Translations under genes and position numbers: made by a program
From: Eledone cirrhosa
Taxonomy: Eukaryota
Direction of reading: 5' to 3'
DNA: 64,000 nucleotides
Assembly (NCBI GenBank): GCA_964016885.1
Contig: CAXHJY010000961.1
Location: 62,001-126,000 of the forward strand
Notes under the pieces: model-generated
Databases searched by the model: none
What the model was told of the DNA's origin: nothing
Seen by the model: the letters and a program-made list of their open reading frames with translations, nothing else
Shown here: positions 1-64,000 of the stretch, piece by piece
Layout of the letters: every line of letters begins with the position of its first letter
How positions within the stretch are numbered: the stretch's first letter is position 1

Positions 1-540
1 TTATGAACTTCACTAGACACACCTAAATTCTTCTAATTAAAGCAGTTATTCACAGAGAGTATTCTACAATTAATTGGAAGTTACTTGGTACTAAGACCAG
101 TGTCAATGTGAGAAAGATAATGAGTAGGAATAAATCTCAGATGTTGTTGGATAAAGAAAATAGGTGTAGGTTTAGCTTATGGTAGACTTCTCTCTCTCTC
201 TCCCAATATATATATCATCATCATCATCGTTTAACGTCCATTTTCCATGCTAGCATGGGTTATATATATATCATTTGCGCGGAGGTTTACATATTTAATT
301 ATTTAAATCTTTAACAGTTATGTAGTTATATGTTTATATTTTTTACTTGCCTTTATATATACTTATTATATTTATTATTATATTTTTTATACACCTTTTC
401 CTACGTACCCTCTCTATTATATGTAGTTTGTCATGTTACAACTTATGGTATATACATATTGAGTTTTGTCATAACTAATCACTGCCAAGACTGGAATTGA
501 ACCATTAGCACAGTTGAGGTATGTCATACATCAATTTATG

Positions 541-606
541 TATTTTATCTGAAGAGGATGTACTGATGAAATAGCTCAGTACCTCTGAAATATGTATAAT
601 AAAATA
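541..606 (+). ncRNA. Type I hammerhead ribozyme motif (family B), in a PLE-like terminal fragment (~480-748) ending in (TA)n
   Basis: tattttat-CTGAAGA-[stem II gtactga/tcagtac]-GAAA-tatgta-TA^-ataaaata. Stem I is 8 bp. Stem III is a near-palindrome (atatgtat, probably CpG-decayed atacgtat), as in minimal dimeric PLE HHRs. Homologous copy at 43876-43936. Confidence 0.6.
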
Positions 607-746
607 TATTTGATCACATGAATGTCTATATTTATTAATATTTTGAAGTAATATTAATAACTCCAGAAAACCTCTCGGTTGAGTGCTTCTAATCTATTGT
701 AAAACTTTATTCATTGATTAATCAATGAACCTTGTGAAACTTTTGG

Positions 747-822
<76 letters not shown>

Positions 823-990
823 AGAGAGAGAAAGGGAGAAGTTATATACATATGTATACATTTGTGTACACAGCTATACATACATGTGTGTGTATGAATA
901 GGTAGGTATAAATGTATGTATGTGTATATATAATTATATAATATTTAGATATATACAAAGACACATATGTATAGGTGTGCATATGTATAT

Positions 991-1052
<62 letters not shown>

Positions 1053-1228
1053 TGTATATATATATGCTTACACATTTTTGTATATGTAAAGTGTAAATAT
1101 ATGTATGTATATATAATATATACATAGGCACATATATGTTTGTATAAATGAATGTATATGTATGTATGTGTGTGTGTATATATATATATATATATAATGA
1201 GAGAGAAAGAGGACAAGAGAGAAAGAAA

Positions 1229-1294
<66 letters not shown>

Positions 1295-2084
1295 GCCTGT
1301 GTGTTGAGGAATATATATATATATGTGTTGATGTCTCAAAACACCATTTTTCAAGCTGATAAGCAACAAGACCCTGTTCTAACCCCGTATACACACAGCT
1401 CCTTCTACTCCTTTAAAATAATCAATTCATCAGAACATAGAACATATTTTGATCTTTATATTCAACCTCAGCCAAGAAACTCAGCCATAAATTTCATACA
1501 CATTAAGATTCTTCACACCCCAATAACTACAATTGGCCTTTACTTAGAAAACCCCAGCTTCAATAGATTCGAGGACTGAAAGAAACTTTTTGGCTGTCTT
1601 TTGTCTGCAATCTTCAAAATCCACTTTTATTTTCCTCTTCGTTCTTCTTTCTTCATCTTCTTTATATTTTTCTTCCTCACTCATCCTGATTTGTTGTTCT
1701 TCTTTTTCCTCTTTTCTTCCTCTCTCTCCTCTTCTCATCCTCTATGTCCTTCATCATCTCCTCCATATTCTCCTTCTCAATATCCTTCCTCTTCTTTTTC
1801 TCATCCTCATCCTTCCTCCTCTTCTCCTACATTTTTCTCCATTTTCTTGTCTCTTAACTCTTTCTTTTCCACATTTATTTTTTGGTTCATTCTTATTTTT
1901 TCTTTCCTGCCCCCTCATGGCCTAAATATTCTGTAGTGTCATCTGATCCAAAATCATTTGATCATTAAATATATAAACAGATTTCCACTTTACATAAAAT
2001 TATTTGCCTGATGAAGAGGAAATGAGAAACACTGAGTGGTTAGCAATGTAAACTTTGCTTTAAATGAATAATATGATGATGATG

Positions 2085-2420
2085 AATGGCCACTCTCTGT
2101 GGTTGAGCCTGTGGCAGTGGAGACTTCCAGCATTCTTGTTCTCCACCCCCTTTGAACCACATACCTACTCACTTGTATCAGAGTGAAGCCGAGATGGCTA
2201 CCTACCAGTGCAAGCCCCACACCTGTTATTTTTATCTAAAGACATTTTTTCCAATTCCAACCCGCCCGTCCCCTCAATCTATCTTCAATCTATTTCTCAT
2301 TCTTTCTTCTGATGAAGGACTAGCGTCTGAAACATTAAGACTCTCTTCCTGCTATATCAAGCGTTAACCTAATATATCACTTCCATATACTGTACCGATT
2401 GTGTTGTTATTTCTGTTTAC

Positions 2421-2428
<8 letters not shown>
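2085..2428 (+). mobile_element. Degenerate 3' fragment of a CRE-like RLE non-LTR retroelement, with 3' UTR and HHR motif
   Basis: 2098-2220 aligns by eye to the RLE coding region at 18800-18910 (minus): gtggcagtggagacttccagcatt vs ttggcagtagagacttctggtatc (VAVETSSIL / LAVETSGIL). Downstream 2300-2428 matches 18468-18590 (minus). Ends in (TA)n. Confidence 0.6.
2305..2340 (+). ncRNA. Minimal type I hammerhead motif (family A), degenerate stem III
   Basis: tctt-CTGATGA-a-ggac-tagc-gtct-GAAAC-att^-aaga. Consensus is inferred as GAAACGTT^ (palindromic ACGU). Confidence 0.55.
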
Positions 2429-2450
<22 letters not shown>

Positions 2451-2452
<2 letters not shown>

Positions 2453-2645
2453 GGAAAATGTATGACCCCAACGGCAGAGCTCAGGCCGTTTCAACGGCTA
2501 TTTCTGAGTCCAGAAATAGCCGTCGAAATGGCTTGAGCTCTGCCGTCGGGGTCATACATTTTCCTATTACCCACTCTACTACCCTAAGTATTGAGTACTC
2601 TGGTGCGTTATGGTCCATCTGATTCCTTACGACAACCTGTTCATT
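2451..2645 (+). mobile_element. Short fold-back element (family C): ~56-bp inverted arms plus ~80-bp unique tail, in (TA)n
   Basis: Arms 2451-2506 / 2511-2566, loop agtc. Tail contains 'ctaagtattgagtactctggtgcgttatggtcc'. Further copies at 43624, 58728, ~50555 and ~45238 (half). Confidence 0.75.
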
Positions 2646-3073
2646 ATATATATATATATCAGGAAAAATGGGAAAACTCGGCGTATAGAAGCTGTTAGAA
2701 CAGTAAAATACCGTGGGTAAAATATTAGTTCGGAGGACAGAGATCAGTGGCTAGATGTGAGTTGACTCGAAGGAAAGAAGAGAAGAGAGGAAAGAGGAAA
2801 AAGAAGGGATGAAGCGAACAGGTCACAAACATTAATATACATTCGTCAGGCCTCAAATAATGATAATAATATAATAATAATAATGGAATTAGTATGTACA
2901 TTGCTCAGGTGCACTACAACTTATCAAAGGTGCATGTATAGTACATAGAATAATGTACAAATGTCAGGAAAATAAACAGTGGACGAGTCATGAAATACAT
3001 GTGTGCGTGTGTATGGAGGGGGGGGGGCATCAGGTATAGTGTTGGCAAATCTCAGGAAGCACGGAGGTTTTAA

Positions 3074-3126
<53 letters not shown>

Positions 3127-3129
<3 letters not shown>

Positions 3130-3431
3130 GTATAAAAAGTGCTCAAGTGTAGAAATGCTATAAAAGATGGAAAAAGAATTTGCCAACGATCTCTTTGAGG
3201 AATGGAACCCCACATCTCCAGATACTGGCTACATGCTTTAACCTTTAAGCTAAGGAGCCAATAATAAACTTCTTCCAATCATTTGAACTACATATAAGTG
3301 GACAACAGCTTTTAGATGTCAGCAGAGAGACTGACAGACAGATATCCATGTGTAAACAATGTAGGAAGCTGAATTTTCAGCTTTTGAAGCCTTGAAAATA
3401 TATCTATGTATATATATATATATATATATAA

Positions 3432-3464
<33 letters not shown>

Positions 3465-3597
3465 TATAAAGAAAGTGTTCAAGTTCAGAAATGCTATAAA
3501 GATAGCTTATAAAATAGGGAGAGGACCCTTAAAAGACAGAAAAAGACTTTACCAATGACCACTATGAAGAATTGAATCTCATACCTTCCAGATACTG

Positions 3598-3600
<3 letters not shown>
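3127..3600 (-). mobile_element. Two copies of a tRNA-headed SINE-like repeat (3127-3270, 3462-3600)
   Basis: Minus strand reads ggctccttagcttaaaggttaaagc...ggttccattcc (A/B-box like). The block 'aagtataaa..aagtg.tcaagt..agaaatgctataaa' is duplicated. Confidence 0.45.
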
Positions 3601-3654
<54 letters not shown>

Positions 3655-3829
3655 TGAATATCTAGGTGTATATATATATATATATATACACCTAGATATT
3701 CACTAACATTGGGATAGTGAACCTCTGTTTAAGCTATTATAAAAAGAAAACTATCTCAAAGTACTGTAGGTAAATACCTTTTTATTGAATGACTTTAAGA
3801 ACTTACTATATAGTATCAATTTATAACTT

Positions 3830-4790
3830 TCTCAGTTGTACATGTGTTGAAAGTAAAGCAAGTAAAGCATGGGAAGAATCATTTAAGCCACAACTGTACA
3901 TGTCTACAACTGACTTCATCTAAGATTGCGTTTTGAAACAAATACAATTATATTATGAAAAAGTCATTTTCGTCTGCCAAGATCTGATCTATGATCGTGT
4001 GTTGAAACTAAAACAATTACAGTGAGAAAGAGTCATTTTCATGACCGTTGTACATGTCTGGCAGCTGACTTGATCTGAGACTGCATGTTGAATCTAAAGC
4101 AATTGAAGTGTAGAGGAATCATTTTAGCAACAGTTATACTTGACTGGACAAGTGACTTGCTCTAAGATAATGTGTTGAAACTAATGCAATTACTACATGA
4201 AATATTTATTTTAGCCACAATTCTACTTATCTGGCAAGTGACTAGATCTGAGACTGCGTTGAAATTAAAGCAATTACTACATGGAAGAGTCATTTTAGGT
4301 ATAGTTGTACTTTTCTAGCTAGTAATTTTATCTGAGACTGTGTGTTGAAATTAATGCAATTACATTTCGGAATACTCATTTTAGCTGCAATTGTACATGT
4401 CTGACTAGTGACTTGATCTGAGACTGTGCTGAAATTAATGCAATTACTGCATGGAAGAGTCATTTTAGCCACAGTTGTACATGTCTAGCAGCTCACTTGA
4501 TTTGAGACTGTGTGTTGAAACTAAACCAATTACCTTTTGCAAGAGTCATTTTAGCCACAGCTGTACGTGTCTAAGACCGTGTTGAAATTAAAACAATTAC
4601 TGTGAGGAGTCATTGTAGTCACAGTTCTATATGTCTGACTAGTGACTTGGTCTGAGACTGTGTTGAATTTAAGGCAATTATCATGTGGAAGATTCATTTT
4701 AACCATAGTTGTACTTGTCTAGCAAATGATCTGAGACTGTGTTGAAACTAAAATAATTATAGCCAAGCAGGAGTCGTTTTAACCATACAC
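3830..4790. repeat. Degenerate ~80-bp tandem repeat, ~12 copies
   Basis: Recurring unit cagttgtacatgtct..cagtgacttgatctgagactgtgtgttgaaactaaagcaattac...gagtcattttagcca. Confidence 0.85.
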
Positions 4791-5139
4791 ACACATTTTA
4801 CTTTATATTGATCACTTATTTCCCCCAAATCAAAATCTTAATGCCACAGTCAGTGACCTAGTGACTTACACAGTTCTAATGTAACTAACTTGGAATCTAG
4901 TAACTGACCAGTTTTAACAACTTCAGAGTTTTATATTTTTTCCTTTGTTCAATATATGTGGAGCTTTACACCTGCGCACACCTGCACACACAATATTTCA
5001 CATTCTTTGTCCCTCAGCAATAGTAATAGCTTCATTAAGTAGAATAAAAAAACAACTTACCATATTTTCTGTTAATTCACAATAAAAGTACTTGAGTAAG
5101 AAACACACACTTACCTACAAATAAAAGATAGAAAATTTG

Positions 5140-5262
5140 TTAGAAAATGTATTTTTATTAAAATTATTAATATTTGTTATTGTTATTTATATTATTTACA
5201 CTGTCCTTGTCTTTTGTATTGACCCTATATGTTGGCCCTTGTGGCCAATAAATGAAACTTAT
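5140..5262 (+). mobile_element. 3' UTR end of an L1/Tx1-like element
   Basis: Ends ...ttttgtattgaccctatatgttggcccttgtggccaataaatgaaa, resembling the terminus of the full-length Tx1 (gccctagtggcaaataaaagaaa). Confidence 0.5.
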
Positions 5263-5270
5263 GATTATAA

Positions 5271-5490
5271 GGGTGGTGGATTGGCAATATCGATGGTGGG
5301 TCGGACACCATGCTTTGCAACATAGAGTTACGACACTTTATGGTCTGAGTTCAAATCCAGCCAAGGTTAACTTTGCTTTCCATCTTTACGGGGTCGCCAA
5401 AATAAAGTACCAGTAATGTACTGGAGTCAATTTAATCGACCCCCCCCCCAGATTGCTGGCCTTGCGCCCATACTAGAAATCATTATTATT
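5271..5490 (+). mobile_element. tRNA-derived SINE (family S1)
   Basis: ggtggtggattggca...gagttcaaatcc (B box)...aaataaagtaccagtaatg...gctggccttg...(ATT)n tail. More than 12 copies in the window. Confidence 0.8.
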
Positions 5491-6132
5491 AATAATAGTA
5501 GTAGTAGTAGTTTATATATTTATATACATATATATAAATTTGGGTGAAGAAAACAGAAAAATGGATAAAAAACAGGACAGTTTGGTCTCACCAGTCAACC
5601 TCTGGAGGTCCTTGTCATTTCTTACAAATGAATCAGTTCTAGACCAGAATATGTGATTTCTATAATAAAATAGCTCGGGTCACCTCCTGATATACGTCAT
5701 CAGGAATCTCTCTCTCTCCCTTTCTTTATATATATATATAAATATATACAAAAACATGGGCTGTGTGATTACTGATAACGAGTGTTAGAAGGTAAGGGGA
5801 TACAAACAAGAGATGAAAAGTTTCCCTTTGTCAGCTATTTACTACGGGTCATAGATGTCTCAGCGCATATATCATCATCATCATTTTACGTCCGCTTTTC
5901 CCTGCTTGCAAGGGTGGGATGGGAACTGATTCTGGCTTGATTTCTACAGCTGGATGCCCTTCCTAACACCAACCTCATTTACAGCGGGTGCTGGGTGCTT
6001 TTTTGCCGTAGCACCTCCACGACCACTTTGCAGTGGAATGATATGGACTCCAGTCCCTATCATCTCATTTCTACAGCTGAGTAAACTGGAGCAATGTGAA
6101 ATAAAGTGTCTTGCTCAAGGAAACAACACATA

Positions 6133-6625
6133 TATGTGAAGTATCAGATCACAGGATCCTCAGTCAGCAAATGCGAGCACTGAACACTACACATCTAACC
6201 TCATGGATAGAGAGATTGCTAATAGACACGCTGGCCAGAGTAGGGCGAAATCACGTGTGATTTGCATCAAATAATGCAAATAGCACGGGATTTCGCCCTA
6301 CTCTGGCCAGCGTGTCTATTAGCAATCTCTCTATCCATGAGGTTAGATGTGTAGTGTTCAGTGCTCGCATTTGCTGACTGAGGATCCTGTGACCTGATAC
6401 TTCACATACAGGTGGTGAAACGAAGCGAGATTCGTATCAGCAAAATATAGTTATAAGGTTTGTGATTTAAAACTCTAATCCAGAGATTTGATTCTGAATT
6501 GTTTTTTTTCTATTTAATTGCTAACATGTAGAGATTGTTCTCTATACAGTAACGGTAAAATCACTCGTAATAATTCTTTACACACATCTCACTGTGTAAC
6601 ACACTTCTCTTTGTGTAATATATAC
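6133..6625 (+). mobile_element. PLE-like/retrozyme-like element with a 135-bp inverted 5' duplication
   Basis: Near-perfect hairpin 6133-6267 / 6274-6408 with a 6-nt loop, then a unique tail carrying the rest of an HHR and ending in (TA)n. Confidence 0.75.
6370..6444 (+). ncRNA. Complete monomeric type I hammerhead ribozyme; predicted cleavage after 6436 (GUA^)
   Basis: Stem I tttgctga/tcagcaaa (8 bp). Core CTGAGGA (6378-6384) and GAAA (6417-6420). Stem III acgaa-gcgaga-ttcgt, cleavage A6436. Stem II includes cctg/cagg and cc/gg pairs. Confidence 0.8.
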
Positions 6626-6784
6626 TTATATATATATGTATATATATATATATATATATGTATATATGTAGGTATATATATATGTATATATATATATATA
6701 TAGGCATATATATAGGTATATATATATATATAGGCATATATATATAGGTATATATATATATATATAGGTATATATATATAGAGG

Positions 6785-6815
<31 letters not shown>

Positions 6816-6989
6816 ATATATATAGGTATCATCATCATTTTACGTCTGCTATATATATATATATATATATATATAGTAGTGGATTGCAGTGAAGCTAGAT
6901 GAACCCTAAACACACAACCCAGCCCAGGAATGGACCCCGTGGCATTATCAACATATATACTATTAAACAATTAAACTTAGGTAAGATTG

Positions 6990-7510
6990 TTAACAACAAA
7001 AACAACAATAATAACAGCAACAACAACAACTGTACCAATAACTGCAACAACTGCAACAGCAACAATAACAATTACAACAAACAATAATAACAGCAACATC
7101 CACAACAACAATCACCACAACAATAGCCACCACAGCCACAATGACAACAATAAAAACACAAGCAACAACAACAACAACCACAGCTACCACCACAATAACA
7201 ACAACCACCACAATAACAACAACCACCCAATAACCACAACAACCACAACAACAACAACAACCACAACAATAACCACAACAACCACAACAACAACAACAAC
7301 CACAACAATAACCACAACAACCACAACAATAACAACAACCACCACAATAACCACGACAACCACAACAATAACAGCAACCGCCACAATAACCACAACAGCC
7401 ACAACAACCAGCACAACAACCACAACAGCCACAACAACCACCACAACAACCACAACAACCACAACAACAACCACAACAACATCTACCACAACCACAACCA
7501 CAACAATAGT
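6990..7510. repeat. (CAA/CAC/TAA)n compound trinucleotide repeat
   Basis: Direct reading; explains the poly-T/V/L ORFs. Confidence 0.9.
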
Positions 7511-7785
7511 TATATAGTCTAAGCCATTTTCTTTAGAAATTCTTCCTATCTTCTAAATTGTTCCTCAACATAGATTGAAATGTTTGTTTCTTTGTCAGAG
7601 AAGAAGACTGACTTTTTTTATTTAGCTACCTTTTTTTATAGTTATTTCATTTTTTCCTACTTTATTTGAGTGATGTGTGTGTATATATATATACACACAC
7701 ATATAATTGTATCTCTGTGTTTGTCTTTTTTCTCTTGAACTGTACATACACACACACACACATATATATATGTATATATATATAC

Positions 7786-7850
<65 letters not shown>

Positions 7851-8174
7851 TGGGTTGGCTATCTGCAGCTGCTTTCTATGAGCTGCTTGTTGTTGTTGTT
7901 GTTGTCTTCATTTACAAACCAATCACTGCACCTAGACTTTTGCCTTCGATTATAGATTATACACAATCAATGAATGAAAAATAAATAAAATTTCATAAAA
8001 TGAAACAGAAACAACAAATAAACAAACAAAAACATAGAAAATCCATTAAAAAATTCTTTTCATTATTGCTCCCCCACATCCACCTACTACTCCCCTACCA
8101 TACCACTCATGGATTTCAATTGGTTTTAATGAAGATTAGAGAATATTAGGTAGCTGGTTATATTCTCTGTTGGT

Positions 8175-9545
8175 TGGTTGATGGTATAGTTGTGGTGCTG
8201 GTGGTGGTTGTTGTTGATGGTATTGTTGTGGTGCTGGTGATGGTTGTTGTTGATGGTATTGTTGTTGTGTTGGTGGTGGTTGTTGTTGATGGTATTGTTG
8301 TGGTGCTGGTGGTGGTTGTTGTTGATAGTATTGTTGTGGTGCTGGTGATGGTTGTTGTTGATAGTATTGTTGTGGTGGTGGTACTGGTGGTTGTTGTTGA
8401 TGGTATAGTTGTGGTGCTGGTGGTGGTTGTTGTTGATGGTATTGTTGTGGTGCTGGTGATGGTTGTTGTTGATGGTATTGTTGTGGTGGTGGTGCTGGTG
8501 GTTGTTGTTGATGGTATTGTTGTGGTGCTGGTGGTGGTTGTTGTTGATGGTATTGTTGTGGTGCTGGTGGTGGTAGTTGTTGATGGTATTGTTGTGGTGC
8601 TGGTGGTGGTTGTTGTTGATAGTATTGTTGTGGTGCTGGTGGTGGTTGTTGTTGATGGTATTGTTGTGGTGCTGGTGGTGGTTGTTGTTGATGGTATTGT
8701 TGTGGTGCTGGTGGTGGTTGTTGTTGATGGTATTGTTGTGGTGCTGGTGGTGGTTGTTGTTGATAGTATTGTTGTGGTGCTGGTGATGGTTGTTGTTGAT
8801 GGTATTGTTGTGGTGCTGGTGGTGGTTGTTGTTGATGGTATTGTTGTGGTGCTGGTGGTGGTTGTTGTTGATGGTATTGTTGTGGTGCTGGTGGTGGTTG
8901 TTGTTGATGGTATTGTTGTGGTGCTGGTGGTGGTTGTTGTTGATGGTATTGTTGTGGTGCTGGTGGTGGTTGTTGTTGATGGTATTGTTGTGGTGCTGGT
9001 GGTGGTTGTTGTTGATGGTATTGTTGTGGTGCTGGTGGTGGTTGTTGTTGATGGTATTGTTGTGGTGCTGGTGGTTGTTGTTGCTGTTGATGGTATTGTT
9101 GTGGTGCTGGTGGTGGTTGTTGTTGATAGTATTGTTGTGGTGCTGGTGGTGGTTGTTGTTGATGGTATTGTTGTGGTGCTGGTGGTGGTGGTTGTTGATG
9201 GTATTGTTGTGGTGCTGGTGGTGGTTGTTGTTGATGGTATTGTTGTGGTGCTGGTGGTGGTTGTTGTTGATGGTATTGTTGTGGTGCTGGTGGTGGTTGT
9301 TGTTGATGGTATTGTTGTGGTGCTGGTGATGGTTGTTGATGGTATTGTTGTGGTGGTGGTGCTGGTGGTTGTTGTTGATGGTATAGTTGTGGTGCTGGTG
9401 GTGGTTGTTGTTGATGGTATTGTTGTGGTGCTGGTGGTTGTTGTTGCTGTTGATGGTATTGTTGTGGTGCTGGTGGTGGTTGTTGTTGATGGTATTGTTG
9501 TGGTGCTGGTGGTTGTTGTTGCTGTTGATGGTATTGTTGTTGTGG
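8175..9545. repeat. 36-bp minisatellite (gatggtattgttgtggtgctggtggtggttgttgtt), ~38 copies
   Basis: 12-aa periodicity in both ORF translations (DGIVVVLVVVVV; QQYHQQQPPPAP). Confidence 0.9.
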
Positions 9546-9639
9546 AGGTATTGTTGTTATTAATGGTGGGGGCTTGAAAATGTTGGAGTGGAGATTGGTA
9601 CTCATGGTACTGCTTGTCATGTAAGGTTGATAATATTGG

Positions 9640-10350
9640 TGATGGTGGTAGTGGTGGTGGTAGCAGTGATGTAGTAGTGGTGGTAGCAGTGATGTAGTAG
9701 TGATGTAGTAGTGGTGGTAGTAGTGATGGTGGTAGCAGTGGTGTAGTAGTGATGGTAGTAGTGGTGGTGGTAGCAGTGATGTAGTAGTGATGGTAGTAGT
9801 GGTGGTGGTAGCAGTGATGTAGTAGTGATGGTAGTAGTGGTGGTGGTTGCAGTGATGTAGTACTGATGGTAGTAGTGGTGGTGGTTGCAGTGATGTAGTA
9901 GTGATGGTAGTAGTGGTGGTGGTAGCAGTGATGTAGTAGTGATTGAAGTAGTGGTGGTGGTTGCAGTGATGTAGTAGTGATGGTAGTAGTGGTGGTGGTA
10001 GCAGTGATGTAGTAGTGGTGGTGGTTGCAGTGATGTAGTAGTGATGGTAGTAGTGGTGGTGGTAGCAGTGATGTAGTAGTGGTGGTGGTTGCAGTGATGT
10101 AGTAGTGATGGTAGTAGTGGTGGTGGTAGCAGTGATGTAGTAGTGATGGTAGTAGTGGTGGTGGTAGCAGTGATGTAGTAGTGATGGTAGTAGTGGTGGT
10201 GGTAGCAGTGATGTAGTAGTGATGGTAGTAGTGGTGGTGGTAGCAGTGATGTAGTAGTGATGGTAGTAGTGGTGGTGGTAGCAGTGATGTAGTAGTGATG
10301 GTAGTAGTGGTGGTGGTAGCAGTGATGTAGTAGTGATGGTAGTAGTGGTG
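9640..10350. repeat. 38-bp minisatellite (gcagtgatgtagtagtgatggtagtagtggtggtggta), ~18 copies
   Basis: The unit is not a multiple of 3, so the translation cycles through three peptides. Confidence 0.9.
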
Positions 10351-10769
10351 CTGTTAGTAGCAGTTGTAACTGGTAATGGTGGTAGTGCTGGTGCTGGTAA
10401 TGGTGGTGGCGGTTGTGGTTGCATGGGTTGTAGTGAGAAATAGAATGGAAAAAGAAAGAAAGCAAGAAAGAAAAAGTGGGGAGGGGTGTAGTCAGAAAAA
10501 CAATAGAAGAGGTTGAATGAAAAAATTAGGAAAGAAAAGCAGATGGGTGAGAAACAAAGAAAAAGAGAAAGAAATGTGACAGAAAAATGTGAAAAAATGG
10601 GAATAAATAAATAAATAAAATAAATAATTATAATATTAAATGAGAATAACGAGTAATTAGAAGTAAAAGAAAGCCAAAAAATCCCAGGTGAGGTAGGAGG
10701 ATGGTTTTAAAGTTGGAATAGAAGAAGGTTTGTTATAATGGTTTTTACATTGTGTATAGAATTGAGATT

Positions 10770-11820
10770 GTGGACACAATGACTGAATGGTTAAGGAGTT
10801 CACTTCACAATCATTACGTTTAGGGTTCAATACCACTACATGACATCTGAGGCGTCATTTAGGCCAATACCACTACATGATGACCTTAGGCCAATACCAC
10901 TACATGACATCTGAGGTCGATCAATGAATGTAACTGGGTAGACAAAAACAGTTTGGAATCTCGTCAGAAGAATTGTACACTGTTCTGGTAATTCAACTGT
11001 CCAACCTTGTCATTCACTTTATAATACTGATTCTCCCGCAGAATTATTATGCTAAAGGTACGCATATGTATGGAATGCTCAGCCACTTGTACATTTATTT
11101 CATGAACAGGCTGTCTCATTGATCAAACAACTGGATCACACATTGTCAAAAGTAATGGAGCTCCTTTGATTGATCAGCCAGGAAGAATAGACAGCTTTTC
11201 ACTTTTATTATTTTTTGTTAGAAATTCTTCTTTTTCTTCTTATTATTAGCTTTGCCTTTCAGCCTTACAAGCTCGATAAAATAAAGTACCAGTAATACAC
11301 TGGCGTCAATTTAATCGACTTTCCCCTACCACCAAAATCATTGGCTTTGTGCCTAAATCAGAAACCAGTAAAAGAGTGGTAGATTGGCAGTATCAGTGGA
11401 GCATTGGATAACATGCTTTGTGACATCAAGTTAAGGCCCTTTGCGTTCTGAGTTCAAATCCTGCCAAGCTTAGCTTTGCCTTTCATCCTCACAAGATCAA
11501 TAAATAAAGTACCAATAATACACTACAGTCGATTTAATCTGGCCTTGTTGCCTAAATCAGAAACCATTGTTATTAGTAGTAATAGTATTTTTATTAAAGT
11601 ACCAGTAATTCACTGGAGTTGATTTAATCGATCTTCCTCCTCCTCCAAAATTGCTGGCATTGTGCCTATATAAGAAACCATGCAGAGTCGTTAGAACATC
11701 AGATAGAATGCTTTATGGTATTTGTTCCAGCTCTCTGCTCTCAGAGTTCAAATCCCACCAGTAATGCACTGGGATAATTGCTGGCCTTGTGCCAAAAGTA
11801 GAAACAATTATTAGTAGTAA
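10770..11820 (+). mobile_element. Cluster of SINEs: one S2-type (10770-11165) followed by ~4 tandem/partial S1 copies
   Basis: tRNA-like head 'gactgaatggttaag...ggttcaatacc'; repeated 'aaagtaccagtaat.cactgg' cores. Confidence 0.7.
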
Positions 11821-12029
11821 TAATAATAGTATTTAGCACTATATACTTTTTGTTTGTTTCATCATTTGTTCTATTAAAATCTTGGCAAGAATATCTATTA
11901 ATCCTCCTCCTTGCTCCAACTCTACTTAATTTTACTTCATTTCAAACAGTTAAGACTCAGTGTTAAACAAATCTCCAGTAAACCTAACGGAAGAAAACAT
12001 TGCGACTTTGATGCATCAACCATTCTACA

Positions 12030-12590
12030 CATATCTTAGCATGTAACACACACACATATCTTAGCATGTAACACACATATCTTAGCATGTAACACACACA
12101 CATATCTTAGCATGTACCACACACACTACATGCGCACACTAAAAAGTTCCCTTTTAAAACACTCACACACACTACATACACACACTAAAAAGTTCCCTTT
12201 TAAAACACTCACACACACTACATACACACACTAAAAAGTTCCCTTTTAAAACACTCACACACACTACATACACACACTAAAAAGTTCCCTGTAAAAACAC
12301 TCACACACACTACATACACACACTAAAATTTCCCTTTTAAAACACTCACACACACTACATACACACACTAAAAAGTTCCATTTTAAAACACTCACACACA
12401 CTACATACACACACTAAAAAGTTCCATTTTAAAACACTCACACACACTACATACACACACTAAACAATTCTCTTTTAAAACACTCACACACACTACATAC
12501 ACAAACACAGAGTAAAAAGTTCCCTTTTGAAATACACACACTACATACAAGCACACATTAAAAATGTCCCTTTTATCATACATACAAGTT
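12030..12590. repeat. ~25-bp repeat (x4) followed by a ~46-bp minisatellite (~10 copies)
   Basis: Units acatatcttagcatgtaacacac and acactaaaaagttcccttttaaaacactcacacacactacatacac. Confidence 0.85.
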
Positions 12591-12928
12591 TCATTTTATC
12601 ACACATACACACACAACTTATAAAGCTTCCTTTTATAATCTAGAGTTAAATTACTTAATGAATTAATGAAAAAAAAAAAATACTGATGACGTTTGTACGT
12701 TCAAAACGTTTGTTTGTCCAAAACAACATAGATGAGGATAATTTAAAATTTAAATAATTAAACTTTGTTTCACAATTATTGGAATTGAAATAAAGTAGTT
12801 TTGGATAACGAGAAAGAAAGAAATAATGTATAATTTTTTTCTCTCCAAATCACACAAATTGATGCAACCTTTCATGGTCATGAGAACTGGTTGGTTTTCT
12901 GCATCACGTAAAATCTGGTTAACTGCAT

Positions 12929-13027
<99 letters not shown>

Positions 13028-13262
13028 ATACACATATATTTATATATCAATATACATATATATCCATACACATATATATATATATCCATACACATATACA
13101 TCCATACACATATATATGTAGCCATACACACATATATACATATCCATACAGACATATATATATCCATACACACATATATATATAAAAAAAAATATATATA
13201 TATATATAAATGAAAGGTATAGAAAACATTGTAGCGAAAAGCCAACAGTATTCCATAATATA

Positions 13263-13297
<35 letters not shown>

Positions 13298-13939
13298 TAG
13301 GCATATATATATATAGGCATATATACATATATATATTTATGCGTACATGTGTAGCTATCTCTCCATCAATCGATCTATCCACCAATCTATCTATCTATCT
13401 TTCTATCAATCTATATCTACCTGTATATCTATCTCTCTATTGATTGATCTAACTACCTATCTATATTTACCTGTCTATCTAGCTGTTTGTGTCTCTCACT
13501 TAAATTTATCAGATAGAAACGATAATTATATCTTCATTAACCTCAATTACCACACCTCTTCTCTCTCTGCACCACTTTACACATCTCCCCCTCTCTCTTC
13601 CATCTCCTTCTCCCTTTCTTTTCCTATCTTTCTCATTCTCACACATCTTTATTTCTTTCTCCATCTCTTACTATCCCCCCCCCCTCTCTTTATCTTTCTG
13701 TCTATCCACCACCTCTCTCTCTGCCACCTCCCTCTCTCTCTTTCTGTCTTTCCTCCTGCTTTCTATCTCTATCTCCACCACCTCCCTCTCTCTAGCGCTG
13801 TCTCTCCACCTCCCTTCTAACTATCTCCACCCCTCCCTCTTTCTCTCTCAATATTATTGTATCAGAACCAAACGGTTATCGTTTGAAAGTGTCTTTAATT
13901 ATATTAAGTTCATGACACACAGGCAAAATAATAAAATAA

Positions 13940-13988
<49 letters not shown>

Positions 13989-14099
13989 AATGAATAAAAA
14001 ACATGTTTTTTATTCATTCTGACAACTGAAGACAGATACATCTGTCTTCAAGAAACCGGTGGTAAATGAAATAATTATCTTATGTTGTTTATTACAGAA

Positions 14100-14166
<67 letters not shown>

Positions 14167-14711
14167 GAATAATTGAGAATCGGAATATCAGCCCACGAAA
14201 TCAGGATAAACAATATCCGACATGTATATATATATATATATAGTTAAATACATATATAGTTAAATACATATATAGTTAAATACATATATAGTTAAATACA
14301 TATATAGTTAAATACATATATAGTTAAATACATATATAGTTATTTCTTTCTGTTGAAGATTCCGTATAACATTTTTTACTTTTCAAATTGTTGTTGTTGT
14401 TGTTGTTGTTATGGTGGGGGGTAGTAGTGGTGTTGATGGTCATGGTGGTGGTGTGATGGTAATGGTTGTGTTGGTGGTGGTGTGATGGTAATGGTTGTGG
14501 TGGTGGTGGTGTGATGGTGGAAATAGCTGTGTTGGTGGTATGATGGTAATGGTTGTGTTGGTGGTGGTGTGATCATGGAAATGGTTGTGTTGATGGTAGT
14601 GTGAGGGTGGATATAGTTGTGGTGGTCATAGTTGGGCTGATGATGGTGATGGTTATGATGCTGGTAATGGTATTGGTACTCATAGTGATGATGATGGTGG
14701 TAGTGTGATGA

Positions 14712-15352
14712 TAATGGTTGTGGTGCCGGTAATGGTTGTGGTGCCGGTAATGGTTGTGGTGCCGGTAATGGTTGTGGTGCCGGTAATGGTTGTGGTGTCG
14801 GTAATGGTTGTGGTGCCGGTAATGGTTGTGGTGCCGGTAATGGTTGTGGTGCCGGTAATGGTTGTGGTGCCGGTAATGGTTGTGGTGCCGGTAATGGTTG
14901 TGGTGCCGGTAATGGTTGTGGTGCCAGTAATGGTTGTGGTGCCGGTAATGGTTGTGGTGCCAGTAATGGTTGTGGTGCCGGTAATGGTTGTGGTGCCGGT
15001 AATGGTTGTGGTGCCGGTAATGGTTGTGGTGTCGGTAATGGTTGTGGTGCCAGTAATGGTTGTGGTGCCAGTAATGGTTGTGGTGCCGGTAATGGTTGTG
15101 GTGCCGGTAATGGTTGTGGTGCCGGTAATGGTTGTGGTGCCGGTAATGGTTGTGGTGCCGGTAATGGTTGTGGTGCCAGTAATGGTTGTGGTGCCGGTAA
15201 TGGTTGTGGTGCCGGTAATGGTTGTGGTGCCAGTAATGGTTGTGGTGCCGGTAATGGTTGTGGTGCCGGTAATGGTTGTGGTGCCGGTAATGGTTGTGGT
15301 GCCGGTAATGGTTGTGGTGCCGGTAATGGTTGTGGTGCCGGTAATGGTTGTG
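14712..15352. repeat. 18-bp minisatellite (gtaatggttgtggtgccg), ~35 copies
   Basis: Highly homogeneous tandem; gives the spurious VMVVVP ORF. Confidence 0.9.
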
Positions 15353-15705
15353 CTGATGTTGTACTGGTGCTAGTGGTAGTTGTACTGGTGCTAGTGGGAG
15401 TTGTACTGGTGCTAGTGGGAGTTGTACTGGTTATGGTGGTGTTAATAATTGTGGTGGTGTTGATTGTAACAGTGGTAATGGTTGATTGTAACAGATGGTT
15501 CTAATTGCATCGGTGGTGTTGGTGTACCTGTTGCAGTTATTTGTATGCAGTTTTATGATTTTTGCATTAGTACAACTTCATAATCTTCATGACACCACCA
15601 CAACCTCCACAGCCATATAAATACCAACATCAACACCACCACCACTCTCATCACAACTACAACAAATAGAACTAACATGAGCACACCATTATTTATATTA
15701 ACTTT

Positions 15706-15930
15706 AGGGCGGTGGATTGGCAGTATCGGTAGAGGGTCGGACGACATGCTTTGCAGCATAGAGTTACGCCTCTTTACAGTCTGAGTTCAAATCCCGCTGA
15801 GGTTAACTTTGGCTTTCATCCTTACGGGGTTGATAAAATAAAGTACCAGGCACTCACTGGGATCGATTTAATCGACTTTCCCCACCCCCCAAACTGCTGG
15901 CCTTGTGTCTATATAAGAAACCATTATTTA
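15706..15930 (+). mobile_element. tRNA-derived SINE S1
   Basis: ggcggtggattggcagtatcggtagag...gagttcaaatcccg...aagtaccag...ccattatt. Confidence 0.85.
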
Positions 15931-15989
15931 TATTAACTTTGTTTTAAAGTGTTTACAGTTATCTCAATAGAGACTGATACAGTGGACCA

Positions 15990-17075
15990 ACGTAAAAGGT
16001 AGTTAATCCTGCTTGGCATCACCTTATGTTACAAGAAGAGCAACACCTGGATTCAATGGTATACAGGAGTAAAGGACATAACTAAGACCATTAAAGAGAG
16101 GCAAACATAAATTGGCTGGCCATGTCTCTCAAGAGACAACAGATGGACTGTTAGAGTGAGAGTGGACAGTTAGAGTGAGAGTGGGGCTGTTAGAGTGACA
16201 GAGGGGGCTGTTAGAGTGACAGAGGGGGCTGTTAGAGTGACAGGGGGGGACTGCTAGATGACAGGGGGACTGCTAGAGTGATAGGGGGGGACTGCTAGAT
16301 GACAGGGGGACTGCTAGAGTGATAGGGGGACTGCCACTGTTAGAGTGAGAGTGGGGCTGTTAGAGTGAGAGTGGGGCTGTTAGAGTGACAGAAGGGGCTG
16401 TTAGAGTGACAGAGGGGGCTTTTAGAGTGACAGGGGGGGGACTGCTAGATGACAGGGGGACTGCTAGAGTGACAGGGGGGGACTGCTAGATGACAGGGGG
16501 ACTGCTAGAGTGATAGGGGGACTGCCACTGTTAGAGTGAGAGTGGGGCTGTTAGAGTGAGAGTGGGGCTGTTAGAGTGACAGAAGGGGCTGTTAGAGTGA
16601 CAGAGGGGGCTTTTAGAGTGACAGGGGGGGACTGCTAGATGACAGGGGGACTGCTAGAGTGACAGGGGGGGACTGCTAGATGACAGGGGGACTGCTAGAG
16701 TGATAGGGGGACTGCCACTGTTAGAGTGAGAGTGGGGCTGTTAGAGTGAGAGTGGGGCTGTTAGAGTGACAGAAGGGGCTGTTAGAGTGACAGAGGGGGC
16801 TTTTAGAGTGACAGGGGGGGGGGACTGCTAGATGACAGGGGGACTGCTAGAGTGATAGGGGGACTGCCACTGTTAGAGTGAGAGTGGGGCTGTTAGAGTG
16901 ACATGGGGGCAACTGTTGAGTGACAGACAGTGTAGAAGAACTATAGGTTGACCAAATGCAAGATGATCTGTTGTGATACCTCAGCCCCACATGACCAGAG
17001 ATAGGAAGCAGTGAAAGTCAACTAGGGATGGGTTCCTCCAACAGGAGTGAGAAAGGCCTGGATTTAGATTATAGT
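15990..17075 (+). pseudogene. Degenerate 3' end of an RTE-clade LINE ORF, interrupted by a minisatellite
   Basis: Broken translation ...NTWIQWYTGVKDITKTIKER / WAGHVS / DNRWTVRV...DDL...DRKQW, matching the typical RTE C-terminus. Confidence 0.6.
16145..16915. repeat. ~20-bp minisatellite (ggggctgttagagtgacaga variants) with a ~190-bp higher-order repeat
   Basis: Marker 'gactgccactgttagagtgaga' recurs at ~16329, 16520, 16710 and 16862. Confidence 0.85.
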
Positions 17076-17139
17076 TATCTTAATTGGAATAGACAGGCTG
17101 TATTGGCATATTTCACCGGAAATACTATAACATAATTAA

Positions 17140-17900
17140 CAACACATACACTATTGCACTAATGCATTACTACACCACATACTATACAATACCACACTAC
17201 AAAACACTATATCCCACACTACACCACATACTATACAATAAAATACTATATCCTACACTACACAACATGCTATATACCACACTACACAACAGACCACACA
17301 ATACTATATACCAGACCACAAAATATGCTATATACTACACAATACCAAACAAAACTATATACCACCATACACTCCACTACACAATACGATATACCATACA
17401 GCACTACACAACACTATATATCACTCTACACACCATATTACACAACACAATACAATATACCACTCTACACTACGCAATACATCATACCTTACCACACTAC
17501 ACAACACAATACAATATACCATACCACACAATACACCATACTACACTACACAATATACCATACCACACAATACAACACACAATACACCATACTACACTAC
17601 ACAATATACCACACTACACTACACAATATACCATACCACACAATACAACACACAATACACCATACTACACTACACAATATATCACACTACACTACACAAT
17701 ATACCATACCACACAATACAACACACAATACACCACACTACACTACACACTATACCATACCACACCATACACCATACTACACTACACAATATACCCCACT
17801 ACACTACACAATATACCACACTACACTACACAATATACCATAACACACCATACCACACACAATACACCATACTACACTACACTACACAACACACCAGTCT
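17140..17900. repeat. Degenerate pentanucleotide (ACACT/ATACC/ACACA) satellite
   Basis: Direct reading; explains the H/Y/T-rich ORFs. Confidence 0.85.
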
Positions 17901-18550
17901 ACAATCCAGCAACAACTCCTGTCATACCAATTAACTAGTTTCTGCTAAATAGTGAAATAATTATTAAATGAGGGGGAAGACATCTGATTGGTAATTCAGT
18001 GTAATTTCCCTACAGTATTTAGATCCATTCACATGGGGGGGGGGGGGGGGGGTTTCAATCCCTGACAGAATCAAGTCTATCTTCTTTACCTCAAATAATC
18101 AATATGTTCCAAGCAGGCAATTGGAATCGATTATACCAACTTTATGGCTTCTTTACATGTTTGTGGTCTTGTGGCTATATAAAAAATCAATACATATGCA
18201 TATGTATATACACACACATGCATATATGTATATATACACACGCATATATCTATATACACACACACATATATATATGTATGCATGCACACACACACACACA
18301 TATACATGTATACAGGCACATACATGTATACATCGCTCTTATATATATAGTTTATACTAGTAAACCATGTTCAGCTAAGTTCTCAATATTTGAGAAACTA
18401 GCGTGTATGAGAAGTGTGTATACAAAAATATTAATGTATGTATGTGTTTGTATATATATATATATATGTAAATGGATAAACAACACTGTGAAATGATAAA
18501 GTATAATGGCGATATATATTAGTTTAAAGTTTGATATTGTAGGAAGAGAG

Positions 18551-18630
18551 TTTTATTGTTTCAGAAGCTAGTCCTTCATCAGAAGATAAAAGTCTAAAGT
18601 CTATCTCGAACCCAGAGGCTCATCAGGCTG
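18551..18630 (-). ncRNA. Two tandem degenerate hammerhead cores in the CRE-like 3' UTR
   Basis: Minus strand: CTGATGA-gcc-tctg-ggt-tcGAGAT (18626-18603), then tctt-CTGATGA-aggactagcttct-GAAAC-aat-aaaa (18586-18551). Confidence 0.45.
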
Positions 18631-18703
18631 GTCCTTATACCAGTTATGTTTTTGTCTCACCATGTTTAATAACATCTGACTGATAAAATGACAAGTCAGT
18701 CAA

Positions 18704-19078
18704 TCATATTGGTGGCCACCCCACAGCCCCGGCGGACAGGATGGAGAAGGCGTTTCCCCGGAGGTTGGTAAGGGAGACGCGCTGGAAAAGCCATTCCAAC
18801 TTGCGGGGCTCACACCTGCGGCTGGCCAGCTCAGCGCCTATGGTGGTGAGTAGGGAGGTAGCCCTAGGGCTGAGGATACCAGAAGTCTCTACTGCCAAGG
18901 GTACAACCGCAAACCTGCCGGAGAGCAACCGGTATTTGAAGAGTTTGGCCTCCTGAGCCCGATGTGCAGCAGAACCTGGATTAGTCAGAGACTGCACCAG
19001 GTTGCGGCTGCAGAAAGTGTCAGTGCAAGTGGCATCCCACATGAGGGGTTTGCCACAGCGGAACGGGAAGATGGTCAT
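18704..19078 (-). pseudogene. C-terminal restriction-like endonuclease (PD-(D/E)xK type) fragment of a CRE-clade retrotransposon
   Basis: GKPLMWDATCTDT...GSAAHRAQEAKLFKY...PLAVETSG...QRVSLTNLRGNA matches the CRE RLE signature (GK.L.WD.T..DT; AA..AE..K..KY; P.A.ET.G; QR.S....RGNA). The upstream RPDG motif is lost to truncation. Confidence 0.8.
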
Positions 19079-19081
19079 TGT

Positions 19082-19525
19082 GTGGCACTAATTGACTGAG
19101 AGTACAAGACATCCTCTTGGACAGACCACCAGTCAATCGCAGGGTCAGCCTCCCCAGTTATTGCTGGTATTCATTTTCAGTAGAGAGTGGGCAGTGGATT
19201 GGCAGTATCGGTAGAAAGTCGGACACCATGCTTTGCAGGATAGAGGTACGGCCCTTTGCGGTCTGCGTTCAAATCCCGTCGAGGTTAACTTTGCCTTTCA
19301 TCCTTACGGGGTGGATAAAATAAAGTACCAGTAATGCACTGGGATCGATTTAATCGACTCCCCCACCCCCCAAAAAAAAATTTGCTGGTTTGTGTCTATA
19401 TAAGAAATCATTTTCAGTAGAGTATACTGGAGCAACGTGAAATGAAGTGTTTTGCTCAAGAACACAACATACAACCCAGTTCAGGAATCAAATTTACGAT
19501 ATATTATGAACGTAAGTAAGACACC
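19082..19525. mobile_element. Nested SINEs: S1 (+, ~19187-19407) inserted in an S2-type SINE (-)
   Basis: 15-bp target-site duplication tcattttcagtagag at 19171-19185 and 19408-19422. Confidence 0.8.
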
Positions 19526-19743
19526 CTCACCACTAGGCCATACAAAGAGCCTTCATCAAATCCCGCCGAGGTTGACTTTGCCTTTCCTCCTTACGGGGTC
19601 GATAAAAAAAAAGTACCAGTAATGCACTGAGTAATTGCTGGCCTTGTGCCTAAAGTAGAAACAATTACTTTATGGTGGTGTATCCTAGTCTTTGACAGAT
19701 TAGTTTAGGGAGCTGAATGAGACAAGAGTAAGAGGAATGTGAA

Positions 19744-19995
19744 GGCGCATGGCTTAGTGGTTAGAGCAGTGTGCTTGCAATCGAAATGTTGTAAGTTCAA
19801 TTCTCGGACCGGGTGATGTGTTGTTTCCTTGAGCAAGACACTTTATTTCATGATGCTCCAGTTTACTCAGCTGCAGAAATGAGATGATAGGACTGGGGAC
19901 GCTCTCCTTAAATTGCCCAAGCCTCCAACGAGATATACCTCGGAGGAGGCCAGCTAAACCTGCATGAGTGTGAGCTGTAACAACAACAACAAGAA
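19744..19995 (+). mobile_element. tRNA-derived SINE S2
   Basis: ggcgcatggcttagtggttagag (A box), agttcaattc (B box), core gtgttgtttccttgagcaagacactttatttc, (ACA)n tail. Confidence 0.75.
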
Positions 19996-20494
19996 GAATG
20001 ATAAGTATGTCATAATTATGAGACAATATGGTAAGGGGGTTTAGAGATGACAAGTGTTATGTCATAGGTGTATGACAGGAGTGCAGGGATTTAAGAGGAT
20101 GATGTAGGGGTGGGGCATTAGGAATTATGTCATGGGTGTATGACGTTTAAAAGTTGATCCTAGTTATCCACGGACAACAGATCAACATGCGTGAATCAAG
20201 GTTTTTGCTGAACATAAAATATAACGGTGAGGGGTGATGTGATAATTAAAATAAATTATATCTTATTCACAATTGTATAAATAAAGTTACAAATTATTTA
20301 TAAAATAGACACAAATAATATATACAATACTTAAATATATAAGGTTAAACAAGACGACCATGAATTCACCACCAAGGGTGACCGCACACCACAAGGGTCA
20401 GTGGAACACTTTGAGGGAAGGCAACATGCTCGCAACATCACCACAGGTGATGCCGGCGCTAAATAAATTGTGTTTATATACTGATAGTTTAAAC

Positions 20495-20727
20495 CAGAGG
20501 TTCTGAAAGTGGGTGCTACCCCCCCCCCCCCGTGTGGCGTTGGGAGGAACGGAGAAGTTATATAATATTTATTTAAACATAATATCTATTATATATTATA
20601 TAAATTAACGATTTTATTTAATATATATTTAGAATTTGCTTGTAGGAAGGTCTCTCTGGACATCGGGATGGGTGCACTGAGAGTAGTACGTGGTTGTGGG
20701 GGAGGGAGGCAAGTTTGAGAACCTCTT
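20495..20727. mobile_element. hAT (Charlie-like) MITE
   Basis: TIRs cagaggttctgaaagt / agtttgagaacctctt; degenerate 8-bp TSD gtttaaac / gtctatac. Confidence 0.6.
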
Positions 20728-22825
20728 GTCTATACCCTACTTTTGACTTGTTTAAAACATTGTAATATAGGCTTTCCCAATACGAGTTAATTTGCCTTTT
20801 AGACAATGTAATCCTTGAAATATAAAATGGCGGACTAGTTGCAGCTAGAACGCCGTAAACATGTTTGACTACACATTTGTTTCTTAACATTTGGAACGAA
20901 ATCAGATATAAACTCACATAAGGAATAATGAAAAACTAATAAATGCTAACCTAACGAAACAAACCAATAAAAAGAATGAGTCAGGACGAAGAAGAAGGAG
21001 AAAGTCTTTGTCTTGCCTCATAATTTTTAAGAGAAAGAAATATTAGACGAAAACTGGCACACTCAGTCACACTAGTGACGTTTCAGTTTTCCTCTAATAA
21101 TTAGAGTTAAACAATTAAGACAAACAAAATACCCGACCTTTATGCACCTTTACGGATTCCTGGCAGGTGAAAAAGTCGCATGGTAACTAAATATCCGAAT
21201 GTAATGTAGGGGTTTCCAAAATGCGGGTCCTGATCCATTAGAAGGTCACAAAATAAATAAGATGGGTCGCGACATTAAGAAAAAAAAAAGGGGGAGCTAC
21301 AATTGAGAGCGACATTCAGGTATATAGACTCGCATTATGAACTGCAACTCATTCAGTGGCCATATTAAAAAAACAAAATATTTTGAAAAAACTTTGGTGT
21401 AATGTATAGGTTTTTACTATTAGCTGTGACAGCAATGTAAAACTGCCGAGTGATTGATTAAATTGCTTGCTATGTTCAATTCGATTCGTAGGTAAACCGA
21501 TACATACGATTGCCCAGCGTTCTGTTTAGAGCCGGAAGTAGAATTATTGCTTATCCGCTTAACACTACTGAAATCTGAGATAAGAAACAAAAGATCCTAT
21601 TGGATACTTGAAATTTTTACGAAAGGATTATCATAGCTTTTATCCAAGTTCGAAATCTTTCAAGTAAAACGTTTTGTGGTGTTGATCTTAAAAGTTTAGT
21701 AAACTGCAGCAAATTATCTTGTGCTCCAAACACAATAAAACTTATCGATTTTCGATCTAAATTTGATAAAAGCTTAGACAAAAAATAAATAAATAGACAT
21801 CAAAACGACAAACATATACACACACAAACAAACAAACAAAAACAAAAAATGTAAAGAAAACTATCTAAAATAAAACAAAGAGAATCTTCCTAGTTGAATG
21901 GCAATACGGTTTCTTCAATTTATAGCGCTTTTTATCTCAAGATTTCCTCCTCTTCAACTTCCTCCTCCCTTATCTACATGAGAAACAGTCAGCAAAAATT
22001 GAAAGAGAGAGAGAGAAATTCGGGGAAAGTGAGAGAGAGTTAGAGAGATAGAGAGTGTTAGAGAGAGATTTGGGGAAAGGGAGAGATAGAGTAGGGGAAA
22101 GGGAGAGAGAGACAGAGAAAAATACATAAAGGTAAAGAGAGAGAGAAGGAGGGTTAGAGAAAGAGAGAGACATAGAGACAGAGTGTGCGTCAGAGAAAAA
22201 GAGTAAGAGTTAGATTTAAAGAAAAAAGAGAGAGAGAGAGAGAGAGACAGAGGGGTAAAGAAAGAAAGAAAAAGAGAGGAGAGAGAAAAAATAATCAGAT
22301 GAATTTTAAGATGAAAAAACATTATATATAAAAAAAATAATATACAAAAAAAATAAATAAAAAGATACTAAAAAGAAAACTTATTTTTCTCTCTGCTTTT
22401 TTTTTCTCCTGTGATTGATTATAATAAACTTTCAATCACAGACGAGTTTTAAATGATTTTTCCAAATTTTTATCATTTAATGGTGAAATTCGAAAAATTT
22501 CCAACCATCCCTCTAATGGGTCTGAAATAAGAAAATTGTGTGTATTATACTTGTTGGAGTAATTCTCACACAATAACGTCACGGAATATTTCTCAGGAAA
22601 AATCTAGAATTAATTTACTACTTTTTCCAAGAACGAACGTTCACCCTTTTGTAAAGTGGCTCCAGGCATTTTTACCACTACCAACAACAACTACAGCTAC
22701 AACAACAGGCAGATTATATCTGTTGTGGTGGGCGAGGAGGGAAGGCGCTGGGTGTAGGAAGAAGAAGGAAGAAAAAGATAGTAAAGGAAAGGAAACGAAA
22801 ACAAGGTGTGCGTGTGTTTACACTC

Positions 22826-22938
<113 letters not shown>

Positions 22939-22950
22939 CTCCCAAAGTAT

Positions 22951-22993
<43 letters not shown>

Positions 22994-23010
22994 TTTGTAT
23001 ATATATGTGC

Positions 23011-23145
<135 letters not shown>

Positions 23146-23583
23146 TAGGGAAAGAGGGGAAAATGAGAAAAAGAAAGAAACAAAGAAATAACAGGAGGGT
23201 GCCTATGAATAGGTAGATTGCTAGATTGATGGAGAGATGATGCATAAAAATTATACGTGTGCCTGTGTATATGTATGTTAGGCGAGATGGCTGGATAGAT
23301 AGAGAGAGAGAGAAGGAGAGAGAGAAGGAGTGAGAGACTTTGTATAGAGATGGTGTGTATGGATATAAACAAACAAGATTAAACTGATAAACAGATTTAT
23401 TCCAATTTAGAGCCGGGTCTTATATGAAATAAAGCATTTGCAACATGCGAAATGAATTTAAAACGATTTCTATCTAATATGATATAACTCTAAGAATGCA
23501 GCTACTTTCACACGATTGTTATCTAGTGTTTAGATGTTTTACACTTTGGCATGCTGAATTTCAAATCCTGTATATATATATAT

Positions 23584-23641
<58 letters not shown>

Positions 23642-23683
23642 GGAGAGAGATTGATGTGTTTGTATTTTTGTATAGGTGTGTAA

Positions 23684-23807
<124 letters not shown>

Positions 23808-24282
23808 GGGAGAGAATAGAAACGATGTGTCTTTGCACATGGAAACTCGCATATCTGAGATGTCGAGGAAGACTCGGGCCCCGATCATTTTGATTGTACC
23901 CTGAACTGATCGATATCAAAACAATTGTACTAAGTCAATAAACCCTGTACATATGCTACAACACTGATTTCGATTATATTTAATTTATTTACACTCAGAA
24001 CACCACAGTTTCCATCACTCTGGAATACAATCAACAGGAGACGGACCTCATAAGACCATTGAGTGCTACGAAAGGTGCTCCGCCTGTAACTGTAGTTCTC
24101 TCGCTCTGGTCATTTATTATGAAATGTTGTATTTGTGTGGTTCCTATCAATCGTTGGTCGTCTTTCTTATATGTGTTTATATTTTCATTCCAAAGGAATT
24201 GTCAGCAACTTATCTTATTTATGTGTATAGTTAAAACTGAAATCATTTATTTGCCTCCCCAACAAAAATATTATTATTATTG

Positions 24283-24957
24283 TGGTTTGGCAGTATCGGT
24301 AGAGGGTCAGACACCATGCTTTGCAGTATAGAGTTATGGCCCTTTACGTTCTGAGTTCAAATCCCGCCAGGTTAACTTTGCCTTTCATCCTTACGGGGTC
24401 TATTAAAATAAAGTACCAGTAATGCACTGGGGTAATTGTTGGCCTTGTGTCAAAAGTAGAAACATTACTATTGGATTGACCGTATCGGTAGAGGGTAGGA
24501 CACCATGCTTTGCAGCCTGGAGTTACGGCCCTTTACGGTCTGAGTTCAAATCCTGCTGAGGTTAACTTTGCCTTTCATCCTTACGGGATCGATAAAATGA
24601 AGTACCAGTAATGCAGTACGGTAATTGGTGGTCTTGTGCCAAAAGTAGAATTATTATTATTATTACCCCCTTTCTCCCTCTCTTTTTGTACTGTTCCCTA
24701 TATGTAGGGCCTTGTGGCAAATAAAGAAATCATTATTATTATTATTATGGTGGATTGGCAGAATCGGTAGAGCGTCGGACACTATGCTTTGTAGCATAGA
24801 GTTACGGCTCTTTACATTCTGAATTCAAATCCTGTTGAGATTAGCTTTACCTTTCATCCTTGCTGGGTCGATAAAATAAAGTACCAGTAATGCACTAGGG
24901 ATGATTTAATCGACTTTCCTCAAATTGATGGCCTTGTGCTTATATCAGAAAGAATTA
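24283..24957 (+). mobile_element. Three head-to-tail S1 SINEs, with a Tx1-like 3' end (24665-24731) in an (ATT)n tail
   Basis: S1 copies start at ~24283, ~24472 and ~24748; insert ...ttttgtactgttccctatatgtagggccttgtggcaaataaagaaat. Confidence 0.8.
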
Positions 24958-25131
24958 TAAGGAATGTAGGGTAGTTAGTTCGTAATTGTCAATGGGTCTC
25001 ACGGACATTAGCGGCTGTGTTTTAGTCTTCAGATTCCTCTTCCTGTAGAAATCCGAAAATTAGCTATATATTTGTGTCTTGAAACATCCAAGATTCTGAG
25101 TAACATCCGAGAGAATCATTCACTCGTAAAC

Positions 25132-25192
<61 letters not shown>

Positions 25193-25482
25193 ATCTGTTT
25201 GTATGTATGTATCTATGTGTGTTTGGATGTATGTATGTATGTATCTGATTATTTGCATGTATATATGTTTGTTTGCATGTATGTATGTGTGTATGCATGT
25301 ATATATGTATATATGTTTGTATGCATCTATCTATGTGTATTTGCATGTGTATATGTATATATGTTTGTTTGTATGCTGGATCTTGGTCAGTCCCGAAGAG
25401 AATTGCCTCACTTGTTCGATCAACTAAACGGATTACTCCTGAAATTATCATGTGTCAGAACATTCCACAGACACGTATACCC

Positions 25483-25787
25483 CAGGGTTGGATTTTGACC
25501 CAGGATGAGGGGAGGGGAACTTTAGTTGGGGGACATCCACCCCATACACAAAAAATTACAATACACAGAAAAGCCCCCACTTTTACATATCAAAGTTAGC
25601 TTGGCGCAAGTAATTGGAATTGAAAAGTTATACATACAGGTACTACATTCAAGAATTATAACCATCCTAAAACTAAAAAGCCCAGCTGAGGGCACAAATA
25701 AATTGCTACAGCCGTCGTTGGTGTGGTCCCTCACTGCAGGGTCCCGGGAAAATTACCCCCTCTGTCCTCCCATTAAATCCGGCCCTG
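25483..25787. mobile_element. hAT-type MITE (TIR cagggccggattta-like), copy 1
   Basis: Ends cagggttggattt / aaatccggccctg; internal homology with 27343-27567. No clear TSD. Confidence 0.65.
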
Positions 25788-26853
25788 CCACCGACCCCCT
25801 TATTTTTCAAAGCAAAAGTATTTCATTTTCCTTTACTCTACAATACATTTATCAGACAGGGTGTCTCATTCTTGTTTGATACACCGTTTCCACGCCTCTG
25901 GGAGTGAATACGATTCACGTTAAAACCTCCATTTGGCTACTAATCCTAGCAAACGAACTGTTGTTACTACTGTAGTAGACATTTGCTTTTGTTGTTGTTT
26001 TTTGCTACAGACTTTTTTTATGTCATGCAATTTTGCATTTACTGGCGTCAAATTGCCGCTGAACTTTAGGGTTTGCATGATCCTGTCACTTTCATTTTTA
26101 TCTTAATTTTTGTTTATCTTCTTAATATTCCGTTTATTCAGGTATTTTTTTTTTAATTTCAGTTTCGTATAGCCGATAATCATTTCATCAATTTTGTAGG
26201 AGGTATATCTAATATCTAATGCTGGTAGTTTTATTTCTAATACCTCATACTGACCTACCAATAGATGTAGCTAATAGATCTAACATACATTGTGAACACA
26301 CAACAAGTATTTTTGGAGAAAAGAAAAGAAAAATCATTTCTAAAACAAGACAATTTTTTTGTCTCTCACTAGACATTGGAGCAGAAGAACAGCATTTAGA
26401 AAATAACCTGTTTACAAAATAAACCGAATAATAATAAGAAAAAAACAAACAATGTTTCATCCAGTAAATGTTGATAATAATTCACTTCTTTGGAGTTGTC
26501 TAGGGAGAGGGCCGTTTTTACCAAAAGACAACAACAATAATAATAATAATGAAAGTACAAATAACAATGGTTTCTTTTATTTTCCGCAAAATAATAATTT
26601 AATCTTGTTTTTGTTAAAGTTTTTGTTGCATGAATCGTTGCATAAAGTCAGACAACTGAGGATGTTGTTGGTGTTGTGGTAAAATGCCTTGTTTATCGAA
26701 TAAACAAGACATCAGTAAAACAAACATTAGTATGGATGTATGTGTATATATATATGTGTGTATATATGTATGTGTATGTATGTGTGTACATATATAAATA
26801 TATAATGAACACAGACATGTATATTTTTCCTCCCTACGCCAATATATATATAG

Positions 26854-26924
<71 letters not shown>

Positions 26925-27342
26925 ATGTATACATACATAGATGGATAGATATATAGATAGATATTTGGTACTCAATACTGAAGTATAGTTTAAATATTCA
27001 TTTTATTAAGGCTAAATAGTGAGTCTTGTTAATCTGGAGTTACGCCCGCTTCTCATAAGGTCATTAGAGAAAAACAGTTCTTGTGTGTGGCCCTAAACTA
27101 TAGCTTATACGTAAGTCCAGCACTGTTTGGTCCTAACTACGACCCCACAGCGTGGCATCTTAGGCAACTGTGATTTACCATGGCCTCGGGTTAATAGAAG
27201 TTTTGTTAGAGATATTGGGAAGATGGACGCTGTCTGAAAGCTCATCGGATAGATTACTGTACCTGTAATTAAAGGACAAGCCTTGTTGGACAGTCTCACT
27301 GAAAATTGGGTTATGGATCCATATATCCATGGAATACTCAGA

Positions 27343-27567
27343 CAGGGTTGAATTTAGACCTTGGTGGGGTTCGGGGAGGGGCCCTCTTACACAGAATCCC
27401 CCCGCCCTAATTTTACATATCAAAGTTATACATACAGGTATTAAATTCAAAAATTCTAACCATCCTAAAACTGAAAAGCTCAGTTGTGGGCACAAATAAA
27501 TTGCTACGGCCGTCACTGGTGGGTTTAGGTCAATTGTCTACTTTGGCCTCCATTAAATCCGGTCCTG
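27343..27567. mobile_element. hAT-type MITE, copy 2
   Basis: Ends cagggttgaattta / taaatccggtcctg; 8-bp TSD tactcaga / tactcagc. Confidence 0.75.
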
Positions 27568-28317
27568 TACTCAGCCACCTGTTAATTACACAAACAAGCC
27601 GTTCTGTTGATCAAACAACTGAAACAACCACAGTCGAAACCAACGAAGGTTCATTCCAGGCGAGTAATTAATTAATAGAATATTTATTGTGTTGAATCGA
27701 ATCACTATCAAATGTACAGAAAATGTAAATAACCATTTGAAGCGCGGGAACGAATTGGAAATATGTAAATATTGGTGAGGGTGACGGTAAAATGAGAAAC
27801 TCTCTTTAAGTGGAACCAATCTCATGATAATTGATGTTGTATTATGTTAATGGTGGTGTATGGATGGCTTGTGTTTTTGTTGTTTTGTCTATTGCACTCT
27901 TGCTAGAAATTACGATATATTTGAGTGTAAAAATTACAGACATTCACAGACTGAAAGAAGGAAGCGGTTGATAAATAGATAGATGGATAGGTAGATAGAT
28001 AGATAGATAGATAGAGAGAGAGATAGATAGATGGATAAATAAATAGATAGATATATTTCTTTTATTTGCCACTAGGGCATCAAAAGTGGGACAAGTACAA
28101 AGGGGGGAGTTTACACAAAAAGGCGTCCTCAATAAGGAGGAGGCAATAACAAAATATAAAAATAAAATAAGATATAACAAAAAATAAAATTTTTAACAAA
28201 ATCCTCAATAGAGAGGAGGCGCCTTGGGGGGTCGCACACACCCCCGAAAAAAGTGTGCAACCCTTCTCCTCGGGAGCACAGAGAAGGGGTGCTCCCTTGG
28301 TCTTTCATCTTCCTCAC

Positions 28318-31300
28318 CTATAGTCTGATGTAGAGTGAAGGCCCATTCACACGGGCCATTCTCGCCACTTTCACCCATCTTTCATAGAAACGGCTGGGGT
28401 GCAGCACCTCTCTCTCCATCCTGATCCTTCTTCCGAAATGATATCGGAAGAAACGGACCAGTTGTTGGCCAGAGAGAAAGGTGCCCGACCTCAGTCCTTT
28501 CAGACGCGTCCACCATACAACCTCTTTCGCCATGGCTATTACGCACAGAAACACCGCCTCTGCTTCATCTTTGAAGGGGGGAGGCGGCTTGATCATTACA
28601 ATAGACTCGGTGGTCAACCGGATCGGTCCCACCCTTGACAGCAGTTGTTCGACATAGCCCCACAGATCGGCTACGCCCGAGCAGTGTACTAATGCGTGTG
28701 CAACGGTTTCCTCGTCGCACACGCATCTGGGACAGATCTTTTTGGCGGGGTCCCTACCCGGGCGCCCGTGTCTGTAGAGCCTTTCTCGAACGGGTAAAGC
28801 CCCTCGGTAGCACTGCCAGGCCAGGGACTTCTGGAAGTTGTCCATAGGTCCCGGGCTGAATGTCCTACCGAACAGGCTGGCCAGTTCGTCCTCCTCCATG
28901 TCTAGGGCTTCTCCGAGGGCGTCGTCGCACCTGCTGCGTACTAGCCCTCTATAGAATGTTGCGGTGGAGTCTCCACTGATAACCGGATCCGCCTGCCAGA
29001 GGGCGGTGAGCGCCTGGGCACACTCAGTGTGCCAGGCGCCCAGTTTTCTCGGTCTTTGCTTGACCCAGGATTGCAGCTCGGTGAGTGAGACGAGTCTGGG
29101 AAAGGTTCGTCTCACAAACGAGGCCCACACCGGTTGTCCGGTGAGGAATACGTAGAGGTGCCGTAGCCTTAATGCGTGTTTACGCATCATTAGCCACGGC
29201 ATCCCCAGCCCTCCTTTCGAAGGGTGTTGACAGCAGATGGATCTCCTCACCATAGGAGCCCGCCTCTTCCAAAGGAATTGGAAGAGCGCGCGCTCCATCT
29301 TGGTGAGGGTTTCCCTTGGGCAGGGCACTACGGTCAGGCGGTAGTAGATGACGGACGCTATGTAGGTGTTCGCCACCTCCGCCCGGCCTTTCAGGGATAG
29401 TTTGCAACTGGCCCACTTCTGGGTCAGTGCAAACACCCTGTTCGTAACCTCCGCCCAGTTTTTCTCCACCTGGAGGTCCGGTCCGAACCAGACCCCGAGC
29501 AACTTCACCGGGCCCTCCGTCCAGCGTCCGACGACGCTATCGGAGGGCATCGGTCTGCCCCTCCACGTGCCGAGTTGCAAACCGATCGACTTGTCCCGGT
29601 TCAGCTTAGCCCCTGTGAACTTTTCGTACTCCTCCAGTAAGGTGCCGACCGCCTCGATTTCGGAGGCCGTCGACACCATTACTGTCACGTCATCGGCGTA
29701 GGCCGACACCGCTTTCCGCAATCCCGGTTCCAAAGGGATGCCCTGCAACAACTCCAACTTCCGCAGTAGTGGCTCGAGAGTCAACACATACAGAAGGGAG
29801 GAGAGAGGGCACCCTTGTCGGATGGACCGCGCGATTTTGAACGGCTCCGAGAGGTAGCCGTTCACCTTGACCCTAGAGCAGATGCGGCTGCTGTGCATAG
29901 CAGTGATCCAGCCCCTGAAAACGGGTCCGAAGCCTGCCGCCGCTAGCACCGCATCCAGGTAACCATGGTCGACCCTATCGAACGCCTTAGATTGATCCAA
30001 GTTGATCAGAGCCCCACCAAAGCCGGGTTCGTTCCCAACCCTCTCTATGATGTATCGCATGAGGTGGAGGTTGTCATGGATGGACCTGGACGGGATAGCG
30101 CATGTCTGCGCATCTCCCACCAGGTTGCCCACGACAAGCGCCAACCTCTTTGCTAGCACCTTGGCCAAAATCTGTAACTCTGTATTTAGCAGTGTTATGG
30201 GCCTGAAGTTACTTATTTCGTCCCCCTTGTTCTCGTCCTTCCTCACTAGCGTGACTACGCCCTTGGTCACAGTACAGGGAATTCTCCCGTTCTGTTGCCA
30301 GTTGCAGTAGACCGCCTCGAGGAGATCGGGGAACAAGTCCGGCATAGCTAGATATAATTCGTAAGGAAGACCATCGAGACCCGGGGATTTGCGTTTGCCG
30401 CATTGGCTCAGCACGTCCTCTATCTCAGCGGCCGAAATCGGCTCTTCGCAGGACTTCGCCTCCCTGTCCGAGAGGCGCGGCAGGCCGTCGAGGTATGGAC
30501 CGAAGTCCACGTTCCCAACCGGCTCCCCGCCCCTCCCGAACAGTCGGGCAAAGTGCCTTTGAAAGGCCTCACACATCTGCTTAGGCTCAAGAATCGCCCG
30601 TCCATCCAGGTCTCGCAAAGACCGGATGGTGGATTTAGTTCCACTGTTGGCCTCTGTCACGCGGGCCCAGCTAACAGCTTTGGTCCCCTCGTTCCCTAGA
30701 GCACGTATTTTACTTCGGACAACGCAGCCTTCGTGCTTCGCGTCGAAAAACTGGCTCAAAGCCGTTCTCGACGCTAGCACTCTGGCCACGTCGCCGCTTC
30801 TAATTGCCTCTTCTACTCTATCTATTAGCTCCCTTTCCTTCCTATTCCTATCCGCAGCTAGAACCTTACTAAATTCTATCGAGACTACTCTAATCTCTCT
30901 CTTTAGAGATACCCACCACCTGCTGTTGACGATCGCTCCAGTCAACCGTTCCTTAACTAACGTACTAATCCGATTCCTGTAGGCTCTACTTGCCGGCAAG
31001 GACAAGTTGAGCTTCCAGTAACCGGGGCCCTGTCTATGAGTTCTGTCAAGGTTGACCATGCAGGTCACTAATTTGTGGTCTGAATAGCCAACAATGCGCA
31101 TTTTTGGACAACTTAAAAAGTCCTTCTCCTTAATTCTAACTAAGAACCTATCTAGGTACGACCTAGATGATCCGCTACGATTTGCCCAAGTCCAGGTTGG
31201 CGCAGTCGGAAAATCTAGTCGATATCTATCGGCCAGGTCAAATCGACCGATTAACCCTTTGAGGCTATTACACCCCTCTCTATCGGGGCAGGCCCCTACG

Positions 31301-31755
31301 TAGTCCCAGCGTGCATCTAGGATACCATTCCAGTCCCCCACTAATAGCAAGGAGCGGGACGTCCCTAGAAAAGTCTCCAGACGATGGAAGAAGTCCGGCC
31401 GCATTGACCCGAAAGGGCCGTAGGCGGCTACCAACCTAAACGCTCCGCCTTTACCACTGCCAAGGTCCAGAACCACTAGTCGACCCTCCGGGTCCAAATG
31501 TACCATCTGTGTTGCGAGACCCAGATGTTTTTGCAGCAGAACGACAACTCCACCCCCACCTCCGGGCTGACAGAGAGATGCGTGCATCTCAAAGTCATCA
31601 AAGGTGGGGGCCAGCTGTCGCACGTTGCTAATCCGGGCCTCGCAAATAACCATCACATCTATACGTTGTGACCTGAGGTCATTTAGAAGCATTGCTTGCT
31701 TCCAAGTTGAGCCCAGGCCACGCGCGTTTAAACAGCCTACTCTTAGCATAGCCAT
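28318..31755 (-). CDS. ORF2p: apurinic-like endonuclease + reverse transcriptase + C-terminal CCHC zinc finger (Tx1-like)
   Basis: APE motifs LNARGL, ICEAR, AYGP, GDWN, YLDRF, SDH; GPGYWKLN; RT motifs KSPGLDGLP, FRPITLLN, LDQSKAFDRVDH, RQGCPLS, YADD; CPRC..EETVAHALVHC. The ORF track starts at GTG 31779; the first ATG is at 31755. Confidence 0.95.
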   Translation of the reverse strand: MAMLRVGCLNARGLGSTWKQAMLLNDLRSQRIDVMVICEARISNVRQLAPTFDDFEMHASLCQPGGGGGVVVLLQKHLGLATQMVHLDPEGRLVVLDLGSGKGGAFRLVAAYGPFGSMRPDFFHRLETFLGTSRSLLLVGDWNGILDARWDYVGACPDREGCNSLKGLIGRFDLADRYRLDFPTAPTWTWANRSGSSRSYLDRFLVRIKEKDFLSCPKMRIVGYSDHKLVTCMVNLDRTHRQGPGYWKLNLSLPASRAYRNRISTLVKERLTGAIVNSRWWVSLKREIRVVSIEFSKVLAADRNRKERELIDRVEEAIRSGDVARVLASRTALSQFFDAKHEGCVVRSKIRALGNEGTKAVSWARVTEANSGTKSTIRSLRDLDGRAILEPKQMCEAFQRHFARLFGRGGEPVGNVDFGPYLDGLPRLSDREAKSCEEPISAAEIEDVLSQCGKRKSPGLDGLPYELYLAMPDLFPDLLEAVYCNWQQNGRIPCTVTKGVVTLVRKDENKGDEISNFRPITLLNTELQILAKVLAKRLALVVGNLVGDAQTCAIPSRSIHDNLHLMRYIIERVGNEPGFGGALINLDQSKAFDRVDHGYLDAVLAAAGFGPVFRGWITAMHSSRICSRVKVNGYLSEPFKIARSIRQGCPLSSLLYVLTLEPLLRKLELLQGIPLEPGLRKAVSAYADDVTVMVSTASEIEAVGTLLEEYEKFTGAKLNRDKSIGLQLGTWRGRPMPSDSVVGRWTEGPVKLLGVWFGPDLQVEKNWAEVTNRVFALTQKWASCKLSLKGRAEVANTYIASVIYYRLTVVPCPRETLTKMERALFQFLWKRRAPMVRRSICCQHPSKGGLGMPWLMMRKHALRLRHLYVFLTGQPVWASFVRRTFPRLVSLTELQSWVKQRPRKLGAWHTECAQALTALWQADPVISGDSTATFYRGLVRSRCDDALGEALDMEEDELASLFGRTFSPGPMDNFQKSLAWQCYRGALPVRERLYRHGRPGRDPAKKICPRCVCDEETVAHALVHCSGVADLWGYVEQLLSRVGPIRLTTESIVMIKPPPPFKDEAEAVFLCVIAMAKEVVWWTRLKGLRSGTFLSGQQLVRFFRYHFGRRIRMEREVLHPSRFYERWVKVARMARVNGPSLYIRL

Positions 31756-31779
31756 GTTGGTGGTGAAGAGAAAAGGCAC

Positions 31780-33558
31780 TTACCTCTCTGCGTCCCGGGT
31801 ATCGGGCTGCACAATTTCCATTAGGGTGGGGGATGGGTTGTTGGGTGGGGTGGTGGTTTGTGGAAGTGTGGGGGCATCAGTGTGTTGTGTGGTTGGGGAG
31901 CTTGGAGTTGTGTGGGTGTTTGGGGAGGGGGTGGGATAGTTTTTTAGGAGGACGCGGTTAATGGGCCCGACGCAGGGGGGACCCACGTCCTCTTTAAAAT
32001 TGTTTTTTAAAGTTTTATAGGTGTCCTGTGGGGCCTTAATCATTTTGAGGTGGGGGAAATCCCCTGCCTGGGTGAAGTTAGGCCCTTGTGTTTTTATTAG
32101 ATTGTTGTTGTACACAATGTTTAACAGTTTTTTGTTTCTTGTATTTATGTATGTGTATGCATGTTTTTGTTTTTGTGTGGTGTTTTTTGTTTGCTGTTGT
32201 GAGCTCTTTTGTGTTGGTGTCAGTGTTATGTTTTGGGGAGGGTTTTTTTTCATTTGTGTGTCTGAGGTGTGTTTTCTTTTTTTTCTTTTGATTGTGTGGA
32301 AGTGCTCCTCCTCGTCTGACGACGAACTAGGGTCATCTTCCGCGTTGGAGGGGAGGGGTATATTTTCGGGTTGTGTTTGCGGTACGGGTGTTTTGGAAAT
32401 TGTTTTTGTTTTTTGAGTGGAGGGGATGGGTTGGACATTGTTTTGTTTTGGTTTGAGCTGTGGTGGTTGTTTTTGTAGTGGTAGTTGTGGTGATTGTGTT
32501 GGTTGTGCAGCTGTTGGTGGTGTAGGCAGGATTGGGGTTTTCTTATTAAGTTGGGGACAGACAGCCCTCAGGTGACCTCTGGTTCCGCAGAGGTAACACG
32601 AGGGCCGTCTACCCTCAACGGTAATGTTGATGAAGGTTAGATCATCCAGTATGACGCGTTCAGGGATCTGGGCGATCCTTTCGGGCCTCATTTGAACTAC
32701 AAGTTCGAGGCTCGTTCCACTGAACGCGTCACCCGATGCCTTTCCCATGGACACCAGCATGTCATCCTCCAGGTCCAGAAAACCTGTCAAAACCCACCAT
32801 ATGTCCATAATCGGCAGGATGGTGTGGATTTTTATTTTTTGTGTTCTTCTACCCATGTACGTAGGGTAGAAGGTGTATGCGGTGGATGTGATTGGTTTGA
32901 TGGACAGTTTCACTGCTGTGTCCCTGTCCTTCATGAGAATGGATAGACTCCCGTAGAGTCTATCCTTCTGAATGAAGGTGATGTCCTTCATGACGTCTTT
33001 TAAAACCAGCTCTATCTCGCTCTGTGATGGTTGAGCTGGTTTTTTACTTTTGTTCGAGATTGTCCTAAACATGACCGTGTTTAGGAGTCTCTGGCTTTTT
33101 AGTTCCGGGGGGGAATGGATTGTGAATGAACCATTTTCCCCGTACACTATATATTTTTTCGCATCCGCCAGTAGCTCCTTCGCTTTTGTTATATCTACTG
33201 GCAGATAGTCGAGGGTTTTCCTTGTCGTCTCGGCGAAGGAGAAATTTTGTTTGTTTGTGTTGTTGTTGTCGTTGGTGGTGTTGTTGTTATCATTGTTGTT
33301 GTTGTCACCGTTATTGGTCTTGTTGTTGTTATTGTTATTGGTGTTGTTTTCGTCCGTCGCATTGTTGTTGTTGCTGTTGCCGCTGGTTCTTTGAGTTGTT
33401 ACCATGGCAACGTCAAGTTGTCGGTTAACAGGTGGAGAGAATTCTTCCTCTGGCTGACCTTTCTTCTTGACCTCTGCTACTGTGACAGTGGCAGGGGGAA
33501 GCTGTAAGTTCATCTTCCCCTTTCCTCCTTCGAATTTTGGTGAAGAAGCTTCGGCCAT
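31780..33558 (-). CDS. ORF1p (gag-like nucleic-acid-binding protein) of the Tx1 element
   Basis: 592 aa; zinc knuckle CYLCGTRGHLRAVC (CX2CX4HX4C), basic KRKKRK patch, Asn-rich and Pro/Thr-rich low-complexity tracts; lies immediately upstream of ORF2. Confidence 0.88.
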   Translation of the reverse strand: MAEASSPKFEGGKGKMNLQLPPATVTVAEVKKKGQPEEEFSPPVNRQLDVAMVTTQRTSGNSNNNNATDENNTNNNNNNKTNNGDNNNNDNNNTTNDNNNTNKQNFSFAETTRKTLDYLPVDITKAKELLADAKKYIVYGENGSFTIHSPPELKSQRLLNTVMFRTISNKSKKPAQPSQSEIELVLKDVMKDITFIQKDRLYGSLSILMKDRDTAVKLSIKPITSTAYTFYPTYMGRRTQKIKIHTILPIMDIWWVLTGFLDLEDDMLVSMGKASGDAFSGTSLELVVQMRPERIAQIPERVILDDLTFINITVEGRRPSCYLCGTRGHLRAVCPQLNKKTPILPTPPTAAQPTQSPQLPLQKQPPQLKPKQNNVQPIPSTQKTKTISKTPVPQTQPENIPLPSNAEDDPSSSSDEEEHFHTIKRKKRKHTSDTQMKKNPPQNITLTPTQKSSQQQTKNTTQKQKHAYTYINTRNKKLLNIVYNNNLIKTQGPNFTQAGDFPHLKMIKAPQDTYKTLKNNFKEDVGPPCVGPINRVLLKNYPTPSPNTHTTPSSPTTQHTDAPTLPQTTTPPNNPSPTLMEIVQPDTRDAER

Positions 33559-33771
33559 TTAAAAAAATATTGACTTTTCAACAAGAAAAAACTTTTTTTT
33601 TGTTTAACTATTTCGCCTAAAGGCGTAGAATATTTTGAGAGACTGACCAGATCAAAGTTTGACCTGGCAGTCCCTCTACAAAATGGTACAAAAATTAAAG
33701 TTATCAGACAAGAATTTCTATAGAAATTTAAACAGAACTTACTCAGCAAGTTATACGCGTGTGTCCATCCC

Positions 33772-33836
33772 AGAGAGATAGATAGATAGATGGATAGATA
33801 GATGGATAGATGGATAGATAGATAGATGGATAGATG

Positions 33837-33875
<39 letters not shown>

Positions 33876-34034
33876 GGATAGAGAGAGAGAGAGATAGATA
33901 GATAAATAGATAGATAGATAGATAGATAGATAGATGGATAGATAGATAGATAGATGGATAGATGGATAGGTAGATAGAGAAGTAGATAGAGAGAGATAGA
34001 TAGATAGATAAATAGATAGATAGATAGATAGATG

Positions 34035-34080
<46 letters not shown>

Positions 34081-34129
34081 GAGAGAGGGAGATAAATAGA
34101 TGGATAGATAGATAAATAGATAGATAGAT

Positions 34130-34130
<1 letters not shown>
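33772..34130. repeat. (GATA/GATG)n microsatellite at the 5' flank of the Tx1
   Basis: Direct reading. Confidence 0.9.
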
Positions 34131-34208
<78 letters not shown>

Positions 34209-34260
34209 AAGAGAGAGAGTGTGTGAGAATGAGGGAGAGGATGAGAGTTAGATGCAAAAG

Positions 34261-34331
<71 letters not shown>

Positions 34332-34491
34332 TATAAAACACCAGTACAAAACACCAGTTGCTCACATACTCTGGTGATATTCATAAATCAGTAGAGAGAG
34401 AATGTGTGTGAGAGAGAGGTGAGAAAGCGAGAGGTTGATGCAGAGAGAGAGAAATAGATGTATATATAGACAGAGAGATAGAGAGAGAGTG

Positions 34492-34533
<42 letters not shown>

Positions 34534-34792
34534 GAGAGGGGAGGGGGCAGATGCATACAGAGATTGCATCTGTGTAAATAGCGGTGAAGCCATGATTTCT
34601 AACGGGATTTTACAGTTGAAAACACTCGAAACACCCAAATATAAGTTTCTCCGCCATATTGTCTATATGAGTTTGAGTGTATATAAAAACACACACATAT
34701 GTATGTATGAGAATATCTGTGTAATATGTTTTTCTGCTTCTGTGTTGATATGTATTGCATTGATGTATATCTGTATGTTCACATACACACAC

Positions 34793-34859
<67 letters not shown>

Positions 34860-34961
34860 CATATATGTATGTATATGTATATATATATATACCTATATGT
34901 ATATGTATATATATATACATATATATATATAAATACACACACATACATATATGTATATGTA

Positions 34962-35030
<69 letters not shown>

Positions 35031-35246
35031 ATGTATATGGGAGTGCTTCATTCTCACGATTTGATATATATGAAACGTAGACAAATTCACAAAAATCCAC
35101 ACATTTACACATGGATATATAGGAAATATTTTCTTACATAAGCGTACCAAACAACATACTTAAGCTAGCCCAATATACACTGCACAAAACACAATTCCCC
35201 AGTTTAAAAGCATTAAAATTACAATAGACAAAGTCTTCTACACAGC

Positions 35247-35336
<90 letters not shown>

Positions 35337-35864
35337 TGTTGGTGTACGTATACGTGTGTTTTGAACAATAAAAATAGAACAAAAGACGAAGATAGCTTCT
35401 TGATTAATTCATTGTTTTACGATCGTTCTAGAGTGTTGATTGATCATGATATATCGTGACTGACTATGCCACGACCCATTACTAGACAGGATATCATAGA
35501 TACAATCACCGTTTTGTTCAGAAACAATAGCATTGTAGCACGATTAGAATCTTCAGTGGAACCTTATACGACGAAAGCCTACAACAAAATCAACGAGTTT
35601 AGCTCTCAGTACACGATCTCGCTGGAATCATGTTTTCAAGGGTGCATGGAGTTCTAACAATTCTATTGGACCAGTCATAAACAGGTTGATACCAGTACAT
35701 ACACAAACACACATACATACATATATATGAATATATATATCCGTATGTGGTTCACTTTCGAGAGCAAAGAGTACTCAATACCGGAGTAGGTTTTATATTC
35801 ATTTTATTATCGCTAAATAGTGAGCCTGAAGACACTGTGATAAACAAGACTCACCATTTAGCCT

Positions 35865-35903
<39 letters not shown>

Positions 35904-35954
35904 TAGATATAGGTTTGTTGGTTCACCACTGGATAGAATTGGTCATTCCGTATG

Positions 35955-36003
<49 letters not shown>

Positions 36004-36013
36004 GGCACCTACG

Positions 36014-36064
<51 letters not shown>

Positions 36065-36255
36065 AGTTGGTGTAATGGTAGCAAAGTGGTCTGTCTAAAC
36101 AAAGATGTAGGTTCAACTCCCATGTACGTCAGTACTCATCTTTTTCTATTTCTTATAGGGCTCTAAACCCCACTAGCAGGCTAAAATTTCTATAGTAAAA
36201 AAAATACGGCGAAAGCTTCTATTTCTAATTTCAAACTCGCTCGCTTTTTCTCAAC

Positions 36256-36300
<45 letters not shown>

Positions 36301-37217
36301 GGGGGGGGGGGTGATGCGGGTGGAGGGGGGAAGTAGAGAGAGAGCGAGAGGGACAGATGGTAGAGAGAGAAAGAGAGAGATATATAAATTATTGAATAGT
36401 AATTCATCGCGCAAGAAACCAATGATGAAGTCTGGGTTATGCAGTCAAAGTCATTTTGAATATATCACCAAACGTCACGAATAAAAATGAATATAATTCT
36501 GGGCAAAGTATATATAATTCTTCAACAGATTCAATATGCTTACGCCCACTTCACACACAATTATACTTTCATATATACACGCAGAGATACGCCGTTATAT
36601 ATACACACACACACACATACATATACACACATACACACAATTATACTTTCATATACACACGCAGAGCTACGCCCTTATATATACTCACACACATACATAC
36701 ACGCCTTCATAGCCACCCACACGTACTCAGAGAGGCACATATAGTATTTCTTATTAAAATATGTATATAATCAGAGCTTAAAAAGATTTCATTGTTTATT
36801 AATCTGAGGTCAGTGTTTTAGTAGGTTATTATGTAACAGTACAATTGAAGAGCGAAGATCAGTAAGTGTTAGTAGAATCAAACGAAGAGGAATGAAAGAG
36901 CTATTAATTCTCTGTTTCACTGATTCGGTCCATTAATGGAATTGAGCGGGGGGATCAGTCGTTAGTAATCTTCTATAGTTTACTGTTTCAGTCACACACG
37001 TTCATTGTACTAGTTGTTGGTGTTCGTATTAGTGTTTCTTGTGGTGTTAGTGTTGTTGTTGTTGGTTGTGTTGTTGTTGTGTTGGTGCTGTTAGTAGTAT
37101 TCTTGTTGTTGTGTTGTGTGTGAATTTTAACGGAAAGAAAGCTGAACATTCAAACAGCCGTGATGGAAATTATAGAAGTGAATTAAATATTCATGAGAAT
37201 AAACACACACACACGTA

Positions 37218-37272
<55 letters not shown>

Positions 37273-37607
37273 GCACCATCATATAAATTATTATCTGCGA
37301 AATATTGCTGAATGTTGCCACCAATTAGTACACTCCTATACAGTCATACTCACACATATTCTGACTAAGGCTCTTTTTCTCTAATTCACACACACACATT
37401 ATATATATATATATATATATATACTATATATTTATATATGTTTCAGCATACACAAACTGGTAAAAACGAATGCAAGTGTTTATAAATTACTTGTATATCT
37501 GCACACATAAATATTCACATTCATATATTCATATTAGTGCCTACACAGACACACACACACACACAAACACATACAAATATATAAATATATACATATGTAT
37601 ATATATA

Positions 37608-37662
<55 letters not shown>

Positions 37663-37789
37663 GTATGTCTGTATATATATATATTTATATATATATATAT
37701 ATATATACATATGTATGTCTGTATATATATATATTTATATATATATATATACATATGTATGTATATATATATATATATATATACATATG

Positions 37790-37848
<59 letters not shown>

Positions 37849-37916
37849 GTATATATATATAGATGTGTAATATATATATATATATATGTATATATATGTA
37901 TATATATAGAGATGTG

Positions 37917-37968
<52 letters not shown>

Positions 37969-37985
37969 GTATATATATATAGATG

Positions 37986-38066
<81 letters not shown>

Positions 38067-38072
38067 GATGTG

Positions 38073-38119
<47 letters not shown>

Positions 38120-38151
38120 TACATATTTATATATATATAAATGTATATCTG

Positions 38152-38209
<58 letters not shown>

Positions 38210-38881
38210 TTACACACACAGAAACACGTGTGTGTGTGTATGTTCTATAGTTAATGTCTAAGCGAACCCTTGCACCACTATCAGCTAGATACCGACGTGT
38301 GACTGGAAAAGATTGCATGTCTTCCCCTCTTTACCAGTACCTTTACTGACTGCTTCAATTGATTTAATTCTTTTATCGGTTTATGCTAATTAAATATCCA
38401 AATTATTTTCAGAAGCTTCAAGAACGATTCTGAGAAAAGACAGTGAGGTGGTACGGCGTGAAAAGTAGGTTGGGGGCGGGTTTTGTTGGGCAGTGACGTT
38501 GTAGGGAGACAGGGAGAGAATGGGAATTATATATATATATACAGAGAGAGAGAGAGAGAGAGAGATAGGGGGAGGGGGGAGGGGGAAATATAGACAGAAA
38601 GAGATAGAGAGAAATAGAGAGGAAGGGAAATATATAGAGATAGAGAAAGAGACAGAGCTGGAAGGGAGGGTGAAAAAGAGAGCGAGAGAAAGAGGGGGGA
38701 GAAAAGGAGAGCGAGAAGGACAAAAGGAGAGCGAGGGAGAGACAGGGACAAAAGGAAAGCGAGAGAGAGGGGGAAAGGAGAGAGAGGGACAAAAGGAGAG
38801 CGAGAGAGAGGGGGCAAGGAGAGAGAGGGACAAAAGGAGAGCGAGAGGGAGGGGGAAAGGAGAGCGAGAGAGAAAGAGAGA

Positions 38882-38918
<37 letters not shown>

Positions 38919-39313
38919 AGGTGAGATGGAAGGTAGGCGTAATGGGAGACGAGTTGAAGGAGAGGAAGTCGAAGAGTGGCCTGCGTGAATGCGTCTAAAC
39001 GTTGCGTGTTCTAGTGTGTGTGTATGTGTGTGTCGGTAGGGGGGGGGGTTATGTGTGTGTGTGGGTATGTCTGTGTGTATGTGTGTGTCGGTAGGGGAGG
39101 TTATGTGTGTTTGTGTATGGATATGTCTGTGTGTATGTGTGTGTCGGTAGGGGGGGTTATGTGTGTGTGTGGATATGTCTGTGTGTATGTGTGTGTTGGT
39201 GGGGGGGGGTTATGTGTGCGTGTGGATATGTCTGTGTGTATGTGTGTGTCGGAAGGGGGAGGGTCATGTGTGTTTGTGTGTGGATATGTCTGTGTGTGTG
39301 TGGGGGGAGTATA

Positions 39314-39362
<49 letters not shown>

Positions 39363-40384
39363 TAGTTTCTGTACATGCGCATTTTATATATGTGTGTCTG
39401 TATGCATGTGTGGGTAGAAGGAAAACAGTGACGGCGGTGGCGCTGGTAGTGGTAGTGGTGGTGGTGGTGGTGGTGGTAGCGGTGGGGGAGGGGAGGACGT
39501 TGAATACGAATCGATTTTGTTTAAGGTTATAGAACCACTTAAAAGATATATTCTCGGGACTGGGAGAACGGAATTGAGTTAGTATGGGCTGTGCTCAATA
39601 TATATTCAATTAGATATGACATTCGTAGAAATATAATGAAAAACAGAAAAAAGGAAGAAAGAGAAGAAAAAGAAGGAGGGGGAGGGAAGCGAGTGGAGGA
39701 GTAGGAAGAGGAAAAGGGGGGAAAAGAAGATGAAGGGGAAGGAAGGGAATCTTCACACTGTCGTGTTCGTGTTTGGGAAAGTATATTATAATTACAGAGA
39801 TAAGAGAGAGGGAGTGAGTGAGTGAGAGAGAGAGAGAGGGGTGGTGGTGGAGGGAGTAGGAAAAGAAAGAGAAGCAGAGAAAAGGAGAGAGAGAGAGAGA
39901 AAGAGAGGGAGAGAAAAGGGGTGAAATAACTCGAATTTTACTCTTGGGAGTATTGAAGAAAATAAAAGCTAGTTGTTGAATTTGCAGAGATAATGGGTAG
40001 AGTTATTAAGAAGCGGAAAACAGCAACATCATCAGCATCTGCAGCTAAACTGGCAACACAGCACTTAAAACAGCCAAAATAGCAACAAAAATAGCTACAA
40101 CAGCAGTTAAAACTGTAACAATGGAGGTTCAAACAGCAGTAAAAACAGCAAACACTACATTAAAGAATAAAAACAGCTGCAATAAAAACAGCAACAACTG
40201 CAGTAAAAACAACAACAATTACAATAACAACAGCAGCAACTGCAGTCAAACAGCGACAACTGCAATAAAACAGCAACAACTAGAGTAACTAGCAACAACT
40301 ACAGTAAAAACAGCAACAATTGCAGTAAAAGCAGCAACCGCTACAGTAAAAACAGCAACAACTGCCATGAAAACAGCAACAACA

Positions 40385-40510
40385 GAACAAACAATAGAAT
40401 GCAGTGAAGATATATATCACTTTAACGTTTGATATAGTAAGAAAACAGTCTTAAAGTTTCGGACGTTAGTCCTTCATCAGAAGGTAGAATGAGAAATAAA
40501 AGAAGAAAGA
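40385..40510 (-). mobile_element. Third copy of the family-A 3' UTR/HHR segment
   Basis: Minus strand tatttctcattct..cttctgatgaaggacta.cgtc.gaaac.ttaagact...ctatatcaa.cgttaa aligns to 2290-2375. Confidence 0.65.
40449..40484 (-). ncRNA. Minimal type I hammerhead motif (family A)
   Basis: cctt-CTGATGA-a-ggac-taac-gtcc-GAAAC-ttt^-aaga; perfect 4-bp stem II. Confidence 0.6.
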
Positions 40511-40600
40511 TCGTGTAGGGCGAGAAGAGGAAGAAACAAAAACATTTTTTCTTTTGGTGGGCGGGGGAGCACGTGTGTGCTCAGTCACTCATTTTGGGGG

Positions 40601-42767
40601 AAATTCTGATCAGAAGGTATCTTAAATTCTGATCAGAGGGTATCTTAAATTCTGATTAGAGAGTATCTTAAATTCTGATCAGAGAGTATCTTAAATTCTG
40701 ATCAGATGGTATCTTAAATTCTGATCAGAGAGTATCTTAAATTCTGATCAGAGAGTATCTTAAATTCTGATAAGAGAGTATCTTAAATTCTGATCAGATG
40801 GTATCTTAAATTCTGATCAGAGAGTATCTTAAATTCTGATCAGAGAGTATCTTAAATTCTGATCAGAGAGTATCTTAAATTCTGATCAGAGAGTATCTTA
40901 AATTCTGATCAGAGAGTATCTTAAATTCTGATCAGAGAGTATCTTAAATTCTGATCAGAGAGTATCTTAAATTCTGATCAGATGGTATCTTAAATTCTGA
41001 TCAGAGAGTATCTTAAATTCTGATCAGAGAGTATCTTAAATTCTGATCAGAGAGTATCTTAAATTCTGATCAGATGGTATCTTAAATTCTGATCAGAGAG
41101 TATCTTAAATTCTGATCAGAGAGTATCTTAAATTCTGATAAGAGAGTATCTTAAATTCTGATCAGATGGTATCTTAAATTCTGATCAGAGAGTATCTTAA
41201 ATTCTGATCAGAGAGTATCTTAAATTCTGATCAGAGAGTATCTTAAATTCTGATCAGATGGTATCTTAAATTCTGATCAGAGAGTATCTTAAATTCTGAT
41301 CAGAGAGTATCTTAAATTCTGATCAGAGAGTATCTTAAATTCTGATAAGAGAGTATCTTAAATTCTGATCAGATGGTATCTTAAATTCTGATCAGAGAGT
41401 ATCTTAAATTCTGATCAGAGAGTATCTTAAATTCTGATCAGAGAGTATCTTAAATTCTGATAAGAGAGTATCTTAAATTCTGATCAGATGGTATCTTAAA
41501 TTCTGATCAGAGAGTATCTTAAATTCTGATCAGAGAGTATCTTAAATTCTGATCAGAGAGTATCTTAAATTCTGATCAGAGAGTATCTTAAATTCTGATC
41601 AGAGAGTATCTTAAATTCTGATCAGAGAGTATCTTAAATTCTGATCAGATGGTATCTTAAATTCTGATCAGAGAGTATCTTAAATTCTGATCAGAGAGTA
41701 TCTTAAATTCTGATCAGAGAGTATCTTAAATTCTGATCAGAGAGTATCTTAAATTCTGATCAGAGAGTATCTTAAATTCTGATCAGATGGTATCTTAAAT
41801 TCTGATCAGAGAGTATCTTAAATTCTGATCAGAGAGTATCTTAAATTCTGATAAGAGAGTATCTTAAATTCTGATCAGATGGTATCTTAAATTCTGATCA
41901 GAGAGTATCTTAAATTCTGATCAGAGAGTATCTTAAATTCTGATCAGAGAGTATCTTAAATTCTGATAAGAGAGTATCTTAAATTCTGATCAGATGGTAT
42001 CTTAAATTCTGATCAGAGAGTATCTTAAATTCTGATCAGAGAGTATCTTAAATTCTGATCAGAGAGTATCTTAAATTCTGATCAGAGAGTATCTTAAATT
42101 CTGATTGATGGTATCTTAAATTCTGATCAGAGAGTATCTTAAATTATGATCAGAGAGTATCTTAAATTATGATCAGAGAGTATCTTACATTCTGATCAGA
42201 TGGTATCTTAAATTCTGATCAGAGAGTATCTTAAATTATGATCAGAGAGTATCTTAAATTCTGATCAGAGAGTATCTTACATTCTGATTAGAGGGTATCT
42301 TAAATTCTGATCAGAGAGTATCTTAAATTATGATCAGAGAGTATCTTAAATTCTGATCAGAGAGTATCTTACATTCTGATCAGATGGTATCTTAAATTCT
42401 GATCAGAGAGTATCTTAAATTCTGATTAGAGAGTATCTTAAATTCTGATCAGAGAGTATCTTAAATTCTGATCAGAGAGTATCTTAAATTCTGATCAGAG
42501 AGTATCTTAAATTCTGATTAGAGAGTATCTTAAATTCTGATCAGAGAGTATCTTAAATTCTGATCAGAGAGTATCTTAAATTCTGATCAGAGAGTATCTT
42601 AAATTCTGATCAGAGAGTATCTTAAATTCTGATCAGAGAGTATCTTAAATTCTGATCAGAGAGTATCTTAAATTCTGATCAGAGGGTATCTTAAATTCTG
42701 ATCAGAGAGTATCTTAAATTCTGATCAGAGAGTATCTTACATTCTGATCAGAGGGTATCTTAAATTC
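40601..42767. repeat. 23-bp satellite (aaattctgatcagagagtatctt), ~94 copies
   Basis: Homogeneous tandem with internal palindrome tctgatcaga; recurrent variants gatcagatgg and gataagagag. Confidence 0.95.
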
Positions 42768-42976
42768 GTTTATGTGCCCGTGACTTAGTGGTTCAACAAA
42801 AGAGGACAAAAAATAGATCGATGAAATAAGTACCAGAATTGATTAATGAAATAAGTAGAGGGTCTATCTGTATCAAGACAGTGGCCCAGTATGGCCCCAG
42901 TCTACTGGTTAAAACCAGTAAAAGAACAAGACAATAAAAGAAGAGAGAGAGAAGTGGGGTGTTATAAGCAATAGGG

Positions 42977-43039
<63 letters not shown>

Positions 43040-43334
43040 GGCGTGTTATAAGCAATAGGGTGGAATCCAGACGCTGTATAACATGTTAGGTAATTAATAG
43101 AATAAACCTGATTATTGTTGCCAACAATATAAACATGGTTATCTAAGATTAAGGATTATATAAACTAAATCTAGAAATTAATTGATAACTCAATATCAGT
43201 GAAGAGGAAATGTTATGTCTGATCTCTCCGACTTCTCTCTCTCTCTCACTCTCTCACTCTCTCTCTCTCTCCTTCTCTCTCTCTATCTTATATATACACA
43301 TATATATGTGTGTGTGTGTAAATATATATGTATG

Positions 43335-43378
<44 letters not shown>

Positions 43379-43623
43379 CGTGGGAAAGTGAAAAATCGGA
43401 GAATAGACCGTTAAAACATGTTTATTGAAAATATCACCTACGTACGTTTCGCCCAGTTGTATGTGTGTGTGTATATATATATATAGATATATATATATAG
43501 ATATATATATATACATATATATATCTCTATTAATATATATGTTTATATATATTCATACAAATAAGGGCGAATGCAGGAAAATGAACGAATACAGAGAGTA
43601 GTCCCATCTCAACAGTAGACCGA

Positions 43624-43759
43624 AGGAAAAAGTATGACCCCCGACGGCATGAGCTCTGCCGTCGGGGTCATACTTTTTCCTATTTCCCACTCTACTACCC
43701 TAAGTGTTGAGTACTCTGGTGCGTTATGGTCCGTCTGGTTCCTTACCACAATTCCTTTG

Positions 43760-43762
<3 letters not shown>
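43624..43762 (+). mobile_element. Family C fold-back element, short-arm copy
   Basis: aggaaaaagtatgacccccgacggca-tgagctc-tgccgtcggggtcatactttttcct, then the same tail and (TA)n. Confidence 0.75.
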
Positions 43763-43817
<55 letters not shown>

Positions 43818-43875
43818 AAACGGAACTTGAACCGTTAAGGTCTGATTCCTGTCACTATTTATAAAACAAATTTTG

Positions 43876-43936
43876 TATTTTATCTGATGAGAGCGTACCA
43901 AAGTTTTGGTACCTTTGAAATATATATAATAGAATA
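43876..43936 (+). ncRNA. Type I hammerhead motif (family B), second copy
   Basis: tattttat-CTGATGA-gagc-gtacca-aagttt-tggtac-cttt-GAAA-tatata-TA^-atagaata; downstream homology to 610-705. Confidence 0.55.
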
Positions 43937-44067
43937 AATATGGTTTTACAAATATAGTATCCATCTATTAATATCATTGATATTATACTCCAGAAAATAT
44001 GTCGAGTGCTTCGAATCTGTTATAAATATATTTGTTGAATTACCAACAAATTAAATATTCCTTTGCT

Positions 44068-44118
<51 letters not shown>

Positions 44119-44357
44119 TATGGTTGCTAGGATGCCTCCATAGGCGGTATGCCGGTTGAGCACTCTATGCTCCTTCGGAGCAGAGTACGATAATTAGAAA
44201 GAGAATTTGCTTCGAAACCACTAGACGTATCTGAGGAACTTGTGAATCCAGAGCCAGGTTCGATCCACAAATAAATCGCACCTCAGCTGTTCGCCGGAGA
44301 AACAATTGTAATTCGTAATAAATTGTGTTCCGATGCATCACTGATTCTTCGTTTTCC

Positions 44358-44394
<37 letters not shown>

Positions 44395-44766
44395 GTTGAA
44401 TCGGAACTATATATATATATATATGTGTACACGCGTGCGTATATTTGTGTTAGCGTGTTTACGGGTGTGTAGCGAAATGAAGAACCTTTGTTTGAAGTGA
44501 CATCAACGTATCCCCAATAATTATATTTAATTCTTAAGCCAGCGCCACTTTTTGTCTTTATATTCGACTCTGGGTCAGGATCGAAACCGTGTCATGTCAC
44601 AGACACACCTTAACCAGAGATTACCTTCATATTTCTTTCATGTTTACTTTCTTATTAACCTATATCTGTTATCTTTAATGAAGTCGGCTTTACCTGAGTC
44701 TGTCTGGCGATCTCTTTACCTCTATATCATTAGAGGTAACTACCAATTTTGAATTTATCAGCACAG

Positions 44767-44865
<99 letters not shown>

Positions 44866-44953
44866 TAGGTTGTAACATAAATTCCCGCCGTTTTTTAAAA
44901 CAAACAAATTATAACGACAGCGCGAAGTTATGTTGCATCCCATTATATATATA

Positions 44954-45030
<77 letters not shown>

Positions 45031-45400
45031 ATATAAGTATGTGTAGCAAAATATATCGGTGCATATGTAAAAAAGAAGGAAGAACATGCTACCTTAGGTT
45101 TCAAGGTCCAGTTATGGCCATCTCCCCAGATTGTGCACGGTGATGCAGAATCCGTGGAGGAGCGATCAAAATCGCGATCGAGACATCAGGCTTTGGGACA
45201 TTATACTGTGTGTATGTGTGTGTGTGTGTATATATATAGGAAAAGAGTCAGGACCCCGACGGCTTTGCTCCGGCCGTTTCGATAGCTAGATCCGAACTCA
45301 TATAATTTATTAAGTCTTCAAATTACTTATATAAATAATGAAAAAAGTCGGGGAAGGATAAAAAAGGGCAGATTAGGCTGTATAGTAATGTCAAGTAAAT

Positions 45401-46029
<629 letters not shown>

Positions 46030-46036
<7 letters not shown>

Positions 46037-46387
46037 GTGAGGTTTTTTTTACAAAATGAAAAATAACCGAGGTATCCTACACGAGTGAAAGTATAAAGAA
46101 AAAAAGATGAAATCGAAAATGCAACTGGAGTCTTATTTAAAAAAAAATATATATTTATTTGGTTCCTTTACCGGTTTCGCAGTTCTTCTTCTTTTCAAAA
46201 GTAGAGTTGAGATGGAGTGTCTGTAGTTTTTCTCACAGAGATGTGAGAAAAACTACAGACCCGCCATCTCAACTCTACTTTTGAAAAGAAGAAGAACTGC
46301 GAAACCGGTAAAGGAACCAAATAAATATATATTTTTTTTAAAATAAGACTCCAGTTGCATTTTCGATTTCATCTTTTTTTCTTTATA
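46030..46387 (-). mobile_element. Fold-back element: ~146-bp arms (46092-46237 / 46242-46387) plus a 60-bp tail, between (TA)n tracts
   Basis: 4-nt loop gaga; arms carry GAAAC-cg-GTA (HHR 3' half) then AATAAA. Confidence 0.8.
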
Positions 46388-47252
46388 TATATATATATAT
46401 AAGTGGTTACACAACAGTTAGTTCACCATACCTAACTCGTCCCATGGACTGAGTGCTCTACCACACGGATATTACCTTCCAGTGTTCTACCACTATATAT
46501 ATATATATATATATATGGTACCCCTTAAAAATACACACATTCTAAATAAATTCTAATAAATATATGTATACATTTTTGGGAGAAAACTTTATGGCATTTT
46601 GTGTTTCAAATATTTATATAAACACAGTTGTTCACTATATATGATAGTTGAGAAAAGTGGCTAAAGTACCCCTGGAGACGAATAAAAAGATGTTGGTTCG
46701 ATTCCTCGCGGGCACCTCCGACCATTTTATGTCGTTTCCAGGAGGACTTTACCATATTTTCTGAACTTGTATTTATAGACATCGACTATTTTTATGTATT
46801 GCCGTCATTTGCAATTTCATATTTTCCAACGTTTCTTAAGACAACCACTATATATATATATATAGGGGGGGGGGGGGTTTAAGTGTGTGTGTGCGTGTAT
46901 GAAGGATACAGGGGAAAGACTAACATTGCGATTGCATGTAGTAAATATACTTTGTCCATGATTCCGTTGGTAATTGGAGCGGCAGCTTCTACACAACATT
47001 GCTTCCGCAAAGATAATATTTCACTAGCTTGCCAAATAAAAATAGATAGACGTTAATACAGAAAACGAACAACTGGAAACCAATATATCTCACTTGGTCA
47101 TATAGACACACATTGTTGCATGTATATATATGTGTGTATGTGTGTGTGTGTATACATGGGTATATGTATGTGTGTTTATATGTACAGATATTTATCCATG
47201 GATAAATGTATGTATATATATGTGTGTGTTTGTGTGTGTATTTATATATTTG

Positions 47253-47294
<42 letters not shown>

Positions 47295-48013
47295 ATATAT
47301 GTATATATATATATATGTATATATACATTTCTATGCATATTTATATATATGTATATCTATAGATGTCTGTGTACGTGCGTGTGTGTGTGTATCTATTTTG
47401 TGTATGTTTATATTTATATACATATGTGTGTGTATGTGTATGTGCAAGGGTACATGTATGTGTATATTTAGTTATTAATACATAGATACACGTATATATA
47501 TATATATATATATATATAGATGTGTGTGTATATATAAGGGTGCATGTATGTGTGTATATATTTAGCTATCAATACATAGATACACGTATATATATGTGTG
47601 TATGTTTGTGTGTGTATGTGTGTGTACGCGTGTGTATGAATCTATTTATATTAATATGTTTATATATATTATATAAATATATGTGCGTGTGTATATGTGT
47701 GTGAATATGAGAAGATAAGTAAATAATTCTAGAAACATAGAAAGAAGACAAACATTGGAACTGTAAGAGTATCTGGTGTGAAGAATGTAAGATAAGTTCT
47801 TTGAGAATTCTTAATTACCAGTTTAATTCTCATTTACATATATCCAGCTAGACTACTAATCCTGCCTTGTAATATGAACAAGGAGTGGGTTGGTACTGAC
47901 ATATATATATATATACAGGCACACACACATATACACATATATACACACACATATATATATATATATTTATATTTATATATATATATATATTTACATATAT
48001 TTATATTTATATT

Positions 48014-48045
<32 letters not shown>

Positions 48046-48159
48046 AATGAATAAACATACTACTACTACTACTACTACCACTACTGCTGCTATTACTGCT
48101 ACTACTTCAACGATATAGTTAATTCAAAACAACAAAAACAAAATGCAATAATAATGGTT

Positions 48160-48560
48160 TATGATTTAAGCACAAGCCCAACAATTTTAGGGAGGAAAGG
48201 GGAAAGTCGATTAAATCGACCTCAATATTTTACTGGTAGTTTATTTTATCGAGACCGTAAGGATAAAAAGTAAAGCTAACCTCAGCGGGATTTGAAACCA
48301 CAACGTAAAAGAACGTATCTATATATCGCAAAGCATGTTGTCCGACACTGTACCAATTCTGCCATTACACCACCCTTAATGGCTTCTAATTTAAATATTA
48401 GGCCAGTAATTTGAGGGGAAGGGAACAGTCGATTATAGTTTAGTGACCCCAGTACTTAACTGGTACTTCATTAATTTGGCTCCGGAAGAGTCAATATAAT
48501 AAAGTACCAGGGATTTGAACCCAGAACTTAAAGACCTGAAACAAATACTAACCAACATTA
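48160..48560 (-). mobile_element. Two diverged S1 SINE copies
   Basis: Reverse-complement cores (gtcgattaaatcgac, tactgg, gggatttgaa). Confidence 0.65.
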
Positions 48561-50032
48561 AACAGAAATAAACCCTGTGGATATTTTGAAAAAAAGCGAA
48601 ACAAAAAGTACAGAGCTCAATCCTCACGACATACACAAAACCTCACGTCCTATACACAACACATAAGCAAAACTTCGTCTTATACACTACATACAGAAGC
48701 CGATCGTCACGACTTATACATAACATATATAAACCGATCTCCACGTCGTCTTATATACAAGATACAGAAGCCAAGCCTGACGACTTATACAAGAAATACG
48801 TAACCTAACCCTCATGACTTATACATATACACACCTCACGATTTATACTCAACATATATAACTCAAACCTCCCGAAATATACACAAGACACAAAAGTCAA
48901 ACCTCACGACTTATATACCAAGAAATACGTAACCAAAACCTCACGAATTATACATACATATTACGCACAAAATAACAGCCAAACATCACGACTTATACAA
49001 AACACATAAAAGTCAAACCTCACGATTTATACATAACGTGCGAAAGTCAACCTTGCGACTTATACACCACAAAAAGACCCCAATTATCGTGTTATATTCA
49101 TAACATACAGAAAATAACCCCAGTAAACACTGCACACATATTACATAATGTGTCCCAGAACATACATATATACACAACAGAGAGAAAATAGTACACACAC
49201 ATTATCTAAGATAACTCAGGACTTACACAGCTACACAATATTCAGAAAATAACATTACTAGGCACTATACATGTGTAGTACGTAGAGTATACTGGACTTA
49301 CACCACATAAAACATAGCCATACGGGATACTGCATACATATTATATAGAATATACGAGTTAACATATATACAGAACATATCTCGCAATACACATATTACG
49401 TAAAGTACTCATACGTGTTGGACCTTCGTCTGTTTCGATGCCGAATATTCCAGTTGTTTGAACAGCTTGCTCTTACAAATAGTCAAGTATTCTAAATATA
49501 CGTGCTCCCTAAATATAGTTTTTAAGGTGATACATCGGGGCCTCGGTGCGTGACTAGAGTGATCCTTTGAATTACAGAAGCAATTCATTTCTTTTTCTTT
49601 TTTAGCTGATTGAACAAAAGCAATAAGAAATAAAATGCTTTGCTCAAAGACACAACACGCCTCCGGGATTCAAATTCACGTCCTTACGATCGTGAGCTGT
49701 ACATTGTAACCATTAAGCACGTACCTTCACACACATATACATATCAGAGAGAAAGTAACACTCATATATTTGAATTCTGCGTACAAATTATGTAGAATTG
49801 TCTCAGTCTTACACATAGACACAATACACAGAAAACAGCACCAATTGGCACTGCATACAAATTACACTGAGTACTTTCAAAACAATAGAAAAAGAAACAC
49901 ATACAGACTTAAAAGAAAACAGTGCATGCACCCAAAGGAAACCAAAACTGTAATCTGCTGTTGCCGTAAAAGCACGCAGTAAAAATAAGACTATTGGAAT
50001 AATAAAAATAAGAAGAGTGGCAATCAACGAAA

Positions 50033-50133
<101 letters not shown>

Positions 50134-50344
50134 GAAAATAAAACAAACATCCTAAAAGAACAACCTTTAGAAAATCTCAGTCTGCCCTCAGCATTCTTCA
50201 AATCCTTTTATTAACTCCGTACTAAAGATAGTCTGCACGTGTTCCTTCACAAATACTCGAGGTTGACTTTACGATACAAATGATGATATAGTTAAATTCT
50301 TTTACCTTCTAGAGACAGCTTCTATTTTATTATGTTTTTACATC

Positions 50345-50548
50345 GGGGTTATATATATGTTTATCTCGGCTTCAGTCGGGGGTAACCACAATAAGTAAGG
50401 TACTCAATACATAGCAGAGTATAAATATTTAATATAGAAAGGCTTCTACAGGACTAGAACTGTTTCATTCGGTAGAAATCATCAGGTTTCCTGATGATTT
50501 CTACCGAGTGAAGCAGTTCTAGTCCTGTAGAGGCCTTTCTATATTAAA
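50345..50548 (-). mobile_element. Fold-back element whose arms are back-to-back hammerhead cores
   Basis: Arms 50428-50486 / 50490-50548. Minus arm: CTGATGA-tttc-tacc-gaat-GAAAC-agttcta-GTC^-ctgtag. Tail carries 'tattgagtac'. Confidence 0.7.
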
Positions 50549-50725
50549 AAAAAATAGGGACCCTACGGCTGAGCTCTTGCCGTTTCAACAGTTAATTCAA
50601 TTCTTGAAATAGCTGTTAAAGCGGCAAGGGCTCGGTCATCGGGCCCCGACTCTTTATAATATAACCATACTCGACTATCCCAAGTATAGAGTACCCTATC
50701 GAACTAGTTTTAGACTGATTCTATC

Positions 50726-50856
<131 letters not shown>

Positions 50857-51117
50857 GTGCGTGTGTGTGTTTGTGTCTGTCTGTGTGTACTGTTCACGTG
50901 CACATTGAACGCTTTTTAAAGATATTTTCTGTTGTGTACAAATATAAAGTTGTTTCACTATTTCATCGATTACTTGAAAAATCGATTGAACGTGAAACCA
51001 ATAGTTGTAATGTATGTAATTTCAGTGTAAAATAAAATTTATAACCGACTCTTCACTTTTGTATCGAGTTGGTTTTTTATATATCTGCATCGTTAACACT
51101 GTTGTGTGTGTCTTTTG

Positions 51118-51171
<54 letters not shown>

Positions 51172-51184
51172 GTATATATATATG

Positions 51185-51239
<55 letters not shown>

Positions 51240-51246
51240 GTATATA

Positions 51247-51293
<47 letters not shown>

Positions 51294-51316
51294 GTATATA
51301 TATATATATATGTGTA

Positions 51317-51361
<45 letters not shown>

Positions 51362-51411
51362 GTATATATATATATATATATACATATATATATACATATA
51401 TATATATATAC

Positions 51412-51444
<33 letters not shown>

Positions 51445-51619
51445 CACGTATATATATACATATATATATATATGTATATACATATATATATATATATATA
51501 TACATATACATCTACATATATATATATATACATATATATATACATATATATATATACATATATATATATACATATATATATACATATATATATATATACA
51601 CACATATATATATATACAC

Positions 51620-51714
<95 letters not shown>

Positions 51715-51755
51715 CACACATATATATATATACACATATATATATATACATATAT

Positions 51756-51794
<39 letters not shown>

Positions 51795-53178
51795 GTATAT
51801 ACTCACCCACATAGGCATCCACTCATCTTAAGCAAGGCCAACAACCTCCCTGCACTGGTTCCTGTAAAGAGGGGAGTGGAGGGTGAAAGGTGTTTAGGCT
51901 GATTGTAAAACATATAGAGCTGGTGAGGGGGCAGGGGAAGGGTTATATGGACAAGGGAAACAGTAACGTTAGTATAATGATGACGTCACGGAAATAGTCA
52001 GATTCTGTTTTATTGCTGTATTCTGTAAACTCAGTCAATCAATAGACGTGTTCGATCAGGCCGGTGATCAATAGATCGATCCTCTACCAAATCAAACAAT
52101 TGGCCAGTCAATCAATCAATCAATCAGTTTTACCTATTTCAGCTCTGTGGAACAAGTTCAATAGTGGCCCGATATTTTGGGTTATTGGGTAACTAGCCTT
52201 TAATGACGAGGTTTCGTTTTTATGGTTCTAAGAGAAAGGTGAATTGACAGAGGCATTAGTGCGTAGGACAACATGTCTTACGGCATTAGTTCTGGGTCTT
52301 TGCCTTCTATGTCAAATCTAATATCGTCTTAGTTGAGTCGTAGACTTAATCCGCCCTCTAGTTTGATCACAACACTTGGATCTTTGTGGAAATTTAACGG
52401 TGCCCACTTTGTTGTAAGTATTTGTATCAAGTATCCGGGTTAAGGATAACATCCTTCTTAGCTCTTCCTCCTAGACCATCGAACTTTAACGGTACCCATG
52501 TTGTTATAAGCATTTGTGTTGAGTTTAAATTTATTCGGGTTAAGGTTAACATCTTGCCTAGCTCTTCCCCCCACCAGACTCTGAGCCAAATGATTACCAT
52601 TAACGCAATTCTCAGGGAGATTGATCATAACAAGGATGACCCTATAACGAGCTTCCAAACAATCTCTGTCGACGTCGACTGGAACTTTACTCACAAGGCA
52701 TGGGTCAACCAGAGGCTATGGTAGATAAACACTTTCTCAAGATGACATGCAGTCGAGTTGAACCCAGAACTTGATGATTGAGAAGTGAACCTCTTACACA
52801 GTCGGCTATGCTTCGTCCATATAAATTTCATAGAGACAAATTCTGTGGAGAACGCCCGAGGAGGTAAAACACAAAAGAGCCCAAACAGTACGATGAACTA
52901 ATATATAAACATGGCCACTTTAAAATCTATATATACTCATATACAGACGAAAATATAGCTACAGTGAAAACCAAACATAATGGCTGAAAAGGAAAATAAA
53001 TTTCCGGAAACATTTGACCCGAAATTATTTGTTTGACAAAAAAGACTAAATATTATTTAAATGTATTAATATGTTGTCAACTTTGACTATACATTCGTAC
53101 ACAGAAATTTAAGGTTAATACATTCACACCTATATACACCTACATACATACATAGGTTTATATCTGCCAATCTTCTCC

Positions 53179-53225
<47 letters not shown>

Positions 53226-53297
53226 TGTATGTATGTATGTATGTATGTATGTATGTATGCATGTATGTATGTATGTGTGTGTGTGTGTGTGTATTCG

Positions 53298-53339
<42 letters not shown>

Positions 53340-53424
53340 TGTATGTATTTATATGTATTTGTGTATACGCGTCACTCCATCGTAGCTAATGCTAATGAAA
53401 TAATACACACACACACAGACATAT

Positions 53425-53499
<75 letters not shown>

Positions 53500-53602
53500 T
53501 ATATATACATATATATATATGTATATATATACATACATATATATATATATACATACATATATATATATATACATACATATATATATACATATATATATAT
53601 AC

Positions 53603-53635
<33 letters not shown>

Positions 53636-53658
53636 CATATATACATATATATATATAT

Positions 53659-53738
<80 letters not shown>

Positions 53739-53921
53739 GACCATTTATCTATCAATCTATACATCTACAATATTGACATATGTATTCATGCGCACGTAGA
53801 TATATAAAAACACATATACTCACAAACGGTATTTATCTCCAAGCATCCGTCTATATAATTTATCGATATACACATATCTCTACGCACGGCAACACCCATG
53901 AGTGCGTGCACACACATTTAC

Positions 53922-53982
<61 letters not shown>

Positions 53983-54127
53983 GTAATATATATATATATA
54001 TATATATACATATATATATACATATAGTAATATATATATATATATATATATACATATAGTAATATATTTATATATATATATATATATATATACATATACT
54101 AATAAATATATATATATACATATAGTA

Positions 54128-54168
<41 letters not shown>

Positions 54169-54201
54169 GTAATATATATATATATATATATATACATATA
54201 G

Positions 54202-54289
<88 letters not shown>

Positions 54290-54429
54290 GTATGTATTTA
54301 TGTATGCACTCGTTTGTGAAAATGTGTGCGCTCATGTGTGGTCTATATGTGCACGTGAGAGAGAGAGATGGAGAGAGACCATATTCTTAGATACAAGATG
54401 AAAGTGCATTACAGCGTAACATGTAAAAA

Positions 54430-55340
54430 CAAGTGATGCAAGTGCATTTTGCAGACTCTATGTAGTTTGTTGCAGCAAGCATTCAACTCATCAGAACAGA
54501 TGCAATGAAGTTAAATAAATTCATATGTAGCTTATCATTTGGTTTCAACAGACGCGTAAAATTGTTACTGATACAAATGTTTTCTGAACTCAATGTTTGT
54601 AGAAGGTTGTTAACTTATCTTTTGGATCCTCCACCGCTAACGACGATGTACATATAATTCTTCGATCAACTGAACGTAGAATCACCATGATACAATATGT
54701 GACAAGGCTGGAGCCTCGAATTACAGGTACAGTCAACCCATTTTGTATAATGAAGTAAGTGGTTGAATATTCACTTGGATTTAGATCTTTTGTGGTAGAA
54801 AGAATGAGGAGACGGAACACGACAAATACGACTGTGAGTCAGATCTTAACCATGTTAATGGAATATGATTATAGACAACAACAGTGTTGTATGGATCAGG
54901 TACATGGAGCCTGACACAAGCACTTGAGTCTGTGTTGTTGTATGGATCAGGTACATGGAGCCTGACACAAGCACTTGAGAAGAAACTAGAAGGTAAACAG
55001 AAGGTACATATACATAGGGTTATACAAGACATAAACTGACATCAATGTATTATAAATGAAAGTTTATACGGAAACTTGTCCAAGATAACAACTACAATTC
55101 TTCAAAGACGGTTACTATTTGCAGGACATTGCTGGAGAAGTAAGTAGGAAGTTATAGACGAGTTACTATTGTGGGAACCAACTCATGGGAGACACAGTAG
55201 AGGAAGACTTGCTCGAACCTTCATCAATCAACTCTCAGATGATATAAACCTCAGTAGGGAACAGTTGCCATGAGCAATAGAATGTCATGAATTGTGGAGA
55301 GACTTTGTCAGGAATATTCGACTGTGGCTGTGATGATAAT
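54430..55340 (+). pseudogene. Degenerate RTE-clade LINE 3' portion; a second 3' end lies at 55568-55735
   Basis: Broken translation ESVLLYGSGTWSLTQALEKKLEG...NESLYGNLSKITTTILQRRLLFAGHCWRS...LLWEPTHGRHSRGR..., (TGA)n tail; internal ~50-bp tandem duplication at 54884-54978. Confidence 0.75.
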
Positions 55341-55361
55341 GTTGGTGATCTATTTATCTAA

Positions 55362-55434
<73 letters not shown>

Positions 55435-55490
55435 ACTCTCTCTCTCTCTCTCTAGATACCTCTCACTGTCACTCCCAGTAGTTACGGCCG

Positions 55491-55539
<49 letters not shown>

Positions 55540-56926
55540 ATATCTATCTATCTATCAATCTGTCTCTCTATTATGGAAACCAACTCACGAGAGACGCAGT
55601 AGAGGAGGACATGCCTGAACCTTCACGATCAACCCTCACGTGATACAAACCTGTGCCAGGAGCAATGGAAAATGGTGAATCATGAAAAGACTTTGTCAAG
55701 AATATTCGACTGTCGTCGCAATGATGATGATGATAATTATATAAACATCACTTCTATTATTTCATCATGTACCATCTTCATATTACCTCTCTTCTCTTAT
55801 CTTATCAAGCACTACATCCTTTCATTTTTTCCCCTTACTCCACTATATAATATCTCGTCTCTACTCTTATCTAACATAACACCACTTATTTCATTATATC
55901 ACATCTTAATATCACATTACATAACATTACTTCTTCAATTCATATCCAACCATCAATTGTTAGTTTGTTTGTGACAACACTTGACACCTCTAACTTGTGT
56001 TGCCGTCTTCAGATTGTGTCATGAGAACCAATAATATAATAACAACGTTTTTAGTTTACCGACAATTAACTGAAGTTGACTGGAGTCTGGCTGTGAGGGA
56101 TGGACTTCATTATAATTACTGCTAAGAATGTATATGGCAGAAAAGAATGTAAAAGCACAGTCATCCGTAAAACGATAATAACAATAATGATAGTAACAGT
56201 TAATGATGGAATGGAAAGGATCTCCGTCAGTGACGACGATCAGTGTTCCAGTTGATCAAGCAAGGAAACAGCCTAGCCTACTCATGAAATTAAATATATA
56301 AGTGTCTGAACATTCTTTGATCTTGAAACACGTCTAATCTGGTTTCCTTGGCGAGGTGGGACATTTTGTACGCTCCCCCGCCGACAAGGTTCTTGTTCGC
56401 TTTTGTTCATAAAATGTCTCCCATCATGTGGGGAAGTTCTTGTGAGAATAAGGTAGACTATGGTGAGATTCCACTAAAAACCTAATTGGTCGTATTTTTA
56501 GGATGAGCTCCTCAAAGACAAACCCTTTTGTGTATATTTCGTTGTTATGTTGTAGTATATATACTCCATTAACTCATTGTTGTTACTGGTGGTGGTGGTG
56601 GTGGTGGTGGTGGGGATTTTGCTGCTTGTATTGTTGTTGTTTTACTGAAATTTCTAGTTTGTTTTGTTTAACTCGTTGTTGTTGTTACTGGTGGTGGAGA
56701 TGGAGATGACCGTGGATGTAGAGATAGTGGTGGTGGTGATGGCGGTGGTGCTGCTGGTGTTGTTGTTGTTGTTTTACTGACAGTTCCAGTTAGGTCTTTG
56801 CTTTGTTTTGTTTTTTCCTGTTCTAGATGACTTCTTGCTGTTATTCGTATTTATGTTAACTGTTACAACAATAATACTACAAATAATAATAGCAACGATG
56901 ATACTACTACTACTACAACTGCTATA

Positions 56927-56978
<52 letters not shown>

Positions 56979-57159
56979 TTACTTCTACTACTACTACAAC
57001 TACTATTACTTCTACTACTACTACTACTACTACTATAACTACTATTACTTCTACTACTACTACTACTACTACTATTACTACTACTACTACTATAACTACT
57101 ATTACTACTACTGATATTATTACTACTAGTCGTAGTCTTACCACAAATATTAATGATTC

Positions 57160-57775
57160 TTATTGGCAGTATCGGTAGAGGGTCGGACACCATGCTTTCC
57201 AGCATAGTTACGTCCCTTTACTATCTGTGTTCAAATCCCGCCGAGGTTAACTTTGCCTTTCATCTTTACGGGGTCGATAAAATAAAGTACCAGTAATGCA
57301 CTGGAATAATTGCTGGCCTTGTGCCAAAAGTAGAAACAATTAATGATTCTTACTATAGGCCCAAGGCGAACAATTTTGGTGGAAAGGGAAAGTCGAATAA
57401 ATCGACCCCAGCGCATTACTGGTAATTTATTTTATAGACCCTGTAAGGATGAGAGAAAAAGTTAACCTCGACAGGATTTGAACTCAGAACCTAAAAGGCC
57501 ATAACTCGATGCTGCAAAGCATGTTGTCTTACGCTCTACTGATACTGCTAATAATAATTGTTTTTACTTTAAGCACAAGGGCAGCAGTTTGAAGGGGAGG
57601 GGAAAGTGGATTGAATCGACCCCAATGCATTACTGGTACTTTATTTTATCGACCCCGTAAAGATGGACGGCAAAGTTAACCTCGGCGGGATTTGAACTCA
57701 GAACATAAAGGGCCATAACTCTATGCTGTAAAGCATGGCATCTGACGCACTCCCGATACTTGCTAATCCACCAAT
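57160..57775. mobile_element. S1 SINE cluster (one + copy, two - copies)
   Basis: Same S1 consensus; the first two copies are tail-to-tail. Confidence 0.8.
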
Positions 57776-58661
57776 AAAAATAATAATATCTTTATTTGCC
57801 ACAAGGCCTAGAGAAATAATTTCAGTTAGTAATATCCATCAGATGCCAAGCAGTATAGTCTTCATTCTTTCATCTTATCCAATTGTCATATCCATAACTT
57901 CCACTCCTCTCCTTTCATCACCTTATCTTCACATTATATTATAGCTCCATCTCTTGTCACACAGAACACTCTCTCATTTATCTCCCCTTCTTTCTTTCAT
58001 CAATCGTTCTTTGTGACATCACATCTCCAACTTGCTCAGTACAACACCTCAAGACACCCTCTATCCCAATCTCCCTCTCTGTATATATATATATATATAT
58101 ATATGTGTATATATATGGTTATGTATCTCGCTAGCTCTGTCTCTCTATATATGTCTGTGCATATATATATATAGGTGTGTGTATATGTGTATATATAGGT
58201 GTGTGTATATGTGTATATATAGATGTGTGTGTATATATACACATATATTAATCTCTCACACTCTGCCACTCTCATCTCTGATTACTAGATATCTAATCAT
58301 ATATTAACTCAACGCGTCTTCATTTGATCTCCCCCCCCCCTCTCTCCCTGTTTCTCTGTCTCTCCCCCACATCCACCCCCTCCCCTGATTATTCCTTGCA
58401 GTTATCTAATCAAACATATCTTAACATACCTTTATTTCTTCTCTCTCTCTCTCTCGATTTAAACCCTATCTATCAATCTATCTATCTATGTCTGTATTTA
58501 TCTCTCTCTCTCTTTATATATATATAAAGAGAGAGAGATAAATACAGACATAGATAGATAGGGTCTAAACGGAAACTTCAATACTTATATATGTATATAT
58601 ATATCTGTATACACATACACGCATATATATACATATATATGTATACATACACACACACACA

Positions 58662-58727
<66 letters not shown>

Positions 58728-58731
<4 letters not shown>

Positions 58732-58918
58732 AAAAAATATGACCTCGATGGCAGAGCTCAAGCCGTTTCGACGGCTATTTCTGGACTGAAATAGCCGTCG
58801 TAACGTCTTGAGCTCTGCCGTCGGGGTGATACTTTTTCCTATTTCCCACTCTACTACCCCAAGTATTGAGTACTCTGGTGCGTTATGGTCCATCTGGTTC
58901 CTTACCACAACTCCTTTG

Positions 58919-58921
<3 letters not shown>
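58728..58921 (+). mobile_element. Family C fold-back element, between (TA)n tracts
   Basis: Near-identical to 2451-2645 but with a different loop (tggact). Confidence 0.8.
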
Positions 58922-58984
<63 letters not shown>

Positions 58985-59279
58985 ACTACCCTATTTCCCC
59001 CTCCCCCTCCACTCCTCATCACACCCTCAACATCTTCACTGTCTTTACCATCAGCGCACTCACACTCCTCTTCTCTGATCTTATCTTCCATCTTCCATCG
59101 TCTTCTCCTTCTCAACTATGTATTTCAATAATGAATCTTATCACATTATTATAATGTATGTCGGGAGATGAGATCATCTGCTGATACATTGAACAGATAC
59201 ATTCTTACAGTGATCGCCATTAGAAAAATAACACCTACATACGTACTTAAATACATACATACCTAAGTGTACACATACC

Positions 59280-59321
<42 letters not shown>

Positions 59322-59363
59322 TGTGTGCGCGTGTGTGTGTATATATATATATGTTTGCATATA

Positions 59364-59397
<34 letters not shown>

Positions 59398-59456
59398 GAT
59401 ATATGTGTGTATGCATGTATATATATATTATATATATATATATGTGTATGTATATA

Positions 59457-59567
<111 letters not shown>

Positions 59568-59740
59568 CTGACTAGTTGGTGTGTAAACTACTTGATTGAT
59601 TCTAGATAGCAGAGTGGTTCTTAGCTGAGTAAAATGACATATACACCATACTATAACATATACTATACTACACTATATACACAAGCATGCATATATACAT
59701 ACGTAAGTGTAACACACGCACACACCACACACTCACACAC

Positions 59741-59795
<55 letters not shown>

Positions 59796-60326
59796 GTATA
59801 TACTTACGTATGTACGCATATAATACATACACACAAACATATGTACTACGTACACACAATTTTACACGTGCGAATATACATCTATACATACGTACATGCA
59901 GGTATACATAAGTGCATGCATGTATACATATATATACACACATACATACAAGCATAGATAACTACATACATATATACGTATACAGAATCATAACCACATA
60001 CGTAGAAACATTTATATATAGACATACATACAAGCATACATACACATTCATACATACACATACATACGTACATACATCAAAAGCCTACTAGATAACATTG
60101 CTCTAACTGACATTTACAACTCCAAACCTCAAGCAAGCAGCCAATGCCTGAACAAGAGATTCATTCTCAATTGGAAAACAATCACGCAAAGACGACCATA
60201 TTGAATGGTCCCCGATAATGCGATTATCACTGGCAGTATAAAAGTGTTAATGTATGTATATGTGCTTCTGTTCATATATATATATACGTATATATATATA
60301 TGTACGTATACACACACATATATGTG

Positions 60327-60391
<65 letters not shown>

Positions 60392-60416
60392 GTATACACA
60401 CACATATATGTGTGAA

Positions 60417-60504
<88 letters not shown>

Positions 60505-60534
60505 CATATATATATATATACATATATGTATATA

Positions 60535-60724
<190 letters not shown>

Positions 60725-60745
60725 TATATACATATATATATATAC

Positions 60746-60841
<96 letters not shown>

Positions 60842-60914
60842 ACACATATATTCACACATATATATCTGTGTATGTATATATATATATATATACACACACA
60901 GAGATATATATGTG

Positions 60915-61000
<86 letters not shown>

Positions 61001-61001
<1 letters not shown>

Positions 61002-61170
61002 CAGAGTGTGTTGTAGTTTGCTTGAAGCATTGTTGCATAGGAAAGACGAATATAAATAATTTTTTAAAACCATACAATGCACTAGAAAATTAAAATTGCT
61101 AAGGTAATATTCTATTGTTATCTTAGCAATTTTAATTTTTTAGTGCATTGTATCGTTTTCAAAATTATTT
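61001..61170 (-). mobile_element. Fold-back element: ~57-bp AT-rich arms plus a ~53-bp tail, in (TA)n
   Basis: Arms 61054-61110 / 61114-61170. Confidence 0.6.
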
Positions 61171-61281
61171 AAATATATATATGTGTGTGTGTGTGTGTGC
61201 GTGTGTGTGTGCTTGTGTGAATGCATGTGTTAATGGAGGTCCTTTATGCATGTACCTATATGTGTGCGCGTTTGCAAAGTT

Positions 61282-61334
<53 letters not shown>

Positions 61335-61427
61335 GTCTGTATGTGCGTATATGTATATATATATATGTGTGTGTATATATATATAAGTATATATATGTGT
61401 GTGTGTATATATGTATATATATGTGTG

Positions 61428-61504
<77 letters not shown>

Positions 61505-61525
61505 ATATGTATATATATGTGTGTC

Positions 61526-61556
<31 letters not shown>

Positions 61557-61575
61557 GTAGAGAGAGTGAGTGAGT

Positions 61576-61613
<38 letters not shown>

Positions 61614-62002
61614 TACAGATACAGGTACAGGTACATATAGGTAGAAACACAGACATTCTTTCATGATTATATGTCAGACATTCGGACACGAAACATTGTT
61701 GATGTATTTAGTGAAATTGTCTTATCTGGGCAGACATGGTGTCCACACTGTAGAGATGTAGTAGAAGATTGAGTCAGAACAAGCGAATAACGTTATAGCG
61801 GAATAATGGAATAATGGAATGATGGAAATATTTTGCTATTCTCTGCACTGATTCATCTTAAAGAGGACGTTGGCAGAAGTACAAGGAGGAGGAGGGCGAT
61901 GAAGGAGAAGAGGAATGAGGGGGAGGAGGTAGAAGAACAAGAACAAGAAAAAGAAAAAGAACAAGAAAGAGAAGAAGAAAAAGAAAAAGAACAACAACAA
62001 CA

Positions 62003-62060
<58 letters not shown>

Positions 62061-62087
62061 CTCCTCCTCCTCCTCCTCCTCCTCCTC

Positions 62088-62118
<31 letters not shown>

Positions 62119-62317
62119 AAATAGGAAGGGGATGAGGAGGAAAAATAACGTTCTAGAAGAGATGAATATAATGATTTTATTTATTAGCCACAGAGGCCGA
62201 CATGAATACAATAACCGTTGTGAAGAACAGCAATAACGAGAAGACCACCACCAGAACAACAACAACAACTTTAACAGTAATGTTAATAACAACAACAATA
62301 TTGAAATGGTAAACACC

Positions 62318-62349
<32 letters not shown>

Positions 62350-62460
62350 CGTAAAATAAAAACTTAAATGATAAGAATAAAATGATTAAAAATTATTAAA
62401 AAAACACAAATGAAATAAAGAAAACAACATAAAAACAAGAACAAATTTACAATAAACATT

Positions 62461-62495
<35 letters not shown>

Positions 62496-62549
62496 CTGTT
62501 TGTATATATGTGTGTTTGTATATGTGTGTGTGTTATATATGTATATATA

Positions 62550-62580
<31 letters not shown>

Positions 62581-62654
62581 GTGTGCGCATGTGTATATAT
62601 ATATATGTATATATGTATGCGTGTATATATATATAAGAAATATATGTGTGTGTG

Positions 62655-62688
<34 letters not shown>

Positions 62689-62747
62689 TGTGTCTGTATA
62701 TATATATATATATATATGTCTGTATATATATATATGTATGTATATAT

Positions 62748-63278
62748 ACGGAAAAAATGAAACGAAATTTCATTTCCCACTCTTAGTACGGCTGTTACTT
62801 AAATATAAGTATGTATACGTACATACATATATGGATACAGACGTACAGTAGCATGTATATATATATACATACATGCACACATATATATATGTACGTATGG
62901 TTTCACCGAACATTTATTATAATGCTCGGTGTGTTTGTAAACAAACATCCCGTATTAAGCCGTAGTGTCTAGCAACCATCGTTGCTCGTTTGTTCAACAC
63001 TGACAAAGGAACGCTGTACTAGTTTCAAGCTTATTAGCTATCGTCAGCAACGTCTAACTTCCTGCCAAATGATTGAACGTCTGAAAGTATATACTTTCCT
63101 TATGCATATTAACGGGTGATAGCCCAATTTGCATATCGAGTGAGTTAATCGGCCGGGCGCACCGAAAACGATAAACGGAAAAAATGAAACGAAATTTCAT
63201 TTCCCACTCTTAATACGGCTGTTACTTAAATATAAGTATGTACACGTACATATATATATGTATACAGACGTACAGTAG

Positions 63279-63290
<12 letters not shown>
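62748..63290 (-). mobile_element. Retrozyme-like non-autonomous element: 427-bp unit plus ~110-bp terminal direct repeat
   Basis: Direct repeats start at 62748 and 63175 (acggaaaaaatgaaacgaaatttcatttcccactctta.tacggctg...). Internal HHR, no ORF, TA-rich flanks. Confidence 0.7.
63010..63054 (-). ncRNA. Intact minimal type I hammerhead ribozyme; predicted cleavage between 63017 and 63016
   Basis: Minus strand: gacgttg-CTGACGA-t-agct-aata-agct-t-GAAAC-ta-GTA^-cagcgtt. Stem I is 7 bp (two G-U); stem III is the palindrome ACUAGU. Confidence 0.78.
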
Positions 63291-63325
<35 letters not shown>

Positions 63326-63441
63326 ATATGTATGTATATATATATATATGTCTGTATGTATATATACGTATATATATATCAAAAATGTACTGCTACTACT
63401 ACTGCTATTATTACTAGTGCTGCTACTACTGCTACTACTAT

Positions 63442-63529
<88 letters not shown>

Positions 63530-63539
63530 TATTATTATT

Positions 63540-63620
63540 ATTATTAGCCACACAGGGCTTACATTAAGAGGACAATAGAGAGAGTACATGACAGTTCAGT
63601 GTGGGGGTGTTTTTTTGTGT
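63540..63620 (-). mobile_element. Tx1-like 3' end in an (AAT)n tract (similar stubs at 62170-62215 and 57788-57810)
   Basis: Minus strand ...tgtaagccctgtgtggctaataataat. Confidence 0.45.
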
Positions 63621-63685
63621 GTGGGGGAATGGTTTATAAAGATAACAATAATAATAACAATAACAATAATAATAATAATAATAAT

Positions 63686-63766
<81 letters not shown>

Positions 63767-64000
63767 AAGAAGAAGAAGAAGAACAATAATAAGAGACCAT
63801 TGAAAATCTGTGGAAAAATCACCTATGATATATAAACATCTTTTCATGTTGAGCAGCAGCTACTAATTCAATTAAAAACTTTAAAGAAGCGAATTATATG
63901 TCTGTCTGATTATTGTAGAACCAACTGGTGAACCGATAAAATGGTAAATTCTTCTAGGCAGCGAATAACAACAACAACAACTTAAAAACTTCATAATGAG

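Follow-up and report, generated by a model that had tools for sequence, protein, structure and literature searches.

A hammerhead-bearing, 5′-truncated repeat end with an inverted copy at its head in Eledone cirrhosa, a likely Penelope-like insertion

We analysed a locus in a 64,000-nucleotide stretch of Eledone cirrhosa DNA (the window) at which a repeat fragment stands head to head with a partial inverted copy of itself. The sense copy (6274–6620, + strand) is a 5′-truncated, 3′-terminal fragment of a multicopy repeat, likely the pseudo-LTR of a Penelope-like element (PLE), an identity that we infer. It contains a type I hammerhead motif (6370–6444, +) made up of stem I, the core, an irregular domain II (6385–6416) and stem III, with a predicted cut at 6436/6437; some 180 nt separate the motif from the element's 3′ terminus. 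Upstream lie a 6-nt apex loop (6268–6273), which forms the head-to-head junction, and the antisense arm (6131–6267, −), an inverted partial copy of 6274–6410 that ends within domain II; its extent is set by pairing and by the allele at 6409, and it is ~210 nt shorter than the sense copy. Two small AC-rich hairpins are predicted by folding at the 3′ end of the element (6578–6615, +), followed by a (TA)n-rich right flank (6620–6876) with a 23-bp SINE-tail fragment at 6828–6850. The sole frame of at least 55 amino acids that overlaps the element has no Pfam match. By eye, 6455–6549 (+) could be a small intron, with a GT donor at 6458, a branch-point-like sequence near 6520, a pyrimidine tract and a CAG at 6547–6549; introns can occur in PLE terminal repeats.

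On its left the element is joined to a very high-copy composite repeat (5870–6131, −) that is SINE-like and presumably a SINE with a tRNA-like head. Its stretch 6050–6131 matches 19816–19896 at 94%, and its head is missing at 6131; the head of the longer copy at 19816–19896 was not found near this locus. In data from a related organism, other copies of the SINE continue past 6131 with different letters. The junction itself (6124–6131) has one shared base (6131), and the end of the SINE agrees at 6 of 8 bases with the sequence into which the arm would be expected to continue; no target-site duplication was seen there. Insertion of the SINE into the arm was ruled out, as no remainder of the arm lies beyond the SINE.

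The initial annotation described an upstream arm (6133–6267) complementary to 6274–6408, and the pairing bears this out, with 131 of 135 positions forming Watson–Crick pairs around the 6-nt loop. Its statement of what the arm covers is likewise accurate: the 5′ strand of stem I, the CUGAGGA box and most of stem II, which we count as 24 of the 32 nt of domain II. The differences between the arms (6148/6393, 6253/6288, the G·U at 6258/6283, and 6259/6282) are all plain mismatches, with no compensatory pairs. The arm probably extends two bases further, to 6131/6410, since related copies have a T at 6409 that would pair with 6132. Contigs and reads of the related organism place the family letter in the left arm at 6132/6409 and in the right arm at 6259/6282. 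Because different arms keep the family letter at these two places, an assembly or read fold-back artefact is ruled out, and the palindrome must be older than both mutations. Among the variants listed, both arms differ from related copies at the mirrored positions 6234/6307, 6216/6325, 6217/6324 and 6188/6353, and this coincidence argues that they derive from one template.

The hammerhead motif is real by descent. Stem I comprises 8 bp (6370–6377 with 6437–6444), the core boxes CUGAGGA (6378–6384) and GAAA (6417–6420) are intact, and stem III comprises 5 bp (6420–6424 with 6431–6435, counting A15.1–U16.1) closed by a hexaloop (6425–6430), so that helices I and III close the junction. All residues of a type I core are in place, namely C3-U4-G5-A6-N7-G8-A9, G12-A13-A14, A15.1–U16.1 and an NUH site, here GUA (6434–6436). 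A descriptor requiring this core with at least 8 Watson–Crick pairs in stem I and at least 5 in stem III, thresholds chosen after the motif was known, matched once in the window and not at all in 300 dinucleotide shuffles of the window. The core residues, both stems, the hexaloop and the GUA site had all been reported correctly in the initial annotation. Its description of the hammerhead as complete stands for the core and stems I and III; it does not stand for helix II, which that annotation had left undescribed and which is off register and without the G10.1–C11.1 pair.

The irregularity lies in the 32 nt that separate A9 from G12. The lowest-energy helix II pairs 6386–6391 with 6407–6412 and leaves 6413–6416 unpaired ahead of G12, and the descriptor scan found zero pairs abutting G12. 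An in-register helix II would begin with a U·U at 10.1/11.1 and two C–G pairs, followed after a bulge of 4 nt by an inner stem of 5 bp (6392–6396 with 6409–6413); in the bare 75-nt motif this fold costs 5.0 kcal/mol relative to the ensemble. The four bulged bases (6388–6391) are complementary to 6403–6406 in loop II; a pseudoknot between the two is conceivable, though the linkers seem too short. The missing G10.1–C11.1 pair is highly conserved in PLE hammerheads (PMC4209133). We found no literature data on substitutions at 10.1/11.1, and our estimate of the cost of this change draws on general knowledge and on an axolotl retrozyme hammerhead with a U·U at the base of helix II, of which 22% was cleaved in 1 h (PMC7229834). 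Since that motif still cleaves, a U·U here should lower activity but need not abolish it. The ribozyme is thus predicted to cut poorly even in the absence of the antisense arm, weakly at best, and its self-cleavage is doubtful on modelling grounds. No hammerhead family in Rfam reached the gathering score anywhere in the window, and none appeared among the 26 Rfam matches with E up to 10 in 5800–6700. Rfam microRNA matches at the apex scored below gathering and were set aside as generic hairpin likeness.

The initial annotation further proposed that the hairpin blocks the ribozyme in read-through RNA, and that RNA initiated close to the apex would self-cleave. We modelled both with ViennaRNA, as secondary-structure predictions without tertiary contacts or a positive-control ribozyme. 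For RNA read through from 6133, stem I had a probability of 0.0 and opening the three-way junction cost 54–57 kcal/mol; the modelling thus supports the first half of the proposal, with stem I and the core buried. The second half found no support in this model. The 6274–6500 RNA also misfolds there (stem I probability 0.002, with the in-register active fold 8.6 kcal/mol above the ensemble), because the 3′ strand of stem I pairs with 6413–6418 and the 5′ half with upstream element sequence. Across 17 start points with 3′ ends at 6450 or 6500, stem I probability exceeded 0.4 only for starts at 6170, 6172, 6180, 6360, 6366 and 6370. The accompanying suggestion of a Dicer substrate is not new, as Penelope inverted repeats are already known to yield siRNAs in transformed Drosophila (PMC3681739); the parallel suggestion of an ADAR substrate depends on a cephalopod-like host, to which the repeat types may point. 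There, long inverted repeats from rearranged copies give double-stranded RNA; the repeat described here is known from its sequence alone.

Contigs and reads of the related organism were placed along 5850–6660, from four of seven listed runs and at most three samples, one run (X4) falling almost only on the SINE. The element is a multicopy repeat in that genome. Summed contig depth in run X1 rose from 737 at 6409 to 1,920 at 6425, 5,439 at 6443 and 9,008 at 6461; most of the single contigs listed in this comparison had depths of about 6–13, and depth is not a copy number. Depth is thus ~twelvefold greater on the 3′ side of the ribozyme, a gradient that fits 5′ truncation of family copies. Together with the (TA)n flank at our locus, the copies in the related organism describe a family of many dispersed, 5′-truncated members whose targets are AT-rich or (TA)n. 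In run X5, read depth summed over both arms was 38–40 in three mirrored bin pairs and 26 in a fourth, roughly level with the 43–65 of the adjoining unique part. These counts, from RAD reads of few loci, are a weak fit with most family copies carrying the arm segment once.

Within the 75-nt ribozyme, only 1 of the 29 distinct variable positions listed among related copies was found, against 6.3 expected (P about 0.008), in a set of variants biased by an 80% identity cut-off. That the listed positions avoid the ribozyme argues against a motif that has simply decayed; the pattern suggests, as a lead, that the ribozyme was kept intact in the source family, where the odd domain II may be normal and under selection. 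No indel restoring the register of helix II occurred among 12 of the 15 indel variants. A pattern search for further family members returned six metagenome, four prokaryote-genome and no viral candidates, and BLAST and context showed all ten loci to be unrelated. In the available portions of literature that treats octopus, Penelope and hammerheads together, including PMC6962438, the family is undescribed.

The window holds further palindromes outside microsatellites, at 2450–2567, 13988–14019, 45681–46000, 46092–46387, 50428–50548, 58727–58842 and 61061–61164. Four of the ten palindromic regions examined contain a hammerhead-like core, and in two (46092–46387 and 50428–50548) cores lie in both arms, on opposite strands; an antisense ribozyme copy is therefore not special to the 6133 locus. 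The first of these is a near-perfect 296-bp palindrome with a (TA)n end and minimal hammerhead-like motifs at 46198 (−) and 46281 (+), whose core is a U3–A8 variant of a kind described for PLEs (PMC4209133). The second spans 121 bp, with its apex right at the hammerhead-like core (arms at 50485, −, and 50491, +), and is followed by a fragment resembling a short family with a built-in palindromic head. Three copies of that family (2450–2641, ~43600–43780 and 58727–58910) lie in or next to (TA)n, and pattern search found no hammerhead core in them. At 13988–14075, a small element between (TA)n tracts carries a 32-bp perfect palindrome that spans the 5′ strand of stem I of a hammerhead-like motif, in which helix II is long and G8 is replaced by A. 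The palindrome at 45681–46000 is diverged (320 bp, 84%) with a (TA)n end, and pattern search found no core in it.

Further hammerhead-like cores lie at 2309 (+), 18582 (−), 40480 (−), 549 (+), 43884 (+) and 63047 (−), and three of these six share an arrangement typical of minimal PLE motifs, in which there is an extra base and helix II has 4 bp. Elsewhere in the window we observed a diverged tandem array with units of ~80–86 bp (3850–4790) and an apparently intact two-ORF LINE (28318–33558, −) unrelated to the element at 6133. Its ORF1 (592 amino acids) has no Pfam match, its ORF2 frame (1,153 amino acids) has endonuclease, RT and zf-RVT domains, and an exact look-up of its proteins in a protein collection gave no match.

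Published PLE insertions offer the closest parallel. PLEs often carry an inverted, 5′-truncated copy directly at their 5′ end and favour microsatellites, including (TA)n (Craig et al. 2021, PMC8557442), and their head-to-head palindromic junctions have been read as self-priming, with a 5′ microhomology joint and no target-site duplication (Arkhipova et al. 2013, PMC3846280). Like the endonuclease-bearing PLEs (Penelope/Poseidon, Neptune, Nematis and Naiad), our locus combines a head-to-head partial copy, a short apex, 5′ truncation, a (TA)n flank, a hammerhead in the repeat and a 5′ microhomology joint without duplication. Unlike them, it has no ORF in reach, and its arm falls ~210 nt short where the typical one-sided tail is 30–40 nt (PMC8557442, PMC3846280).

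The ribozyme shares with the minimal hammerheads of metazoan PLEs a type I architecture, intact core boxes, a long domain II, a U after A9 and an opposite-strand copy nearby, and differs from them in its 5-bp helix III, non-palindromic hexaloop, 8-bp helix I and lack of G10.1–C11.1, with a helix II that is off register or based on U·U (PMC4209133). Its large helix III resembles those of fungal and protist PLE hammerheads described in the same work, which also reports dual hammerheads on opposite strands 100–700 bp apart (Cervera and de la Peña 2014, PMC4209133). The Anolis Poseidon element PAc likewise ends in an AC-rich stem-loop, with a hammerhead ~100–200 nt before it (Frangieh et al. 2024, PMC11167929). 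The hairpins at 6578–6615 may be compared, by analogy only, with the stem-loop at which the Anolis PLE starts reverse transcription. Cutting by the PAc ribozyme requires protein, and in vitro insertion does not depend on that ribozyme; if the one described here were unable to fold or cut unaided in its native state, it would match that protein-assisted behaviour. PAc has a start codon at helix II, which our element lacks.

From these comparisons we consider it likely that the locus is the dead, 5′-truncated end of a Penelope-like retroelement, in which the inverted arm is an insertion by-product and not an evolved switch. The shared inverted 5′ copy, (TA)n bias and microhomology joint without duplication support this reading, as does the recurrence of hammerhead-like cores in both arms of two other palindromes in the window; the head-to-head inverted, 5′-truncated copy and the hammerhead within a terminal repeat (6370–6444) are both features expected of a PLE. 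The reading is weakened by the lack of a linked reverse transcriptase or GIY-YIG ORF and of a target-site duplication, by the arm that is 210 nt short, and by a hammerhead that has neither the G10.1–C11.1 pair nor the tiny, palindromic helix III seen in those of metazoan PLEs. No PLE reverse transcriptase or GIY-YIG ORF was found by Pfam in 102 of 130 candidate frames, the other 28 lying within the LINE at 28–33 kb.

An origin as a solo copy of a non-LTR retrozyme (a tandem, circRNA-forming, hammerhead-bearing element) inserted with the same inverted head is unlikely, although several features lean that way. The hammerhead is of type I and its helix III would allow folding as a monomer, the ~350-nt fragment is within the size range of mussel retrozyme units, an axolotl retrozyme hammerhead (HHR_Amex2) with the same U·U base to helix II still cleaves (PMC7229834), and solo copies of retrozymes are common (bioRxiv 10.64898/2026.07.22.740005). 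Against it, the locus is a single unit with no tandem array in the window, and depth is uneven along the fragment, with the strong 3′ bias noted above, where a tandem unit should show even depth. One element could carry both labels, and retrozymes have been argued to descend from PLEs (bioRxiv 10.64898/2026.07.22.740005).

Less probable still is a palindrome that forms a fixed part of a non-autonomous family and spreads with it. The short palindromic family at 2450, ~43600 and 58727 appears to spread in just this way, but at our locus the left arm ends at the SINE break with microhomology, and the summed depth of the two arms falls short of twice that of the adjoining unique part, a weak argument. 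We give the least credence, hardly any, to an evolved cis-antisense switch in which long transcripts silence the ribozyme and apex-initiated ones cleave. The modelled blocking in long RNA is complete, but any such inversion would block; moreover, equivalent arrangements occur at two other places within 64 kb, the short RNA misfolds in the model as well, the arms differ by plain mismatches with no compensatory pair, and no promoter or gene context was identified. The initial annotation had added in an aside that the inversion may be a by-product of insertion, and this is the best explanation.

Under the Penelope-like reading, the arm was probably made in one insertion event, and the predicted blocking of the ribozyme would be a side effect. 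Reverse transcription would have started at the 3′ end of the element near 6620, primed at a nick in TA-rich target DNA, and stopped early near 6274, having passed the ribozyme by about 100 nt. The nascent strand would then have folded back at the apex (6268–6273) and copied itself for ~137 nt before its free end joined the SINE through short, imperfect microhomology. These steps would yield precisely the arrangement seen. The arm stops at the SINE break, ~210 nt short, so its original end may have been lost; a longer arm later deleted along with the head of the SINE would fit equally well. Each arm would afterwards have gathered a few independent mutations, the hammerhead being inherited cargo of the pseudo-LTR. 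For the priming itself, Arkhipova et al. favour a self-priming route in which the template is antisense (PMC3846280); the data here fit that route and fold-back of the new strand equally.

As it stands, the locus is one more head-to-head Penelope-type insertion remnant, one of several in a 64-kb window, and matters little. It would be striking to find a ribozyme under an evolved antisense switch, but nothing at the 6133 locus points there. Such interest as remains lies at the level of the family, whose hammerhead variant has an unusual helix II alongside a strong helix III. A source family with a working, conserved variant, in which a 5-bp helix III of monomer type accompanies a domain II of 32 nt with two states and activation comes from an element protein or tertiary contacts, is possible, at odds that we regard as low. 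Its two-state domain II, with a U·U base and a 4-nt bulge complementary to loop II, would be unmatched among the published hammerheads compared, and similar variants may already be present in the supplementary alignments of PMC4209133 or in Lunse et al. (cited in PMC6765202). If the variant were active, cleavage at 6436/6437 would help to explain the excess of copies 3′ of the ribozyme. An irregular domain II that proved both conserved and active would widen the hammerhead descriptor used in genome searches, in which Rfam misses this motif. It would also provide a monomer-type animal PLE ribozyme with which to probe the role of these ribozymes in the transposition cycle, a question that is still open (PMC11167929).

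Follow-up and report, generated by a model that had tools for sequence, protein, structure and literature searches.

We asked whether a LINE that is bounded on both sides by the same microsatellite inserts there by preference, or whether the repeat is a tail, a chance site or a part of the mobile unit. The element in question lies in a window of 64,000 nucleotides (64 kb) from Eledone cirrhosa, by which we mean the whole stretch of DNA that was analysed. Microsatellite-targeting LINEs have been described in the Tx1 clade. These are Kibi, which targets (TC)n, and Koshi, which targets (TTC)n, in teleosts, and the crocodilian elements Tx1-1_Crp, Tx1-5_Crp, Tx1-6_Crp, Tx1-1_Gav and Tx1-2/3/5/8_AMi, which target (TTCC)n or (TTTC)n (PMC4494074; PMC3812793; for these and all other articles cited below, we refer to excerpts). 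At our locus, the repeat is (TATC)n in the orientation of the element and (GATA)n on the opposite strand.

Structure of the element

The element is a real, intact LINE on the minus strand (Table 1). Both of its ORFs are open and a poly(A) tail is absent, as the preliminary description of this DNA had stated: the 3' end, ...AATAAAAGAAATA, passes directly into TATCTATC. The 3' UTR is weakly structured (z -2.05, with 4 of 200 shuffles equally good). At the other end, GGGATGG is preceded by ...ATCTATCTCTCT; the CT(CT) before GGGATGG may be the element's own, and other copies are one CT unit shorter at 33772. Self-BLAST found no terminal repeats (LTRs) in the element, and neither blastn nor tblastn found a second copy in the 64-kb window. 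Furthermore, Rfam gave no match anywhere in the window, and no host gene was seen, as none of the 42 non-repeat frames scanned (48 frames were listed) matched Pfam.

Table 1. Features of the element and of the repeats beside it (positions in the window, or residues of ORF2).
Feature	Position	Strand	Remarks
Tx1-like LINE	28054-33771	minus	two ORFs
5' flank	33772..34136	(-)	degenerate (TATC)n in element orientation, (AGAT)n on the plus strand; then (AC)n and (AT)n on the plus strand
5' UTR	33559..33771	(-)	213 nt; begins GGGATGG
ORF1	31780..33558	(-)	592 aa
ORF1 core	33240-32524	(-)	RRM-like domains and CCHC knuckle
ORF2	28318..31755	(-)	1145 aa; starts 24 nt past the ORF1 stop
APE endonuclease	ORF2 residues ~1-235		
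RT	ORF2 residues 512-755		Pfam
C-terminal CCHC zinc finger	ORF2 residues 976-1032		
3' UTR	28054..28317	(-)	264 nt
Inverted repeat in 3' UTR	28251-28298		18 nt
Direct repeat in 3' UTR	28126 and 28202		19 nt
AATAAA	28061..28066	(-)	putative polyadenylation signal; 7 nt ahead of the 3' junction
3' flank	27970..28053	(-)	degenerate (TATC)n, 21 units, straight after the element

The ORF1 protein consists of an Asn-rich N-terminus, two RRM-like domains, one CCHC knuckle and a Pro/Thr/Gln-rich tail. Its zf-CCHC match in Pfam is weak (E 0.051), and the Atlas clusters for ORF1 are annotated as zf-CCHC/RRM. The structural model of the core has a mean pLDDT of 92.6 (44 sequences), and the best matches found by Foldseek with this model are tandem-RRM proteins (E 7e-5). 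The model thus predicts two RRMs in ORF1. A gag-like ORF1 with an RRM and a CCHC knuckle is a feature of the Tx1 clade. This combination is present here; it also occurs in other LINE clades and is thus not diagnostic alone.

Pfam detects Exo_endo_phos, RVT_1 and zf-RVT in ORF2, the last of these under its curated cut-off. When ORF2 is compared to 99 aligned sequences, the residues N10, E39, D141, N143, D202, D226 and H227 of the APE, D587, D688 and D689 of the RT, and C1008, C1011, H1020 and C1025 of the C-terminal finger are each the majority residue, which confirms that the catalytic motifs of APE and RT are present. The motif CPLSS had previously been considered a possible copy-specific mutation. 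We found that P0003, a protein 69% identical to ORF2, has the same motif, and that the variable position is occupied by P in 53 of the 99 aligned sequences, by G in 39, by A in 4 and by S in 2. CPLSS is thus no sign of damage, since it is common to P0003 and since the position varies. The hairpin loop of the APE has 9 residues and is L1-like, and 60 of the 96 rows measured have 11 residues, which is also the loop length of the Tx1L endonuclease (PMC1950540). As loop length is variable inside the close group of the element, it does not decide on target choice.

Relationship to other LINEs

The proteins closest to ORF2 are P0003 (NCBI, 69%), a protein of Argonauta hians (62%) and then ENA/JGI proteins (36-45%). 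The Argonauta protein is the nearest named one, in keeping with an octopod host. The best-scoring labelled relatives are pol-like proteins of Tetraodon (336 bits), Danio (309 bits) and Takifugu (231 bits) and TX1-named proteins of fish (237-313 bits for six TX1/YTX2-labelled proteins, the labels being automatic annotation), whereas human L1 scores 167 bits. The fish pol-like proteins BAC82603/05/09 presumably come from the Kibi/Koshi study. With an APE, an RT, a C-terminal zinc finger and no LTRs, the element has the features of an APE-type LINE of the L1 group. Furthermore, read depth and truncation joints show that it occurs in many copies, which are truncated to varying extents at the 5' end.

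Trees of the RT region were inferred with FastTree from 96 rows (four chosen rows with short matches were removed) and with IQ-TREE in quick mode from 42 rows; they contained no Xenopus Tx1L, Repbase reference or L1 outgroup, and the IQ-TREE tree was midpoint-rooted, with no AU test. With FastTree, a branch with a support of 0.988 joins the element with TX1/YTX2-labelled and pol-like fish proteins, and the link between the lineage of the element and a fish-plus-turtle group has a support of 0.18. With IQ-TREE, the element, P0003 and the Argonauta protein form a group of three octopod-group rows (SH-aLRT 99). Ten ENA/JGI rows are the sister group of these three (SH-aLRT 100 for all 13), and the lineage of the element lies outside the fish-plus-turtle group (SH-aLRT 99). 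On this midpoint-rooted tree of 42 rows, the element is not nested in the vertebrate Tx1 or Kibi/Koshi lineage and forms a separate lineage.

We conclude that the element appears to work like Tx1 and that, judged from its sequence and from trees without Tx1 reference sequences, it probably belongs to the Tx1 clade. The earlier description is supported in that the element is an intact LINE that scores closer to Tx1-labelled fish proteins than to human L1, but it is not nested among these proteins. Similarly, the parallel to Kibi and Koshi that had been drawn applies to the behaviour of the element, whereas the tree does not place it inside the vertebrate Tx1 group. A scan for related loci detected only distant elements, namely 80 metagenome loci at 24-40% identity and three loci on viral contigs. 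A GATA-type array was found at none of these 83 loci, which is weak evidence given their distance and the short contigs. The P0001 search of genome contigs, viral contigs and plasmids gave no match.

Repeat arrays on both sides of the element

TRF detects a GATA array of 21 copies with 85% matches at 27970-28053 and an AGAT array with 87% matches at 33772-34202, whose GATA-type portion extends to ~34136. Perfect AGAT units make up 57% and 70% of the two flanks when counted with a rough tokeniser. The element thus does run directly into the repeat at both ends, as had been described for (TCTA)n, but the arrays are degenerate and not pure. The two flanks have the same unit on the same strand in compatible phase (the phases match when the end of the element is taken to be ...AAAGAAATAT), and the variant units ATCC, CTCT, ATTT and ACCT are common to both. 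Because unit, strand, phase and variant units agree, we read the flanks as a single old array that was split by the insertion. A target-site duplication is indistinguishable from the surrounding repeat.

Beyond the locus, GATA-like tracts cover 494 of ~57,600 bases (0.86%, by a loose criterion), with a share of 0.23% on the strand of the element and 0.63% on the opposite strand. As GATA-like DNA is rare outside the locus, it is unlikely for one insertion that the 5' flank matches by chance, although the locus was chosen post hoc and ~40% of the window is tandem repeat. Furthermore, a pre-existing target fits better than a tail: both flanks are worn and the element is young, whereas a freshly made tail should be purer.

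Sequences similar to the 3' end of the element also occur elsewhere in the window, where the last 12-60 letters of the element have look-alikes. We observed six occurrences of GTGGCAAATAAA with at most one mismatch, compared to 0.49 expected; one of these is the element's own. At 24666-24730, a match of 58 columns has a score of 50, compared to 30.9 plus or minus 2.8 for shuffled sequences (0 of 100 shuffles). This match is placed between SINE-like units and has (ATT)n on either side. Three further look-alike ends are followed by ATT-rich sequence and not by (TATC)n. The look-alikes may derive from a sister family that is associated with a different repeat, or from the tail of an unrelated retroposon; their length is insufficient for classification.

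Other copies in public sequencing runs

The stretch or a part of it is contained in nine of the 13 listed sequencing runs, which come from five studies. In this search for DNA, none of the runs that contain it is recorded as RNA, and the run with the best match may be the source sample. Four runs (X1, X4, X9 and X11) were aligned to 28034-33791, that is, to the element with 20 flank letters per side. This resulted in 32,911 aligned contigs for X4, 3787 contigs for X1, 168,204 reads for X11 and 195 contigs for X9. Rows were listed for 15 of 363 joints, 12 of 241 cases with letters between, 24 of 3561 loose ends and 12 of 72 indels. The 20 flank letters of the reference favour GATA joints, whereas junctions to unique DNA would fall among the unlisted loose ends; owing to this bias and to the few rows listed, no proportion of GATA-flanked copies is derivable. 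Human-matching reads had been removed beforehand, which may deplete repeat-rich reads.

The summed depth of X4, which includes diverged subfamilies and is not equal to copy number, is ~200,000-730,000 over 28034-30529, and the non-repetitive bins within 32450-33791 have ~11,000-17,000. In X4, the 5' part thus has a depth ~30 times lower than the 3' part, as expected from 5' truncation. The similarity of the copies spans from >99% to <90%, and 4846 of the 32,911 X4 contigs and 203 of the 3787 X1 contigs are at least 99% alike. For instance, a 1665-nt contig of X1 that lies over ORF1 has 5 letter differences and 9 gaps relative to the reference. Among the 40 differences listed (of 2195), 36 are inside the ORFs, none results in a stop, and the position of the CPLSS motif is absent. 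These 40 include 15 silent and 10 non-silent differences in ORF2, and 3 silent and 8 non-silent differences in ORF1. The many copies that are at least 99% alike and the fall in depth from 3' to 5' bear out the earlier suggestion that this is a young multi-copy family.

The preliminary description had proposed to compare the 5' flanks of other copies, and we found GATA-type sequence at several 5' junctions, including those of 5'-truncated copies. A joint from 29361 to 28047 with AGATAGATAGACAGACAA between (X11, 106 reads, short side of 52 letters) reads as a truncated copy, a GATA-type spacer of ~25 nt (18 letters between) and the 3' end of another copy; it has one start and thus possibly represents one molecule or locus. 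Another truncated copy is joined from 29382 to the GATA flank (X11, 78 reads, starts not given). The third case is an X4 loose end behind 28902, where a diverged copy continues to ~28919 and is followed by TAGACATAGATAG (three contigs).

Full-length 5' ends likewise run into GATA-type sequence. A 2-letter deletion at 33772, a call that needs alignment on either side of the junction, is carried by 11 contigs of X4 and by 75 of 336 reads of X11 (5 starts). Furthermore, an X4 contig that is ~11% diverged (18 letters and 1 gap in 169) spans from 33620 through the junction to 33789. The joint from 33791 to 28034 occurs in 167 X11 reads with 7 starts and a side of up to 32 letters, which exceeds the 20 flank letters supplied; the X4 and X1 rows of this joint (sides of 21 and 18) carry no weight. 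Judged from its read ends, X11 is probably an SphI/MluCI-type library. Since the window copy is without an SphI site, X11 reads that start at inner SphI-type places come from other copies.

Two of the 15 joints listed (of 363) are without GATA, namely 33506 to 29192 (120 reads, 2 starts) and 29514 to 28346 (72 reads). Nested insertions, deletions or chimeras of the library may account for these two. In one X4 contig, only 5 letters align past the 5' junction, and 31 more letters follow. The X9 depth of 49 at 33772 makes up the whole bin mean, and depth in the flank proves nothing, because unrelated GATA contigs can align to the flank alone. Since the copies number in the thousands and GATA-like DNA makes up 0.2-0.9%, some junctions with GATA are expected by chance.

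Several rows were set aside. These are ten 'skip' joints, the 33345-33310 joint, which is a slip within an AAC repeat, 17 of the 24 listed loose ends, from X1, X4 and X11, which by eye resemble diverged homologous sequence (some were checked against the reference), and six loose ends of X9 whose starts lie in tracts rich in A or TTG.

Pre-existing target or tail

Taking the flanks and the other copies together, we consider it likely that the family has a real insertion preference for (TATC)n. Kojima's criterion for a microsatellite-specific non-LTR family is that one sequence type is found in >20% of the flanks at both ends (PMC4494074); the data that bear on it here are several independent GATA junctions and two non-GATA joints, from few listed rows and a biased reference. 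The reading that we favour, with moderate confidence, is that the copy in the window is young and intact, that it belongs to a multi-copy family of Tx1-like LINEs, and that this family preferentially inserts into (TATC)n/(GATA)n arrays that already exist, led by its endonuclease and helped by RNA pairing. The family is likely a new (TATC)n-preferring member of the microsatellite-targeting Tx1 LINEs; the specificity of its endonuclease is putative, and the element may be active at present. If the element itself instead produced (TATC)n as a 3' tail, or if the site were a matter of chance, this copy would have landed or survived in a GATA array by chance, and the GATA junctions would be the visible few among many random ones. 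The large share of tandem repeat in the window, the very many copies of the family, the few junction rows obtained with a reference that favours GATA joints and the two listed joints without GATA are all compatible with such a scenario. However, the 3' array is no less degenerate than the 5' array despite the young element, the base rate for the same unit on the same strand at the 5' side is 0.2-0.9%, and GATA recurs at three truncation points as well as at full-length ends that represent two or more sequence variants. We thus consider a tail or a chance site unlikely. Still far less probable is that the 5' repeat belongs to the mobile unit or spreads with it, either as a co-transcribed upstream repeat or in tandem blocks that arise by unequal recombination between GATA arrays. 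Such an origin could explain the joints in which copies follow each other head to tail across a GATA spacer (29361 to 28047 and 33791 to 28034) and the (CT)n that recurs immediately ahead of GGGATGG, but the 64 kb of the window contain a single copy, and truncated copies without a 5' end still adjoin GATA.

It is a more serious, though still clearly less probable, alternative to endonuclease-led insertion that the preference is real and set mainly by RNA-DNA pairing. The endonuclease would then be loose, and only nicks in (GATA)n would prime a UAUC-ended transcript efficiently. This would be consistent with the short distance from AATAAA to the junction and the absent poly(A), with the L1-length endonuclease loop and with the homologous 3' ends at other places of the window that adjoin (ATT)n, the one at 24666-24730 on either side; (ATT)n ends are expected if the repeat that is read through from a master copy sets the target. 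Pairing models exist for SART1Bm and R1Bm (PMC7265360). Against a leading role of pairing, the Tx1L endonuclease is sequence-specific in vitro (PMC1950540) and target choice has been credited mainly to the endonuclease (PMC4494074).

Proposed mechanism

LINEs of this type insert by target-primed reverse transcription, and the APE is the main determinant of target choice in the Tx1 clade (PMC4494074). The Tx1L endonuclease nicks almost exclusively its own site (PMC1950540), and for SART1Bm and R1Bm, a pairing of target-like RNA has been proposed (PMC7265360). For the element described here, we suggest that the APE prefers the (GATA)n strand and nicks it first, as the geometry would require the first nick there. 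Polyadenylation cleavage occurs 10-30 nt downstream of AATAAA. With an AATAAA 7 nt before the junction, cleavage would fall inside the repeat and leave an RNA 3' end with a few UAUC units. Poly(A) would thus be missing because the transcript, if this AATAAA is used, would end within the repeat. The UAUC-ended RNA could pair with the nicked strand and thereby start reverse transcription. Every insertion would keep the target on both sides, so that later copies could land at the tails of earlier copies. At the joint from 29361 to 28047, one truncated copy adjoins the tail of another via the GATA spacer.

Comparison to known elements

Similar to Kibi, Koshi and the crocodilian Tx1 elements, the element is an APE-RT LINE in a short simple repeat, with the repeat on both sides. 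It differs from them in that the unit TATC/GATA is absent from the targets listed for these elements in the excerpts of PMC4494074 and PMC3812793. Its ORF2 is ~25-27% identical overall, and 34-36% identical in the RT, to the microsatellite-targeting Tx1-type relatives and is ~150 aa shorter. Human LINE-1 ORF2p (PDB 8sxt and others) has the same order of APE and RT and a 9-residue endonuclease hairpin loop, and residues 8-857 of ORF2 align to it (E 3e-48) with the catalytic residues lining up. In contrast to the element, human L1 has a poly(A) end and a loose TTTT/AA target (PMC1950540), whereas the element has a two-RRM and CCHC-knuckle ORF1, and its L1 bit score is half that of its best Tx1-type matches. 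The strategy of inserting into simple repeats is also found in other clades and with other units, which we compared by description: Waldo targets (ACAY)n, Mino (AC)n and Dong (TAA)n (PMC3812793), SART1Bm targets (TTAGG)n (PMC7265360) and Togen targets (TG)n (PMC4640811). SART1Bm is furthermore a precedent for the pairing of RNA and target (PMC7265360).

In Octopus vulgaris, 13 recently active L1-Tx1 families have been described, out of 80 families in total; these 13 comprise 421 near-full-length insertions with 2,288,644 bp (PMC13282606), which by division gives a mean of ~5.4 kb per insertion. Young intact copies of the size of our element are thus ordinary there. The excerpts of PMC13282606 report no target preference for these families, and the words 'microsatellite' and 'target' are absent from its supplement. 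In the literature that we searched, no (GATA)n-targeting Tx1 and no target-specific Tx1 from octopus was found; Kojima and Fujiwara 2004, Repbase Reports, the figures and supplements of PMC4494074 and the Zenodo library of PMC13282606 are outside this scope and may record such a target.

Implications

The surprise is modest, as insertion into simple repeats is an established strategy and octopus commonly has Tx1 copies that are young and intact. Animal genomes contain numerous GATA arrays, and the value of the element as a single-site integration tool is limited for this reason. The mechanism of microsatellite-seeking LINEs has been called poorly understood in a review (PMC3812793). An intact copy with both ORFs, together with apparent sister ends on (ATT)n, makes the question of endonuclease versus RNA pairing directly testable. 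A bolder idea, which we regard as rather improbable, is that an invertebrate Tx1 lineage gained microsatellite targeting apart from Kibi and Koshi and swaps its target between sister families ((TATC)n and (ATT)n), since the repeat at the RNA 3' end, and not the endonuclease alone, would pick the site. Such an integration preference, programmed by the RNA tail, may also shape the very large microsatellite load of octopus genomes. If confirmed, the preference for (TATC)n would extend the short list of microsatellite-seeking LINEs by a mollusc lineage and by GATA/TATC as a new target unit.

Look-alikes of the LINE 3' end and dispersed repeats

Three segments of the window resemble the 3' end of the LINE, the Tx1-like two-ORF retrotransposon, and each is followed by ATT-rich sequence (Table). 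After two of the three, a SINE-like head follows. The copies of a dispersed SINE-like repeat in the window are ~190-260 nt long and 75-90% alike, often stand in tandem and have (ATT)n at their end. A GTTCAAATCC box is present, and the repeat resembles a tRNA-derived SINE; an Rfam search of the window gave no matches. The 3' end of the SINE-like repeat itself, GGCCTTGTGCCAAAA, is similar to the look-alike motif of the LINE.

A 65-nt segment that sits between SINE-like units resembles the extreme 3' end of the LINE and is flanked by (ATT)n on both sides. This segment may be a short relic of a sister family associated with a different repeat. Among the proteins related to the ORF2 of the LINE, P0005-P0035 and P0089-P0135 form a large sister group of the LINE lineage (36-45% identity), with clusters of up to 732 members and ENA/JGI contigs of up to 1.1 Mb.

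The window also harbours a second dispersed repeat, minisatellites and a pair of MITE-like inverted arms.

Table. Repeats and LINE-like segments in the window
Feature	Position	Strand	Description
SINE-like repeat	5270, 11246, 15707, 19189, 24293, 24483, 24749, 48376, 57162, 57552, 57772
LINE 3'-end look-alike	~5190-5260	+
LINE 3'-end look-alike	57785-57810	-
LINE 3'-end look-alike	62175-62200	-
65-nt segment	24666-24730	+
Second dispersed repeat	2453-2636, 43644-43760, 58730-58919		~120-180 nt, 87-94% alike
Inverted arms	45684-45783, 45898-45997		100 nt each, 96% alike, 114 nt between
Minisatellite	40601-42767		23-nt unit x94 (95%)
Minisatellite	8177-9544		36-nt unit x38
Minisatellite	14712-15352		18-nt unit x36 (97%)
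Minisatellite	3998-4572		86-nt unit x6.7
(TATC)n array	13373-13466
(TATC)n array	55347-55571

Copy junctions and further (TATC)n arrays

In the reads of the public sequencing run X11, two joints, one from 33506 to 29192 and the other from 29514 to 28346 (window coordinates), fuse copies to inner positions of other copies with no GATA spacer. Such joints could stem from nested insertion, from a deletion that spans a tandem pair or from a library chimera. The further (TATC)n arrays of the window were checked for LINE sequence, and no trace of it was found. These arrays are potential unoccupied targets of the LINE.
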